A stretch of DNA of 63,741 nucleotides from Candidatus Udaeobacter sp. (GTDB taxonomy: Bacteria; Verrucomicrobiota; Verrucomicrobiia; Chthoniobacterales; UBA10450): contig DASSFL010000138.1 of assembly GCA_035694525.1 (NCBI GenBank), forward strand, positions 1 to 63,741, given 5' to 3'. Shown in pieces: positions 1 to 63,741 of this stretch. Position numbers and translations under genes: made by a program. Below the pieces are notes generated by a model, which was given only the letters and a program-made list of their open reading frames with translations, was not told where the DNA came from and searched no databases. Each line of letters begins with the position of its first letter. Position 1 is the first letter of the stretch.

Positions 1-498
1 CGAAACGCATGCTGCATCAAAGACGCGAATAGCACCGAGTTTGACAAAAACACAAAAGAACCGGTGATCTCGTTGCTGGAAGAACAGCGAGGCGTCAAGA
101 ACAAGGGTGCCAGCATGCGTCTGGGCACATGGCCGACGAAAATCGCCAAAGGCACGCTCGCCGAGAAAATTTACGGCAGTGCCGAAGTGATGGAGCGCCA
201 CCGTCACAGATACGAGTTCAACATGAAATATCGCGACCAGATGAATGAAAGAGGCTTCGTCATTTCCGGTACATCACCGGATGGAACGCTGGCCGAGCTG
301 ATCGAGCTTCGCGATCATCCCTATTTCGTTGGTTGCCAATATCACCCTGAATTCCAAAGCAAGCCGAACAAACCGCACCCGCTTTTCAAAGGATTCATTC
401 AGGCGTGTCTAGAATATCAGAGTTGTGCGACGCGCGCTCCAGGCGATCGAGAATCGCCGCGCCGAGTCCCTGAGGAGGAACTCGTTCTGCAACAATAA
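1..498 (+). CDS. pyrG: CTP synthase, C-terminal glutamine amidotransferase part (5'-truncated by window edge)
   Basis: Reading frame is open from base 1. It carries the GATase motifs HRHRYEFN and GCQYHPEF. The track ORF 64..498 is the tail of this gene. Confidence 0.9.
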   Translation, partial: RNACCIKDANSTEFDKNTKEPVISLLEEQRGVKNKGASMRLGTWPTKIAKGTLAEKIYGSAEVMERHRHRYEFNMKYRDQMNERGFVISGTSPDGTLAELIELRDHPYFVGCQYHPEFQSKPNKPHPLFKGFIQACLEYQSCATRAPGDRESPRRVPEEELVLQQ

Positions 499-1444
499 GA
501 TCGACATCAAGCTCGTCGAGCTCGCGCAAACAACGAAATAAATTCGCAGCGGCTTCGCGTGGTTCTTGTGATTCGCTTAAGTGGCGCGCCGCGACAAAAC
601 GGTCGGCGTTTTCAATCGGGTTCCACGCCAACAACGCGCAACGCTGGTTTGCTTTCACCGAAAAATAATTTGCGTTGTTGATCAGACGAAGCGGAGTTTT
701 CGGTGCGTAGTGCGATGGTAACTGCCCGGGCGCGGTAATTCTCTTCGGCGCCGTAACGATGTCGATCTTGCCAAACCCAGCGAGTTGTTCCGCAGTTACT
801 GGACCGCGGCGCAGGATATCGATCTTACCGTCATGCACGGCGATAATCGTCGATTCAATACCGTGCGTCGTCGGGCCGGCATCAATGATCAGTGGGATGC
901 GTCCGCCAAGTTCGTCAAAAACGTCCTGGGCAGTGGTGGGGCTGATCCGGCCGAACTGATTTGCGCTTGGCGCGGCAAGCGGTTTCTCGAACGCGGAAAT
1001 GATTTCAGCGAAAACCGGATGTGAACTCATTCGCACGGCGACTGTGTCGAGCCCTGCGGTGACGATCTCAGGAACAATCGGCTGCCGATCCAGGACGAGC
1101 GTAAGCGGCCCAGGCCAGAATTGCGCGATGAGTTTTTTGACGTGCGCGCGAGAGCGATTATCGATCTTCGCAACGCGCTTGAGCCAGTCTTCGCCAGGTA
1201 AATGCACAATCAGCGGGTCGAAACGCGGTCGCTCTTTCGCTTCGAAAATTTTTGAGACCGCAACAGGATTGAGCGCATCAGCCGCGAGTCCGTACACGGT
1301 TTCAGTTGGAAGCGCTACCACTTCGCCTTTGCGCAGGAGCTCAACCGCCGCAGCTGTGGCGCGGGCTTCCAGCGCGCTGCGATCGGCAGGATGCCGATGC
1401 GACGAGCGGCAATCATGGATCGCCGCTACAATCTCGGTTTTCAC
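395..1444 (-). CDS. tsaC: L-threonylcarbamoyladenylate synthase (YrdC domain plus Sua5 C-terminal domain)
   Basis: 349 aa. YrdC-type motif [13 protein letters not shown], then a Sua5-like C-terminal half. Its start overlaps the purE stop by 4 nt. Confidence 0.85.
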
Positions 1445-1932
1445 GTTGGCAACTTCGCGGCCAGCACGCTTTCGCTCTGTTTCTTGCGAAATGCTTCCAA
1501 TTTTTGCCGAATCGCTTCGTCAGAAGTAGCCAGAATAGCGCCAGCGAGGAGGGCAGCGTTTTTGGCGCCGGCTTCGCCTATAGCCAGTGTGCCCACCGGG
1601 ATCCCACCAGGCATTTGTGCAGTCGAAAGAAGCGAATCGAGTCCCTGCAACTTCGATTGAATTGGCACTCCTAAAACAGGGAGCCACGTGTGTGCGGCGA
1701 TAACTCCGGCCAAATGGGCCGCACCACCTGCGCCGGCGATGACGACGCGCAACCCACGCGCTGCCGCATTGCGCGCGAACTCCGCGGTCGCGTCCGGTGT
1801 TCGATGTGCGGAGAGAACGCGCGCCTCGTTAGGCACGCCCAGCTCATGGAGCGTCTCGACGGCATGACGCATCGTTTCCCAATCGGATTTACTGCCCATG
1901 ATCACAGCAACTAACGGCTTCAACTCAGGCAT
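1441..1932 (-). CDS. purE: N5-carboxyaminoimidazole ribonucleotide mutase
   Basis: 163 aa. [14 protein letters not shown] and [10 protein letters not shown] motifs are typical of PurE. Confidence 0.9.
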
Positions 1933-2068
1933 GGGCAGATTTTAGGGCCATTCTGCGAAACGCCAAGTGGCATTGGCATCCAGTCCCCCCACTAGACCGA
2001 CTCGCCGGGGCGAGCCAGTGTCCCATCGGCAGAGATGCCGATACCACGGTTAATGCGATATTGCGCGT

Positions 2069-2617
2069 ATGAATCGCCATGGCCGATCGATTGTCCTCGT
2101 CGGCATGATGGGAGCGGGTAAGTCCGCGGTTGGGCGTTGTTTGCAATGGCGAACAGGTTTTGCGCAATTTGATACAGATGAAATGGTGAGGTCGAAGTTT
2201 GGAATGCCGATTTCGGAAATTTTCTCGACGCACAGCGAAGATAAGTTCCGGGAAGCAGAGACGGAGGCCCTTCGAAATTTATCCCCCGATCAAGGTGCAA
2301 TCATTGTGACTGGCGGCGGAATTGTATTGCGCGAGGAGAACATCGACCTTTTGAAACGATTTGGCGTAGTGGTGTGGCTGGAGGCGGATGAAAAAACGCT
2401 TTTCAAAAGAGCTTCACGCACCGGCGATCGACCGTTGTTGCAACGCAAAAATCCGAGAAAGGCGTTTACCCAAATGTTACGAAGACGCTTGCCACTGTAT
2501 GCAAAGATTGCCGATGTCCGCATCGATACATCGGAGCTTACAGATGAAGAAGTCGCGATAGCAATTTTGAGTAAGTTCAAAACGTATCGTCCCAAATCAG
2601 CGCCGGTTACCGTGTGA
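2069..2617 (+). CDS. aroK: shikimate kinase
   Basis: 182 aa. P-loop VLVGMMGAGKSAVG and overall AroK layout. ATG at 2069. Confidence 0.85.
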   Translation: MNRHGRSIVLVGMMGAGKSAVGRCLQWRTGFAQFDTDEMVRSKFGMPISEIFSTHSEDKFREAETEALRNLSPDQGAIIVTGGGIVLREENIDLLKRFGVVVWLEADEKTLFKRASRTGDRPLLQRKNPRKAFTQMLRRRLPLYAKIADVRIDTSELTDEEVAIAILSKFKTYRPKSAPVTV

Positions 2618-3744
2618 TGACCGAGACAGCTACATATTCAATTGATCGCGAGAGCTCGCCGCTGGAACTGAAACAACGACTGCTCTCATTTGTGCGCGAG
2701 ATTGGTTTTGACTCGTGCCGCATCGCAGCCTGCAGCTCTCCGCCGCATGCAAACGAGTTTCGGCTTTGGCTGCATGACGAAGCACATGGCGAAATGAGTT
2801 ACATGCAGCGTGGGGAAGAAAAGCGCTGCGACCCGGACAAGGTTTTGCCAGGCGCCAGGGCGATTGTTGTCTTGGCGCTGAATTATTTCCAGGGAAGCAG
2901 GAAAACAGGCGACACGCCTGCGGCTGCAGGCAAAATCGCGCGCTATGCCTGGGGCGATGACTATCATGACCTGATCGCAAGTAAGCTCGATAAGATCGAC
3001 GAGTTTCTTCGCGAGTCCGGCGGGCGCCAGAAATGTTATGTCGATACTGGGCCGGTTTTGGAACGCGATTACGCAGCCCAAGCCGGAATCGGTTGGCATG
3101 GCAAGAGCACTATGCTAATCGACGAACACCTAGGGACCTGGTTCTTTCTCGCAGAGGTTTTGACGACTCTCGAACTGCCGTCCGATGAGCCCGTGCCAGA
3201 TCGCTGTGGAACGTGCGAGCGCTGTATCAAAGCCTGCCCCACCGGTGCAATCACGGCCCCACATCGCCTGGATGCACGCCGCTGCATTTCTTATCTGACA
3301 ATTGAACTTAAAAGTTCCATCCCGCTGGAGCTTCGACCGCTGATCGGAGACAGAATTTTCGGTTGCGACGATTGTCTTGATGCCTGCCCATGGAATCGTT
3401 TTGCCCAGGTATCGCGCGAAACAGCGTTCTTCGCGCATCCCTCAACAGTGGGCATACCGCTGCGCGATTATCTCAATTTGAGCGATGATAACTTCCGCGT
3501 GCTTTTTAGGAACTCGCCGATCAAACGGATCAAACGGCGCGGTTTTTTGCGGAACGTCTGCGTCGCATTGGGCAATGTTGGGAAGCCATCCGATTTACCC
3601 GCGCTTGAGCGCGCGGCAGGCGATCTCGAGCCGTTAATCGCGGAGCATGCGAAATGGGCGATTCAGCAGATTCGGTCTCGACACGAAATCAGTGGGGCCG
3701 CATTGGGAGACGAGGCCGGCCTCGTCCAGGGACACCGCAATTAA
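2614..3744 (+). CDS. queG: tRNA epoxyqueuosine(34) reductase
   Basis: 376 aa. Motifs ARYAWGDDYH, CGTCERCIKACPTGA (4Fe-4S) and CISYLTIEL. Overlaps the aroK stop by 4 nt. Confidence 0.9.
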   Translation: MMTETATYSIDRESSPLELKQRLLSFVREIGFDSCRIAACSSPPHANEFRLWLHDEAHGEMSYMQRGEEKRCDPDKVLPGARAIVVLALNYFQGSRKTGDTPAAAGKIARYAWGDDYHDLIASKLDKIDEFLRESGGRQKCYVDTGPVLERDYAAQAGIGWHGKSTMLIDEHLGTWFFLAEVLTTLELPSDEPVPDRCGTCERCIKACPTGAITAPHRLDARRCISYLTIELKSSIPLELRPLIGDRIFGCDDCLDACPWNRFAQVSRETAFFAHPSTVGIPLRDYLNLSDDNFRVLFRNSPIKRIKRRGFLRNVCVALGNVGKPSDLPALERAAGDLEPLIAEHAKWAIQQIRSRHEISGAALGDEAGLVQGHRN

Positions 3745-3784
3745 TTGAATCCAAAGCCGTTCCTCGGCGCATCGTAGAATTGTT

Positions 3785-5221
3785 ATGAACGGGATTTCGT
3801 TTGCAAGAGTCAAACAACCGACTAATTCTGACGTCTTCACCCCGAGAACCCCTCCTCCGATGCATCAAACCGTGAGCACACCTGCGCCCGCGCCTTTGAC
3901 GGTGAAACAGCGTCGTGCCCGGCGTAAAAAGCAAATCATTTACGGATTGATCGCCCTGGTCGTGCTCTGGATCGTCGGTTCGATTATCTGGGGTAAACGG
4001 GAGAAACCGATTCCCGTCACAACGGAGACGGCGATTCGCAAAACCATCATGCAAACGGTTTCGGCAACCGGGAAAATACAACCTGAGATTGAAGTCAAGA
4101 TTTCGCCTGAAGTTGCCGGCGAAATCACTGAATTGCCCGTCGATGACGGGATGCGAGTCAAAAAAGGCGACCTGCTGCTGAAAATTAAGCCTGACTCCTA
4201 CAAGGCGCTTCTCGAACAACAAGAGGCGGCGATCAGCGCAGCGAAAGCGACCAATCTTCAGCAAAAAGCGACGATGATGAAGACGGAGCACGACCTCAAA
4301 CGGGCCGAAGACTTGTTCAACAAAAAGCTGATCTCAGAGCAGGAATACAACGCGGGGCAAGCAGCCTATGACGTTGCCAAAAACACTTATGAAAGTTCGC
4401 TCCACGAAATCGAACGCGCGGAGGCAAGCTCGAGCCAGGCACGCGATCAACTCTCCAAGACCACGATTTATTCACCGCTGGACGGAACGATCACCATTTT
4501 AAACAGCAAACTCGGGGAACGTTTGGTTGCCACAGGGCAATTTGCCGGCACAGAAGTGATGCGCGTAGCCGACCTCACCCATATGCAGGCTATTGTCGAT
4601 GTGAACGAGAATGATGTGGTGAACGTCAAGCTCGGCGACAAAGCCAGCGTGAAAATCGACGCTTACGGCGATCGCAAGTTTAAAGGCGTGGTGCAGCAGA
4701 TCGCCAATACCGGAAAAACGACTGGCTCAGGCACGCAGGAGGAAGTAACAAATTTCGAGGTGAAAATTCGCATTGACGATCACGATGTGTCCTTGCGTCC
4801 TGCGCTCAGTTGTACCGCGGACATCCGAACCAACGAGGTCAAAGATGTCGTGGCCGTGCCGATGCAGGCCGTAACCATTCGCACGGGTGAGAGCAATTTG
4901 AGTCCAGAAGAAATCGAGAAGAAAAAGCAGAAGGTCGCGCAGCGGGACAAAGGCGACAACAACGCGGAGTTCGTCGACGGACATGCGGAAAAGGCGGCGC
5001 AGAAAGAAGAACGCGAAAAACTCGCCAAGGTCGTGTTCCTGAAAAAGGGCGGCAAGGCGGAGATGGTGAAAGTGACGACTGGCATTTCCGATGACACCTA
5101 CACGGAAATCAAGAGTGGCATTCAGGCTGGCGACGAGGTGATCTCGGGGAGTTACAGCGCGATCAGCCGGAAGTTGAAGGAGGGAGCGAAGGTAGCCCTC
5201 GACAAAGAAGGAATGAAATAG
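3785..5221 (+). CDS. efflux transporter periplasmic adaptor (HlyD/MacA family)
   Basis: 478 aa. N-terminal TM anchor, coiled-coil middle region and beta-barrel C-terminus. First gene of the adaptor-ATPase-permease-permease operon. Start uncertain (3785 or the internal Met at 3860). Confidence 0.8.
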   Translation: MNGISFARVKQPTNSDVFTPRTPPPMHQTVSTPAPAPLTVKQRRARRKKQIIYGLIALVVLWIVGSIIWGKREKPIPVTTETAIRKTIMQTVSATGKIQPEIEVKISPEVAGEITELPVDDGMRVKKGDLLLKIKPDSYKALLEQQEAAISAAKATNLQQKATMMKTEHDLKRAEDLFNKKLISEQEYNAGQAAYDVAKNTYESSLHEIERAEASSSQARDQLSKTTIYSPLDGTITILNSKLGERLVATGQFAGTEVMRVADLTHMQAIVDVNENDVVNVKLGDKASVKIDAYGDRKFKGVVQQIANTGKTTGSGTQEEVTNFEVKIRIDDHDVSLRPALSCTADIRTNEVKDVVAVPMQAVTIRTGESNLSPEEIEKKKQKVAQRDKGDNNAEFVDGHAEKAAQKEEREKLAKVVFLKKGGKAEMVKVTTGISDDTYTEIKSGIQAGDEVISGSYSAISRKLKEGAKVALDKEGMK

Positions 5222-5248
5222 TCTCGACGAGCGACTATCGAGGTTGCG

Positions 5249-5995
5249 ATGGAAACTCGAAATTCAGTCAGACCGCTTGGCGGGGTCGTGATCGACATTG
5301 AAAACATCACCAAAGATTACGTCATGGGCGAGGAAGTTGTGCGTGCGCTGCGCGGCGTGACCTTGCAGATACGCCGCAACGAATACATCGCGATCATGGG
5401 GCCGAGCGGTAGCGGTAAATCGACGCTAATGAACATGCTCGGCTGCCTCGATACCCCCACTTCCGGCCGCTACGAATTCAGCGGCAAAAACGTTGCCGAA
5501 ATGGATGACGACGAGCTCGCAGCCGTTCGCAATCGGGAGATTGGTTTCGTATTTCAAACGTTCAACCTGCTGCCAAGATCGACATCACTACGTAACGTCG
5601 AACTGCCGCTCATCTATGCAGGAATCGATCCCGAACGGCGCGAAGCGCGCGCGACCCAGGTGCTGGCAGATGTAGGCCTGGGCGATCGTATTCATCACAG
5701 ACCCAATGAACTTTCCGGCGGCCAACGTCAGCGCGTGGCCATCGCGCGCGCTCTCGTGAACGGACCATCAATTATTCTAGCCGATGAGCCGACCGGTAAT
5801 CTCGATTCCAAAACCGGTGATGAAATCATGGAGTTGTTGGAGAATTTATATCAGAGCGGCAACACAATTATCCTCGTCACGCATGAACGAGACATCGCCG
5901 CCCACGCGCGTCGCACGGTGCACTTGCGCGACGGACTCATCGAGATGGACCACGTGGGATTTATTCCCGAGCTCGACCTCCCGGTTGCAGGATAA
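5249..5995 (+). CDS. ABC transporter ATP-binding protein (MacB/LolD type)
   Basis: Walker [10 protein letters not shown], signature LSGGQRQR, Walker [12 protein letters not shown]. Confidence 0.9.
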
Positions 5996-6001
5996 CCCCA
6001 C

Positions 6002-7252
6002 ATGAAACGCTTTCTCTACGAGCTGAGCGAAAGCTGGAAAATCGCCGCCGCGCAAATGCGCTCGAATCTGACACGTTCAACGCTCACGGCGCTCGGCGTT
6101 ATTATCGGCATTATTGCCGTCACGTTGATGGGCACCGCCGTGAACGGGATATCCGTAGGTTTCGATAAAAGCATGGCCGTGCTCGGCGATGACGTTCTCT
6201 ACGTTACGCAATGGCCGTGGAAGCCCGTGGACGATTGGTGGAATTACCGCGACCGCAAGAAAATCAAAACCGAATACGCAGAGACCTTGAACCGGATGAT
6301 CGCGGCAACCCCGAACTCGAACCTGGTCGTCGCAGTACCGACATCGAATTTGACGCGATCCGTGAAATATGGCGGTAATCAGGTGGACAACGTCTTCGTT
6401 CTCGGGACAACGTCCGATTTCATCGTCACATCGACGATCGATTGCGCGGTGGGGCGATTTTTCAACGAACTCGAATCGCGCGGCGGCGCCAATGTTGTCG
6501 TGATCGGCTATGACGTAGCCGACGCGCTTTTCCCCTCCGAGAGCCCGATTGATAAATCGGTGCTGATTAACGGTCAGTTGTTCAAAGTCATTGGCGTAAA
6601 CACGCGACAGGGCACCTTTCTCGGTTTGTTCAGTTGGGACTCAATGGTCGCGATGCCGCTCGGCGCGTTTAACAAATATTTCTCGGCCAAGAGCGAATCG
6701 GATGCGCGCGTAAAAGTAAAAGACAAAACCAAACTCGCCGAGGCCAAGGACGAGCTTACCGGTTTGATGCGGCGCGTGCGTGGATTGCCGCCGGAGAAGA
6801 AGGACGATTTCTCGATCAACGAACAGCAGGCCTTCAAAAGCACACTGGATCCAGTGAAGAACTCAATTGCCATTGCCGGCCTGTTTATCACCGGCTTGTC
6901 GCTCTTTGTGGGCGCCATCGGCATTATGAACATCACGTTTGTTAGCGTGAAGGAGCGCACGAAAGAAATCGGAACGCGCAAGGCGCTCGGCGCGCGACGA
7001 CGAACGATCCTGCTGCAATTCCTGATCGAATCGACAGCGCTTTGTCTCCTCGGCGGATTTATCGGCCTCGCGTTTGCTTATCTGATGTGCTTCGGGATCG
7101 GCAAAGCTTTCCCCTCTTTTCCCATTCATTTCTCGGTTGGTCTGGTGCTCGTCAGCATGATCGTCTCAATATTGACCGGCTTGTTCTCGGGATTCGCGCC
7201 GGCTTGGACAGCGTCACGGCTCGATCCAGTCGCCGCGCTTAGATACGAGTAA
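6002..7252 (+). CDS. ABC transporter permease (FtsX/MacB-type with periplasmic domain)
   Basis: 416 aa. One N-terminal TM helix, a large periplasmic domain, and the C-terminal FtsX block ending ...LDPVAALRYE. Confidence 0.85.
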   Translation: MKRFLYELSESWKIAAAQMRSNLTRSTLTALGVIIGIIAVTLMGTAVNGISVGFDKSMAVLGDDVLYVTQWPWKPVDDWWNYRDRKKIKTEYAETLNRMIAATPNSNLVVAVPTSNLTRSVKYGGNQVDNVFVLGTTSDFIVTSTIDCAVGRFFNELESRGGANVVVIGYDVADALFPSESPIDKSVLINGQLFKVIGVNTRQGTFLGLFSWDSMVAMPLGAFNKYFSAKSESDARVKVKDKTKLAEAKDELTGLMRRVRGLPPEKKDDFSINEQQAFKSTLDPVKNSIAIAGLFITGLSLFVGAIGIMNITFVSVKERTKEIGTRKALGARRRTILLQFLIESTALCLLGGFIGLAFAYLMCFGIGKAFPSFPIHFSVGLVLVSMIVSILTGLFSGFAPAWTASRLDPVAALRYE

Positions 7253-7257
7253 TCGAA

Positions 7258-8499
7258 ATGTTATTCAGTGAGATCGTCAAGATGGCCGCGGCGTCGCTCG
7301 GCGCGAATAAACTCCGCTCCGCCCTGACAATGTTGGGCATCACCATCGGTGTCTTCTCAGTGATTTCAGTCATGACAGCTATCGGCGCATTACAGTACTC
7401 GATCGAGAATGGCATTAGCTTTCTTGGCTCCAACATTTTTCAGTTTGCCAAGTATCCTGCCAATGTCAGCGCGAGTGGCGACGTCACGGAAAAATTTCGC
7501 AACCGTCACAACATCACCTATAAGCAGGCGCTGCATTATTACCGATTAATGGAAGGCGAGGCCCGCGAGATTTGCCTTAAAAGTTTTGGTTACGAAGTAA
7601 AAGGGCAGGCGGTCTACAACGGGATCAAGACAACGCCGAATCTTCTCATAGTGGGAACCAACAAAAGTTTTCTCACTGCGAATGCTCACACACTCGGTTA
7701 TGGCCGCAATCTAAACGATGAAGACGTCGAGTTTTCGCGGCGCGTGATCGTCGTTGGAAAGATGGTTGAGAAAAGACTGTTCCCGCACGAAACGCCGATC
7801 GGAAAAGTCATTCGCATGAGTGGACACACCTATACGATCGTCGGCGTGCTCGCCGAAAAGGGAACGGCCTTTGGCCAAAGCCAGGACGACGTCGTTCTCA
7901 TGCCCATCACGCGCTTTTTCGAGGATTACGGCGAAGCGAAACGCACGGTCAACATCGCGACACAAGCGTTCACGCAAGACACTTACAATCGTACGTTCGA
8001 TCGCGCCATCGGCGCCATGCGAATCGCGCGTGGTTTGCGCCCCGACCAACCGAACGATTTCGAGATCTACAGCAACGACTCGCTCAAGAGCGCGTTCGTT
8101 AATGTGGCGGGATACGTTCGAGTGGGCGCGTTCGTCATAAGTTTCATCGCGCTGGTGGCAGCTGGAATCGGCATCATGAATATCATGCTGGTGAGCGTGA
8201 CTGAACGCACAAAGGAAATTGGCGTTCGCAAGTCGATTGGTGCCCGAAGCTACGATATTTTGCGGCAATTCTTGACCGAGGCTGTTTTCATTTCCGAAGC
8301 GGGCGGCATTCTGGGAATCATTTTCGGGATCATCGCCGGCGATCTGCTGGCGATGTGGCTCAAAGTAGACCTGATTTTCCCTTACGGCTGGGCTCTTGCC
8401 GGTCTTCTTGTCTGCTCCGCAATCGGGATCGGTTTCGGTCTTTACCCGGCATATCGCGCGGCCAACCTCGATCCGATCGAGGCGCTGCGATATGAATAA
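7258..8499 (+). CDS. ABC transporter permease (FtsX/MacB-type), paralogue of the preceding gene
   Basis: 413 aa with the same architecture. Ends ...LDPIEALRYE. Confidence 0.85.
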   Translation: MLFSEIVKMAAASLGANKLRSALTMLGITIGVFSVISVMTAIGALQYSIENGISFLGSNIFQFAKYPANVSASGDVTEKFRNRHNITYKQALHYYRLMEGEAREICLKSFGYEVKGQAVYNGIKTTPNLLIVGTNKSFLTANAHTLGYGRNLNDEDVEFSRRVIVVGKMVEKRLFPHETPIGKVIRMSGHTYTIVGVLAEKGTAFGQSQDDVVLMPITRFFEDYGEAKRTVNIATQAFTQDTYNRTFDRAIGAMRIARGLRPDQPNDFEIYSNDSLKSAFVNVAGYVRVGAFVISFIALVAAGIGIMNIMLVSVTERTKEIGVRKSIGARSYDILRQFLTEAVFISEAGGILGIIFGIIAGDLLAMWLKVDLIFPYGWALAGLLVCSAIGIGFGLYPAYRAANLDPIEALRYE

Positions 8500-8557
8500 T
8501 CACGCTTGCCGGGCTCTCACTTGTGCTCTTGTTCATAGTTCGTCGAATCGTAATTGG

Positions 8558-9235
8558 ATGATCTCCACGCCACTTTCTCGTCAAGGTGTTACAACAAAAG
8601 CGGTTATCTTCGACATGGGTGGAGTATTGATCGATTTGCACTCCGACGAAGCAGCACGCGAACTGATGGAACAACATGGCCTTTCGCCGCACACCTTTGC
8701 TCGGCTCACACGTTCTTCTTTTGAGTCACATCCGAGGAGTGTTACCGAATTGGCAATGCTTGGGAAGATCGAAACCGCAACCTACTTGGACGCGTTCCTA
8801 CGCGAATGCAGCGTTAAGGATCCTGAACGTTTGCGGGCGAATCGGCTTTCCCTCGTTGGACGTGAGCGACAAGACGTTCTCACGATTGTGGAACACCTAA
8901 AGCAAGCAGGCCTGAAATGCTGCGTGCTATCAAACACGATCGCTCTCCATTGGGAGAGATTAAACTCAGCGCGCGAGTATCCGTTCTTAGAACTTTTCGA
9001 TCATATTTTCGCTTCCCACCTGATCGGATGCGCAAAGCCAGAGAACGAAGCGTTTTCGTTCGTAGCGAACGCGCTAACGGTTCAGATGTCGGAATGTCTT
9101 TTAGTCGACGACACGCTGCTGAATGTCGAAAGAGCGAAGGCCGTCGGCTGGCGTGGCATCTTATTTTGCGGCATAGCCCAATTGCAACGAGATCTTAATG
9201 ATCTTTTCCAGCCTATTCCAAACCGAGCGCCTTGA
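8558..9235 (+). CDS. HAD-superfamily hydrolase (subfamily IA-like)
   Basis: Motif I region KAVIFDMGGVL, later LSNT and a C-terminal VDD motif. Start uncertain (Met at 8558, or ATG 8492 overlapping the permease stop). The 3' end overlaps convergent purB by 23 nt. Confidence 0.7.
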   Translation: MISTPLSRQGVTTKAVIFDMGGVLIDLHSDEAARELMEQHGLSPHTFARLTRSSFESHPRSVTELAMLGKIETATYLDAFLRECSVKDPERLRANRLSLVGRERQDVLTIVEHLKQAGLKCCVLSNTIALHWERLNSAREYPFLELFDHIFASHLIGCAKPENEAFSFVANALTVQMSECLLVDDTLLNVERAKAVGWRGILFCGIAQLQRDLNDLFQPIPNRAP

Positions 9236-10508
9236 ACGTGGCATCGACGTGTTTGAAATGAATGTCGAACGAGCAAAGCCGATCGATTTCCTCTGGTGAA
9301 AGTCTCGCAGTGATTTCTAGTTCGTGTTTTGCGTTTTCGGCAAATGTCCCCTCGCCTTTCCAGGTTTTCATTGCGGCGCGCTGCACCGCTTCATAGGCAG
9401 CTTTGCGTTCCGCGCCCGCACTTGTGAGGGCAAGTAGGATCGACTGGCTAAAATACAGACCCTTCGTCATGGCGAGATTTTGTTGCATCCGTTCGGGATA
9501 AACCTGCAGTTTTTCGACAACGTCCCGCAACTTCGTCAACATGTAGTCAAGCAGGATGCATGAGTCCGGAAGAATAATTCGTTCGGCGCTGGAGTGACTG
9601 ATGTCGCGCTCATGCCAGAGAGCGACATTTTCCAACGCCACAACAGCGTTGCCGCGAATGACGCGCGCCAGGCCGCTCAATCGTTCGCTGGTAATGGGAT
9701 TGCGCTTGTGGGGCATCGCCGAGCTGCCTTTTTGCCCTTCGCCAAAAAATTCTTCCACTTCCAGCACTTCAGTCCGCTGAAGATGACGAAATTCAGTCGC
9801 CCAACGGTCAATGCTGGAGGCGATCACGGCGAGCGTGGTCATAAACTCAGCGTGCCGGTCGCGCTGCACGATCTGGGTGGAAAGCGTCGCCGGCTTTAAT
9901 CCAAGTTTCTCACATACCGTTCGCTCGATCTTTGGATCGATATGCGCGTGCGTGCCGACCGCGCCGCTTATCTTCCCGACTCGAATCCGCTCACGCGTCT
10001 GTGTAAGACGTTCTTCCCCGCGGCCGAATTCGTCATACATCAGCGCAAGTTTCAGGCCGAACGTGATCGGCTCGGCATGCACACCGTGGCTGCGCCCGAT
10101 CATCGGGGTCATTTTGAATCTCCGGGCCTGGTTCGCGATGGCCGTTCGCAGAGATTTCAGATCGGCCAAGAGAAGCTCACACGACTCAGTGAGCTGCACG
10201 GCCAGCGTCGTATCCAAAATGTCTGACGACGTAAGCCCCTGGTGAATCCATCGCGCCGCCGGCCCGACCAACCCGGCAACGTTTTCGAGAAAAGCAATGA
10301 CGTCGTGATTCGTCCGTCTCTCGATCTCCAGGATCTCTGGGATCGAAAATCGCGCGCGCCTCCGAATCTCGGCAGCGTCCTCCTTCGGAATTTGGCCAAG
10401 TTCTGCCATCGCCTCGCAGGCGAGAACCTCGATATCCAGCCAAATCTGAAATTTGCGCTCGTCCGACCAGATCTTGCTCATTTCTGGTCGGGAATAACGA
10501 TCGATCAC
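9213..10508 (-). CDS. purB: adenylosuccinate lyase
   Basis: 431 aa. N-terminus MIDRYSRPEMSKIWSDE... and the fumarate-lyase signature region SSAMPHKRNP. Confidence 0.95.
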   Translation of the reverse strand: MIDRYSRPEMSKIWSDERKFQIWLDIEVLACEAMAELGQIPKEDAAEIRRRARFSIPEILEIERRTNHDVIAFLENVAGLVGPAARWIHQGLTSSDILDTTLAVQLTESCELLLADLKSLRTAIANQARRFKMTPMIGRSHGVHAEPITFGLKLALMYDEFGRGEERLTQTRERIRVGKISGAVGTHAHIDPKIERTVCEKLGLKPATLSTQIVQRDRHAEFMTTLAVIASSIDRWATEFRHLQRTEVLEVEEFFGEGQKGSSAMPHKRNPITSERLSGLARVIRGNAVVALENVALWHERDISHSSAERIILPDSCILLDYMLTKLRDVVEKLQVYPERMQQNLAMTKGLYFSQSILLALTSAGAERKAAYEAVQRAAMKTWKGEGTFAENAKHELEITARLSPEEIDRLCSFDIHFKHVDATFKALGLE

Positions 10509-10784
10509 CGTATAAACATAAAGTTTCAGCGATAATTTCCAAAGTGAAATCGCAAGGCAAGCGTACAGTGGAACTCACAGTAGGCCGGGCAGCTTCGCTG
10601 CCAACGCACGCCTTTCCAATTCACGTCAACGCCCGGCAAGCGAAGCGCTTGGCCTTGGGCATACACTTCACGTCCTCTGAATTCTGAATCAGGGCGCAGT
10701 CTCCCAAACCGACGGTTGATGTGTCGGGACTAAGCCAAAACAGCCGACACCCGCCCGAGGCGGGCCACTACAGAATTCGCTCGG

Positions 10785-10973
10785 CTAACAAACGCGAGCG
10801 CGCAGGAAGCGTCCGTTATCTTGCAGACGCACCCGGCCGCTGGCGAAAAGGTCTGCAACGGTTGCGACCGTCTCTCTGCTGCTACTCGCGCACGAGCTGA
10901 CTGCCAGGATGAGATCACCCAGTGACAGGCCCGAGAATTTTCGTGGCTTTAAAATTTGCCTATTTCTTTTCAT
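10785..10973 (-). CDS. small hypothetical protein (62 aa), tentative
   Basis: Internal ATG of track ORF 10785..11057 (MKRNRQILKPRKF...GRVRLQDNG...). It lies in an otherwise non-coding 740-nt gap with an AT-rich stretch upstream. No family recognised. Confidence 0.25.
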   Translation of the reverse strand: MKRNRQILKPRKFSGLSLGDLILAVSSCASSSRETVATVADLFASGRVRLQDNGRFLRARVC

Positions 10974-11247
10974 ACGATTGCCGCCGTATCGGGAAGCAAT
11001 TCCAATACCATCTCCATTTGTGAATATCTCATCCATAAGCCCTATGCAGTTATTCATCTGTTATGCACTTTATGACTGACCGTTAGCCGACACTTTTGTT
11101 CAATTTTAAAACACAAAATCCGTCGCTCGGCTTTTGCAAACGGGGTTCACGCAAGCGCTTGCCATGGGCTAGTGTGCAGCACTGACGGGAATCAAGCGGC
11201 GGAAATTCGAAACTCGAATCCCGAATTTCGGGTTTTCCGCAGGCTGC

Positions 11248-11928
11248 TTATGCGCCGGAGCGGGGCTTCATCAGCCGCAGACTCAACATATACAAAGCCG
11301 CAAAAAGGGCGATGACGAGCAGGATGCCCTTGGATTGTCCGTGAATAAATCGAACCAGTGCGTCCGGATTCGTCAAAAGCTCCGGCTCGAGCCGATAAGC
11401 TTTATCGCCAAGATAAGCCAGAATCCAACACCACAGAGCCGATCCCGCAATCGTTACGAGACTGAAAAGTCCGAAGTTCATCCGAACAATGCCCGCCGGA
11501 ATCGAAATCAAATGCCGAATCACGGGGAGGAGCCGTGCAAAAAAGACCCCGCCTGCTTCGTAGCGAGCCAGCCATTGCTCGGCTTGCTCCAGTTTTTTCG
11601 GCGTCAACAGCACAAAACGGCCATACTTTACGATCAGTGGACGTCCAATTAATCGCGACACCCAATAAGTGATGGCCGAACCGAGATATGACCCGAGCAC
11701 GCCTGCGAGCACCACGCCTGTGAAAGTGAGTTTCCCCTGCGCTGCCAGGAATGCAGCGGGCGGAATGACGATTTCGCTGGGAACAGGAAAGATGGAACTC
11801 TCCATCGCCATTAACACAATGATTCCGACATAACCGCCGGTGAGCACCCAATGGAACCAGATTTCAAGAAGATGATGCATATTGTGATTCCGCGCGAAGT
11901 CGAGGAATCTCTCGATGTCGAGCGGCAA
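11248..11928 (-). CDS. DedA-family inner membrane protein
   Basis: 226 aa, polytopic, with the DedA-like core ...ESSIFPVPSEIV... and ...FFARLLPVIRHLISIPAG.... The start may be an internal Met. Confidence 0.85.
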   Translation of the reverse strand: MPLDIERFLDFARNHNMHHLLEIWFHWVLTGGYVGIIVLMAMESSIFPVPSEIVIPPAAFLAAQGKLTFTGVVLAGVLGSYLGSAITYWVSRLIGRPLIVKYGRFVLLTPKKLEQAEQWLARYEAGGVFFARLLPVIRHLISIPAGIVRMNFGLFSLVTIAGSALWCWILAYLGDKAYRLEPELLTNPDALVRFIHGQSKGILLVIALFAALYMLSLRLMKPRSGA

Positions 11929-11981
11929 TAAAGTTCGCCCTAGTTCAGTCTAAAAACGAAAATCTGCAATCCCAAATTGAG

Positions 11982-13739
11982 ATGTCGATCTACCGGCGCG
12001 TCCTTCGTTACTACAGACCATTTCTGGGGCAAACGATCCTTGGATTACTTCTGTCGCTGCTCGGGGTTGGGCTAAACCTGCTTAAGCCATGGCCGTTTAA
12101 GCTGATTGTGGACGATTTCCTTCGTCCGGGTCCAGCCGCGCAAACCGACTCGCGCACCTGGATCCCACGGCTCTGTCTTGCTCTCATTTTGATCCAGCTT
12201 TTTTGGGGAATGACGAATTGGATCACGAATTATCTTTTTGTGAAGATCGGCCTGCAGGCGTTGCTCAAATTGCGCACCGACCTCTATTCATATTTGCAAT
12301 CGCTCTCGCTTAAATTCCACGATGCGCGCCGATCGAGCGATTCCAGTTTCCGCGTCGCGTACGACTCGCAATCAATCCAGACGATTTACAACAAAGGGTT
12401 CACCAACATCTTCGCATCGGTAATCACGTTGATCGGAACCTTCCTCATTATGCTGCGATTAGACTGGCAGCTCACTCTGGTTTCTCTTGCTATTGTTCCG
12501 TTAGTCGTTGGCACGATTTATCTGTTTGCCCAGCGAATCCGTCGCGAATCGACATCCATCCAGGAACGGGAGAGCGCGGTCCTGACGCAAGCGCAGGAAG
12601 GTCTCAGCTCGATTCGAATGGTCCATGCGTTTGGCCGCGAGGAATTCGAAGTCCTCCAGTTCCACCAGCAAGCGCGGCAAAGTTTGCAAGCCAATCTGCG
12701 CCTCACTTTAACAAACGTTAACAGCGCATTGGTGATCAGCACGTTGATGGTTACTGGCACGGCTGCGATGTATTACATCGGCTCGCTGCACGTTTTAGGC
12801 GGCACGCTCACGCTCGGATCGCTGCTCGTTTTCAGCGCGTATTTACTGATGCTTTATCAGCCGCTTGAGTCTCTCACCTACACCGCCTGGGCGATGGAAG
12901 GCGCCACTGCCGGCGCGAAACGCTGCTTCGAGGTGTTGGACCGGGAGGATGATGTGCGCGATTCACCGAATGCGATTGCCATTTCGTCCGCCCAAGGCGC
13001 GATCGCATTCCAATCCGTGAATTTCGGGTATGCAGGCGATCGGCACGTCTTGCGCGACATCAATCTGCGCATCGAGCCAAATCAGATCGTCGGGCTTGTG
13101 GGCGGCACCGGAGCAGGCAAGAGCACATTGATGAGTTTGGTGCCGCGATTTTACGATCCTTCCACAGGTTTCGTGATGCTCGATGACCGTGACGTACGGG
13201 AGATCACAAAAAAAAGTTTACGAGCGCAGATCGCAATCGTCTTACAGGACACACTGCTTTTTTCCACAACCGTACGAGAAAACATCGCCTACGGTCGGTC
13301 CGATGCCACAGAAGAAGAAATTATCGAAGCGGCGCGGCGGGCGCAGGCAGACGAGTTTATTCGACAGATGGCGGACGGCTACTCCAGCGCTGTAGGCGAA
13401 CGGGGCGGCCACTTGAGCGTTGGCCAGCGTCAGCGCATCGGTATTGCCCGGGCGTTTTTGAAGAATGCGCCGATCTTGCTGCTGGACGAACCCACATCGG
13501 CGCTCGATCCCACAACCGAAGCCGCGATCATGGAAACCATCCAGGAATTAATGCGCGGCCGGACAACTTTGATCGCGACGCATCGTCTCGCGACGATCCA
13601 TGGCCTCGATCAAATTATTGTGCTCGAACACGGGCGCTTGGTCGAAAAAGGGCGTGGCCCAGAGCTGATCGCGCGCGGCGGGATTTACGCCAAACTGTAT
13701 GCATCGGGAAAATTTCCCGCACATGAGGTAGCGAATTGA
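11982..13739 (+). CDS. ABC exporter, fused transmembrane and ATPase domains (MsbA-like type I exporter)
   Basis: 585 aa. Six-TM N-terminal half, Walker A GGTGAGKST, signature LSVGQRQR, Walker B LLLDEPTSALD. Confidence 0.9.
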   Translation: MSIYRRVLRYYRPFLGQTILGLLLSLLGVGLNLLKPWPFKLIVDDFLRPGPAAQTDSRTWIPRLCLALILIQLFWGMTNWITNYLFVKIGLQALLKLRTDLYSYLQSLSLKFHDARRSSDSSFRVAYDSQSIQTIYNKGFTNIFASVITLIGTFLIMLRLDWQLTLVSLAIVPLVVGTIYLFAQRIRRESTSIQERESAVLTQAQEGLSSIRMVHAFGREEFEVLQFHQQARQSLQANLRLTLTNVNSALVISTLMVTGTAAMYYIGSLHVLGGTLTLGSLLVFSAYLLMLYQPLESLTYTAWAMEGATAGAKRCFEVLDREDDVRDSPNAIAISSAQGAIAFQSVNFGYAGDRHVLRDINLRIEPNQIVGLVGGTGAGKSTLMSLVPRFYDPSTGFVMLDDRDVREITKKSLRAQIAIVLQDTLLFSTTVRENIAYGRSDATEEEIIEAARRAQADEFIRQMADGYSSAVGERGGHLSVGQRQRIGIARAFLKNAPILLLDEPTSALDPTTEAAIMETIQELMRGRTTLIATHRLATIHGLDQIIVLEHGRLVEKGRGPELIARGGIYAKLYASGKFPAHEVAN

Positions 13740-14329
13740 GCAACGTTAGAGAAGATCGACACGTCGAAGGCGACTGGTGGCCGGATCCGATTCCGCCAAA
13801 CGTCGAGTTTGGCGAGGGATTCTATTGCGAGAGCGCGCAAATCTTCCGTAAACTTCGCAGCAAAAGGTCAGGCGCGGTCGTTATCGGCAAGCATGTTTCG
13901 TGTTACGCGGGCTGTTCGTTTTCCGTCGGCGAACATGGCGAGTGCACCATCGGTGATTTCACGCTGCTCAACGGCGCGTTAATCATGGCGGATGCGAAGA
14001 TCGAGATCGGATCGTATTGCTTGGTTTCGTGGAACGTCGGCATCGCGGATTCCGATTTTCACCCGCTCGAGCCGGCCCAGCGTCTCATCGATGCGCAAGC
14101 CCTCGCACCCTACTTCAAAAATCGGCCCGCACGTCCCAAATTGAAGACCGCTCCTGTGAAAATCGCCAACAACGTCTGGATTGGTATGAACGCAGTGATT
14201 TTGAAAGGCGTCACCATCGGCGAAAACTCCGTCGTGGCAGCCGGGTCGGTTGTTACAAAAAGCGTGGAGCCGGATACGGTAGTTGCAGGGAACCCGGCGG
14301 TTGTCGTTAGAGAGTTGTCAACGCAGTGA
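13736..14329 (+). CDS. hexapeptide-repeat (left-handed beta-helix) acyl/acetyltransferase
   Basis: 197 aa. Hexapeptide-like repeats and C-terminal ...VVAGNPAVVVREL. Its TTG start overlaps the exporter stop. Confidence 0.8.
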   Translation: MSNVREDRHVEGDWWPDPIPPNVEFGEGFYCESAQIFRKLRSKRSGAVVIGKHVSCYAGCSFSVGEHGECTIGDFTLLNGALIMADAKIEIGSYCLVSWNVGIADSDFHPLEPAQRLIDAQALAPYFKNRPARPKLKTAPVKIANNVWIGMNAVILKGVTIGENSVVAAGSVVTKSVEPDTVVAGNPAVVVRELSTQ

Positions 14330-14426
14330 CTAGCGAGGGAATTTTAGCATCGTCTTCGGAGAGGCCGATCCATCTCTGTGAAACTCAAAGGTGGAACGCG
14401 TTGTCCTCAACGCGTTGATCGCTGCG

Positions 14427-15599
14427 ATGAAACGCAAGCGAATCGTCGTCATGGGCTTCATGGGGTCAATGCCCATCGCGGGCGTGATCTGGCAGCACAT
14501 CCATTACATCGTCGGACTGCAACGACTCGGTCACGACGTTTATTACATCGAAGATTCAGCCCGAATTCCCTACAACCCGGAAACGTTTGAAGTCACTACC
14601 GAATTTGATTACACAGCCCGGCTCCTGGATCGATTGGCGCGAGAATTCGAATTCCGGAATCGCTGGGCCTTTTGTGCGCGCTACTTGCCGGGCAATCCCA
14701 CTGCTGGCCTGCGATTAAAACGAATTCGGCAGCTTTATCGCGAAGCGGACGCGATCCTGAACATCTGCGGCGCACAAGAATTCAACGACGATCTCCTCGT
14801 TTCCGATCGCATTCTGTACATCGAGAGCGATCCCGGCGTCGAGCAAATCAAGATCGATAAGGGCGTGAAATCGACAATTCAGTATCTCGGACGACATCAT
14901 GCCCTCTTCACCTTTGGCGAAAATATCGGCACCAAAAGTTTTCCTGTGCCGACTCACGGACTCAAATGGCTGCCGACGCGGCAACCCGTCGTGACTGATC
15001 TCTGGCGAACAAGATGTGCCCCTTCTCGCGGGTCCGTGTTTACATCCGTGGCCAATTGGTCCACCAGCGGGCTGAAAGACATTACGTGGCGCGGCAAAAA
15101 ATATCTCTGGAGCAAATCGCGGGAATTTCTCCGGTTCATTGCCGCGCCGAAAAAAGCGGGTGAGACATTTGAACTGGCAACCAACATCGAGCACGGTGCC
15201 ACCCGCGCAAGATTCGAGCTAAACGGATGGCGGCTGACTTCGCCGCTGCAAATGAGCGTCGATTATTGGCTCTATCGAGATTACGTCCAGCGCTCCAAGG
15301 GCGAGTTCACCGTTGCCAAGGACCAATACGTGCGCCTAAATACCGGATGGTTCAGCGACAGGAGCGTCTGTTATCTGGCAGCAGGCCGACCAGTTGTAAC
15401 TCAGGAGACTGGCTTTACGAAATTTTACGGCGGCGAAGTGGGTCTTTTATCCTTCCGAACGCTCGGTGAAATTGTCGACGCCGTGAAGCGGGTCAACGCC
15501 GATTACATGAAACATTCCCGAGCCGCTTACGCCCTGGCTTGTGAAGTGTTTGAGGCGAAAAAGGTACTGAAATCAATTCTCGACCGCGCGGGGATTTGA
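14427..15599 (+). CDS. glycosyltransferase-like protein (GT-B fold, CgeB/Glyco_trans_1_2-like C-terminus), function uncertain
   Basis: 390 aa from the ATG at 14427. C-terminal block GWFSDRSVCYLAAGRPVVTQETGF...VFEAKKVL resembles GT-B C-domains. Distant paralogue of 21570..22712. Confidence 0.6.
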   Translation: MKRKRIVVMGFMGSMPIAGVIWQHIHYIVGLQRLGHDVYYIEDSARIPYNPETFEVTTEFDYTARLLDRLAREFEFRNRWAFCARYLPGNPTAGLRLKRIRQLYREADAILNICGAQEFNDDLLVSDRILYIESDPGVEQIKIDKGVKSTIQYLGRHHALFTFGENIGTKSFPVPTHGLKWLPTRQPVVTDLWRTRCAPSRGSVFTSVANWSTSGLKDITWRGKKYLWSKSREFLRFIAAPKKAGETFELATNIEHGATRARFELNGWRLTSPLQMSVDYWLYRDYVQRSKGEFTVAKDQYVRLNTGWFSDRSVCYLAAGRPVVTQETGFTKFYGGEVGLLSFRTLGEIVDAVKRVNADYMKHSRAAYALACEVFEAKKVLKSILDRAGI

Positions 15600-15746
15600 G
15601 GGGTGGCGCAAACTCTTTTTCGTCCATCGGAGATTTGAACGTAGAAAGCATGTATCGTGTCTGTTGTGTCCGAAAAGGCCGCTTGCCAATGCAAATCCGA
15701 ATCTTGATTTTCGAGTACGCTATTTAAGTTTGCAGCCTTTCTGCCC

Positions 15747-17360
15747 ATGAAGCGTCTCCTTGTTTTTATTTACGCCATCTTGTTGCTCGGCCCGGTTTTG
15801 GATGCGCAGGAAACCACACCGGCACGTCCCCCAATGGAGCCACAAGGCCCACCGCGACCGGATCCGTGGAGATCGAGCCCGCCTGCACAGGAAGCAATTC
15901 CAATCCCGGTTCCGATGGCGCCACCGAAGCCAAACGGGCCAGTTCAAAAGAGTTTGGTGAGGATTACGGCAACTTCGCTGGATCCAGATTACAAAGCACC
16001 TTGGAACGCTGGAACGCTGGAGCGCGGAGTCGGCGCCGGCTTCGTCATAAGCGGCAATCGCATTATGACAAACGCGCACGTGGTTGCCAACAGCCGTTAC
16101 CTCACTGTCGAGCGTGACGGCGATCCCAATAAGTATCCGGCAAAAGTACAATTCATAGCGAACGATTGCGATCTTGCATTGATCACTGTGTCGGCTCCCG
16201 ACTTTTTCAAAAACATGCTGTCATTGCAACTTGGCGGGATTCCTGCGCTGGAATCGACCGTCTCGGCGTACGGTTATCCAATTGGAGGCGAGCGGATGTC
16301 GGTCACGACCGGGATCGTGTCGCGGGTCGATTTCCAACTCTACACGCACTCGTCGGTGGATCAGCATCTGGCGATCCAGATCAGTGCGCAGATCAACCCG
16401 GGAAACAGCGGCGGGCCGGTAATGCAAGACGGCAAAGTGGTCGGCGTAGCCTTCCAAGGTTACAGCGGTGATGTGGCCCAAGGCGTGGCTTACATGATTC
16501 CCACACCGGTGATAAAGCGGTTTCTGCAGGACATCAGTAACGGGCATTATGACGAATATCCCGACCTTGCAATCACCTACGCAAAATTACAAAATCCAGC
16601 CCAACGAAGATTTCTCGGATTAAAAGATGAGGATCGCGGCGTCCTGGTGAGTTCAGTCGTCGCTGCCGGGCCATCGGATGGCATTCTTTACCCCGGTGAC
16701 GTTCTGCTCGCTATCGACGGCCATCCCATCGCCAGCGACGCGAATGTCGAACTGGAAGGTGAGCGCGCCCAGTTTGAAGAAGTCGTCGAGCGAAAGTTTA
16801 AGGGCGATTCGGTCAAAATGGACGTTTTACGGAACAAGCGTCCGGTGACAGTGGAGATCAAATTGTACAAGCCCTGGCCGTACTCGGTCCAGGGTCACAG
16901 CTACGACGTGCGACCGCGCTACGTCCTTTACGGCGGTCTGCTCTTTCAACCGTTAAACCTGGACATGCTGGAGGCGTATCGGACGGCCGACCTGCGAGTC
17001 CGCCATTTCTTCGAATACTTCGTTCTCGACCAGCTTTACCTTCAGCACCCCGATGTCATTGTGCTGGCCAACATCCTGCCAGATCCGATAAATACCTACC
17101 TGGCGCCGTACCGAGGCGGCATTGTCGATGAAGTAAATGGCAAAAAAATTCGGACACTTGACGAATTGGCGAACGCTCTCACCGAATCGCCGGAGCAGTT
17201 GATTATCCGAATGATTGGAGACGGGCCCCCGCTAGTCCTTAATCGAAGTCAGATAGAAGCTGCACGCGAACGAATCAAGACGCGCTACAACGTACTGAAA
17301 GAGCAAAATCTCGAGGAACAACCAGCGTCAAAGGGACCGGAACAGGGTAACAAAATCTAA
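15747..17360 (+). CDS. secreted trypsin-like serine protease with PDZ domain (Deg/HtrA-related)
   Basis: 537 aa with a signal peptide. Triad contexts are MTNAHVV (His), CDLALI (Asp) and NPGNSGGPV (Ser). PDZ-like segment GVLVSSVVAAGPSDG...GDVLLAIDG. Confidence 0.85.
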   Translation: MKRLLVFIYAILLLGPVLDAQETTPARPPMEPQGPPRPDPWRSSPPAQEAIPIPVPMAPPKPNGPVQKSLVRITATSLDPDYKAPWNAGTLERGVGAGFVISGNRIMTNAHVVANSRYLTVERDGDPNKYPAKVQFIANDCDLALITVSAPDFFKNMLSLQLGGIPALESTVSAYGYPIGGERMSVTTGIVSRVDFQLYTHSSVDQHLAIQISAQINPGNSGGPVMQDGKVVGVAFQGYSGDVAQGVAYMIPTPVIKRFLQDISNGHYDEYPDLAITYAKLQNPAQRRFLGLKDEDRGVLVSSVVAAGPSDGILYPGDVLLAIDGHPIASDANVELEGERAQFEEVVERKFKGDSVKMDVLRNKRPVTVEIKLYKPWPYSVQGHSYDVRPRYVLYGGLLFQPLNLDMLEAYRTADLRVRHFFEYFVLDQLYLQHPDVIVLANILPDPINTYLAPYRGGIVDEVNGKKIRTLDELANALTESPEQLIIRMIGDGPPLVLNRSQIEAARERIKTRYNVLKEQNLEEQPASKGPEQGNKI

Positions 17361-17362
17361 AG

Positions 17363-18865
17363 ATGACCAGGCATTCTCTTATCGCTTTTGGGCTAATCCT
17401 TTTCACAGTCAGTGGGGCGCTGGGCAAAAAAGAATCCGCTGTACCTTCCGCACTGAGCAAGCAAAAACAGCTGGCGCTCGTCCGCGTAAACGTGACCGGA
17501 CAGTCCTACGATTACTTCCGACCGTGGCAGAAGAAAGCTCCGTTTTCAAAGCGCGCGCTTGGCGCAGTTTTGTCCAAGGGCCGTGTCCTTGTGACTGCGG
17601 ACCTCGTTACAAACCAAAATTACGTCGAGCTCGAGCGTGCCGAGTCTGGCGAAAAAACCGCAGCCACCGTCGAGGTGATTGATTACGAAGCCAATCTTGC
17701 TCTCCTCCAACCAGTGGAAAAATCGTTTCTCGATGGAATCACTCCGCTTGAAATCGCGCCGGACACGGTAGTGGGCGACCGGCTGGCTGCGTGGCAATTG
17801 GAGCCAACCGGCGCGTTACTCGCGACGGAGGGCTTGGTCACAACGGTGCAGATGATGCCCTATCCGATCGACGTTGGGGAATTTCTTACATACCGCATCA
17901 GCATCCCGATGCAATATCGCGAGAACAGCTACACGGTGCCGCTTGTTAAGAAAAACAAGCTTGCCGGCTTGCTCCTGCGCTACGATTCGCGCTCCCAGCT
18001 ACTGGATGCAATTCCTGCGCCCGTCATCACACACTTTTTAAAGGACGCTGAAAGCCAGAATTATCGCGGCTTTCCTTCCGCCGGCTTCTCATTTTTTCCG
18101 ACCCGCGATCCCGCGCTGCGTGAGTTCGCCGGAGAAAAAGGCAAGAATGCCGGGGGAGTTTATGTGACGAACGTGGAGCCTGGTGCGCCGGCAATGAAAG
18201 CCGGACTCCAGGTCGGCGACATGGTGACTGCGGTCGCGAACAATGAAATCGATCAAAACGGAAACTACGTGGATCCGCTCTATGGCAAGATCGAGTTCAC
18301 CAATTTGCTGTCCGCGCACGCGTACGCCGGCGATGTTGTTCCTTTTCGCGTTGAGCGGAACGGCAAGCCTATGCAGCTAAATGTCACACTCGAACACCGG
18401 AACACGAAGGATTACGTCAGCCCGCCTTACAATCTCGATCAACCGCCGCGATATTATGTTCTCGGTGGCCTGATTTTTCAGGAGCTTTCCCGTCAATATC
18501 TCAAAGAATGGGGTCCGAACTGGCAAAGAGAAGCTCCGCAACGTTTAGTTTACCTCGACCATTTCCAATCCGAGCTCTTTCCTGACAGAAATCGACGCGT
18601 TGTTATTCTCAGCCAGGTCCTTCCCGCTAACAGCACAATTGGATATGACGAGCTGGCCTATTTGACCGTAACGAAAGTGAACGGCAAAGAAATCAAATCG
18701 TTAGATGACCTGGCCGAAGCGGTTAAACACCCAATCGAGGGGTTCATCAAAGTCGAAACCGAAGAAGACCCAAAACAAATCGAGCTCGACGCGGCACAAG
18801 TCGCTGGCGAAGCACAAGATCTGCAGGACAATTACGGTATTTCGGCGCTGCATCGGCTTAATTGA
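17363..18865 (+). CDS. secreted Deg/HtrA-like paralogue lacking the catalytic His and Asp (predicted pseudo-protease) with PDZ domain
   Basis: 500 aa with a signal peptide, collinear with the upstream protease. The equivalent positions read VTADLVT (no His), EANLALL (Asp to Asn) and RENSYTVPL (Ser kept, GxSGG lost). Confidence 0.75.
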   Translation: MTRHSLIAFGLILFTVSGALGKKESAVPSALSKQKQLALVRVNVTGQSYDYFRPWQKKAPFSKRALGAVLSKGRVLVTADLVTNQNYVELERAESGEKTAATVEVIDYEANLALLQPVEKSFLDGITPLEIAPDTVVGDRLAAWQLEPTGALLATEGLVTTVQMMPYPIDVGEFLTYRISIPMQYRENSYTVPLVKKNKLAGLLLRYDSRSQLLDAIPAPVITHFLKDAESQNYRGFPSAGFSFFPTRDPALREFAGEKGKNAGGVYVTNVEPGAPAMKAGLQVGDMVTAVANNEIDQNGNYVDPLYGKIEFTNLLSAHAYAGDVVPFRVERNGKPMQLNVTLEHRNTKDYVSPPYNLDQPPRYYVLGGLIFQELSRQYLKEWGPNWQREAPQRLVYLDHFQSELFPDRNRRVVILSQVLPANSTIGYDELAYLTVTKVNGKEIKSLDDLAEAVKHPIEGFIKVETEEDPKQIELDAAQVAGEAQDLQDNYGISALHRLN

Positions 18866-18866
18866 A

Positions 18867-18886
18867 AGAATCGTGCGAGCGATTCT
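18867..18886 (+). terminator. short hairpin between convergent genes
   Basis: AGAATCG-tgcgag-CGATTCT (7-bp stem) lies 2 nt after the 18865 stop. There is no clear T-tract. Confidence 0.3.
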
Positions 18887-18931
18887 GCGATCTTCCTCTG
18901 AATTGCACTTCCAGCGCGCGAGTAAGTCGAC

Positions 18932-20368
18932 TTAATTGCCAGGCGGATCGATAGCGATTTCGGCTGTGCGCGGCTTGGCCAAGAACCGTTCCACTTCCTC
19001 ATTGTAGGTCTGGAATGGGTCACCCATGACGAGAAAATCGCGGTTATCGCAGGCAATGGAATCCCAGTTGATGACATAGGGCGAATTACAATCCTGAAAA
19101 AAATGCACTGCTCGAGCACGACCCGACGCACGTGTATTTGCCGGCGGAACATGCGTCGCACTGGAACGCCGGACATTGCTGTTCCACTCCGCAATTCGCT
19201 TACCAGGCGTGACAGCAAAGAACAAACCGCGAAGCTGATCGATGTTGTGGTATTCCAGGTCGACGCTTTGCAGCCACGGATCGTCCCAACTCAATCCTTC
19301 TGACTCGACGAATGCCTCCAGCAACCATTTCTTCGTGATCCAGTCGACTCCGCCAATGAGCGCCTGATGGTTGGTTGCAATTGCTTCGAGAACGAATCCC
19401 CAGTTTTCCAGTAGCCAGTTGGTTTCTGCGTTGCTATTGCGCAGGTACTTTTGAGCCAGATGATGAAATTCCCACTGCACGTCGATTGCACCGATGGTTT
19501 TGCCGTTTTCAAGATGAACAATCCATTGGTGAGTTGGATCCCGGGAAATATCCCGCGTGCTTTGCACAGCATCGGCCAGGACTAGATTTCGCGGCAACCG
19601 GCCATCCTCGAGCAACGACAAAACGCAAGCCGTTGTCCCGATTTTTAACGCCGTGGCGTACGGGCTCATGTTTGAATCGCCGATCAGCAAGTGGAGCCGT
19701 CGGTATTTTCGGTAATCGGCCAGCGGCTCGTCGCGCGCGTTGATGATGGCGCGGTTGAATTGCACCCACTGATAAATGTCGTTCACGATATGATCGGCAC
19801 GCTGGCTAAGCTGGAAATTGACCTGGGTCTCCGGTTGCGGCGGCTCGAAATCAAACGCCAGCGGATTGGACTGACCGACGCGGCCGGCACCGGTAAAGAT
19901 TTGCCGGGTCGCCAGAAAAGTAAGCAGCGTTCCAAGAATTGGTGGCGTGAATTGCGCCTCCCGTTTCATCAGGTAATTCTCATGACAGCCAAACGTGGCG
20001 CCGGTGTGGTGATCGACATTGTTTTTGATAAACGAGACCCGATCCTGCGCGCCTAGAGCAATCAATGAGGATTGCAACAAGTCGTCTCCGGCCAATTCAT
20101 AAGCCACCAGATCGTGCAGGTGCAGACATTCTGGCGACGCGTACTCGATGTGTCCCATGTCGAGATACAGACGCCCGCCATTGCGAAGAAAACCTCCGTT
20201 GCCCGGTGGTTCTTCGTAGTCGCGGTAATGCAGATCGATCGTGCCGGCGTCGGCGTTTCGGAAAAGATGGTTTTTTACCTTCGCGGGCCAGAGCTCGGAA
20301 TTAACATGCGGCTCTTCTTCACTCAGCAGACAGCCGTATTCTGTTTCGATTCCAACGATCCGGTCCAT
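18932..20368 (-). CDS. Pup-ligase/deamidase family protein (PafA/Dop homologue)
   Basis: 478 aa. Family-typical blocks recalled from mycobacterial PafA/Dop: GIETEYG, FLRNGGRLYLDMGHIEYASPEC, FGCHENYL, LATRQIFTGAGRVG, QLSQRADHI, INARDEPLAD..YRRLHLLIGDSNMS, VDWITKKWLL. Confidence 0.85.
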   Translation of the reverse strand: MDRIVGIETEYGCLLSEEEPHVNSELWPAKVKNHLFRNADAGTIDLHYRDYEEPPGNGGFLRNGGRLYLDMGHIEYASPECLHLHDLVAYELAGDDLLQSSLIALGAQDRVSFIKNNVDHHTGATFGCHENYLMKREAQFTPPILGTLLTFLATRQIFTGAGRVGQSNPLAFDFEPPQPETQVNFQLSQRADHIVNDIYQWVQFNRAIINARDEPLADYRKYRRLHLLIGDSNMSPYATALKIGTTACVLSLLEDGRLPRNLVLADAVQSTRDISRDPTHQWIVHLENGKTIGAIDVQWEFHHLAQKYLRNSNAETNWLLENWGFVLEAIATNHQALIGGVDWITKKWLLEAFVESEGLSWDDPWLQSVDLEYHNIDQLRGLFFAVTPGKRIAEWNSNVRRSSATHVPPANTRASGRARAVHFFQDCNSPYVINWDSIACDNRDFLVMGDPFQTYNEEVERFLAKPRTAEIAIDPPGN

Positions 20369-20416
20369 TGTCTAGCGAGCATCCGCCAAGGGTCGGTGCT
20401 CCTCAAGTGCTAATGC

Positions 20417-20525
20417 CGTCATCCTGTGCGGAGCGAAGGACCTCGCAAGGAGAATGCAATCACACTGTGTATCATGTGTGAATTTCGCAGCTTGTGTGAG
20501 GTCCCTCCTTTCACTCGGGATGACG
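20417..20525. repeat. imperfect inverted repeat (REP/MITE-like) in a divergent intergenic region
   Basis: Arms are CGTCATCCTGTGCGGAGCGAAGGACCTCGC (20417-20446) and GTGAGGTCCCTCCTTTCACTCGGGATGACG (20496-20525). The terminal 8 bp and an inner GGACCTC core pair perfectly. Confidence 0.4.
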
Positions 20526-20586
20526 AAGGGAGGAGCCACATCGAACGCCCGCTTGAATCGTCGTGGAAAAAGCCCGAAATTTTTTC

Positions 20587-21015
20587 ATGGCAACCGTTGC
20601 CCTCCGCAGTCCTTCTGAAAAAGTAGGAGGTCTTTTTTATTTCGGCCGGATGCTGGACAAAATTCGCTTGCACGCCAAAGGCGAATTACCGCCCGACTAT
20701 CACGCGAACCTCGGAAAAGGATTCGACGAAAAATGTGCGAACTTTCTCCGGATCAATTACGACCAACTAGTCGAGCGTGTGAAACGCGGCGGAATGGACG
20801 AAGAAATCCTGCAATGGTGTTTGGAAAATGGGCGCAGGCCGGATGAAACCGACGTTTACGTTTGGAACGAGTTCATGCGCAAGCGCGGCTGGAACGACGA
20901 AGTCTCCCAAATATTGAAGCGCCGCAAAAGGGAAGCGGGCATGACTGACAGATTGGACATTCAGACATCGTTCCAATTTATCGATGCCGACGAAGGGCGG
21001 TTGCCAAAGGAGTAG
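20587..21015 (+). CDS. DUF5069-like protein (function unknown)
   Basis: 142 aa from the ATG at 20587. GGLFYFGRMLDKIRLHAKGELP... matches my memory of the DUF5069 family; unverified. Confidence 0.7.
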   Translation: MATVALRSPSEKVGGLFYFGRMLDKIRLHAKGELPPDYHANLGKGFDEKCANFLRINYDQLVERVKRGGMDEEILQWCLENGRRPDETDVYVWNEFMRKRGWNDEVSQILKRRKREAGMTDRLDIQTSFQFIDADEGRLPKE

Positions 21016-21060
21016 CGTCGGCGTGCCGCGGCGACTCCCGCGACGGCGGCGTCCCTGCCA

Positions 21061-21345
21061 TTACTCCGCCAAGGTATCGATTCGTTCGGCAAGGCCAAAA
21101 TCAAGCTCGGTCAATCCGCCTTTGCTGTGGGTCGAGAGAACCAAACGGACTTTGTTGTAACGAATATCGATGTCCGGATGGTGTTCCTCTTCCTCGGCCA
21201 CTTCGGCCACTGCGTTTACGAAATCAATCGCATCAGCAAAATCATCGAATTCAAACGTGCGTTCGATGTGCTTCTTCTCCAGTTCCCATTCGGGGATCTT
21301 TTTCATTCGCTCCTTGAGCTCGCCTTGTTTGATGAGGTCTGCCAT
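21061..21345 (-). CDS. pterin-4-alpha-carbinolamine dehydratase
   Basis: 94 aa from the internal ATG at 21345. EEEHHPDI motif and typical PCD length. The upstream extension of the track ORF looks non-coding. Confidence 0.85.
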   Translation of the reverse strand: MADLIKQGELKERMKKIPEWELEKKHIERTFEFDDFADAIDFVNAVAEVAEEEEHHPDIDIRYNKVRLVLSTHSKGGLTELDFGLAERIDTLAE

Positions 21346-21569
21346 AACGGGACAACGAGTAACACCCGAAAATCGTTTTGCAACGCCAAAACGAGCGGCA
21401 TTTTTTGCGGGCAAATCGCCGCCCAATTCAATTCGATGTTCAGACGATGCAACGTCGCCCCGCAAGTATAGTCGCCTGGCCCTTTTTTGTAAGGCACAGG
21501 GGAAGGGTGAGGGTTGTTTAGGCAACTGATATTTGCGGGATCCAGCCCCTCACCTTTGTCCTCTCCGCT

Positions 21570-22712
21570 CTAAAGACTCAGAATCTTTCTGAGATTTTTT
21601 GCAGAATCGAAGACTTCCACAGCGCATGCTCGCGCCTGCTTCGATAATCTCGACCAATCACGCAACACTTCTTTTACTGCCGCTTCCGCTTCATCGAAGT
21701 TCCGGATGAACCGAAATCCGCTTTCACTTGGGAGATATCTTGTTGCACCCGTGTCTTCCGTGATCACCGGCCGCCCGAGTGCAAGGAACGCCGCCGCCCG
21801 GTCGCTTACCCACCCGGTTTGCCAGGCGACATCGACGCCCTTAATGGCCGTAAATTCCCCAAGCCCGCTCGCCATGTACCGACGATAAGCACTCGGCGTG
21901 CGCGCAACCCGGTGAGGATCGACAACGCGCCAGCCAAGCTGTTGCAAGCGCGCCCTCTCCGGATCGTCCGGGCTGATATTCATCGCCAGTTCGAACCGCG
22001 CCTCAGGCACGCGTGCTGGTAAACCGAGATAAGGTTCGAACATGATTCTTTTGGACAAGTCGGGGAATTCTCCCGCCACTTCCACGGCACCGCTCCAGTA
22101 CCATTGCCCAATCGTTGTGAATTTAGACAGCCTCGGGCGAGGTTGGCTTTGCAGGAGTTTCGTGTCAGCGAGCGGATAAAACGTTTTCCAGTTCACAGAT
22201 GATTTTGGCAACTGGCAATCACTTCCCTTTACGTTGAGGCCGATCGTCCAAAATTCGTCGTGATACGACTGGCCCAACTCCATTTTGGTCACCCAATAAA
22301 AAATTTCGCTTGGATCCAGATCGCAAAAGATGCGTCGACCAAATTGCAAAAGAAGTGGCGGGTGAATCGAGTAACTGAGATTGAGCAGCGTGTTTGGGCC
22401 GGCGAGTCGATCAAGCAGCGCTTGTTTCGACATTCCGATACAACGCATCGCGTCGAGCTCATGCGTGCTCGCTGGCGGTTTCTGATAGAGCAAACAATAT
22501 CGGCCGGCCAATCCATGCGCACGCAATTGCCGCTGGAAATTGTCGATCCTGACCTGATCGGCACGCGGGTCATCTGTCGCGGGCAGTAACTCGAGCCAGA
22601 TGGCATCGAGCTTCAACCGCTGCAGGCCGAGCATCCATTGCAGGGGGACGGAAAAATTCCCGCCTCCTTCGCGATATTTTGCGGCAAAGCCGCATCCGAG
22701 GAAAACCGTCAT
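21570..22712 (-). CDS. glycosyltransferase-like protein, distant paralogue of 14427..15599
   Basis: 380 aa. Blocks shared with the paralogue: GLQRL..D, FT..G.W, FELA.NI, and TGWVSDRAAAFLALGRPVITEDTG...VFDSAKNL. Confidence 0.6.
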   Translation of the reverse strand: MTVFLGCGFAAKYREGGGNFSVPLQWMLGLQRLKLDAIWLELLPATDDPRADQVRIDNFQRQLRAHGLAGRYCLLYQKPPASTHELDAMRCIGMSKQALLDRLAGPNTLLNLSYSIHPPLLLQFGRRIFCDLDPSEIFYWVTKMELGQSYHDEFWTIGLNVKGSDCQLPKSSVNWKTFYPLADTKLLQSQPRPRLSKFTTIGQWYWSGAVEVAGEFPDLSKRIMFEPYLGLPARVPEARFELAMNISPDDPERARLQQLGWRVVDPHRVARTPSAYRRYMASGLGEFTAIKGVDVAWQTGWVSDRAAAFLALGRPVITEDTGATRYLPSESGFRFIRNFDEAEAAVKEVLRDWSRLSKQARACAVEVFDSAKNLRKILSL

Positions 22713-22767
22713 GCGAGCAGAATCGTCGTTCTGCTCGCATGCTCAAGCCTCGGGGCGTTACGTAGCC

Positions 22768-24495
22768 TTAGAAGATGCGTCCATGCAGCGGGGCGTTCGC
22801 TGTGCCGGTGAACAACTGAGGCTGTCGCGGCTGATCGTTGCAAAGCCCGGCGTTCGGTATCGGGATCACCGAGCCCAGCAAACGCGGCTGTCTTCGCACG
22901 TGTATCTGCTGCTCCAGATCGTAAGCCAAACCAAGCAATCGCGGTTCCCGCAGGAAGGTGCTGTACATCAGGATTCCCGCCGGCCTTCCGCTCTGACGTA
23001 TCGCGGCCGGAAGCGATAAGTTTGGATAACCGGCAACGGCAGGTCCGGTGGAGTTCGTAAGATGCGGTGCGACAATGGCATCGAGGTTCTGCGAGCGGAT
23101 CGCGTTATCGATTCCAGCGCGCGCCGCCCTGCGAGCGTGTGTTCGCGCGGCGATGTAAGCCGGATTTGTGGGATAACCGATGGTCTGTTGCGCCATTTCA
23201 AAGATCTCCTGCCCGTAGTAAACCAATTCTTCGCGGCAATGCGCATTGTTGAACGCAATCAAATCAGCCAAGGTCCGCATGTTAGTGTCAGTAAGTTTGG
23301 CGAGGTAGTCCGCGATTTGCGCCTTGAATTCGTACAGTAGCGCAGTGAACTCGTCATCGGTGTAGGCGAATACGTCACCGGTATCACAGTCAACGATCGT
23401 CGCACCCAGGCTTTCCATTTCGATCAACGCGTTGTTCGCAAACACTACAGTTTCTTCATCGCCGGGGATGCCGCTGCCAAAGTATCTGTAATCAAAATAG
23501 CGAATGTCGCGTCCGATTCGCGCCCCTTGGAGCGAGCCGCGTTGCAGAAACTGCGTGTAGTCGGTGGGCACGTGAATTCCAAGCACTTCACCCCACGGCG
23601 ACTGCAGAACGCCGAGAAGAATTGCGGCATCGGTCACGCTGCGCGCCATCGGCCCGGCGGTGTCCTGCTGATGGGAAATTGGAATGATACCGTATGGTGA
23701 AACAAGCCCGAGAGTAGGTTTCAACCCAACGATGTTCTCAACCGCGGACGGTCCCGTGATGGACCCGTCGGTCTCCGTGCCAACAGCCACGGAGCACAAG
23801 TTCGCAGCCACACCGTTGGCGGAACCGGAGCTGGAACCCCATGATGTGTAACTGAGGTCATAAGCATTCTTCGTATCGCCGCCGCGTGCGCTCCAACCGA
23901 CAGCAAGGGGATAAACATTATCGTTCCCGCGAAAGTTTGCCCATTCGCCCAGATTCGTTTTGCCAAGAATCACGGCACCCGCAGCGCGTAGATGTGAAAT
24001 GATTGTTGCGTCGCCCGGCACACGGCTACCGACCAACGCCAGTGAGCCGGCGGTCGTTTCCATGATATTCGTAGTGCCTTCGCAAACTTCGGGGCCGGTC
24101 GCGATGTTGTCCTTGACCAAAACAGGAATCCCATGCAGCGGGCCACGAATGTGCCCGTTGACGCGTTCATGGTCGAGCTGATTGGCCATGCATATCGCAT
24201 TTGAATTTGTTTGGATGACCGAGTGAAGCAGGGGGTTCAGCGCCTCGATACGCCGCAAGTAATATTCCACCAGCGCTCTACTGGTCACCTCACCCGAAGC
24301 CATTGCGGCCTCGAGCTCGGGGATGCTCGCTTCAGCAATTTGAAAACTTTCCGCGGCTGCCGAAGCAGATCGTGAAAGCAGTGAAGCAAGCCCTCCGCTC
24401 AACAGAGCTGCGCTTCCGAGAGCGGTGTTGCCGAGGAATTTTCGGCGGGATATGGTGTGGTCAGATTCAGTACGGTCAGAGTCTTGCTTGCTCAT
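22768..24495 (-). CDS. amidase-signature family amidase with Tat signal peptide
   Basis: 575 aa from the ATG at 24495. Twin-arginine signal SRRKFLGNTALGSAALL and amidase signature GSSSGSANGVAANL. Confidence 0.85.
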   Translation of the reverse strand: MSKQDSDRTESDHTISRRKFLGNTALGSAALLSGGLASLLSRSASAAAESFQIAEASIPELEAAMASGEVTSRALVEYYLRRIEALNPLLHSVIQTNSNAICMANQLDHERVNGHIRGPLHGIPVLVKDNIATGPEVCEGTTNIMETTAGSLALVGSRVPGDATIISHLRAAGAVILGKTNLGEWANFRGNDNVYPLAVGWSARGGDTKNAYDLSYTSWGSSSGSANGVAANLCSVAVGTETDGSITGPSAVENIVGLKPTLGLVSPYGIIPISHQQDTAGPMARSVTDAAILLGVLQSPWGEVLGIHVPTDYTQFLQRGSLQGARIGRDIRYFDYRYFGSGIPGDEETVVFANNALIEMESLGATIVDCDTGDVFAYTDDEFTALLYEFKAQIADYLAKLTDTNMRTLADLIAFNNAHCREELVYYGQEIFEMAQQTIGYPTNPAYIAARTHARRAARAGIDNAIRSQNLDAIVAPHLTNSTGPAVAGYPNLSLPAAIRQSGRPAGILMYSTFLREPRLLGLAYDLEQQIHVRRQPRLLGSVIPIPNAGLCNDQPRQPQLFTGTANAPLHGRIF

Positions 24496-24776
24496 GTGAT
24501 TCTCCGGTTGACGCTGTTTCGCGAGTAAACAGACCTGGGTTTGATTGGTTGGTGTTGCACGGGGCGGAGGACTCCGCTCCGGTTGATTCCTGCCCGCAAT
24601 GCTTCGCATAGCGACACAGGCGGGTGGATCATAGGCTGGACGATTTCGCGCGCTCGGCTCCATAACCCTGCGTCAGCAGATCGTTTCTGATCTTGCAAGC
24701 GGCCGGAAATTTTTCAGTTTTTCTTGCACTATTTGACCGCTGTGCTCTTCCTTCGCAAATTAGTTGTTCTTGTCGG

Positions 24777-24815
24777 GCACCCGTAGCTCAACTGGATAGA
24801 GCATCTGACTACGGA
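24777..24815 (+). pseudogene. 5' half of tRNA-Arg(ACG) (acceptor 5' strand through anticodon loop)
   Basis: 39 nt identical to 30389-30427 except G3 to A. Identity stops right after ...CTACGGA. Confidence 0.75.
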
Positions 24816-24899
24816 GCGATGTCGCTACGAAGGTCCCCTGACAGGTGCTACGCCGTTTGCTACGGATGCGTGGAATCACTCCAAAACGTCCCGCCTAAG

Positions 24900-25045
24900 T
24901 CAGTGCATGCATTCGAAACACTTTCCGTCGCCGCGATGTGTTTCGGCAATCCAGATCGTTCGCCCGTTGGAACCAATCGCTAATACACAGCCCCAACTCC
25001 AACCGGCTTTGCTGAGACTGTCAGCGATTATTTCCAATACTTCAT
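24900..25045 (-). pseudogene. frameshifted copy 1 of a small conserved ORF family (MKYWEIIAD..LSKAGWSWGC...DAHR.DGK...)
   Basis: The minus strand reads ATG AAG TAT TGG then is missing one nt. Restoring it gives MKYW(E)IIADSLSKAGWSWGCVLAIGSNGRTIWIAETHRGDGKCFECMH*. Confidence 0.6.
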
Positions 25046-25102
25046 GCTATATCGAGCATGGCTCCTCTTCGTAGAACAGCATGGTCGAGCTTTATCGTTT
25101 TT

Positions 25103-27931
25103 TCATTGAGGCGAGACGACCAGTTCTTGAAATCGCGGATCGCCGCGGAGCGGATCGAACATCGGATCGAGCCGGAGCCGCGCGCGAGTCAGCGGTACGT
25201 TTTCAGCCAGCGCCCCTTGGCCCGGCATAGAGAGTAGTTTCTGTAAAGCGGCAATGGCGCGGTCGGTCTCGCCTAGTTGCCCTGCCACCCGGGCGAGGAT
25301 CTCGAGCGATTGTGGACCAAAAGCTGCGTCTTTCTCGATCGGCACCGCGGCGATGGCGCGGTCCGTCAGAGCCAAGGCGGCGGCTTTGTCACCGAGACCC
25401 ATATTGGTCAGCGCAAGATCTCCAAGGAGGATGTAATTTTCCGGTTGTTCTTTGAGGAAAGGTTCCAGTTCGCTGCGCGCCTGTCGCCAACTTTCCTGGG
25501 CGGCGGCACGGTCGCCGGCAACTTCTTGCGCCCAGCCTAAATAAAAGCGCAGTTCGCCATTAATGTAACCTAGCGCTGGACCAGGCTTGGCCAATATCTC
25601 CGTAAGCCGAGAGATCATTTGTGCAGGGCGGCGCTCCAGGATCCCTTGGTAAACCTGCGTTTCCAAGGCGCCCGAGGTTTCGCCAGTTGGCTGCAACGGA
25701 GCAAGAAGTGCGGAGGAACGCGGAAGGTCGCCCTCGGCTTGTGCAATCGCCGCCTTCAGCGCAATCGTATCGACGTCGTCTGGTGTGATATTAAGAACCT
25801 GATCAAGATTGCGCAGGGCTTCCGGGAAACGACGAAGGCTGATATAGGAAAGCGCGTGCTGGGTGAGTAGATTGATGTTGCGTGGGTCGAGCCGCTCGGC
25901 TTGCTTGAAATACAGCTCGCTTTGGTCCCACTGGCCCCGTCTGCGAGCAACATAGGCCAGCGATTCAGGTATCTGGCTGCTATTGGGCAGAAACTGACGC
26001 GCTTGCTCAAAATAAAGCACGGCGGTGTCGTAATCCTTTAAGCAGGCGTAGTGGTAATGGCCCATGGCTAATATGGCCTCGCCGAGATTGGGCTGAAGAG
26101 TAAGCGCGGTCTCGGCTGCATGCCGCGCTTCTTCACGTAGGGCATCCGTGGGTTGAAGAGCCGTTGTGATGTAGCCACGCGCGTCCACATACGAGAGCAG
26201 CGCCCATGCAAGCGCGAACTTCGGATCCAAGCGCACCGCCTCCTTGAGATGTTTCTGTGCGGCAAGGAAGTTGGTAGGTCTGCTATACGCTTTCAATGTA
26301 TACGCTAACCCGCGCAGGTAGGCGTCGTAAGCTTCGGTGTTGTCCGTTGGTATGGCGGCGATAACTTGCTCTTCCCGACCGGTGAGCTTCGCTTGCAACG
26401 ATTCCGCGATGGCTTTGGCGACCTCACTCTCGACAGCAAAGACGTCGGTCAGTTTTCGATCAAATGTGTCGGCCCAAAGATTAGAGTTACTCGCTGCTTT
26501 GATTAGCTGCACGTTCACACGCACTACGTCGCCGCTCTTCTGCACGCTGCCTTCCAGGATGTGAGCTACGCCAAGTTGCTTCGCGATCTCGCCGAGATTC
26601 TTGGGTTTGCTTTGATAGTGTTGCGTGGAAGTGCGCGAAATGACTCTTAAATCCGCTATGCTAGCCAGCCGCGTCAGGATCTCCTCTTGAATGCCGTCGG
26701 CGAAATAGGCGTTGTTCGAATCGCGGCTTAAGTTCTCAAACGGAAGCACTGCGATGCTCTTTTCGGGCGTAGGACTAAATAATCCGCTTTCCCAAACATT
26801 CCAGGCGATGGCCGTTGCCAAAGCAACCAACGCTGCAATTAACGCAGCGATATCCGGTTTCCGCCGCACCCATTTGCGGGTGTGTGTAAAAAATCCACTG
26901 CGCTTCGCTTGGATTGGTTCGTGCTTTAGCCAGTGTTCCAAGTCTTCAGCCAGCGCGAGAGCAGAAAAGTAGCGACGCTCTGGATCTTTCTCCAGGCACT
27001 TCAGACAAATTGTGGACAGATCGCGAGCGATGTTTCGATTCCACAAGCGCGGTTGCCGTGGTTCAGTGTCCAGCAGTAGCCGCATCGTTTGATAGGTTGT
27101 TCCTCCGGCAAAAGGTGGATGGCCGGTGAGCAATTCGTAGAAGACCGCGCCAAGTCCATAGACATCTGTGGCCTTGCCGACGGCCGCGTTGTTTCCCGCA
27201 GCTTGTTCAGGTGCCATGTAACTGGGTGTGCCCATTACTTCCAGGGTGCGTGTGACCGTGCTCTCAGCGTCGACTAATCGGGCTAGGCCAAAATCGGTCA
27301 GATGCGGTTCGCCTTTTGCATCCAACAGAATGTTCCCAGGCTTGATATCTCGATGCAATATCCCGTGTTCATGCGCGTAATGCACAGTGCGCGCTACCTT
27401 TGCGATTAATTCCGCCGCTTGCCGGATCGACATCGGGACGCGCCTGACTGTTTCGTCAAGCTGGCCCCCCTCAACGAAATTCATGCTGAAGTAGCAGCAA
27501 CCATCGCGCTCCCCAATTTCATGAATGGGAACGATAAATGGATGGTCGAGGGTGGCAGCGGCTTCCGCTTCGCGGCGAAAGCGCTTCAGATGCGCTTCGG
27601 TAGCCCAGGGGCCCAGGCCGATGACTTTGAGTGCGACGGTGCGATTGAGACTTTTCTGATGCGCGCGATAAACTACGCCCTGACCGCCCCGGCCGATCTC
27701 CTCCAGCAATTCGTAGTCACCAAAGTCAGCCAGCATTTCAACCGGAGGCGTACCGTGTTTTCTCCGCGGCATGGGTTCTTGATCGGTCGTGTTTTCATCC
27801 TCGTCGTAGAGCAGATCAAAGCCGGTCTCTAACAGGCAAGCCGGGCAAACTCCCCGCGGCGCGTCCGGAGAGATCTTTGCGCCGCACTTTCCGCAAACGC
27901 TATCAGCAGTCTTCACTTTTGGCGCGCACAC
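25103..27931 (-). CDS. Ser/Thr protein kinase with N-terminal zinc-ribbon, TM helix and C-terminal TPR array
   Basis: 942 aa. Motifs CGKCGAKI...CPAC, HRDIKPGNILL, DFGLA, GTPSYMAPE. One TM helix, an SIAVLPFENLS segment, then TPR-like repeats. Confidence 0.9.
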   Translation of the reverse strand: MCAPKVKTADSVCGKCGAKISPDAPRGVCPACLLETGFDLLYDEDENTTDQEPMPRRKHGTPPVEMLADFGDYELLEEIGRGGQGVVYRAHQKSLNRTVALKVIGLGPWATEAHLKRFRREAEAAATLDHPFIVPIHEIGERDGCCYFSMNFVEGGQLDETVRRVPMSIRQAAELIAKVARTVHYAHEHGILHRDIKPGNILLDAKGEPHLTDFGLARLVDAESTVTRTLEVMGTPSYMAPEQAAGNNAAVGKATDVYGLGAVFYELLTGHPPFAGGTTYQTMRLLLDTEPRQPRLWNRNIARDLSTICLKCLEKDPERRYFSALALAEDLEHWLKHEPIQAKRSGFFTHTRKWVRRKPDIAALIAALVALATAIAWNVWESGLFSPTPEKSIAVLPFENLSRDSNNAYFADGIQEEILTRLASIADLRVISRTSTQHYQSKPKNLGEIAKQLGVAHILEGSVQKSGDVVRVNVQLIKAASNSNLWADTFDRKLTDVFAVESEVAKAIAESLQAKLTGREEQVIAAIPTDNTEAYDAYLRGLAYTLKAYSRPTNFLAAQKHLKEAVRLDPKFALAWALLSYVDARGYITTALQPTDALREEARHAAETALTLQPNLGEAILAMGHYHYACLKDYDTAVLYFEQARQFLPNSSQIPESLAYVARRRGQWDQSELYFKQAERLDPRNINLLTQHALSYISLRRFPEALRNLDQVLNITPDDVDTIALKAAIAQAEGDLPRSSALLAPLQPTGETSGALETQVYQGILERRPAQMISRLTEILAKPGPALGYINGELRFYLGWAQEVAGDRAAAQESWRQARSELEPFLKEQPENYILLGDLALTNMGLGDKAAALALTDRAIAAVPIEKDAAFGPQSLEILARVAGQLGETDRAIAALQKLLSMPGQGALAENVPLTRARLRLDPMFDPLRGDPRFQELVVSPQ

Positions 27932-28277
27932 TGAGATTACGTGAATTTCATAATCGCGCCTTAGTCAGACTGCCGAGAGTGTCAGCTATGATATTCCAGT
28001 AATTTACGCGACGGATTGTGCTCTTTTGCTCTACTCACGGCAACGACAAAATGTTCCCTGACGGGGGTTTTGCTTGTAGTGCGCTGACCAAATCGCGTAG
28101 GACAACGCCGCCGACAGCGAGGCCTCCAATGAGGCACACTTTTAGCCGTAGGATTCGCGGTACCAGCGTCCCTGATGATCGTGCCACACGTGATCATCAG
28201 TAGCTACAGCGGCCAGCGCCATGTGTGGCGTCCGTTCTTTATGCAGGGCTGGGCCAGCGTATTACGGAGATCACGTC

Positions 28278-28478
28278 ATGTGGGGCGGGCTGCTCCTGCA
28301 AACAGTGTTCACCTGTGTCTTTGCTGCCTTGATCGTTAATATCCCGCGGCCGCGGAAGAAAACGGCGGCGCAGCGCCCTATCCCGAAAGAGAGAGGGCAG
28401 ATCACCTCGGGAGTAGCACTTCAAAATCCCACGCACGCGGTTTCGCTGCCTATTGATTGCCGCCGATGGTGCTGCTGA
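28278..28478 (+). CDS. small membrane protein (66 aa), tentative
   Basis: MWGGLLLQTVFTCVFAALIV (TM helix) followed by a basic tail. Its stop overlaps the next ATG (TGATG). Confidence 0.3.
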   Translation: MWGGLLLQTVFTCVFAALIVNIPRPRKKTAAQRPIPKERGQITSGVALQNPTHAVSLPIDCRRWCC

Positions 28479-28699
28479 TGAAAACGAACACTTCTCCAGT
28501 CCTTCCTGGCGAAGTCCAGGCATACGTTCACCTTCAGCGCCAGATCCACGACGCGTTGCGTAAGGAACATCCCGAATGGGTCGAGCCAAACGGCGAATCC
28601 CCCATGTGTGATTCTTACGAGGCGCGTCTCGCGGAACAGCTCGATACTTTCACGCGAAGGGGATCCCCCGCCAGGAAAGGAGATTTTCCAAGTCAATGA
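28478..28699 (+). CDS. small hypothetical protein (73 aa), tentative
   Basis: MKTNTSPVLPGEVQAYVHLQRQIHDALRKEHPEW.... Coupled to both neighbours by 1-nt and 4-nt overlaps. Confidence 0.35.
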   Translation: MKTNTSPVLPGEVQAYVHLQRQIHDALRKEHPEWVEPNGESPMCDSYEARLAEQLDTFTRRGSPARKGDFPSQ

Positions 28700-29034
28700 C
28701 CGCGATTACGGTCCGGATCCCAGATGAATCCGTCGAACTCGACAATGTCGAGGAGCGCAGGGTTTTGACGGCCCTCGAAGTCATTTATGAGGGTGGCTGC
28801 CTGCACGGCAAGACCGCCGATTTCTCCACGCGCGACCTTGAGCGCGTTGTGGTTGGCCTCCACGTGCGTAATTGGCATTTCTTTGAAACTTATAAGCGCA
28901 CGATCTGCGTCGATATTCGCAGCCAGCGAACGATCTTTCGCTGCGCCGGCACTTTTAAACCCAACATCAGCAGTTGGTGGGAGAGGGTGCTCGCGGTCCT
29001 TCGCATGCGCAAAGTGAAGGCCATCGTAATATGA
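28696..29034 (+). CDS. hypothetical protein (112 aa), tentative; competes with antisense ORF 28693..29139
   Basis: ATGA overlap with the upstream ORF and high third-position GC. The antisense 148-aa ORF sits in the mirror frame and cannot be excluded. Confidence 0.35.
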   Translation: MTAITVRIPDESVELDNVEERRVLTALEVIYEGGCLHGKTADFSTRDLERVVVGLHVRNWHFFETYKRTICVDIRSQRTIFRCAGTFKPNISSWWERVLAVLRMRKVKAIVI

Positions 29035-29353
29035 AATTTTTCTAGTCACGGGGGCGCATCGCCCCGCAGTTTTTTCGTCGATACATATGAAGACGATAAT
29101 TTTGATACTGGTGGCAATAGCGACGATGTCGTTTGCCATGTGCCTAGATGCATAAGGGCAACGCCTTCCCCTGCCGGAAAGTCACGCAGACTCGCGAACA
29201 TCGTTGCCTGCGCAATTTCGGGTCAGTGTGGAGAAAGGCATTATCACGCTAAGGGACGTGAAGAGTGGAAAAGTCCTGGGGCAGGACGACCTTTGAGAGG
29301 TGGGGAGTTGGAGGAGACAGCGCAAATCCAGAAAGTGAGCGCCCAGCTTGAAG

Positions 29354-29509
29354 CGAGCAAACCTGCGCCGCAAATGGTCAACAATCCCTAAGGCCGCATC
29401 GATCTTTGTGGCAGATGCGCATCGCGGTGACGGAAAACGTTTCGTCGTGCGCGCCGAGGATAAGCTGACTGCGTTTCTTGAACTGGAATCGGCGGTGAAA
29501 CTGGACTGA
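29354..29509 (+). pseudogene. C-terminal remnant (copy 2) of the small GWSWG/DAHR.DGKRF ORF family
   Basis: Reads ...KAASIFVADAHRGDGKRFVVRAEDKLTAFLELESAVKLD*. Clear nucleotide similarity to 33400-33470. No usable N-terminus, and other gene fragments lie upstream. Confidence 0.45.
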
Positions 29510-29668
29510 GACAAAGACACGAACTGGCTCTTGTTCGATCCGAACGAGTTCCAGAGATTTGCTCAGCAAAAAGGAGGCATGATGAAAAAAGGGAGAGGAA
29601 AAGTCCTAAAACGTCTCTGTCGTTCGTCGTATTATTGCGGCAGCGGAAACTCAGACAGAGAAAACCCC

Positions 29669-29995
29669 ATGAAAACTGACGAGCATCTCGAACCGACAGC
29701 CGTTTTCATTCAGAGAGTAACCGCCGCCGTTTCGGAACTGAAAGACCATCTGCAACAGGATTACGAGCGCACATATCCCGGCTTGGGCGAAATCATCCGC
29801 ATTGTGCTCGACGAAGAGGAAGCCAAAGCGTGGGGGTTATCATTTTTCCCGCACTTGTTCCCGCCCGACATGGTGGAAGCGCACATCGCCAATCTCAATC
29901 TGCATCCGGTGGAGACGAAGCATGAAGGTGTTTTCGAGCGGCACGACTTCAACAAATTTGAAACCGATCAATCTGCCTTCGCGGCATGTGCATAG
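29669..29995 (+). CDS. hypothetical protein (108 aa), tentative
   Basis: Internal ATG of track ORF 29531..29995 (MKTDEHLEPTAVFIQRV...). No family recognised. The 3' end overlaps the integrase remnant. Confidence 0.35.
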   Translation: MKTDEHLEPTAVFIQRVTAAVSELKDHLQQDYERTYPGLGEIIRIVLDEEEAKAWGLSFFPHLFPPDMVEAHIANLNLHPVETKHEGVFERHDFNKFETDQSAFAACA

Positions 29996-30264
29996 GAAGG
30001 CGAACGGTTTGCATACCCCGATTTGCTTTTTAGTTTTTCGGCGGTTTCCCATTCCCCATTCAAGATCGGCTCGATAATCAATTTGGCGCGCCCCTTTGCA
30101 ACTGCGACGACGTTGGTTCGCAAGAAGCGGTGAACAGTGCGAACACCCTTCCCAGAGTTTGACGGCGGCTCGAAGCGAATATAGTAAGGCCCTCCGGGCC
30201 GCCGCGGCGGCGGGAGGTAAAATGTTCGGCCATGGACATGAAACAACAAACGACGTTCTTTCAT
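29968..30264 (-). pseudogene. probable N-terminal remnant of a tyrosine integrase
   Basis: The 98-aa ORF ...GPYYIRFEPPSNSGKGVRTVHRFLRTNVVAVAKGRAKLIIEPILNGEW... resembles integrase arm-binding N-termini. No catalytic domain follows. It starts 125 nt from the tRNA-Arg 5' end. Confidence 0.35.
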
Positions 30265-30388
30265 AGTCCCGAGGCTATGAACAAGGTCATGATTTATGCA
30301 ACGGATTTTGCTACGGAATTTTTGTGGTATGAGCCAACACGCTACTGCAGCATTTGCACGGAATTTTCATTGGTAAAATTGGATTTTA

Positions 30389-30462
30389 GCGCCCGTAGCT
30401 CAACTGGATAGAGCATCTGACTACGGATCAGAAGGTTAGTGGTTCGAATCCTCTCGGGCGCG
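30389..30462 (+). tRNA. tRNA-Arg (anticodon ACG), no encoded CCA
   Basis: Hand-folded cloverleaf. Acceptor GCGCCCG/CGGGCGC, D-arm GCTC-AACTGGATA-GAGC, anticodon arm TCTGA-CTACGGA-TCAGA, T-arm AGTGG-TTCGAAT-CCTCT (one U-U pair), discriminator G. Confidence 0.9.
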
Positions 30463-30781
30463 CTCTTGATAACAAGGCACTTACGCCGATTCTAGCGGCC
30501 TAAAGAAAAATCCTGTTTGCCATCTGCTGGGGCTATGTCGCTCGCCCGGCCACTGCGTAGCGGCAAAGGGGGCTTCTCAAATGTTCTGCGTAACCTCGCG
30601 CTGGAATTCCTGCAGTACAACAGTAACGGCCGGAAATGAATCCTCACGACGAGGAGTCACTGAAGGTCAGAACAATAAGACGTAAATAGAAAAGAAATAA
30701 GACTTATGAAAGTGAAATTGGTAAAGGCTGGATTGCAGGTAAACAATCCAACCTCAACCAAAATGAATACAAAAAATAACA

Positions 30782-31270
30782 ATGAAAACTAATTATTGGT
30801 TTAATCGAAATCGTCTCCTATCAGGTCTGCGCCTCGGAACCGCACTGCTTCTCGTCCTATCAGCCCCCTTCATCTCAGCGAGTTCGTCGCAGGCGGAGCG
30901 TGCGCAGACGTATCATGGCGCGCTTACGGGTGGTACGTTTTTGTGTGACGGCACTCCGGTTAACGGTCCTATCGTCACCGGTACGTGGAACGTTATCATC
31001 GATCCCCAAACGCCGGCTCAGGTCACGCTCAACGTATTCTACAACGGCGGCCACCACCTGGCGTTCGGGTACAACGCTTTGATGCAAGTTTCATTTGTCA
31101 ACGGCGTCTACGTATTCTCGGGCTTTGGAGACGCCGCGGCGGCAACGCTCGATACGACGGCGAATCCGGCGACGTTCTCCTGGCGCGTCGAACTCGGTGT
31201 CAGCTGCCCAGACCAGAACCCCTACAACTCGCTGACGTACTTTGGAGTGGCGGATCGCGGACGTCGATAG
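30782..31270 (+). CDS. secreted hypothetical protein
   Basis: 162 aa with signal peptide ...LLLVLSAPFISASSSQA. No family recognised. Confidence 0.6.
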   Translation: MKTNYWFNRNRLLSGLRLGTALLLVLSAPFISASSSQAERAQTYHGALTGGTFLCDGTPVNGPIVTGTWNVIIDPQTPAQVTLNVFYNGGHHLAFGYNALMQVSFVNGVYVFSGFGDAAAATLDTTANPATFSWRVELGVSCPDQNPYNSLTYFGVADRGRR

Positions 31271-31292
31271 GAGCGGCTAAAGGACTTGGAGA

Positions 31293-31715
31293 CTAATGGT
31301 CTCGTTCCTCCCCGTTCCAGCCGGTACCCCGCCGTCCTTTTAAACTCACAAGGGGCGGCGGCTCCAGCCCTTCTACTCTTCTGGTCGAATCGCCAGGACT
31401 GTGACGGTTCCTCCCGTCACGGGCGTGCTGATCCTCGCGCGAAACATGCCTGACACGCTCCCGGCAAACCATTCTGTTGTCGCATTCAATGGAACGGGGA
31501 TTGTGGTCAACATTGTCCAGGCTTCCCGCTGACGACGCTCCCGGAATCATGGGCGTCTTTTGTGGGCAACATTCAATGGTGACGTGCCCGACTGACACTG
31601 AACCGTTGCCTGTAATGCGAAATGTAGTAAACCTCGGTTCTGAAAAGAATTGGGTTAATCCTACTCCGGTAGCAGCGGCGTTTTGAAACGCCATAGTTAC
31701 GTTTTCGGTGCTCAT
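31293..31715 (-). CDS. hypothetical protein, weak call
   Basis: 140-aa ORF. Only the N-terminal half looks protein-like. A competing + strand ORF lies at 31477..31686. Confidence 0.25.
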   Translation of the reverse strand: MSTENVTMAFQNAAATGVGLTQFFSEPRFTTFRITGNGSVSVGHVTIECCPQKTPMIPGASSAGSLDNVDHNPRSIECDNRMVCRERVRHVSREDQHARDGRNRHSPGDSTRRVEGLEPPPLVSLKGRRGTGWNGEERDH

Positions 31716-31972
31716 TTTTCCTTTCGGTAATTAGTTTTTCGGGAACTTTGTTCCGTCATTACCGTAGAACCGAAATGGAGCTTGGAAGGCGTGTTTCCTT
31801 CCCGCGCGGTTTTTTTAAAGGTGGCCGCGCGTCACGAGCCACGCTGCGAATAGGCTGATCTGATCGGGAGTGCGACGCGGCCGCCCCGTGATGGGTCTCC
31901 ACTCCGTCAAGGGTGGCCTTTGCGGCGTGAGCATAATTACCGCTTCCGCCTTCCGCTCCGGAAAGGAAACGG

Positions 31973-32395
31973 ATGAAACTTCCCTCTGATGTCGAGTTTC
32001 ACGAAGACGTTCGCCTAGTTGTCTGGAGACCGCGCGGGGTGCTGAACAGGGCGGCTGTTAACAGAATCATAACTGTCATCGGAGAACTTGAGGCCACGTT
32101 GAAGGAGCCTTTCAATCGCTTCGCCGATACCCTTCAAGCGGATGCAGTTGATCTCAACATCGAGTACCTCATTCGCGTTTTTCTCTACCGGCGCTTCTTT
32201 TATGGAAAACGTCCACCGGTGAAGGCAGCGGTTCTCGCGACCGATTCCACCATTGTCCATTATGCCCGGTTGCATGCGATACTGACTCACGGTTCCCCGA
32301 TCAATGTCCGCATCTTCCAGGATCGCAAAGAAGCCGCACAATGGCTCGGCGTCCCCGTCGAACTGCTGGCGGCGAAGAATTCATCCGTGGATTAG
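31973..32395 (+). CDS. STAS/SpoIIAA-like small protein (tentative family assignment)
   Basis: 140 aa. The pattern VVWRPRGVLNRAAV..., ...KAAVLATDS..., ...FQDRKEAAQWLG resembles STAS-fold DUFs. Confidence 0.5.
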   Translation: MKLPSDVEFHEDVRLVVWRPRGVLNRAAVNRIITVIGELEATLKEPFNRFADTLQADAVDLNIEYLIRVFLYRRFFYGKRPPVKAAVLATDSTIVHYARLHAILTHGSPINVRIFQDRKEAAQWLGVPVELLAAKNSSVD

Positions 32396-32556
32396 TGCAG
32401 TCTAACAGTTTTGTGACGCCAAAAGCGTCCATCGCTGTTTTGAAAATTGAATTTCCCACACCTCAACCTTCGGGCTTGTTTCGCCGGTTTGAATGCGCCC
32501 GTTTATATCACTTTGTCATTGCTGTGTGGCGAGTAAAAGAGGCAGAATCCGCCGTG

Positions 32557-33225
32557 ATGATCGCACGCCCGATGCGCCTCTGGACCATGGTGGGGCTCGC
32601 GCTCGCCCTCTTCTCGATGCCGTTCGTGATCGGGTTGTTCACTGCCTTCCGGGTCCCTTTAACCACTCGGAACGTCTTGCTTCGAGAGATCATCTTGTTC
32701 GCTTTAGCAGCTTTTGTGTTGTTCATCATCAGGAGAAAGGAGCGGCTAGGTTGGGACTCCGTGGGTTTGCAACGTCCGGCGTTGGGCAAGACCGCTATAT
32801 GGGTACTCATCACGTTTGTCGGCGTGGCGCTAGCTATTACCCTGGCATTTGGCTTTATAAAACTCTTCAGCCTTCCAATGGACAACGTTGACTCTAAAGC
32901 ATACGACGCATTGCCGACATGGGTACTGCTAGTAGTCATCATTCGGGCTGGATTCGTCGAAGAACTTTTCTATCGCGGGTATCCGATCGAACGGCTGCAG
33001 TCACTGACGGGCAGCCGAATCTTTGCGGCTGGGATCCCGCTGGTGATATTCGCGGTGTCACATTACCGCCAAGGCCAGGCGGGAATTATCGTTGCGATGC
33101 TGACCGGCGCAGTTCTTACGGGTGTCTACGTCTACAAGCGAAACCTTTGGATCACAATCACTGTGCATTTCCTCGGCGATTTCATCCCGAATATTCTCGT
33201 GCCCCTGTTCGCCGCCGAACAATAA
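32557..33225 (+). CDS. CPBP-family intramembrane glutamic endopeptidase (CAAX protease/Abi-like)
   Basis: 222 aa from the ATG at 32557, polytopic. Motifs GFVEELFYRGY, FAVSHY and VHFLGDF. Confidence 0.8.
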   Translation: MIARPMRLWTMVGLALALFSMPFVIGLFTAFRVPLTTRNVLLREIILFALAAFVLFIIRRKERLGWDSVGLQRPALGKTAIWVLITFVGVALAITLAFGFIKLFSLPMDNVDSKAYDALPTWVLLVVIIRAGFVEELFYRGYPIERLQSLTGSRIFAAGIPLVIFAVSHYRQGQAGIIVAMLTGAVLTGVYVYKRNLWITITVHFLGDFIPNILVPLFAAEQ

Positions 33226-33281
33226 GGTATCAAGAGCAGCCCTTGGTGATACGACATGTTGGAAGGTAGAGAAACCGTCGC

Positions 33282-33511
33282 ATCAAGTACTGGGAAATCA
33301 TCGCCGACAACTCAGCGCATCCGGTTGGAGTTGGGGCTGCGTCTCGGCGATTGATTCCAACGGGCGAACAATCTGGATTGTTGACGCGCATCGCGACGAC
33401 GGAAAGAGGTTTGTAGCTGGCAGCGATGTAAAGCTGACCGCGTTTCTTGAACTTGAGAGGATCACGCACGAATTAGCGGTTTCAGCGCTCCTTGGCGATG
33501 ACACTCATTGA
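33282..33511 (+). pseudogene. copy 3 of the small GWSWG/DAHR.DGKRF ORF family (start codon lost, one frameshift)
   Basis: Reads ATC AAG TAC TGG GAA ATC ATC GCC GAC AAC (IKYWEIIADN). It then shifts frame into ...SASGWSWGCVSAIDSNGRTIWIVDAHRDDGKRFVAGSDVKLTAFLELE.... Confidence 0.6.
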
Positions 33512-33534
33512 GATCAGGGACGTGGCCGGCCGTC

Positions 33535-33750
33535 TCATACAGGATTAAACGCCGTACTTTTGCATAGGGGAAATTTGCCAGCGGCTTCCAATAAGACGGG
33601 CTTCGTAAAATGCTTCACGTACCGGCACTCCTTGCATACCCATCGCATCGAACGTGTCTCCTGCGACTGCTCGATCTGGCCTAACGCATTCAACGCCATA
33701 TCTCGAGTTGCTTCGAGGGCTGCTTTTAGCAGCTTGAGCGCAGGGTCCAT
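33535..33750 (-). CDS. small zinc-ribbon-like protein, possibly decayed
   Basis: 71 aa. It has CKEC, but the second pair reads FPLCKS (only one Cys). No family confirmed. Confidence 0.3.
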   Translation of the reverse strand: MDPALKLLKAALEATRDMALNALGQIEQSQETRSMRWVCKECRYVKHFTKPVLLEAAGKFPLCKSTAFNPV

Positions 33751-34408
33751 AAAAACAGGCTACTGTGATGAAGGCGAGGCAACGCACATCGCCTTTCGTG
33801 TCTCCTGACGCGCGACAAAGCCTCCAAGCACAAGCGCCGCACGCCAAGGAAACCCCTCCTTCCAAGCTTGTCCTACGGAAACAACGGAACAAAGTTTCGA
33901 AAACAGCTGACCGGCGGACGCTAAACGCATCCTAGCGCGATGTGGGGTTCCTTTGCCGCGCCGTCGCACGGAACTTTCGGGGCCCGAGTCCGTAGTACTT
34001 GGTAGAAGCATCGGGAAGTAAAATAATGAATTGGGACAAGCTTCTCGTAATCGGTGGCGATCGAGACAGCTTCAAGGCTCTCGTCGGTCGTAAGATTCGC
34101 GAACGACGTGGAGACGAGCGGCAACTTGCCGAGCATCGTACGACAAAGCATCAGCTCCAAGCGAGAAACTCATGCGTTGCCGATGCAAGAAGTTATCGCG
34201 TTGCTCGACGATTGCCCGTGCCTACCCCAGCACCATTCGACTGGAAAGCACTAATTCTCGTGAAGCGGCTCAGTAAAATTGGGAGTGCGTGGCTCCAGAG
34301 ATTTCGCGATTACCAATTCTAGCCGAACCAGGCAAATAGTGCTTCACGCGCTTTTCAAGTCACGTGCATCCAGATAGAATTGCTGCTGTAACGAGCGCTT
34401 CGTTAAGG

Positions 34409-34451
34409 ACGGATCAGAAGATTAGTGGTTCGAATCCTCTCGGGCGCGCCA
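34409..34451 (+). pseudogene. 3' half of tRNA-Arg(ACG) with encoded CCA
   Basis: 34409-34448 equals 30423-30462 except for one variable-loop G to A (34421). It starts at ACGGA and is followed by CCA, whereas the intact copy is followed by CTC. Confidence 0.8.
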
Positions 34452-34554
34452 CATTCTTTTGCCGTATTCTTGTCCCCGAAGCCTGCTCTTAAGAACGCCG
34501 CCCCAAATTTTTGGGCGAGGTCCATTCACCAACCCCGCAAATCAGACAGATACG

Positions 34555-36690
34555 TTACCTGTCAGGGATGCCTTTTGATCTGGAACTGAACAATTCTCGC
34601 TCCGGATTGTTGACCGGATCGTATTCCACAAACCCGTTCTGCACAGTCGAATTGATGCCGTAGCTCGTGACAGTGAGAGTTTTTCCGTCGGCGCTTACAT
34701 CCAGCACGTTGTAGTTGAATGTGTCCGGGCTGTAAAAGTCAGCTGGTTGGCGCAGCCTGTCTGCGTGCGGATCACCGGAGCGCCTGACATCCTGCAACCC
34801 ATGATAACCTGCGAGGCCGATGGGTTCGAGGTTCTCGGCGATCTGAGCGTTGGCAATGCTGTCCGCAAGTTTCTTTACCAGGGCGAAGCTATGGTTCGAA
34901 ATAAGGTCCGGGCCAGTTGCGCCGAGGGGCCCGCAGACGATCTCGAAGCAGTATGGCGCCTTTATGTAGCTCGCTTGAACACCAGTCTGGCCAGTCGGCG
35001 AGTAAAACAATTCGTTGATTCGGTTCTGATGGTCGTCTGTTGCGAGGAAAACCACGTTGTGGATCCGATGATCAGCGATGAATTTCAACAGCTCATTACG
35101 CTCCGCGCGATAACCGCCCATCCATGACTTTCCGCCATCGCTGCTGACAGGCGCGTAGGTGCTCGGGGCCGGCGTTAATGTGAGCGTCGCGCCGCTGGCA
35201 ATGGTGGCGTTGTTATTGATCGAGAATGTCGTACCGTCGGTGTTGATCGCGTTGATGGTCGTATTCGCGGGAACGCCCGCGCCGAAAACGCCCTGACCTG
35301 CAACAAGGCCGACCGTACTGGCAACTGTGACCGTCCTCGTATTGTTTGTAGAGCCGGTGGTGACGATCGAGCTAATCGAACCAAGAGTGCCGTAATCCGC
35401 AGTTGTCGGCGGATTGACCAGTGTCAGGCTCCCGCCGATTGGCCCGATCTGGTCGATTGGATCGGAAATGTTGATGAATTTCCAAGTTGTGCCTGTGTGT
35501 TCCGCGTCTAAAAGCGTTTGTTCCAACCACGCAAGCTGCGTCGCACCCAGCATTGTGCGGTTGGGATTGTCGGCGCGCGAGCCAGTCTCATCGGCGTTTG
35601 CGGCAGTCTTCATCCGGATGTCGCGATAGGAGCGACAATCTGTGTTGATGAAGATTGCGTTCCTGCTCCATTGTTGAGCGAAATAAAGTTGGCGTGTGCC
35701 ATTCGTGCGTGGGTCCAACGGTGCATTGATCAGGCCACGCTCCTTCATTGGCTGGTAGTTCTCGAAAACTTGCTGCAAAGTTTGTAACCCGCCGCTCTTG
35801 TTCAGGAAGGGAACGCTCCCATCGTTGGGAGTTACATCATTGACAGAGTTGCGTGCATCCACGCCTGCACCGGTGGAAAAATCGAAAGGCGGGCCGCCGG
35901 TGGTGCTCCCGACGCCTCCGCCTGCCGGAGCGCCGCCGTTAATGTACTGCTTGTTGCCGAGTTCGTGGTTGTCATACGCAGTGTAATTGCCCTGGCCGGC
36001 GAAGAATGGTTGCAGGCAGCTCTGACCACCGATGTTTACGGGCACAAATTGCTCGCGATATTTGCGCGAGAAATCATCGAATAACTGCGACTCAGTCGCC
36101 GTTGGAACAGTGACCGTGGGATCTGGAATGTTTCCGGTGCTATGGACAGCTGGCGATCCGATGCTCGCGGAGGTTTCATACTCCGTGTCTCCGTCGAACA
36201 TGAAGAAATCCAAGTTCTTTGCCGGTACCTGGCTTGCGAGGGCATAAGGACGAATCAATCCATCGCAGTCACCGCTGAACCCAAAATGGACTGGAGCATT
36301 GGCTGTCGGGGTCGGAGCGGTCTTGAACTTGCCGACGTTACTTGTGACCGAGGCATTCGTGGTTTGGAACCGGTAATAATAAACGGTTCCTGGCTCCAAG
36401 CCGCCGACATTGCTCTTCACGGTGTAATCAGTCGGCGAGCCAGCAGTCCCCGCCGGTAAGGTAGTAACTCCCGTAATGAACGTTGGGTCCTGGCTGATTT
36501 GCACGTTGATTGTGGTCGGTTGCGGATTGGCTTCGTCTTTGGCGCGTGTCCAGACGATCACGTCGTTGGTTGTTGCGTCGCCGGCAGCGACCCCGAGAAA
36601 GGTGACGTCGGCATCGGCGCTCGTAGTTTTGAGCATGTAGCCCGCGACGAGCACCAAAGTTGCGATCCGAAGTGAAGCGAAGTTTTTCAT
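34555..36690 (-). CDS. PhoD-like alkaline phosphatase/phosphodiesterase (secreted)
   Basis: 711 aa from the ATG at 36690. Sec-type signal MKNFASLRIATLVLVAGYML. PhoD-like N-terminal beta domain (...VYYYRF...) and metallophosphatase motifs (FGFSGDCDG, YDNHE). Extra repeat-rich insertion. Confidence 0.8.
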   Translation of the reverse strand: MKNFASLRIATLVLVAGYMLKTTSADADVTFLGVAAGDATTNDVIVWTRAKDEANPQPTTINVQISQDPTFITGVTTLPAGTAGSPTDYTVKSNVGGLEPGTVYYYRFQTTNASVTSNVGKFKTAPTPTANAPVHFGFSGDCDGLIRPYALASQVPAKNLDFFMFDGDTEYETSASIGSPAVHSTGNIPDPTVTVPTATESQLFDDFSRKYREQFVPVNIGGQSCLQPFFAGQGNYTAYDNHELGNKQYINGGAPAGGGVGSTTGGPPFDFSTGAGVDARNSVNDVTPNDGSVPFLNKSGGLQTLQQVFENYQPMKERGLINAPLDPRTNGTRQLYFAQQWSRNAIFINTDCRSYRDIRMKTAANADETGSRADNPNRTMLGATQLAWLEQTLLDAEHTGTTWKFINISDPIDQIGPIGGSLTLVNPPTTADYGTLGSISSIVTTGSTNNTRTVTVASTVGLVAGQGVFGAGVPANTTINAINTDGTTFSINNNATIASGATLTLTPAPSTYAPVSSDGGKSWMGGYRAERNELLKFIADHRIHNVVFLATDDHQNRINELFYSPTGQTGVQASYIKAPYCFEIVCGPLGATGPDLISNHSFALVKKLADSIANAQIAENLEPIGLAGYHGLQDVRRSGDPHADRLRQPADFYSPDTFNYNVLDVSADGKTLTVTSYGINSTVQNGFVEYDPVNNPERELFSSRSKGIPDR

Positions 36691-36919
36691 ATTATGCGTT
36701 CTTGGTTTGTTGGATGATTGCTGAAAAACGCCGAAGTAACTTGAAGCGTGTGGCGATTTGAAGGCGTTCTTGTAAAACTTTCGTGACGCTTCCGCACGAC
36801 ACCTCGTACGCCTGGTCGACTGCACGCACCGTCGGCGCGACGCCGCGGATCAGAGTTTGGCACGATGGCCCACGCCGGGCGGGAAGCCCGCTGCCGCAGG
36901 ACGATGAGATTAACCCGAG

Positions 36920-37909
36920 CTACTGAAAATACGGCCGGATTTTGGCGTACTTTTTGTCGCCGATTCCGTTTACTTTCTTCAAATCATCGGCGCTGCGAAA
37001 CGGTCGCGAGGCAATAATTCGACCAGCCATCACCGGTCCGATGCCCGGAATCATTCTCAATTCCTTTTCCGTCGCGGCGTTGATGTCGATCCTGCCAAGC
37101 TCGATTTGCTCTTTCGCGTGCGACTTTTGAGATTCAACCGAGCCAACTGCAGCAGTCGACCGGGTGGGCAATGGCGCGGCAATTCGGTGGAACGTATTCG
37201 CCAGAGGCAATGTCCGGGATTGAGCGTTCTTTTCGGCTACGAAAACACTAAAAGGCGCTGGCGGTTGAGCGCGGACATTTAATCGCTCGCCGTTAACGCC
37301 CCAGGCTCCGATTCTCTCCAGCTTTGCGGCGTCTTCGAATTGTTGAAGTTTTTCTACTTCTAGTCGCGAATTTCTTAAACCCGGCGGCACCGCTTTGAAG
37401 CCATAGTTTCGTGCAAGCCCATTACGAACCAACTGCTCGCCAAGATCACCGTCTTTAGTCTGCACAAATGCGTAAAACCGCTCGAGCTTGCTGTGACCTA
37501 TCGCATCCGACATGCGCGTAAAGACCGTAAATGGCTCGGACAATTTCTCCCGGGTAAACTCTTTAGCTGCCTGGCCCACTTCGATGGCCTGGGGCACAGT
37601 GATCGCAAAATATTTTGCCTGTTCAACGAGACGCGCCGGATTCATTGCGTCCGTTTCAGGCGCGTCAACCATGTAGAGGCGAAAAATGTATTCCCTCGCA
37701 CCCGAGCTGGCGTGAAAACTGTCACCATCATTCGCCGGATTTGAAATCAGCCTGCAATTCTCCAGGACGATCCAATCTTTAGACTCGCGTGCGCCAGCAT
37801 CGACCCCCGCCACGCAAACAATCGCCAGGGCAAGGAGTCCAATCTTGTTGCGCAATTTGGTAAATTGCCCAGTCACGAACCTGCAAGCGAAAATCATATC
37901 CGACATCAC
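36920..37909 (-). CDS. secreted staphylococcal-nuclease-like domain fused to a ComEA-type helix-hairpin-helix DNA-binding domain
   Basis: 329 aa. SNase motifs NDGDSFH and RLYMVDAPE. C-terminal IDINAATEKELRMIPGIGPVMAGRII...VNGIGDKKYAKIRPYF. Confidence 0.8.
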   Translation of the reverse strand: MMSDMIFACRFVTGQFTKLRNKIGLLALAIVCVAGVDAGARESKDWIVLENCRLISNPANDGDSFHASSGAREYIFRLYMVDAPETDAMNPARLVEQAKYFAITVPQAIEVGQAAKEFTREKLSEPFTVFTRMSDAIGHSKLERFYAFVQTKDGDLGEQLVRNGLARNYGFKAVPPGLRNSRLEVEKLQQFEDAAKLERIGAWGVNGERLNVRAQPPAPFSVFVAEKNAQSRTLPLANTFHRIAAPLPTRSTAAVGSVESQKSHAKEQIELGRIDINAATEKELRMIPGIGPVMAGRIIASRPFRSADDLKKVNGIGDKKYAKIRPYFQ

Positions 37910-37916
37910 AATTCAA

Positions 37917-38579
37917 TTAGGGCGCCGGCAATCGCGCCAGGTGAGCCGCGTACATCGCGACGATTCCGCCCAACACACCGCCGGCAATCACGTCGCTGAC
38001 GAAATGATAATTCATCGCCACAAGACTCACGAGCATCGAAGCACTGAAAACAATGACTACGACTTGTACGGTTCGACTGCGGGGCATTGCGATTAGCCAA
38101 ACGGTAGCAAAGGCCAGAATTCTTGTAGCGTGGCCGGACGGAAAACTGCCGATGTCATCGCCACGCTGAAATGGATGGAAACCGTACGTTCCGGTGCCGA
38201 TGAGAGATGGATTATCGTGAGTCCAAGTTTCCGGCCAATAGCGACCGAAAACATCGCCTAACGAGATGCGGAAATCATCGGCAACAATCAGACTGAGACA
38301 CGCGACAAAGAGTGTTTTCTGCCAGCGCAGAAATGATCCCCACGCCCGCCGAACCATTAAAATAGTCAAAACAAGAGCCGACCAATTCTGCACTTCTGGC
38401 GGTGGATACGTGAGCCATCGAAAAACCTGAATCGTGTTGATGTGATGGTGATAGATAAAGAACGCCACCGGGCGATCAATCCAAAAGTAACAGGTCAACA
38501 CGCCAACGACGCAGAAGGCAGCAGTCATCAACGTGCGAAGCAGTAATGTGCGGTATTCCAGTTCGGGCCTCGTTCTCAC
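37917..38579 (-). CDS. PAP2-family membrane phosphatase
   Basis: 220 aa, polytopic. Motif SFPSGHA plus a downstream ...HF.SD... motif. Confidence 0.8.
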   Translation of the reverse strand: MRTRPELEYRTLLLRTLMTAAFCVVGVLTCYFWIDRPVAFFIYHHHINTIQVFRWLTYPPPEVQNWSALVLTILMVRRAWGSFLRWQKTLFVACLSLIVADDFRISLGDVFGRYWPETWTHDNPSLIGTGTYGFHPFQRGDDIGSFPSGHATRILAFATVWLIAMPRSRTVQVVVIVFSASMLVSLVAMNYHFVSDVIAGGVLGGIVAMYAAHLARLPAP

Positions 38580-39493
38580 GCCGGCACCTCGAACTGGCTC
38601 ATCAGCTTGAAGGTCTCGTAACGCTTTGCAATTTCTTCCGTTGAGAGTGTACGCAGACGCTCGAGGCTAAATGCTTCCACGCAAAAACTGGCCAGCACGC
38701 TGCCGTAAATCATCGCTTTCCGTAAATCATTAAACTGCACTTTTTTCACGGTGCCCGCGAGATAGCCCGCCATTCCGCCGGCAAATGTGTCCCCTGCCCC
38801 GGTTGGATCATGAATGTCTTCGAGCGGATACGCGCCGCAGTTGAAAAATTGGTCGCCTTCACCGAAAAGCAATGCGCCGTGCTCGCCTTTTTTTATCGCG
38901 ACGTAATCTGGACCCATTTTTCGAATGCTACGCCCCGCCTTGATGAGACTTGTCTCCCTGGTGATTTCGCGCGCTTCGCTGTCGTTTAAGATGAGGAGAT
39001 TCACGCGCCGAAGGAGCGCATCGAGGTCTGGCCGTGCTGTCTCGATCCAGAGATCCATCGTATCGGCCACAACGAAACGCGGCCGCTTCATCTGGTCGAG
39101 CACATGCGCTTGCAGCGAGGGCGCGATGTTGGCGAGCAAAACGAAATCGGTTTCACGATACGACTCTGGCAACACCGGTTTGAAATCTTCGAACACATTC
39201 AGTGCAATTGAGCGTGTCTCGCGCGTATTCAAGTCCCACGAGTATTCACCGGACCAGCGGAATGTTTTTCCATTCGCACGCTGCACGCCTTCGCTGTCGA
39301 TCTTGCGCGATTTCCAAAACTCAAATTCGGATTTCGGAAAATCCTTGCCTACGATTCCGACCAATCGAACCGGTGAAAAGAAACTTGCGCCTAGCGCAGC
39401 GTAGGAAGCCGATCCGCCTAACAAATCCGAATGTTCCTCTACCGGGGTCTTAACTGTGTCAATTGCAATCGAGCCAACAACGAGAACGGACAT
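38576..39493 (-). CDS. PfkB-family carbohydrate/nucleoside kinase
   Basis: 305 aa. Motifs GGSASYAA and DPTGAGDTFAGG. Confidence 0.85.
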   Translation of the reverse strand: MSVLVVGSIAIDTVKTPVEEHSDLLGGSASYAALGASFFSPVRLVGIVGKDFPKSEFEFWKSRKIDSEGVQRANGKTFRWSGEYSWDLNTRETRSIALNVFEDFKPVLPESYRETDFVLLANIAPSLQAHVLDQMKRPRFVVADTMDLWIETARPDLDALLRRVNLLILNDSEAREITRETSLIKAGRSIRKMGPDYVAIKKGEHGALLFGEGDQFFNCGAYPLEDIHDPTGAGDTFAGGMAGYLAGTVKKVQFNDLRKAMIYGSVLASFCVEAFSLERLRTLSTEEIAKRYETFKLMSQFEVPA

Positions 39494-39500
39494 GGTCAGA

Positions 39501-39534
39501 GTTAAATAGTTAAAAGGGTTATAAAGGTTAAAAA
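39501..39534. repeat. four phased GTTAAA (minus strand TTTAAC) repeats directly upstream of the pfkB-like start
   Basis: GTTAAAta GTTAAAagg GTTATAAAg GTTAAAAA with 8-9 nt spacing. It ends 8 nt from the ATG at 39493, and no Shine-Dalgarno sequence is visible. Confidence 0.5.
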
Positions 39535-39560
39535 GCCGTCGTCAGTAATTAGTGATCCTG

Positions 39561-40187
39561 CTAGGCAAGCATATCGGTGGCGCAGCGCGCGTAATCAACA
39601 ATGCTGTGCGCCTTGAGCAAGGCCGAAACCATGACAACGCGCTTCGCCCCGGCATCGATCACCTGCTGAAGATTGTCGATGTTGATTCCGCCTATGCAGA
39701 AGATCGGGATGCTCGCATGCAGATGAACTCGCCTGATATTGCCTAATCCGATTGGTTTGTAATCAGGTTTGGTTGGCGTGGCGAAAATTGGACCAAACCC
39801 GATGTAATCAGCACCCTCGCCCCACGCTTCGTGCGCCTGGGACAGACTGTGTGTCGATTTACCAACGATCAAATCTCTTCCGGCTTTTTCGCGCGCAACA
39901 AGAATTGAATCGTCGTCCTGGCCAACGTGCACGCCTTCCACTGGAACCCGCGCCGCGATCTCGGCATGATCGTTCACAATCAGCGGCGTGCCCGATCGAA
40001 CAGTGATTTCATGGATCTCAGACGCGAGTTGGATCAGCTCGTCGATCGATTTTTCTTTTCCGCGAAGTTGAATGAGATCCACGCCACCCGTCACCATTTG
40101 TTCAGCCACACGGTTGCAATCCCGCAGTCGCGGGGTGTAACCGAGATCAATGATTCCGTAAAGGCGACATTCGGATAGCGCTCTCAT
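39561..40187 (-). CDS. thiE: thiamine-phosphate synthase
   Basis: 208 aa. Motifs ...IQLRGKE..., HVGQDD and GFGPIFATPTK. Confidence 0.9.
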   Translation of the reverse strand: MRALSECRLYGIIDLGYTPRLRDCNRVAEQMVTGGVDLIQLRGKEKSIDELIQLASEIHEITVRSGTPLIVNDHAEIAARVPVEGVHVGQDDDSILVAREKAGRDLIVGKSTHSLSQAHEAWGEGADYIGFGPIFATPTKPDYKPIGLGNIRRVHLHASIPIFCIGGINIDNLQQVIDAGAKRVVMVSALLKAHSIVDYARCATDMLA

Positions 40188-40564
40188 CGTCGCAGCGCAA
40201 CTTTGTAAGTGCGCTTTCCGGTCCTCGCAAATTACAAACCCCGGCTGCTCGCGACTGGATGCAGTCCTACCTCGGCGCTGTAGTGGGAGGTTCTCCCGCA
40301 GAATATCGAATCGAATCGTCGCTAGTGGAAATCACTTCGCCGCTGAACGGTGGCGCCGGTTTTGCCGGAAAGAGCGGTCGCAAGACTGCAAATGTTTGCG
40401 ATACAAACGCAATGGAGACGAGGACGAACACTACTGCACACTTCATGTCCGCCGCTCTTAGCAAGATCAAGCAGCATGGCAAGTAAATGTTTTCGCGATC
40501 ACGGTAATTAAGGACAAGTAATGCGACTCATGATTCGCTAAAACGTGACATCCTTCGAAAGAGC

Positions 40565-40595
40565 TTTTTAACTTTGTAACTTTTAACAATTCAAC
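40565..40595. repeat. four phased T-rich...AAC repeats upstream of gspF
   Basis: TTTTTAAC tTTGTAAC TTTTAAC aaTTCAAC with 7-8 nt spacing, about 58 nt upstream of the ATG at 40653. Same motif as the minus strand of 39501-39534. Confidence 0.45.
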
Positions 40596-40652
40596 CTCGC
40601 GAAGCCAGATTCTAGTTTGCGATCTTCAGTTTGCGATTAATTTTCCCCGCCG

Positions 40653-41897
40653 ATGCCACAGTTTGCATATCGTGCCCGCGACGCGCAGGGCAGCCTGGTT
40701 GAGGGCGTACTCGATTGCGCAGATCGAGCAGTCGCCATCCGACAAATTGAACTGCAAAAATGTATTCCCGTCCGGATCGAGATGGTGGGACCCGAGCCCA
40801 AAACGGCACAACGCGATGGCGCCGCGCCACAGTCTCCCACGCGGAATCTGAAAATTCCGTACGGTCAGTTGCTCGTTTTCACCGAGCAGCTCGCCCATTT
40901 GCTCCAAGCGGGCATGACGCTCGACGAAGGACTGTCGGTTCTGGAAAAACGTTTGAAGCAGCCGCGCGTCCAGCAAATGACGCACAGCCTGCATCAAGCT
41001 CTCGTCGATGGCCGCAGTTTCTCGCAGGCCTTAAGTGAGCTCCCGCGGATTTTCCCGCCGCTGTATGTAAACCTGGTGGCTGCTGGCGAGGCGAGCGGAG
41101 CGCTGCCGCAAATTCTGCTCCGGGTGGTCAAACATTTGATGCAGGCCAAGGAGCTGCGAGACCGCGTGCAGGCGGCACTGATTTATCCGGCATTTCTCGC
41201 GCTGGCTGGCGCCGTTCTTATTACGATTTTTATCACGTTCATGGTGCCACAGTTAACCGGATTCATGGCGCAAACCGGCGGCGCGCTTCCATTGCCCACG
41301 CGGATTCTGATGCATATTCATCATGCTATTACAGGGTACTGGTGGGTTGGTGTGCTGGCGGGGATTAGCGCAGTCGTCGGTTTCCGCGCGCTTGTTCGCA
41401 GCGATGAAGGACGCATCGGTTGGGATCGTTTCCGGTTGATGATTCCCGGATACGGGCGGGTCATTCGACATCGTTACTACGCGCAATTTTCGCGTACGCT
41501 GGGAACCTTGATCGAAAATGGGATACCTCTGCTCCGTGCGCTCGATCTGGTAACTGAAATTGCAGGGAACCGATTCCTCGAACAAAAACTGGGCGACGTG
41601 CGCAAGGCGGTCATCGATGGCGCGACGCTCTCCGCCGCTCTGCAATCGCAAAAACTGTTCCCTGATTTGTTCACGGACATGATGTCGGTGGGAGAACAAA
41701 CAGGACATTTCGCTGAAACCATGCAGGCCATTGCCGATGTTTATGAGCGCGAGTTGGACAAGACCGTCGGCTTGATCTCGCAGCTGATTCCGCCGGTTAT
41801 CATCGTCGTGATCGCCGTTCTGGTTGGTCTGGTTGTTTTCAGCATTCTGTCGGCCGTATTCGAGATGACACACAGCTTGCAAATCAGGCCGCATTGA
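40653..41897 (+). CDS. gspF: type II secretion system inner-membrane platform protein GspF (PilC family)
   Basis: 414 aa. N-terminus MPQFAYRARDAQGSLVEGV..., two GspF repeats and three TM segments. Confidence 0.9.
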   Translation: MPQFAYRARDAQGSLVEGVLDCADRAVAIRQIELQKCIPVRIEMVGPEPKTAQRDGAAPQSPTRNLKIPYGQLLVFTEQLAHLLQAGMTLDEGLSVLEKRLKQPRVQQMTHSLHQALVDGRSFSQALSELPRIFPPLYVNLVAAGEASGALPQILLRVVKHLMQAKELRDRVQAALIYPAFLALAGAVLITIFITFMVPQLTGFMAQTGGALPLPTRILMHIHHAITGYWWVGVLAGISAVVGFRALVRSDEGRIGWDRFRLMIPGYGRVIRHRYYAQFSRTLGTLIENGIPLLRALDLVTEIAGNRFLEQKLGDVRKAVIDGATLSAALQSQKLFPDLFTDMMSVGEQTGHFAETMQAIADVYERELDKTVGLISQLIPPVIIVVIAVLVGLVVFSILSAVFEMTHSLQIRPH

Positions 41898-41946
41898 AAC
41901 TGAAAGCTTGCAATCGAGCCTGTGCTCGAATAATCTCGCCCGCCTA

Positions 41947-43017
41947 ATGTTAGTTCGCGCTGTCTTTGCGATATTGTTCGCCACGATTTGCCGCGTCGGC
42001 GCACAGGAAGCGTTCACTGATGCTCTCCCGCCGGCAGCGGACGCGATAACGGCGGAGCGGCCAGTCCCCGAGAGCGCGTGGCTGGATCTGCGCCAAGGCG
42101 CGCCTCAAAATTCAAAAGCACAGAACGCTCCTTCCTGGGTTGAAGCGCTCACCCTCTTGCCGGCTGAGACGACAGAAGGTGCGCCCATGTCCAAAAGCGT
42201 CTTTCGCATTCGCGTCACGCAACCGAGCCCCGACTATCAGGTTCTTTTTTTTCGCCTGTTCTTCGATGACAAGGCAGATCAGCAGCCCGAGGTAATCGCC
42301 TGGGACGAGTCTGGCACACACGTTTTGCGCTCTGGCACTCTTGGGGCGGGAATGAATCTGCCGAGCTCGGATTCAGTCCTCATTCCCATGACCGGCGCGT
42401 CTTCCATCGATATTGAAGTGCCCGGCGACGGCAAAACAGTGCGAGCAGCCTATCTGGATTGGATGACCAGCAGTGAAGTCGTGCATCCTGTGAACGCGGA
42501 ACATCGCGATGTGATTCCAGAACCCTTCTCATCGGTGCCAACACTGCGCGCGCCGCCTGACGACTTTGAGAATTTTGGGACAGTTACGGCAACCCTGTCG
42601 TCAGAGACAATCCGTATTAACGGACAAACTCAAGAGAGCGCCGCATTTCAATTTCCGATCGAAGCACAACCGCTGACAGCTTTGTTGACCTTTGAAATCG
42701 CCAATCCGCGCGTTGACGCTCCACCGGAAGTCAACCTCAATGGCCAGAACATTGGGCCTGCTTCCCTGACGCTGCCCGACCTTGCTGATCCGGCGTTTAG
42801 GGGCGAAGTAGAACCGCTCTCTACGCAGATGCATTTCAACTACACCGGGTGGCTGCGCGCCCAGAAAGTTGTCCCGTCCGCGAGCTTAAAAGTAGGCGCG
42901 AACGATTTGGTGATTGTCAATGGCGCTGGCACCGGAGCTGCGGCAATTCGCGCCACGCAGATTCAGTTAAAATATATTTGGGACAAGGCAGATTATCTCT
43001 TGCGCACCGGGCACTAG
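41947..43017 (+). CDS. secreted protein of unknown function embedded between gspF and gspG
   Basis: 356 aa from the ATG at 41947. Signal peptide MLVRAVFAILFATICRVGAQEA. No recognisable domain. Confidence 0.7.
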   Translation: MLVRAVFAILFATICRVGAQEAFTDALPPAADAITAERPVPESAWLDLRQGAPQNSKAQNAPSWVEALTLLPAETTEGAPMSKSVFRIRVTQPSPDYQVLFFRLFFDDKADQQPEVIAWDESGTHVLRSGTLGAGMNLPSSDSVLIPMTGASSIDIEVPGDGKTVRAAYLDWMTSSEVVHPVNAEHRDVIPEPFSSVPTLRAPPDDFENFGTVTATLSSETIRINGQTQESAAFQFPIEAQPLTALLTFEIANPRVDAPPEVNLNGQNIGPASLTLPDLADPAFRGEVEPLSTQMHFNYTGWLRAQKVVPSASLKVGANDLVIVNGAGTGAAAIRATQIQLKYIWDKADYLLRTGH

Positions 43018-43083
43018 AAATTCTTGAAGAGCACGGTAGTGTATTCGCGCACGGAATGGGAGGGGGTAACTCCTTTTATCTAA

Positions 43084-43503
43084 ATGAGAATCAAAAGAAA
43101 ACAACAGGGCTTCACGCTGCTCGAGATCATGCTCGTAGTGAGCATTATTGTGATCATATTGGGAGTGGCGATTTCAAAACTGGGTAACACGACTGCCATC
43201 GCAAAAACCATGCGCGTTCAAGCGGACGTCCAGGCAATCAAAACACAACTGCAGCTGTATGAGAGCATGAACGGCTTTTATCCAACAACCGAGCAAGGCC
43301 TGCAGGCGATGGTGACCCAGCCGGACAAGGATCCGAGACCGGCACGATGGTATCAGTTATTCAAAGAGATGCCAAAAGATCCCTGGGGAAACGACTACAT
43401 TTATCGCTGCCCTGGTCTCAAAAACCCAAGCGGCTATGACCTGTACTCTGCCGGGCCGGATCGGCAGGCTGACACTGCAGACGACGATTGGGGCGGCAAT
43501 TGA
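43084..43503 (+). CDS. gspG: major pseudopilin GspG
   Basis: 139 aa. Prepilin motif QQGFTLLEIMLVV, conserved ...DPWGNDYIY... and ...YDLYSAGPD... blocks, and a strong GGAGGGGG SD upstream. Confidence 0.9.
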   Translation: MRIKRKQQGFTLLEIMLVVSIIVIILGVAISKLGNTTAIAKTMRVQADVQAIKTQLQLYESMNGFYPTTEQGLQAMVTQPDKDPRPARWYQLFKEMPKDPWGNDYIYRCPGLKNPSGYDLYSAGPDRQADTADDDWGGN

Positions 43504-43522
43504 CCGGCCCGAAGTTTCAATC

Positions 43523-44146
43523 CTAATTCTTGGCGCCGGGTGCCGTGCCAGGCGCCTTCGAGCCGCCTCTTGGGCTTCGTTGAATTAAACCTCGCGAATG
43601 GGGGTTTCGAAGCTCTCGTGTAGGTGGAACCAACTTTTGCATCTCGGGAGGCACGTTAGCGGGCAACCTTGGCGAGGGTACGTTAGGACTAGGCACGGGT
43701 GGCGCGAGCGTTCTTGCGGCTAGGGCAGCGTTTGGCGCGGACTGTTGCAGGAGCGCCTGGTTAAATGTGATTGTCGCAAAATTTCCGTCCTTGCTAATTG
43801 TCACCTTCGTCGCACCGACGCGCTCCGACCACTCAATATTGGCGATACTGTAGCCGTCCACAGATGCTTTGGTGGTAAGGTATTTCTTGAAATTGTGATC
43901 GGAAGTCGAAGCGATTGTTACCAAATCGCCATCGGGTGAACGGGCGGCGTTGGCCACGTAAAGATCTTTTGCAAAATCGGGCGTGGCCGCGGGCGCTGCC
44001 ACTGCCGTTGCGATCGCAAACGGCGAATTGTCCACCATCTTCGAGTAACGATCGTAGGTGAATCGCGGCGGAAGAACACTCTCCGCCTGTGCACAAACCA
44101 CTCCAAACAGTGCGGCGCCTGACATTAGCGTAAGTGAATATTTCAT
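43523..44146 (-). CDS. secreted protein, possible GspC/PilP-like secretin-coupling component (weak)
   Basis: 207 aa with a signal peptide, a small beta-rich core (...GDLVTIASTSD...SIANIEWSERVGATKVTISKDG...) and a Pro-rich tail. Last gene of the minus-strand T2SS operon. Confidence 0.45.
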   Translation of the reverse strand: MKYSLTLMSGAALFGVVCAQAESVLPPRFTYDRYSKMVDNSPFAIATAVAAPAATPDFAKDLYVANAARSPDGDLVTIASTSDHNFKKYLTTKASVDGYSIANIEWSERVGATKVTISKDGNFATITFNQALLQQSAPNAALAARTLAPPVPSPNVPSPRLPANVPPEMQKLVPPTRELRNPHSRGLIQRSPRGGSKAPGTAPGAKN

Positions 44147-44164
44147 AGATAGACTGGGGTATTA

Positions 44165-44716
44165 TTACTTCGTTCGTTGTGCTGGAGCAAACCAGCGGGC
44201 GATTTTAAATTTGCCGCGCATCATCGTAGGATCGCTGCCATCAATCGCCAGATTAACATTTTCAATCACAATGAAAGCGTCCGGTCGCTGCACATCATAA
44301 AGAAAATGAATGAGCGGCGCCCACGGACTCTTTGTTTCAATGGAAGCAAAAGCCGTCTGATGATATGGCGTTGTTTCCCCGGAACCGATCGCCGGGTTCT
44401 CGATCAAAACATTATATTTGCCCGCTATTTCCTTTAACTGATCGAGCAGTGCGGCGGCTTCTGCTGGATCCTTGAGAGTTGGTTGATGTTGGCGAATCCA
44501 TTCGTCGCGTTTTGTCCAGAGATCTCGTTCTTTCACGTAAAGAGCTTGTTCGGCTAACGTTGCCCTGCGCGCCGATATCTGCTTTTGTGCGCTTGCCAGC
44601 GCGCCGAAAACCCAGTCCAAAATGAAAAAATTGAGTAACGCAAACACTGTGCCGGCAGCTACCCATGCGAGCACACGCTCGCGCGGATTCATCCGCTGAT
44701 ACCATGCCGGCATCAT
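44165..44716 (-). CDS. GspM/PilO-like bitopic assembly protein
   Basis: 183 aa. A single TM helix near the N-terminus, a coiled coil, then an alpha/beta domain. Overlaps the upstream gene by 4 nt. Confidence 0.6.
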   Translation of the reverse strand: MMPAWYQRMNPRERVLAWVAAGTVFALLNFFILDWVFGALASAQKQISARRATLAEQALYVKERDLWTKRDEWIRQHQPTLKDPAEAAALLDQLKEIAGKYNVLIENPAIGSGETTPYHQTAFASIETKSPWAPLIHFLYDVQRPDAFIVIENVNLAIDGSDPTMMRGKFKIARWFAPAQRTK

Positions 44717-45975
44717 CGTGGCTTTCCCTCCAATCGGAATTGCGCATGGTCGTTCGGCAGAATGCGAGGCGCAGCCATGTCAAATTGAAAGACTCGCAAA
44801 TCCGGATTCTTCTTTATCTTTTCGATGAACTGATAAGCGAGACCAGTTGTGTTCGCCTCGCCATCGACGGCAATCTGACGCGCCGACTGGTTGTAGGTCG
44901 TAATTCGCACCTCGGGAGATGGCAGACTTTCGAAAAGGTGCAGCAGAATTTCGACCGGGTAATAACGCGCATCGATCGCTGGAGAAAGTGCCTTCCAGTT
45001 CGCTTCCGTCGCGCGGACGAACTGCGTCTCGGGAGCGTCGTGTGCAACGCGGGCGTCAAACCGCCCTATTTGAAATCGGAGCAAGCCCAGGTACGCAAAC
45101 AAGAGAAACAGAAGCGCAAGGTAAGCGCCACCGATCCACACCAGCCGCGTTCGCCATCCTGCCCGCCTGATCAATTGTGAGCGACGGCGGCGCCAGCTTT
45201 CTGGCAGCAAATTCAATTTAACTGAGGCGGGTGGCAGCTCGACCCCAACTATCTCAGTGGGGCCGGCGAGGATTCCCTCCACAGAGTCCCGCATCTGGTA
45301 GCAGCTTTCGTCCAACAAGACATTTGGAAAGGATGCATTAATACCTTGCAGCTCGGCACTCATTCGCAACTGTGGCAATTCAAGTTGCAGCTGGTCCCCA
45401 TTGCCATTTTCAAGCACGCGCGCAAGGCTCAGTTTGCCGTTTTCTGTCATGGCGTAAACCAGCGCCTCGCCTTCAGGATAAATAAGGACAGCATTTCCTT
45501 TTGGAGCGTATGTGCTGGCGCGCTGCGCTGCATAAACGGTGACCTGCCGCGGAATAAAACCGCGGTCGAGTAATGGAGCTGCAATCTCGGCAAGGTGTTC
45601 ATTTCTGATCGCCACAGCCGAGACCACACTTTCGTTTTCGTCTTGCTCGATCACTTCGAAGTCAGTGGTCACCTCCTCGGACGAGAACGGCAACACCTTC
45701 TCGATTTGGATCCGAATCATTTCCTCAAACTCCGCCGGATCGACGCTCGGCAGGCGAAATCGTTGGGCGAGCACGGCAGCAACAGGCAGACCGAGCACAA
45801 AATCATCGGTCGCTGAAAGCAATGGCACAGCTTCGCCCAGCGTCTGTAACTTGCGCACGTTCCACGAGCCGTTCTGGCCAGCACTGCCTGCAGCCGCCGC
45901 GCGCGGCGATGCGGCCGTGGATGAACGCAGAAAATTCCATCCATGGGCGGTGGGAATTATGAAAATGGATGGCAT
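44713..45975 (-). CDS. GspL-like protein (PilM-like cytoplasmic domain + TM + PilN-like periplasmic domain)
   Basis: 420 aa. TM helix LVWIGGAYLALLFLLFAYLGLL at about residue 290, followed by a PilN-like segment. Sits between gspK and the gspM-like gene. Confidence 0.65.
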   Translation of the reverse strand: MPSIFIIPTAHGWNFLRSSTAASPRAAAAGSAGQNGSWNVRKLQTLGEAVPLLSATDDFVLGLPVAAVLAQRFRLPSVDPAEFEEMIRIQIEKVLPFSSEEVTTDFEVIEQDENESVVSAVAIRNEHLAEIAAPLLDRGFIPRQVTVYAAQRASTYAPKGNAVLIYPEGEALVYAMTENGKLSLARVLENGNGDQLQLELPQLRMSAELQGINASFPNVLLDESCYQMRDSVEGILAGPTEIVGVELPPASVKLNLLPESWRRRRSQLIRRAGWRTRLVWIGGAYLALLFLLFAYLGLLRFQIGRFDARVAHDAPETQFVRATEANWKALSPAIDARYYPVEILLHLFESLPSPEVRITTYNQSARQIAVDGEANTTGLAYQFIEKIKKNPDLRVFQFDMAAPRILPNDHAQFRLEGKPR

Positions 45976-45988
45976 CCCTGTCTCGATA

Positions 45989-46966
45989 TCAAAGCTCCTT
46001 CCAACTGACGATTAAAGGGCGACCGCCTGCGCCGCCTAGCCTGGATACTACCATCTGAACAGTACGACTAACATCGCCCGATTTTCCTACACTCACAACG
46101 CGGAAAACCGGTAAATTAAATCCAAGCAAGCCTTGAGCTAGCACCGGCGGCTGATTTTGTGGCTGCAGGTTGAGCCCAAGTGCAGCCTGGATCTCTACCG
46201 GTAACTGGCCGCACGCCACTGCATTTAGCGCAGGCCCCGAAGCCGCTGCGCTGACTTGTAGATCATCGGCAGTTCCGTCGATTCCGTCCGGGCCACGCCG
46301 GAGTTGTAGAAACTGATCAACCTTATCGTCTCCCAACCCAAGAGCGCGCAAGACATCGCGCGACGCCCAGCCAAGGTCGATACAAGTACAATTAGTGACG
46401 ACACTAAAATCTTCGTCCCAACCCGGCTTGGAAGTGAATTCAGCCCACCCACAGACTTTTTTTAGGTCGTCCACCGAAGTCAGTGCCGCATGCGCTAGTC
46501 GATAATCATCAGTCTCCGGACACGCGTTTAGGTGGTGAATACCTTGCCCAGGCGACACCCAATCGAGCAAAGAGTCTACCATCGTGTCAATATTATTCAG
46601 CTCTACCCCTTTAAGGCTGAGATAGTGGCGCAAAATTTCCAGCTTCGTGGGATCCTCGCCTTGAGCAAGGAAGTTTAAATTCAATCGACCGCACTCGCCA
46701 ATCATCTTGACGTCGTAACCTTCATGCTTGCCCATTTGCGCGTGTAAGTTCGCAGAATCAGGCTTGATCAGCGGATGCAACGCCACGTCAGCGCCGGACG
46801 ACGCCATGGCTTCGGCGTCCAAAACGCGGCTTGCGTTGCCCGAAACCGCAATGCGCGAATTAATATCCAGCGCCCACGAAATGACCATTGCGCTGAGTAA
46901 GAACAAAGCCCAAAGCGCAAGCATTAGCGCCGCGCCACCGCGCAATTTCGAGTTTGGAGCCTTCAT
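45989..46966 (-). CDS. gspK: minor pseudopilin GspK
   Basis: 325 aa from the ATG at 46966. Hydrophobic N-terminus GGAALMLALWALFLLSAMVI without Glu5, and a large GspK-like body. Confidence 0.75.
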   Translation of the reverse strand: MKAPNSKLRGGAALMLALWALFLLSAMVISWALDINSRIAVSGNASRVLDAEAMASSGADVALHPLIKPDSANLHAQMGKHEGYDVKMIGECGRLNLNFLAQGEDPTKLEILRHYLSLKGVELNNIDTMVDSLLDWVSPGQGIHHLNACPETDDYRLAHAALTSVDDLKKVCGWAEFTSKPGWDEDFSVVTNCTCIDLGWASRDVLRALGLGDDKVDQFLQLRRGPDGIDGTADDLQVSAAASGPALNAVACGQLPVEIQAALGLNLQPQNQPPVLAQGLLGFNLPVFRVVSVGKSGDVSRTVQMVVSRLGGAGGRPLIVSWKEL

Positions 46967-46968
46967 TC

Positions 46969-47628
46969 TCAATACGGCGTCCGCTTCAACGGAATAATCG
47001 CTTCCCAAGGCACTGGTGAATCACTGCGCCCCACGGTCACCTTCACCAGCCATGGCATCTGGGACGTGTTTGACCATCGATCGATCCAGGTGTTCAAGTT
47101 TGGACTGAAGTAACTGATCTGGAGACTGCTCACATTCTTAATCAATGGCACCCAAGTCTCGTGTCCTTCTCCCACGCCAGAATCATCCTTGGGTTTTCGC
47201 AAAAAACCGAGGTCGAGCCGGTCGCTCTTTTCGCTTTCCGGTTTTAGCCCGAGCGTCACTGTGAAGTCGCCCGGCGCGTAGCGAGTCAGAAGCCCCGGGC
47301 CGGCGCTGCAACTCCACCGTACCCAATCACGCTCGCGATCATTAACCTTAAGCGGTTCACCATACATTTTCGATCTAATGGGACCGGCGCTTTGCCATTC
47401 CGTCGTAAGAAGATCGCGCAGTCCGTCGTACTGCGAATCTCTGGCGGCAATATCCGATGAGAGGCGCAGCGCCGTCATGTTCGCTTGCACAAAACGAAAA
47501 ATCGCCAGCGACATTAGCCCGAGGATTCCCACCGCGAGCATGATTTCGAGCAACGTGAAACCGCGACCGCGCTGATTCGCCCATTCCCCGATTGGCCGAT
47601 TCCGTTCTCTACCCTGGACGGTAAACAT
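46969..47628 (-). CDS. gspJ: minor pseudopilin GspJ
   Basis: 219 aa. Prepilin motif GRGFTLLEIMLAVGILG. Confidence 0.75.
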   Translation of the reverse strand: MFTVQGRERNRPIGEWANQRGRGFTLLEIMLAVGILGLMSLAIFRFVQANMTALRLSSDIAARDSQYDGLRDLLTTEWQSAGPIRSKMYGEPLKVNDRERDWVRWSCSAGPGLLTRYAPGDFTVTLGLKPESEKSDRLDLGFLRKPKDDSGVGEGHETWVPLIKNVSSLQISYFSPNLNTWIDRWSNTSQMPWLVKVTVGRSDSPVPWEAIIPLKRTPY

Positions 47629-48082
47629 AAAACTGAACCTGTTTTGACTGGAGAATACCGCCCTGGTGCCACTGAGCCGTCAATGTGACGAGGTAGATTC
47701 CGTCGAGAAGCGTATTATCCGGTTCTGTCAGTTCCGCTGCCGTTGCTTTTTGGACAACCTTTATACCTCCGTAATTGGTGTCGACCTTGAATTCCTTGGA
47801 ATCATCAGGAACACCTTTTGTCGCCTGAATTTCTGCCATGCGATTCGACAAAATCTGTCGCACCACGCCTTCTTCGGCGTTGATTGTACTCGCATTGAGG
47901 CAATTCTCGACCGCGTGTCCAAGTGCGATGACACCGAGCGCGAAAATCGTGATGCCAAGAAGAACCTCGTACAGGGCAAAAGCGTTGAGGCGTTGAAGTG
48001 TTGGACCGTTGAAGCGGTTAGGCTTCGCCCGCTTTAACGGTGTAACGCTCAAAAGCTTTAACGAAACATCATCGAACCACAT
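47609..48082 (-). CDS. gspI: minor pseudopilin GspI
   Basis: 157 aa. Degenerate prepilin motif NAFALYEVLLGITIFALG after an extended leader. Overlaps both neighbours. Confidence 0.7.
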   Translation of the reverse strand: MWFDDVSLKLLSVTPLKRAKPNRFNGPTLQRLNAFALYEVLLGITIFALGVIALGHAVENCLNASTINAEEGVVRQILSNRMAEIQATKGVPDDSKEFKVDTNYGGIKVVQKATAAELTEPDNTLLDGIYLVTLTAQWHQGGILQSKQVQFYVYRPG

Positions 48083-48542
48083 AACTCGTAATCTCCGGCC
48101 TTTCCGTTAGCGGCGAGTAATTCGCCGTCCATGAACCAGCGGGACCTTGAAAGCGGACGATTGCCGGTTCACATGTACCGGATGGCCAGAAAATCCATTC
48201 AGCCGGATATTTTTCCGCCAACGCCACCGGAAGCGAGAGTTTTAGCGTGCTTCCCCTGCTGAGACGAAACTCAGCCTTTGCTTTAGCTTCCTCATCTTCC
48301 GCAAAAGCTTCCGGTCGCACCATGACATTGTTCTTACCCCAAACGATCAAGTAAGGACGACGCTCGGTAACGCTTAGCATCTGCGCCTGACGCACAAGAT
48401 TGTTGAACTCATCCAGCGATTGCTTCAGCCGCCTGTTTGCTATCACGCCGCTAAAGCTAGGCACTGCCAATACCAGTATTAACAACAGTATGAAGATGGC
48501 GAGAGCAATCTCGATTAACGTAAAACCCCGGGCTCGTTGCAC
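48069..48542 (-). CDS. gspH: minor pseudopilin GspH
   Basis: 157 aa with a GTG start. Prepilin motif ARGFTLIEIALAIFIL. Confidence 0.75.
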   Translation of the reverse strand: MQRARGFTLIEIALAIFILLLILVLAVPSFSGVIANRRLKQSLDEFNNLVRQAQMLSVTERRPYLIVWGKNNVMVRPEAFAEDEEAKAKAEFRLSRGSTLKLSLPVALAEKYPAEWIFWPSGTCEPAIVRFQGPAGSWTANYSPLTERPEITSYVVR

Positions 48543-48642
48543 CGCCGGAAATTACTCGTTTCACCGCAAATCACAACAGTGCCCGCTGGGCATTTCGGTC
48601 TTTTTGCTCCTCATACGTCAGCGACGCGGCAGGTGGAGCAGA

Positions 48643-49421
48643 TCAATAATGACCAGGGGCGTAACCGTGAACTGCGGTAAAGCCGATCGTTTGCGTCCAC
48701 CAAGCGGGATCGGCGCAATAGCCCAGAAAAGTGTCAACCAATGCGTTGCTTAGTTTGCCAGAGCTCATCAAGTCCTCGCGAAGTTCTCCGACTGTGAGTT
48801 TCCAATAATCTGCCCACAAACTGGTCCCGTTGTAGATCGCGGTTTCTGCAGTGCCATCGATTCGCTCGAGTCCTAAGACTGCCAATCTCGACGCCAGAGT
48901 TCGACCGATTTGATAGTCAATTCCTTGCTCACGTGACCATGCAAGCCAACCACTCCAGAACGCATGCACCTCCGGCGGCTCGGCGATCGTGACCGGAAGG
49001 AAATCCGGTTCGATCAATAGGATGGCGCCTCCAGGTCGCAAGCTTGCAACGAGATTCGCGATCGCCTTTTCGGGATCGGCAACATGGTGGAGCACTGCGC
49101 GAGCCGTGACGAGATCAAAGCTGCCAAGCTCCACTGGCCCGGCCATGATATCAGCCTTGCGAAACTCCAAATTCGGCAAATGCACATCGACCAGCGAAGA
49201 ACGAGGTCGACTGCTATGGCTTGTCCATCTGGAGCGACGTGCCGTGCCAGCCACGCCGAAATCGAGCCGATGCCGCAGCCAGCTTCCAGTGTTCTCGCGC
49301 CTGATTTAACGACGCCGAGCGATTGAAGATATCGGCGCTGCATGGGATCGAGCAATTCCGACATCAACGCGAGTCGCTTCCCTTCGCCCTTAAGATGGTG
49401 ACCCAAAACATATTCCGGCAC
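48643..49421 (-). pseudogene. class I SAM-dependent methyltransferase interrupted by a single frameshift
   Basis: The N-terminal frame (49014..49421) carries motif I LEAGCGIGS and ends ...AIAVD. The rest (...SSLVDVHLPNLEFRKADI...LRPGGAILLIEP...) continues in another frame (48643..49254). The shift lies near 49200-49215. Confidence 0.7.
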
Positions 49422-49556
49422 GGGGAGGCACCGTAGGTCGCCAAGATATTAACGGCAAATGATTGGCCAAAACCGATTACGCGCCGCAATCGGCCGCTAA
49501 AAAAAAGCAATCAAACGACAGCAGCGACGCCGCCTTGTGATAAACTTTGAGCGGAA

Positions 49557-50558
49557 ATGAAGCCTGCTTTGCGCATCGGCATCGTTGTAGCTGCACTTTG
49601 CGTGGCGGCGATGCTTGTGTGGCAGGGAATTACTGCACACGGCGCGCCCGATCCGACGCGCCCCAACACCAGCCCTACCGTGGCATTTCTGGACATTGGG
49701 ATCCTGGTCTTTCGCGAGGGCTTGGAATGCATTCTGGTTCTGGCAGCGATCACTGCGAGCATGACAGGCCCTAAACGCGCCCATCGCCGGCCGGTTGCGC
49801 TCGGCGCGGGCGTTGCGCTCATCGCTAGTTTGATCACGTGGTTCATCGCAGTGCGCATCGTCGGCTCACTCAGCGACAACATGTCGGCACTCGATTTGCA
49901 AGCCGCTACCGGCTTGCTGGCTGTCATCGTGTTGCTGGTCATCATGAACTGGTTCTTTCACAAGATCTATTGGGGCGGCTGGATTCGCGCTCACAATCGC
50001 CGCCGCAAGGCATTGCTCGAAAATGCGCGTGCCGCCGAGATCTCCCAGTCGCGCCTGTGGTTCGGATTGGTCCTGCTTGGATTCACATCGCTGTATCGCG
50101 AAGGCTTTGAAGTCGTGCTTTTTTTGCAAAGCTATCATCTGCGACTGGGCGGCGCCGTGGTGCTGAAAGGCGCGCTGCTGGGACTGGTCCTGACCGCGAT
50201 GGTAGCAGTATTGACCTTTGTCCTTCAGCAGCGTCTGCCTTATCGGAAAATGCTGATCACTACCGGCATCCTGCTCGGAGTTGTGTTGCTGGTGATGGTC
50301 GGCGAGCAAGCGCAGGAAATGCAGCTGGCACATTGGATTTCCACAACTGAAATTACCTCGCTCGAAAATTATATGCCGCCCTGGATGGGACTCTGGTTTG
50401 CAGTATTCCCTACAGTTGAAACGCTCGTGGCTCAGTTGATTGCGGCCGTTTTGGTAATTGGCTCATATTTCGCAGCGCGGCGCTTCGGTGGCGGCGAACC
50501 GGGTGGAACAGCGTTGGAGGCGACTCCCGCTGCCAGAATTGCTGCGATCAACGCATAA
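49557..50558 (+). CDS. FTR1/EfeU-family high-affinity iron permease
   Basis: 333 aa, polytopic, with two REXXE motifs (FREGLE, YREGFE). Confidence 0.85.
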   Translation: MKPALRIGIVVAALCVAAMLVWQGITAHGAPDPTRPNTSPTVAFLDIGILVFREGLECILVLAAITASMTGPKRAHRRPVALGAGVALIASLITWFIAVRIVGSLSDNMSALDLQAATGLLAVIVLLVIMNWFFHKIYWGGWIRAHNRRRKALLENARAAEISQSRLWFGLVLLGFTSLYREGFEVVLFLQSYHLRLGGAVVLKGALLGLVLTAMVAVLTFVLQQRLPYRKMLITTGILLGVVLLVMVGEQAQEMQLAHWISTTEITSLENYMPPWMGLWFAVFPTVETLVAQLIAAVLVIGSYFAARRFGGGEPGGTALEATPAARIAAINA

Positions 50559-50661
50559 CAGAGATCCCGCAGAGCTTTGCAAAAAGTTGGCGTAGCAGTT
50601 TCGCTACGTTCGCGCGTGCGATTCCAGTTGAACGAAGTCGCAGGCTTTTCACCTTAGGCGG

Positions 50662-53600
50662 ATGATTCCGCCTTGTTGCCGTTCTCTTTGGCTGGTTCAA
50701 TTCGTTTTCGGCATCTCCGTATTCCTCTTCTCACCTTCTCTTCGATCAGTTGCCTCCCCTACTCCCGTTCCGGCTGGAGCCATTGATGAAAAATTGTTCA
50801 AAGGAATGCAGTGGCGACAGATTGGACCGTTCCGCGGTGGGCGCGCCTTGACAATTGAAGGCGTACCGGGCGAGCCAGACACTTTTTATTTTGGCGCGGT
50901 TGCGGGCGGAGTTTGGAAAACCATCGATGCCGGGACGAACTGGACTCCGCTCTTCGACAAACAACCTATTTCGTCAATCGGAGCGATCGCTGTCGCGCCA
51001 TCGGATCACAATGTGATCTATGCAGGCACGGGCGAAGCGGCTATCCGCGGCAATACCACCTATGGTACCGGAGTTTTCAAATCCGTCGATGGTGGCAAGA
51101 CATGGGAAAATGTCGGGTTAAAAGACAGCCGCCAAATCGGTGCGCTAATTGTCGATCCAAGAAATGAAAATGTCGTCCTGGTGGCAGCGTTGGGTCATGC
51201 ATTTGGCCCAAACACAGAGCGCGGAATATTTCGGACCGCCGACGGCGGGAAGACCTGGACTAAAGTTTTGTCCAAAGACGAAAACACCGGTGGGATCGAT
51301 GTCGTTTTCGATCCGCACAATCCGAACATTGTTTTCGCTTCGCTGTGGCAGGCGCGACGGCAGCCGTGGTTTTTCTCAAGCGGCGGGCCAGGGAGTGGGC
51401 TCTATCGATCTGAAGATAATGGTGTGACCTGGAAACGTCTCGAGGGGAATGGTCTTCCCGAAGGAATCTTCGGAAAGATCGGTATCGCCGTTTCCGGTGC
51501 AGATTCGAACCGCGTTTATGCGATCATCGAGGCCAAGGAAGGCGGCCTTTACCGCTCCGATGATGCCGGGGAACATTGGACTCGTGTAAATGATGACGGC
51601 CGATTTCGCCAGCGCGCCTGGTATTTCAGCAAAGTCTATGCTGACCCGAAGTCCGCTGACACGGTTTATCTTTTAAACACCGGGCTATTTCGTTCGGTTG
51701 ATGGCGGCAAAACTTTCAACTTGTTGCCAGCGCGTCACGGCGATCACCACGGGTTCTGGATCGATCCGCAAAATCCTAATCGGATCGCGAACGCCAACGA
51801 CGGAGGCGCGAGTATCTCAATCGACGGCGGGAAAACATGGACGACCCAAAACAACCAGCCGACCGCGCAGTTTTATCACGTTTCGGTGGACAACGCTTTT
51901 CCTTACCACATTTACGGCGCGCAGCAGGACAGTACGAGCGTTGGCATTGCAAGCCGGACAGATTGGGGCGCGATCGGGCCAGCAGATCGGTTCGAAGTCA
52001 GCAGTGGCGAGTGCGGCTTTGTTCTGGCCGATCCGCGCGATTGGCACATCGTTTATTCGAATAACGAAAGCTCTATCTATCGTTACAACAAGACCAAGCG
52101 AGATATGCAGGATGTCAGCGTCTTACCTTTGGACAATTCCGGTTACGGTGCCGCCAATGTTGCTCATCGCTTTCAGTGGGTAACGCCGCTCACCCTTTCT
52201 CCGCATAATCCCGACGTTCTGTACACTGGCGCAGAGTGCGTTTTCAAATCGACCGATCACGGACAGAGCTGGACGCAAATCAGTGGTGACCTGACTCGAA
52301 ACGATAAATCTAAACAACAGCCAAGCGGCGGCCCGCTGACCAACGACATCACTTCAGTTGAATATTACGACACCGTGTTCGCGCTCGCAGAGTCGCCGAT
52401 AAAAAAAGGAACGCTCTGGGCCGGCACGGATGATGGACTTGTTCACGTAACAACCGACGACGGACAGCATTGGTCGAAGGTGACGCCAAAGATGCCCGAG
52501 TGGAGCACAGTCAGCCTCATCGATCCATCGCCGCACGATGCCAACACTGCGTATATCGCTGTGGACCGGCATAAACTCGACGACTTCAAGCCCTACATCT
52601 TCAAAACGACAGACCTTGGAAAAAGCTGGAGCGCAATCGTGACTGGCATTCCCGATGGCGCGTACGTCCATGCGGTGCGCGAAGATCCCAAGAAACGCGG
52701 ATTGCTCTACGCGGGCACAGAACTCGGAGTTTTCGTTTCGTTCGATGACGGCGCGCATTGGCAACCACTTCAGTTGAACCTGCCGGTATCACCGATTCAC
52801 GATCTGGTTGTAAAGGACGACGATTTGGTCGTGGCAACTCATGGCCGTTCGTTCTGGGTCTTGGACGACATTACGCCGTTGCGTCAGCTCAGCGGGCAAT
52901 CTTCCAAGGAAGATCTGATTCTTTATCAACCGCAAACCGCAGTGCGTTTGCATTATCCGGAGGAATTCGACAGACGCCAGCCAGTCGGCGACAATCCGCC
53001 AGCGGGCGCGATCATTAATTATTATTTCAAGGCGGCACCGAAAGAAGAAGTGTCGCTCGATATTCTGGATGGTTCAGGCAAAGTCCTCAGACATCTTTCC
53101 AGCAAAGAGAAAAAAGAAGGCGAACAACCGCCGGAATGGCCGGATCGCGTCGAGCGAGTAAAAACAATTCCTGCGAACGCTGGGATGAACCGCTTCGCGT
53201 GGGACTTGCGCTACAATGATCCCACACAGATACCCGGTGCGTTTTACTCCGGCGTCGGACCGAGAGGACCGCTTGCTCCGCCTGGTGATTATCAAGTGAA
53301 ACTGACCGTCGGCGGCAAGTCAAAGATTGCGCCGCTGCATCTGGCGATCGATCCACGAAACAAGGGCGCCGAGGCAGCTGTGCAAAAGCAATTTGCTTTA
53401 GCAACACAGGTGAATGATTCCATGTCGCGATTGCATCAGGCCGTCAATGAAATCCGCGATCTGAGGTCGCAGATTCAGGCCTTGCACAAACGTTTCGGAG
53501 ACGATCCAAAGCTAAAACAGGCACTCGAGGCAGCGGACGATCTCGACCACAAAATGTCTGAGGTCGAAGAGAAACTCATCCAGGTGAACATGAAAGGCTC

Positions 53601-53850
53601 GGAAGCAAACCTCGCCTTCCCCAATATGCTGAACGAACGCTTTGAAACATTCAGCCACACGATCGAGTATGGCGACACAGAGCCCACACAGGGACAGCTC
53701 AACGTTTCTCAAATGTTGAGCAGCCAGTTGGAAGAACAGTTAAAGAAATGGGCGCAGCTCAAGGCTGAAGATGTGCCGAAGGTAAGCGAACTGATCAAGC
53801 AAGCTAGCTTGCCCGCGCTGATTATTAGCCCTCCGAAGAAAAGTGAATAG
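50662..53850 (+). CDS. large secreted BNR/VPS10 (sortilin-like) repeat protein
   Basis: 1062 aa with a signal peptide and many S/T-x-D-x-G-x-T/S-W repeats (DAGTNW, DGGKTW, DNGVTW, DHGQSW, DDGQHW, DLGKSW, DDGAHW). Confidence 0.8.
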   Translation: MIPPCCRSLWLVQFVFGISVFLFSPSLRSVASPTPVPAGAIDEKLFKGMQWRQIGPFRGGRALTIEGVPGEPDTFYFGAVAGGVWKTIDAGTNWTPLFDKQPISSIGAIAVAPSDHNVIYAGTGEAAIRGNTTYGTGVFKSVDGGKTWENVGLKDSRQIGALIVDPRNENVVLVAALGHAFGPNTERGIFRTADGGKTWTKVLSKDENTGGIDVVFDPHNPNIVFASLWQARRQPWFFSSGGPGSGLYRSEDNGVTWKRLEGNGLPEGIFGKIGIAVSGADSNRVYAIIEAKEGGLYRSDDAGEHWTRVNDDGRFRQRAWYFSKVYADPKSADTVYLLNTGLFRSVDGGKTFNLLPARHGDHHGFWIDPQNPNRIANANDGGASISIDGGKTWTTQNNQPTAQFYHVSVDNAFPYHIYGAQQDSTSVGIASRTDWGAIGPADRFEVSSGECGFVLADPRDWHIVYSNNESSIYRYNKTKRDMQDVSVLPLDNSGYGAANVAHRFQWVTPLTLSPHNPDVLYTGAECVFKSTDHGQSWTQISGDLTRNDKSKQQPSGGPLTNDITSVEYYDTVFALAESPIKKGTLWAGTDDGLVHVTTDDGQHWSKVTPKMPEWSTVSLIDPSPHDANTAYIAVDRHKLDDFKPYIFKTTDLGKSWSAIVTGIPDGAYVHAVREDPKKRGLLYAGTELGVFVSFDDGAHWQPLQLNLPVSPIHDLVVKDDDLVVATHGRSFWVLDDITPLRQLSGQSSKEDLILYQPQTAVRLHYPEEFDRRQPVGDNPPAGAIINYYFKAAPKEEVSLDILDGSGKVLRHLSSKEKKEGEQPPEWPDRVERVKTIPANAGMNRFAWDLRYNDPTQIPGAFYSGVGPRGPLAPPGDYQVKLTVGGKSKIAPLHLAIDPRNKGAEAAVQKQFALATQVNDSMSRLHQAVNEIRDLRSQIQALHKRFGDDPKLKQALEAADDLDHKMSEVEEKLIQVNMKGSEANLAFPNMLNERFETFSHTIEYGDTEPTQGQLNVSQMLSSQLEEQLKKWAQLKAEDVPKVSELIKQASLPALIISPPKKSE

Positions 53851-53855
53851 TAATT

Positions 53856-53904
53856 GGAGGGCGGAGCTCCCGCGACGCCCGGGCTCGCAGGAGTTCGCCC
53901 CTCC
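53856..53904 (+). terminator. long GC-rich imperfect hairpin after the VPS10-like gene (terminator or REP-like)
   Basis: GGAGGGCGGAGCTCCCGCGA...TCGCAGGAGTTCGCCCCTCC begins 6 nt after the stop. Confidence 0.45.
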
Positions 53905-53934
53905 ATTTGACCTCGCAATGAACTGCGCGCCCAG

Positions 53935-54651
53935 ATGATCATGATCGATAGAGCAGTGATCCTCGCAGCCGGGCGCGGCACCCGCATGCGCGAACTGACT
54001 AATGACGTTCCAAAGCCGATGATCAAAGTGCGCGGCAAACCGGTTTTGCAGCACATCATCGAAGGATTGCGCGACGCCGGAATACGCGACCTTCTCATCG
54101 TTGTTGGCTATCACGCCGAAGCAGTGCGGAATTTTTTCGGTGATGGTTCACGCCATAACGTCGCGATTCAGTATGCGACACAGAGAGTGCAGGATGGGAC
54201 TGGTCGTGTTGTGGATCTCGCCCGCGATTTTGTCGGAGATGGTCCGTTTATTTTGAGCTACGGCGATATTCTGGTCGATCCGGGAAATTACAAACGCGTC
54301 GTCGATCTTCCGAATAACCTCGAAGCGATCATTACAGTTACGCGCGGTGAAGACGTCCGCAAAGGCGGCGCGGTTTTGGTGAACGAGCAAATGGAGCTGG
54401 TCGATCTTCGCGAAAAACCAAAGCCAGGCGAACCAACAAGCCCCTGGTATAACGCCGGTCTGTACGCATTTCGGCCAAGCATTTTCGAATTCATTGCGCG
54501 GTTGAAGCCATCGCCGCGCGGCGAGTACGAACTCACGGATGCAATCCGGGATCTCGCGCATTCAGGAAAGAAAGTAAAAGCGCTCGAACTAACTGCCGAA
54601 TGGGCAGACGTCCGGGATCCTGAAACGCTCGCTCGCTTGAATCGAGCGTAA
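53935..54651 (+). CDS. sugar-phosphate nucleotidyltransferase family protein
   Basis: 238 aa. N-terminal AVILAAGRGTRMRELT signature of NTP-transferases. Confidence 0.8.
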   Translation: MIMIDRAVILAAGRGTRMRELTNDVPKPMIKVRGKPVLQHIIEGLRDAGIRDLLIVVGYHAEAVRNFFGDGSRHNVAIQYATQRVQDGTGRVVDLARDFVGDGPFILSYGDILVDPGNYKRVVDLPNNLEAIITVTRGEDVRKGGAVLVNEQMELVDLREKPKPGEPTSPWYNAGLYAFRPSIFEFIARLKPSPRGEYELTDAIRDLAHSGKKVKALELTAEWADVRDPETLARLNRA

Positions 54652-54674
54652 GCATCTGAAGTCGACTAGCTCCT

Positions 54675-55502
54675 TTATCGTGCCTGTTCGGCTGTTTCCT
54701 CTGACGGCTCTTCGCCGATCTCTTCTTCAATTTCACGACGCCAATCGCGCGAAAGCCACGGTCGGAGGAGTCCGTAAAGCAAATATGAAAGGAAAAGAAC
54801 CGCCGGCATCCACTCGTAATTCAGCACGGTAAAAATGAGTACAAGAATGATAACAAGAAAACGTGGGATCGATTTCTTGGTCCTCCAGTTAATCGCCTTA
54901 AAGCTCGGATATTGAAACCGGCTGAACATCATGAAGGAAAGAAAAAGCAGCAACGGTGGCAGAACGAAGCGCCAACTGCCGAGGTGATGTTCACCTTCCG
55001 CGAGCCAAAGGAGAAATAGTGTGATCGAAGCAATCAAACCGGCCGCGGCCGGAATGGGAAAGCCCGTGAAAGTGTTTTGATGAGTGGCTCCGTTGTGCCT
55101 GGCTGCCGCGGAATTGAAACGGGCGAGGCGCAACGCTCCGCACATCAGGTAAATAAAGGCAATGATCCAAGATGCTCGCGCAAACTCCTGTAATACGACA
55201 CGGTACACCATGAGCGCCGGGGCAAGTCCGAATGACACAATATCGGCGAGCGAATCGAACTCACGGCCAAACGGACTCTCATGCCCGCCCAACCGCGCAA
55301 GGCGACCATCCAGAAAATCAAATACGAACGCGCCCAGAACACACCAGATAGCGGTGTGAAAAAGATCACTGGCCGCGTCGGGATTAGACGCCTGTAGCAA
55401 CGCGCCTTCAAGAATTTTCAGCGTCGCCGTAAATCCGCAAAACAGATTTCCCGCCGTCATCAAATTGGGCAGGAGATAGATTTTAGATGGTTGTTCGTTC
55501 AT
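54675..55502 (-). CDS. pssA: CDP-diacylglycerol--serine O-phosphatidyltransferase
   Basis: 275 aa. CDP-alcohol phosphatidyltransferase motif DFLDGRLARL...G.EFDSLADIVSFG. Its start overlaps the psd stop by 1 nt. Confidence 0.9.
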   Translation of the reverse strand: MNEQPSKIYLLPNLMTAGNLFCGFTATLKILEGALLQASNPDAASDLFHTAIWCVLGAFVFDFLDGRLARLGGHESPFGREFDSLADIVSFGLAPALMVYRVVLQEFARASWIIAFIYLMCGALRLARFNSAAARHNGATHQNTFTGFPIPAAAGLIASITLFLLWLAEGEHHLGSWRFVLPPLLLFLSFMMFSRFQYPSFKAINWRTKKSIPRFLVIILVLIFTVLNYEWMPAVLFLSYLLYGLLRPWLSRDWRREIEEEIGEEPSEETAEQAR

Positions 55503-56146
55503 CAGTCGGGCAGACGCGCGATGACTGTCGATCCTCCGGAAACGTGATCGCCTGTTTTCACTAGGACTTCAGCTTCGAGCGGTAAGTATAATTCCGTCCG
55601 CGAACCGAAGCGAATCATCCCTAAGCGTTCTCCCTTTTTCAATTCATCTCCAACATTTGCCCAAGCCACAATGCGCCTCGCAATCGCGCCGGTCAGCTGC
55701 CTAACGACAATCGTTGCTCGCGAATTTTCGAGCGCCCATGTCATCGCTTCATTTTTCTCCGGGCAATCCGGATCGCGAGCATCGAGGCAGAGACCTTCGT
55801 GATGCTGGCGATAAACGATACGTCCAGCGATCGGCGCTCGATTCGTGTGAACATCGAAAATTGACAGGAAAATTCCGACGCGCCGCGTTTTTGTTTTTAG
55901 AACTTCCTTCTCATCCAGTTCGACGATGTCGCTGACCCTGCCGTCAGCCGGAGCAACAATCAGATTCGGATCTGCCGGCACAGGACGATCGGGGTCGCGG
56001 AAAAAGGCAACTGTAAAAAGAAAAAGCGCCAGAAAAATCAGCGGCAACCACGCCGAGATAAACCAAGTCGCCACAGCGGCCAAAGCCAAAATCAAAAGAA
56101 TCCAGCGTGCTTCCAAGAGCGTTTGCGCGCGCATCACAAACCGCAT
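55502..56146 (-). CDS. psd: phosphatidylserine decarboxylase proenzyme (short form)
   Basis: 214 aa with an N-terminal TM region and C-terminal FGSRT self-cleavage-type motif. Adjacent to pssA. Confidence 0.85.
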   Translation of the reverse strand: MRFVMRAQTLLEARWILLILALAAVATWFISAWLPLIFLALFLFTVAFFRDPDRPVPADPNLIVAPADGRVSDIVELDEKEVLKTKTRRVGIFLSIFDVHTNRAPIAGRIVYRQHHEGLCLDARDPDCPEKNEAMTWALENSRATIVVRQLTGAIARRIVAWANVGDELKKGERLGMIRFGSRTELYLPLEAEVLVKTGDHVSGGSTVIARLPD

Positions 56147-56356
56147 TTTCCGGGTTCAAAATCGCATGGTCAAGCAGCGAGAAAAAAGCCTCTGGAACAG
56201 GTCCTACCGGCTTCTCTGGTCGAATACAACATCTTGAGTTTAGGGTTAGTCTTTGGCCCAATCCCTAGCGCAACCAATCCAGAATTACCCACCAGATAAT
56301 TAGTTGTTCATCGGGACATTTTGGATATCATGTTACAAGGCTATTTCTGGCCTTAA

Positions 56357-58930
<2,574 letters not shown>

Positions 58931-58938
58931 ATTCCAAG

Positions 58939-59718
58939 ATGGGAGGCCTGTTTCACAACCTACGCCATCCGCGACGCTGTTACGTTGTCTGCACAATTCC
59001 GCGTTCGGGTAGCAATTTACTGACAGATGGCTTGCGCGCCACGCGCCAGGCGGGCATGCCAAAACAGTTCTTCCTGCCAAAGTCGGAAGGCCGCTACGGC
59101 GCCGAGATAGGACTGGATCCAAATGTTGATTATCCGGGCTACGTGCGTGGCATCGTCGACACGAAGACGACCCGTAATGAGGTGTTCGGTTTTAAACTAA
59201 TGAGTTGGTATCTGGACGATTTCCTTGCCCGACTGCGAGATACTCATGCCTTTGGCGACGCAGCGACTGATGCTCTCACTATGTTGCGAAATGCCTTCCC
59301 ACGCCTTCGCTTTGTGCACATCGTTCGGCGCCACAAATTGCGGCAAGCATTGTCGACAGCTCGAGCTCTTCAGACTGGTCTTTGGAAAGTGCAGGAGGGA
59401 AAAACCGCCTTACGAGAACCGCAATTCGATGCGCAGTTGATCGAGCAGTCTCTAAGAGAGGCTGAGCGACAGGAAAATATCTGGCACACATTTTTTCACC
59501 GAATCGGCATTGCTCCCTTCCAGGTCGAGTACGAAGAACTATGCCGGGATTATGAGGCAACCATCCGCTGTGCGCTGGATTTCTTGAAAATTTCGCTGCC
59601 GCGCAACGCTCGGATCGGTCCTCCCGTCACGATCAGACAGGCTGACGAAATTTCCCGAATTTGGGAAGAGCGCTTCCTTACCGAGCGTCCTTCCGCGTAC
59701 TTGCCAGCGCATGGATAA
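58939..59718 (+). CDS. Stf0-family sulfotransferase
   Basis: 259 aa. The PAPS-binding motif CTIPRSGSNLL and the blocks FGFKLMSW, VHIVRRHKLRQALSTARALQTGLW and RQADEISRIW parallel my memory of mycobacterial Stf0. Confidence 0.8.
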   Translation: MGGLFHNLRHPRRCYVVCTIPRSGSNLLTDGLRATRQAGMPKQFFLPKSEGRYGAEIGLDPNVDYPGYVRGIVDTKTTRNEVFGFKLMSWYLDDFLARLRDTHAFGDAATDALTMLRNAFPRLRFVHIVRRHKLRQALSTARALQTGLWKVQEGKTALREPQFDAQLIEQSLREAERQENIWHTFFHRIGIAPFQVEYEELCRDYEATIRCALDFLKISLPRNARIGPPVTIRQADEISRIWEERFLTERPSAYLPAHG

Positions 59719-59729
59719 ATCCAAACGTC

Positions 59730-62327
59730 ATGCTTAATCCAAACGAGAAAATTGAACCGATAAATGTAGCCGAAGAAGTATCGAGGTCCTTTCTCGATTA
59801 CTCGATGTCGGTCATTATTTCGCGTGCCCTGCCGGACGCGCGCGACGGACTCAAGCCATCGCAGCGCAGAATTCTCTACGCGATGCACGATCTCTCTCTT
59901 TTTCCGGGACGACAGCATCGCAAATGCGCGAAGATTTGCGGTGACACCAGCGGAAATTATCACCCGCACGGCGAAGCGGTGATCTATCCTACGCTTGTCC
60001 ACATGGCGCAGCCGTGGGCGATGCGTGAAACGCTCGTCAACGGTCAGGGTAACTTCGGCTCCGTCGAAGGCGATCCCCCGGCGGCGATGCGTTACACCGA
60101 AGCGCGAATGACACACCTGGGCGCCGCGCTGATGACCGACATGGATAAGGACACAGTCGATTTCGTCCCAAATTATGACGAAACACGCACCGAGCCGACG
60201 GTTTTCCCAGCTGCCTTTCCAAATCTGCTCGTGAACGGCGGAACCGGCATCGCCGTGGGTATGGCGACCAATATTCCGCCGCATAATCTCAGCGAAGCGA
60301 TCGATGGAATCTGTGCGCAAATCGACGATCCGGAAATCACGCTCGACGAGCTGATGAAACACGTGAAGGGGCCGGATTTTCCCACCGGCTGCGCGATCTG
60401 CGGGATATCAGGAATCAAACAATATCTCGAGACCGGTCGCGGCAGTATGAAGGTGCGCGGCAAGGCCGGCATCGAGGGACTCAAAGGTGGCAGGGAACAA
60501 ATCGTCATCACTGAAATTCCATACAACGTCAATCGCGCCACTTTGGTCGAACGCATCGCTTCGCTGGTGAACGAAAAAATTCTGACAGACATCAGCGCCG
60601 TTCGTGACGAGTCCGATGAAAATACGCGCGTCGTTATCGAGCTGAAGCGCGACGGCAATCCAAAGGTGGTCATCAACAATCTCTACAAGCACACTGCGAT
60701 GGAAAGCTCCTTCGCGGCCATCATGCTGGCGATTGATCATGGACGCCCAAAACTGCTTTCGCTTAAGGAAGCGAACGCCTGCTATATCGAACACCGCCGC
60801 GAAGTGGTGCTGCGGCGCACCCGCTTCGAGTTGCGCAAGGCGGAGGAGCGCGCCGAGACGCTCGAGGGTTACCTCATTGCGCTCGCTAATCTCGACGAAT
60901 TTCTCCGCATCATCCGCGGATCGGCCAGTCGCGATGAAGCCCGAGTAAAACTGCTGGCCTTCGAATTCACCAGGCGGCAGGTCGAGCAGATCGGCATATT
61001 GATTCGCAGCGAGGCTCGCCTCACAAACGGCCGCTACGCTTTCAGCGAGCAACAGGCTGACGAAATCCTGAATCTTCGCCTGTATCAGCTCACCGGGCTT
61101 GAACGCGAAAAGGTCGAGAAGGAATACAAGGAATTACTCGAATCGATCAAAGATCTTCGCGACATCCTGGCCAAAGAGCAGCGCGTCTTCACGATCATCA
61201 AAAAAGAGCTGCGGGAAATTCGCGATAAATACGGCTCACCGCGTCTGACGGAAATCGTGCCTGATCAAGCCGAGATTAACATGGAAGACCTCATCGCCAA
61301 CGAGGGTTGCATCATCAGCATTACCCATGGCGGTTTTATCAAACGCACGGCGGTGAGCGCGTTTCGTGCGCAGCGGCGCGGCGGCAAAGGCGTGATCGGA
61401 ATGCAAACGCGCGAAGGCGCCACAGATGCAGAGGAAGGCGATTTCGTGGAGCACCTTTTCACCGCGACCACGCACGATTACCTGATGTTCTTCACCGCGG
61501 CGGGACGCGCGTACGTCGAAAAAGTCTACGAAATTCCCGAGATGGGCCGCGCAGCCAAGGGCCGCTCGATCGCAAATATTCTTGAACTGAAGCCGGATGA
61601 AAAAATCGCCGCGACGATCCGGATTCAGTCAAAAAAATCCGGCACGGGACCGAGCGCAGTCGATCAGACCTGGGATGAAAATCTCCACATCGTATTCGCC
61701 ACGCAGTCCGGCATCGTTAAAAAATCGAATCTTTCCGATTACGCGAATGTCCGCCGCGGCGGCATCATCGCCATCCAGATCGAGGAAGGCGACCGGTTGA
61801 TTGATGCCAAGCTAACGAATGGCAATAACGAGATCGTGCTCATCACCAAGGATGGAATGAGCTTGCGATTTCACGAAGAACAACTGCGCGATCAAGGCCG
61901 CAACACGGTCGGCGTTTGGGGCATTCGCCCCGAAAAAGGCGATCACGTCGTGGCCATCGCCATTGTCGATCCAAACGCAATGCTGTTGGTGGCCGGCGAA
62001 AATGGAATCGGCAAACGCACGCCGTTCGATGATTACCGGCGGCAATCGCGTGGCGGCAAAGGCATCATCACCATGAAAACCGGTGAGAAAACCGGCGATG
62101 TGGTTGGCGCGCTTACCGTCCGCGACAGTGATGAGATGATGCTCATCACCAACAAGGGCCAGATGGTGCGCACACGGGTCAAAGAAATCCGCGAAACTGG
62201 CCGCAACACGATGGGCGTAAAACTGATGGATCTCCGCAACGGCGAAAAGCTTCAGGCGATTGCGCCTGTCGTTAGTCAGGCCGAGGAAGAAGCGCAAACC
62301 GCAGAGGCGTCCGCGGAGAAATCCTAG
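59730..62327 (+). CDS. gyrA: DNA gyrase subunit A
   Basis: 865 aa from the ATG at 59730 (MLNPNEKIEPINVAEE...). Motifs ARDGLKPSQRRILYAM, YHPHGE and GNFGS, plus C-terminal beta-pinwheel repeats. The upstream part of the track ORF overlaps the sulfotransferase and is not coding. Confidence 0.97.
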   Translation: MLNPNEKIEPINVAEEVSRSFLDYSMSVIISRALPDARDGLKPSQRRILYAMHDLSLFPGRQHRKCAKICGDTSGNYHPHGEAVIYPTLVHMAQPWAMRETLVNGQGNFGSVEGDPPAAMRYTEARMTHLGAALMTDMDKDTVDFVPNYDETRTEPTVFPAAFPNLLVNGGTGIAVGMATNIPPHNLSEAIDGICAQIDDPEITLDELMKHVKGPDFPTGCAICGISGIKQYLETGRGSMKVRGKAGIEGLKGGREQIVITEIPYNVNRATLVERIASLVNEKILTDISAVRDESDENTRVVIELKRDGNPKVVINNLYKHTAMESSFAAIMLAIDHGRPKLLSLKEANACYIEHRREVVLRRTRFELRKAEERAETLEGYLIALANLDEFLRIIRGSASRDEARVKLLAFEFTRRQVEQIGILIRSEARLTNGRYAFSEQQADEILNLRLYQLTGLEREKVEKEYKELLESIKDLRDILAKEQRVFTIIKKELREIRDKYGSPRLTEIVPDQAEINMEDLIANEGCIISITHGGFIKRTAVSAFRAQRRGGKGVIGMQTREGATDAEEGDFVEHLFTATTHDYLMFFTAAGRAYVEKVYEIPEMGRAAKGRSIANILELKPDEKIAATIRIQSKKSGTGPSAVDQTWDENLHIVFATQSGIVKKSNLSDYANVRRGGIIAIQIEEGDRLIDAKLTNGNNEIVLITKDGMSLRFHEEQLRDQGRNTVGVWGIRPEKGDHVVAIAIVDPNAMLLVAGENGIGKRTPFDDYRRQSRGGKGIITMKTGEKTGDVVGALTVRDSDEMMLITNKGQMVRTRVKEIRETGRNTMGVKLMDLRNGEKLQAIAPVVSQAEEEAQTAEASAEKS

Positions 62328-62361
62328 ACATAATTAGCAGCAGCTTCCAAACGACCGAACG

Positions 62362-62400
62362 CGCTTGGCGTTTGTGCTCAGGCCTACTAGACGCCAAGCG
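62362..62400 (+). terminator. hairpin downstream of gyrA
   Basis: CGCTTGGCGT-(19 nt)-ACGCCAAGCG, a perfect 10-bp stem starting 35 nt after the stop. Confidence 0.4.
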
Positions 62401-62458
62401 GATCTTAACTCGGCCTCAGTGACCGCTGGCGCTAACAAACCAGGGTTTCGTCGGCCGG

Positions 62459-62665
62459 TTAGTAGCCGCCGCTCATCCCCCGCGTGGTGGTTGTCGTTGT
62501 CTGCGACACCGGCGGCTGGACCGGCGTTGTGACCGTAGTCTGGCGCGTTGTGGTGGTCGTCGCCTCAGGCTCGCTGGCACAAGACACCAGCATCAAGACG
62601 AAAACGGAAACCGCCGAACCAAGTATGATTGCTCTTTTCATAAGCATATTTTGTTTCTTCAACAA
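62459..62665 (-). CDS. small Thr-rich lipoprotein (tentative)
   Basis: Lipobox LMLVSC after a signal peptide. The mature part is about 45 aa and dominated by T, P and Q. The start is probably the internal ATG at 62641. Confidence 0.5.
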   Translation of the reverse strand: MLKKQNMLMKRAIILGSAVSVFVLMLVSCASEPEATTTTTRQTTVTTPVQPPVSQTTTTTTRGMSGGY

Positions 62666-62715
62666 ACAATTCGTCGCAAATCGCTTCGCCAGACGTATTA
62701 AAGCAAAGAATTCTT

Positions 62716-63102
62716 TTAAATCTCGACCTTGGCGCGTTGCTTCTTTAGCTCTCCACGTTTCCGTTTCGATTCAAGAATTTTCCTTTTGAGCGCAGTTGGC
62801 CTAGGCGATTTTCTTCGCCGCTCTTTTTGGCGCTTCCCGACTTCGGCCACACGCTGTTCTTCTCGAGCGCTCTCGATCGCATCCAGCAATCGCTCCCGCG
62901 CCAGCCTGCGGTTTGCCGCTTGCGAACGCGAATCCTGCACAGTCACGCTGACGCCGCTTGGCCTGTGACGAAGCATAACCGCGGTTGCAACTTTGTTTAC
63001 GTTTTGACCGCCAGGTCCACTGGAACGCGCAAAAGTTTCTTCAAGGTCGACACCGCGAATGCCGAGGCGCTGCATTCGCTCCGCTGGCGCGTCTTTGGAC
63101 AT
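62716..63102 (-). CDS. arfB: alternative ribosome-rescue factor / peptidyl-tRNA hydrolase ArfB (ICT1 family)
   Basis: 128 aa. GGQ motif in SSGPGGQNVNKVATAV and a basic C-terminal tail. Confidence 0.85.
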   Translation of the reverse strand: MSKDAPAERMQRLGIRGVDLEETFARSSGPGGQNVNKVATAVMLRHRPSGVSVTVQDSRSQAANRRLARERLLDAIESAREEQRVAEVGKRQKERRRKSPRPTALKRKILESKRKRGELKKQRAKVEI

Positions 63103-63115
63103 GGCTCTCGCCCAA

Positions 63116-63688
63116 TTACTCCGTCTTAACTTCCGGAATGTTTTCCCGTCCGTAGCGAAGAACGCGCGCCATCCAGATCAATTCATTCAGGAATTTGTCG
63201 AGGCGACGGACATAACTTTGATCGAGCAAATTTCCCTGCTCATCGAAAAGCGTTTGGACGTTTCCGAAATTCACGTCCCAAAAAATCGTTACCAGGCCTA
63301 GCTCGCGCATGACTGGCAGCAGCGCCTCGATCACTCGCGCGCCGCCAAACGGCCCCGCCGAGACACCGCAAATCCCGACAGCCTTGTGAATGTACTCCTC
63401 CAGATTCATATCGAGTGCGTGCTTCAATAGGCCGGGATAACCATGATTGTATTCGGGAGTTACAATAATGAGTCCGTCGCTACGCTCGACTGTCGCTGAG
63501 AATTTTGGGTCCTTCATTTGCTCGCCTGCGTCATCGAGTTTCAAAGCAAGCTTGCACACGTCGATCAGCTCCGTCTCGACATCCGCACGTTTCTTTGTTT
63601 GCTCAAGAACAAAGCGCGCAGCGTACTCAGTTCTCCTTCCCTGGCGGGAGGTCCCGAGAATCACCGGAATAAAAAGCGGTCGCTCCAT
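63116..63688 (-). CDS. NAD(P)H-dependent FMN reductase family oxidoreductase
   Basis: 190 aa. Motifs PVILGTSRQGR and IVTPEYNHGYPGLLK. Confidence 0.85.
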   Translation of the reverse strand: MERPLFIPVILGTSRQGRRTEYAARFVLEQTKKRADVETELIDVCKLALKLDDAGEQMKDPKFSATVERSDGLIIVTPEYNHGYPGLLKHALDMNLEEYIHKAVGICGVSAGPFGGARVIEALLPVMRELGLVTIFWDVNFGNVQTLFDEQGNLLDQSYVRRLDKFLNELIWMARVLRYGRENIPEVKTE

Positions 63689-63697
63689 TTCCGAATC

Positions 63698-63725
63698 GTA
63701 ATTGGTAATTTGTAATTCGTGAATC
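63698..63725. repeat. four tandem heptads GTAATTN upstream of the FMN reductase start
   Basis: GTAATTG GTAATTT GTAATTC GTGAATC lies 10 nt beyond the start codon at 63688, close to the window edge. Confidence 0.5.
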
Positions 63726-63741
63726 GTTTTCCGATATAACG

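Follow-up and report, generated by a model that had tools for sequence, protein, structure and literature searches.

A tRNA-Arg(ACG) gene bracketed by displaced copies of its two halves in Candidatus Udaeobacter probably records two integrations of opposite polarity

Introduction

How does a bacterial chromosome come to hold a complete tRNA gene bracketed by displaced copies of its own two halves? This arrangement is found in a contig from Candidatus Udaeobacter sp.; Udaeobacter rank with the most abundant soil bacteria and also with the least cultured. The whole stretch of DNA analysed here, referred to as the window, is 63,741 nt long. A sequence-only reading had left two models, either (a) a single insertion that split an ancestral tRNA-Arg and brought its own replacement, or (b) two different elements sitting on either side of the functional gene. 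Our analysis points to two separate tyrosine-integrase integrations at the anticodon loop of one native tRNA-Arg(ACG) as the probable origin of the layout.

Results

ARAGORN identified a sole tRNA in the window, a tRNA-Arg(ACG) at 30389-30463, and an Rfam search of the whole window scored 30389-30462 at 65.6 bits and reported no second tRNA. All three pieces lie on the + strand, the 5' fragment 5.6 kb before the intact gene and the 3' fragment 3.9 kb after it (Table 1), a placement that Islander accepts. Direct reading and repeat finding revealed a single mismatch to the intact tRNA in each fragment, G3A in the 5' fragment and a variable-loop G to A in the 3' fragment, where tRNA nt 35-74 occupy 34409-34448. 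The E-values of the fragments against the intact tRNA were 1.4e-12 and 1.2e-13 in self-BLAST. The terminal 22 nt of the tRNA have just two occurrences, at the two 3' sites, and none (0) in a shuffled control. ACGGA, the anticodon ACG plus the 2 following loop bases, both ends the 5' fragment and begins the 3' fragment. The 3' fragment is followed by CCA, whereas the intact gene is followed by CTC. The coordinates that the sequence-only reading gave for the three pieces are thus all correct by ARAGORN, direct reading, repeat finding and self-BLAST, and direct reading bears out the ACGGA overlap and the CCA and CTC contrast that it described. An AT-rich patch is also present, with GC dipping to 0.47 at 30250-30749. 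Its picture of the enclosed DNA as gene-poor and pseudogene-rich holds in part; there are several gene fragments, but also an intact 942-aa kinase and an intact 294-aa protease.

The intact tRNA is presumably functional, and we infer that it is expressed. No consensus promoter was detected 5' of either tRNA copy. An intron-containing or split tRNA gene was ruled out, as Rfam sees the intact tRNA only in the whole window, and the 9.6 kb between the fragments contains protein genes and a complete tRNA.

Table 1. Features at and around the tRNA-Arg(ACG) locus, in window coordinates.
Feature	Position	Strand	Evidence or detail
Amidase, conserved neighbour to the left of the native tRNA-Arg	22768-24663	-	Pfam PF01425, E 2e-71
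Displaced native 5' fragment, tRNA nt 1-39; putative attL of island X	24777-24815	+	Repeat finding, self-BLAST
Left end of X, putative P' arm, 'type A'	24816-24870	+	GCTACG repeats and 21-bp module TGCTACGCCGTTTGCTACGGA at 24846-24866
Copy A, truncated, of a 76-aa hypothetical-protein family	24915-25047	-	tblastn with P0001: 72% identity, residues 5-44
Intact Ser/Thr kinase with TPR repeats, 942 aa, X cargo	25103-27931	-	Pfam Pkinase E 6e-54 and TPR families
Copy B, fragment, of the 76-aa family	29387-29488	+	Repeat finding, tblastn
N-terminal tyrosine integrase remnant of X, ~85 residues	29968-30264	-	124 bp from intact tRNA, transcribed away
Right end of X, putative P arm	30009-30388	+	Integrase start, 21-bp module TGCAACGGATTTTGCTACGGA at 30297-30317, element-supplied tRNA upstream region
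Intact tRNA-Arg(ACG)	30389-30462	+	ARAGORN, Rfam; 100% identity with native tRNA of L064
Island Y, mosaic content	30463-34408	+	Absent from empty sites
Intact Rce1-like CAAX protease, 294 aa, Y cargo	32341-33225	+	Pfam PF02517, E 2e-18
588-bp repeated module	33285-33871	+	Carries copy C, a frameshifted member of the 76-aa family, and a convergent 71-aa zinc-ribbon-like ORF
Displaced native 3' fragment, tRNA nt 35-74, and CCA; putative attR of island Y	34409-34451	+	Repeat finding, self-BLAST
PhoD-like phosphatase, right neighbour	34555-36825	-	Pfam PhoD and PhoD_N

Five Udaeobacter relatives (L064, L038, L004, L026 and L028) carry an uninterrupted tRNA at the predicted joint of the two fragments, and so provide the unoccupied site used by Islander. 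In all five the homology to the window breaks on the left at tRNA nt 39 (24815) and starts again on the right from nt 35 (34409). Because the site is empty in these relatives, 24816-34408 (9593 bp) is inserted DNA. The sequence-only reading had asked for such a site between the amidase and PhoD genes, and this is the setting in L064 and L038; in L004, L026 and L028 the uninterrupted tRNA-Arg is present and the PhoD block is absent. The adjacency of amidase and tRNA-Arg(ACG) is kept in ~45 Udaeobacter/Chthoniobacterales genomes. In the nearest empty-site relative, L064, with ~95% nucleotide identity to the window, CCA likewise comes after the tRNA, with the same downstream sequence beyond it as in the window, and the 40 nt before the 5' fragment match the native upstream block of L064 and other genomes.

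The borders of the insertion form a 5-bp direct duplication, ACGGA, the size of target-site duplication that a DDE transposon of the Tn7- or Tn3-like kind would make. However, terminal inverted repeats were not found at 24816 and 34408, no ORF contains a transposase domain, and the same break point recurs across many genomes and phages beside tyrosine integrases. Lacking both transposon ends and transposase genes, this explanation is effectively refuted and its probability is negligible.

The comparison with L064 also bears on whether a ready-made haplotype was acquired from another Udaeobacter lineage by homologous recombination via the conserved flanks. Both islands described below are decayed, yet a 95%-identical relative has an empty site. 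In the amidase region (22675-24674) the window is just ~75% identical to L064, whereas the DNA on either side is 93-97% identical, consistent with an imported allele ending ~100 bp from the tRNA. However, the 141 nt that lead up to the insertion (93.6%) and the 500 nt that follow it (96.4%) resemble L064 as much as the rest of the genome does, and an imported tract that included the insertion is therefore unsupported. Import is further weakened by L001, which has the closest amidase (87% amino acid identity) and an uninterrupted tRNA beside it, on a short contig that departs downstream from the native flank seen in the window and where a 3'-type island is possible. Overall we consider import unlikely but not negligible; it would explain the arrival of the insertion rather than its first making, and is compatible with two elements having built it.

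The left part of the insertion, 24816-30388, which we term island X, is most likely a decayed island that carried the tRNA 5' half in its attachment site, judging from its ends, their homologues and an integrase remnant. A 21-bp arm module containing two GCWACG sites at a spacing of 12 nt is present at both, 31 nt past the 5' half on the left and ~72 nt ahead of the intact tRNA on the right. Exact copies of the 10-mer TTTGCTACGG, part of this module, number two in the 63.7 kb, one at the left end of X and one at 30307. The resulting attP-like architecture parallels that of L088, L179, L180 and L182. For each end, homologues are known from other Udaeobacter genomes and from phage contigs, with an integrase beside a bare tRNA-Arg 5' half. 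On the left, ~55 bp of the type-A end is conserved right after a 5' half in L010, L023, L062, L027, L041 and L018, and a type-A end stands behind a 5' half beside the amidase in 6 other species. L023 contains two serial 5' halves and then a complete tRNA; its type-A left end pairs with a native-like upstream block and not with an X-type P arm, which counts against our model of X. On the right, X is 74-79% identical in nucleotides to L179 and L180 from 30009-30011 on, and this end is laid out alike in L181 and L182. In L180 a different element takes over at tRNA nt 40, and the homology to X ends there. No 3' tRNA fragment was present beside the X-type right ends of L179 (within 7.8 kb) and L181 (within 8.4 kb). 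X is 5573 bp and Y 3946 bp in length, both inside the 2-200 kb range of Islander. The kinase domain in X matches the PADLOC PD-T4-6 models, and copies A and C of the 76-aa family form an inverted repeat.

Beside the intact tRNA, X retains the integrase remnant that the sequence-only reading had suspected. The ORF is the window's best match to an integrase HMM (N-terminal positions 10-98), a match that alone is not significant (E 0.3), and its identity as the N-terminal part of an integrase is seen through its homologues. One of these, P0169, aligns with the L082 phage integrase over residues 28-182 of the latter at 30% identity (E 4e-14), and L182 has an N-terminal integrase fragment followed by a 220-aa ORF with PF00589, together with the same arm module. 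Several of the homologues have weak DUF6538 matches. The catalytic domain is missing from the window's own copy; in the alignment of phage homologues (A1) we identified the tyrosine recombinase residues R251, K287, R352, H375 (nearly invariant) and Y385. The first canonical histidine (HxxR) is replaced by a tyrosine, Y349, in the X-type family. Compared with known structures, the integrase profile matched XerC-like 4a8e (E 4e-8) and XerA 5hxy (E 1e-3), and the L082 and L068 integrases match PF00589. With a stub of ~85 residues in X and no integrase gene in Y, both islands are remnants and not active elements. Since all 79 close homologues of the stub are truncated too (54-169 aa), an autonomous recent insertion of X is unlikely, and we therefore assume that it was helped in trans or came in by homologous recombination.

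The phage relatives show how such an attachment site may be organised. A tRNA-Arg(ACG) 5' half ending in ACGGA or ACGGAT is present in 25 IMG/VR contigs, ~20 of which have a homologous integrase close by at the same locus; direct adjacency of the two was checked in L081, L082 and L088. L082 carries an exact Udaeobacter-type 5' half. In L088 the order is integrase, two TTTGCTAC sites (12 nt apart), tRNA-Arg nt 1-39 and two further TTTGCTAC sites.

To the right of the intact gene, Y would be a classical island that carried the tRNA 3' half, as an independent element. Pfam, integrase-HMM and further domain searches found no integrase trace in Y, and the 80 genome loci, IMG/VR and the metagenome scan yielded no relative of it. 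The argument for its independence is consequently the 3' fragment together with a weak candidate arm motif, CAATTCTA, present in three copies at 34250-34385, with GATTCTAGC at 30486. We also observed 3' fragments beginning precisely at ACGGA in 68 metagenome contigs with diverse tRNA-Arg backgrounds. The 588-bp module is 95% identical to L174 and L175, where its flanks are unrelated, and a contig 99.5% identical to the window, L176, encodes an identical Rce1-like protease.

Could X, the tRNA and Y instead have arrived together? A single insertion of a composite 9.6-kb element, with the ACGGA core alone in common with its target, would have destroyed the host tRNA-Arg and compensated with a complete tRNA-Arg of its own. 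Such an element could have originated in a donor genome, through recombination between the outermost att sites of an X-tRNA-Y array, and its junction would join the type-A left end straight to the right end of Y (...CGTTAAGG-ACGGA-GCGATG...), with the tRNA inside. The clean borders with exactly 5 bp in common would fit this, as would the one point change in each flanking native fragment, suggestive of equal age, and the presence of the 76-aa family in both X and Y, for which a common origin would fit too. Haplotypes with X or Y alone were not found at the exact site, and L176, the sole near-identical contig found, has the same structure from the right end of X through the tRNA and Y; this contig ends within X, with the left junction outside its span. 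Against a composite, X has a complete pair of ends of its own, with matching arm modules around the tRNA 5' half, and model (a) is disfavoured for this reason. X-type right ends also occur without a 3' fragment downstream in L179 and L181, and in L180 with homology that stops at nt 40. The left end of X and the right end of Y have only chance 7-mers in common, and excision would require an integrase that pairs hybrid att sites. A composite element is accordingly improbable in our judgement.

Discussion

Two separate tyrosine-integrase integrations, of opposite polarity, probably account for this locus. Model (b) gives the best fit, with the ends of X matched and an integrase stub present. The target would have been a single native tRNA-Arg(ACG) gene between the amidase and PhoD, hit in the anticodon loop. 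The attP of the X family would be arranged as integrase, arm sites, own upstream region, tRNA nt 1-39 and arm sites. Integration of X may then have stranded the host 5' half behind the native promoter, and joined the element's 5' half to whichever 3' half stood downstream. For Y the attP would correspond to tRNA nt 35-74, and its integration would have swapped in a new 3' half and moved the native 3' half and the adjoining CCA downstream. As both integrations would have supplied halves, the middle tRNA may be a chimera, with its 5' half from X and its 3' half from Y. ACGGA would be common to both fragments because both crossovers fall in the anticodon loop and the identity blocks overlap. Later decay would have left X with an integrase stub and Y with none.

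Known integrase biology therefore accounts for the odd layout; a 5' half and a 3' half bracketing a tRNA gene need no new mechanism, as two integrase elements of opposite polarity suffice. Among 80 species-level Udaeobacter genomes we counted 11 scars on the 5' side of this tRNA vs 3 on the 3' side, an excess opposite to that in databases, where the 5' type is ~1 in 25. The chances seem roughly even that a divergent tyrosine-integrase lineage, shared by soil phages and islands of Udaeobacter, invariably carries the tRNA-Arg(ACG) upstream region and 5' half with it. Were this so, 5'-side insertion would be the main mode at tRNA-Arg(ACG), and in many Udaeobacter a fossil integrase would lie beside the tRNA, whose expression would run from an upstream region of phage origin. 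The lineage mostly escapes Pfam. IMG/VR contigs that carry it with a matching 5' half are candidate phage-host links for Udaeobacter, and the integrase and attP pair could possibly be used as a tool aimed at tRNA-Arg(ACG) from the upstream side. We give little credence to the idea of the 9.6 kb as a single composite mobile element with a 5-bp core, which knocked out the host tRNA-Arg and provided its own replacement tRNA and upstream region; if it were true, the host would depend on the element.

The sequence-only reading held that a 5'-half copy is not expected of tRNA-targeted islands. This is too strong, as an attP with the 5' part of a tRNA produces one, and Islander, which admits 5' fragments on the upstream side of a tRNA gene, lists 159 islands with a 5' fragment vs 3760 with a 3' fragment, 3919 in total (Hudson, Lau and Williams 2015, PMC4383910). 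X resembles these 5'-fragment islands in the intact tRNA, the 5' fragment upstream in the same orientation, the relatives with empty sites, the integrase gene beside the rebuilt tRNA and the predicted crossover in the anticodon loop. Unlike them, the window's tRNA also has a 3'-fragment island on its opposite side. Islander's integrase filter would reject our case because the integrase is an 85-residue stub, and island finders that require an integrase will generally miss decayed islands such as X and Y. Y in turn looks like a classical island, with an intact tRNA, ~4 kb of DNA and a 3' fragment in the same orientation from the anticodon, its start shared with 68 metagenome contigs, but its integrase and excisionase are both gone and no relatives of it were found. 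Islands inserted upstream of arg2 have been reported in Klebsiella (bioRxiv 10.1101/2020.11.02.365908), and X is like arg2A-VII of Klebsiella pneumoniae and related islands in its insertion upstream of a tRNA-Arg and in its distinct integrase clade. The Klebsiella islands use a D-loop sublocation, whereas the window's site is the anticodon loop, and host phylum and integrase family differ too. One tRNA reused, partial copies and decayed elements are also features of the Islander 'tandems' and of the serial tycheposons of Prochlorococcus (bioRxiv 10.1101/2020.12.28.424599), and L023 and L180 contain true serial 5'-half arrays. Unlike tandem arrays, which form a series on one side, the islands in the window flank a working tRNA on opposite sides.

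The tRNA-Arg(ACG) locus and its uninterrupted form

The window contains one tRNA gene, a tRNA-Arg(ACG) that ARAGORN placed at 30389-30463 and Rfam, with 65.6 bits, at 30389-30462; across all 63.7 kb Rfam gave no further RNA family. Self-BLAST aligned the two fragments to this gene with E values of 1.4e-12 for the 5' and 1.2e-13 for the 3' fragment. The sequence-only reading, which described an intact tRNA bracketed by 5' and 3' halves overlapping at ACGGA, was thereby confirmed. The overlap comprises the anticodon and the next two loop bases. CCA directly follows the 3' fragment and CTC the intact gene. Scans around both tRNA copies detected no promoter or terminator, and a search past the PhoD gene found no older additional 3' fragment.

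Coordinates of the tRNA-Arg copies and neighbouring features
Feature	Position	Strand	Description	Basis
Divergent amidase allele	22675-24674			
Amidase gene	22768-24663	-		
5' fragment of tRNA	24777-24815		nt 1-39, one change (G3A)	direct reading, repeat finding
Island X	24816-30388		left part of the insertion	
76-aa family, defective copy	24915-25047	-		
942-aa Ser/Thr kinase	25103-27931	-	TPR repeats	
76-aa family, defective copy	29387-29488	+		
Predicted integrase N-terminal stub	29968-30264	-	ORF 124 bp from the intact tRNA, divergent from it	
Right-end block of X	30009-30428			
Intact tRNA-Arg(ACG)	30389-30462			ARAGORN, Rfam
Region Y	30463-34408		right part of the insertion	
Inverted repeat, left arm	31736-31843		imperfect, about 108 nt	
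76-aa family, defective copy	33285-33511	+		
588-bp module	33285-33871			
Inverted repeat, right arm	33797-33903		imperfect, about 108 nt	
3' fragment of tRNA	34409-34448		nt 35-74, one variable-loop change	direct reading, repeat finding
PhoD-like block	34459-36918		directly 3' of the native tRNA end	

Using the amidase as a query against species-representative genomes we obtained 80 loci, nearly all from soil MAGs of Candidatus Udaeobacter or other Chthoniobacterales. In about 45 of the 80 the amidase has a tRNA-Arg(ACG) 150-300 bp upstream that is itself preceded by a conserved upstream block, and the 5' fragment of the window occupies exactly this native place behind the same block. The flanks of the related Udaeobacter genome L064 are about 95-96% identical to the window and collinear with it (12675-24815 on the left, 34409-44244 on the right), and the two alignments join within a single uninterrupted tRNA, where they share the same 5 nt. 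This tRNA is followed by CCA and then by the sequence that stands after the 3' fragment in the window. Identical break points were observed in L038, L004, L026 and L028, so that the uninterrupted tRNA-Arg which the earlier reading had proposed to look for at the joined flanks is indeed present in relatives. Judged from these empty sites, 24816-34408 (9593 bp) is evidently inserted DNA, and both fragments are identified as halves of the native gene.

The PhoD-like block constitutes a second variable segment at the tRNA-Arg, present in L064 and L038, absent from L004, L026 and L028, and marked by no additional tRNA fragment. Exact-protein look-ups for the amidase, PhoD and two ORFs of X matched no record, and those with matches returned just the same haplotype (L176-L178). 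Contigs nearly identical to the window occur in JGI sample 3300085480 and run SRR25158410.

Island X and its two ends

Next to the amidase, 10 of the 80 loci have tRNA 5' fragments, 11 in total, which end at nt 39 or 40; 3' fragments occur in only 3. The left junctions after the 5' halves form at least two families. Type A (the window, L010, L023, L062, L027, L041 and L018) has about 55 bp after ACGGA in common, including GCTACG repeats and TTTGCTACGG. The type B junction ends at tRNA nt 40 and in L068 belongs to a 5.4-kb element, with a PF00589 integrase 84 bp from the intact tRNA and pointing away; used as a query, the L068 integrase gave no matches in the window or the loci.

Both ends of X carry a 21-bp arm module, TGCWACG..TTTGCTACGGA, 31 nt past the 5' fragment and about 72 nt before the intact tRNA, and the exact 10-mer within it has no further copy in the window outside these ends. 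The right-end block is 74-79% identical to contigs L179 and L180. In L179 and L181 an X-type block precedes a full tRNA, with no 3' fragment following within 7.8 kb and 8.4 kb, respectively. In L180 homology to X stops at tRNA nt 40, where a type B left end starts.

The ORF beside the intact tRNA has 79 homologues (P0121-P0199), all of 54-169 aa and none of full length, several with weak matches to DUF6538. A homologue of 169 aa aligns to residues 28-182 of the integrase of contig L082 (30% identity, E 4e-14), and in L182, whose integrase is frameshifted, the same arm module and the tRNA start stand before an N-terminal fragment, with a PF00589 ORF beyond it. By this homology and layout the ORF is assigned as an integrase N-terminal stub; stub homology within the window extends to about 30010. 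An HMM built from 49 locus-encoded integrases gave the stub as its only signal in the window, at E 0.3. The stub resembles a fossil that has been inherited widely and today provides many Udaeobacter with the upstream region of tRNA-Arg(ACG). All six contigs examined (the window, L176, L179, L180, L181 and L182) have it adjoining tRNA-Arg(ACG) or its 5' half.

Phage contigs carry the corresponding attachment sequence. In the IMG/VR contig L088 the integrase is followed by a pair of TTTGCTAC sites spaced 12 nt apart, by tRNA-Arg nt 1-39 and by two further TTTGCTAC sites. The 5' half was found in 25 viral contigs, ending at ACGGA in 23 and at ACGGAT in 2, with a homologous integrase nearby in about 20 viral loci; L081, L082 and L088 were checked for direct adjacency, and in L082 an exact Udaeobacter-type half adjoins a PF00589 integrase. 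Most members of this integrase family are missed by Pfam; in its profile the catalytic R, K, R, H and Y are retained, and the structures matched are XerC-like and XerA. The IMG/VR scan for 3' halves gave zero matches with a pattern that sees only identity blocks starting exactly at ACGGA, and therefore does not weigh 5' against 3' frequencies fairly. In about 20 viral contigs of L081-L103 the tRNA-Arg(ACG) 5' half is of a different host type (GCAGCCATAGCTCAATTGG...) and runs straight into a conserved ttctctctgtcggattgg...ggccac; these contigs also share an integrase family undetected by Pfam PF00589.

Taken together, the 5' fragments at the loci, their junctions, the arm modules, the phage attP, the stub and the recurring right end show X, at the level of sequence, as a discrete 5'-fragment island with its own two ends, whose attP carried the tRNA 5' half and an upstream region.

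Its cargo includes a 942-aa kinase that matches the PD-T4-6 defence-kinase models of PADLOC with E 3e-82, over its kinase domain alone, which gives no grounds for assuming a function in defence. For the fragment at about 29035-29388 a Peptidase_S74 origin was dropped, as Pfam on the homologous L063 peptide gave no confirmation.

We also observed serial arrays of 5' halves. In L023 (7790-9870) a 460-bp remnant separates the native upstream block and its 5' half from another upstream block with a 5' half; a 1.4-kb element then leads to a third such block, which precedes the full tRNA. Each element supplied about 80 bp of native-like upstream sequence. L180 has another array at 4551-5133. In L027 and L041 the 5' fragment and 55-bp type A end lead directly into large ordinary-looking genes (GH94 enzyme, BNR/sortilin protein), with no intact tRNA-Arg within 5-10 kb, and these are either very large islands or a rearranged locus. 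The motif TTTTCATAGGTRA lies just upstream of the tRNA or 5' half (P-arm side) in the X-type elements L179 and L082, and about 60 nt inside the type B left ends (P' side) of L068, L059 and L035; possible roles are a common protein-binding site or a promoter element.

Region Y and repeated modules

The layout of Y is classical, with about 3.9 kb between the intact tRNA and a 3' fragment that begins within the anticodon. In a metagenome scan 68 contigs had tRNA-Arg 3' fragments beginning precisely at ACGGA, making this start point a usual one. Pfam scans of individual ORFs, the integrase HMM and PHROGs gave no integrase signal in Y; PHROGs matched none of ten island ORFs. No relatives of Y were found among the genome loci, IMG/VR or the metagenome scan, and its candidate arm motif is weak. 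Y is thus poorly supported as an element. It contains an intact Rce1-like protease and the repeated 588-bp module, and its make-up is a mosaic.

The motif CYTAACGAR is common to type B left ends and, inverted, the right junction of Y; its 3 copies in the window do not significantly exceed the 1.15 expected, and this link is only a lead.

The 76-aa hypothetical-protein family (motif GWSWGCV..GRTIWIVDAHRGDGKRF..LTAFLELE) has no Pfam domain and >7900 database homologues at about 80% identity. The 9.6-kb insertion holds all three copies present in the window, the remaining 54 kb none; further members lie in L059, L163, L174, L175 and L180, and inside type B elements. The 588-bp module combines a 76-aa gene with a convergent 71-aa zinc-ribbon-like ORF, is 95% identical to L174 and L175, whose flanks are unrelated, and appears to behave like a small mobile or recombining cassette. 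The inverted repeats (70-79% match) enclose a 2.2-kb block with the Rce1-like gene, possibly a nested element, and the end of the L174 copy of the 588-bp module is likewise matched by one arm.

Origin of the arrangement

The best explanation of the window is that a single anticodon loop probably received two integrations, of opposite polarity. The halves borne by the elements would have rebuilt a working tRNA, and ACGGA would be the overlap of two identity blocks, not a target-site duplication. Each native half carries one substitution relative to an otherwise invariant tRNA, which suggests that neither event is very recent.

A single composite element carrying its own tRNA would agree with the result that no X-only or Y-only haplotype was found at the exact site, and with the near-identical contig L176 (99.5%), which keeps the same structure over its reach. 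It appears improbable beside the two ends of X, which together with the integrase stub support the alternative raised in the sequence-only reading, two elements on either side of the functional gene. A transposon was rejected, there being no terminal inverted repeats and no transposase, and an intron reading was likewise rejected, as the DNA between the halves holds protein genes and a complete tRNA.

It is possible that the haplotype spread by homologous recombination, since the site is empty in a 95% relative although both islands have decayed. The amidase beside the site is also a divergent allele, with about 75% nucleotide identity to L064 against 93-97% on both sides, and looks like an allele replacement by recombination ending about 100 bp from the tRNA; however, the insertion lies outside this demonstrated divergent tract.

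Comparison with known islands

The statement of the sequence-only reading that a 5' half is unexpected from tRNA-targeted integration is not supported. Islander explicitly accepts 5' fragments upstream of the tRNA gene (159 islands, against 3760 with 3' fragments; PMC4383910), and islands upstream of arg2 have been described in Klebsiella (bioRxiv 10.1101/2020.11.02.365908). Serial insertions leaving partial tRNAs have been described for tycheposons (bioRxiv 10.1101/2020.12.28.424599). The arrangement in the window therefore belongs to a known kind, and what is modestly new is its two-sided form at one tRNA, an excess of scars on the 5' side at this locus in Udaeobacter and the link to a divergent phage integrase lineage.
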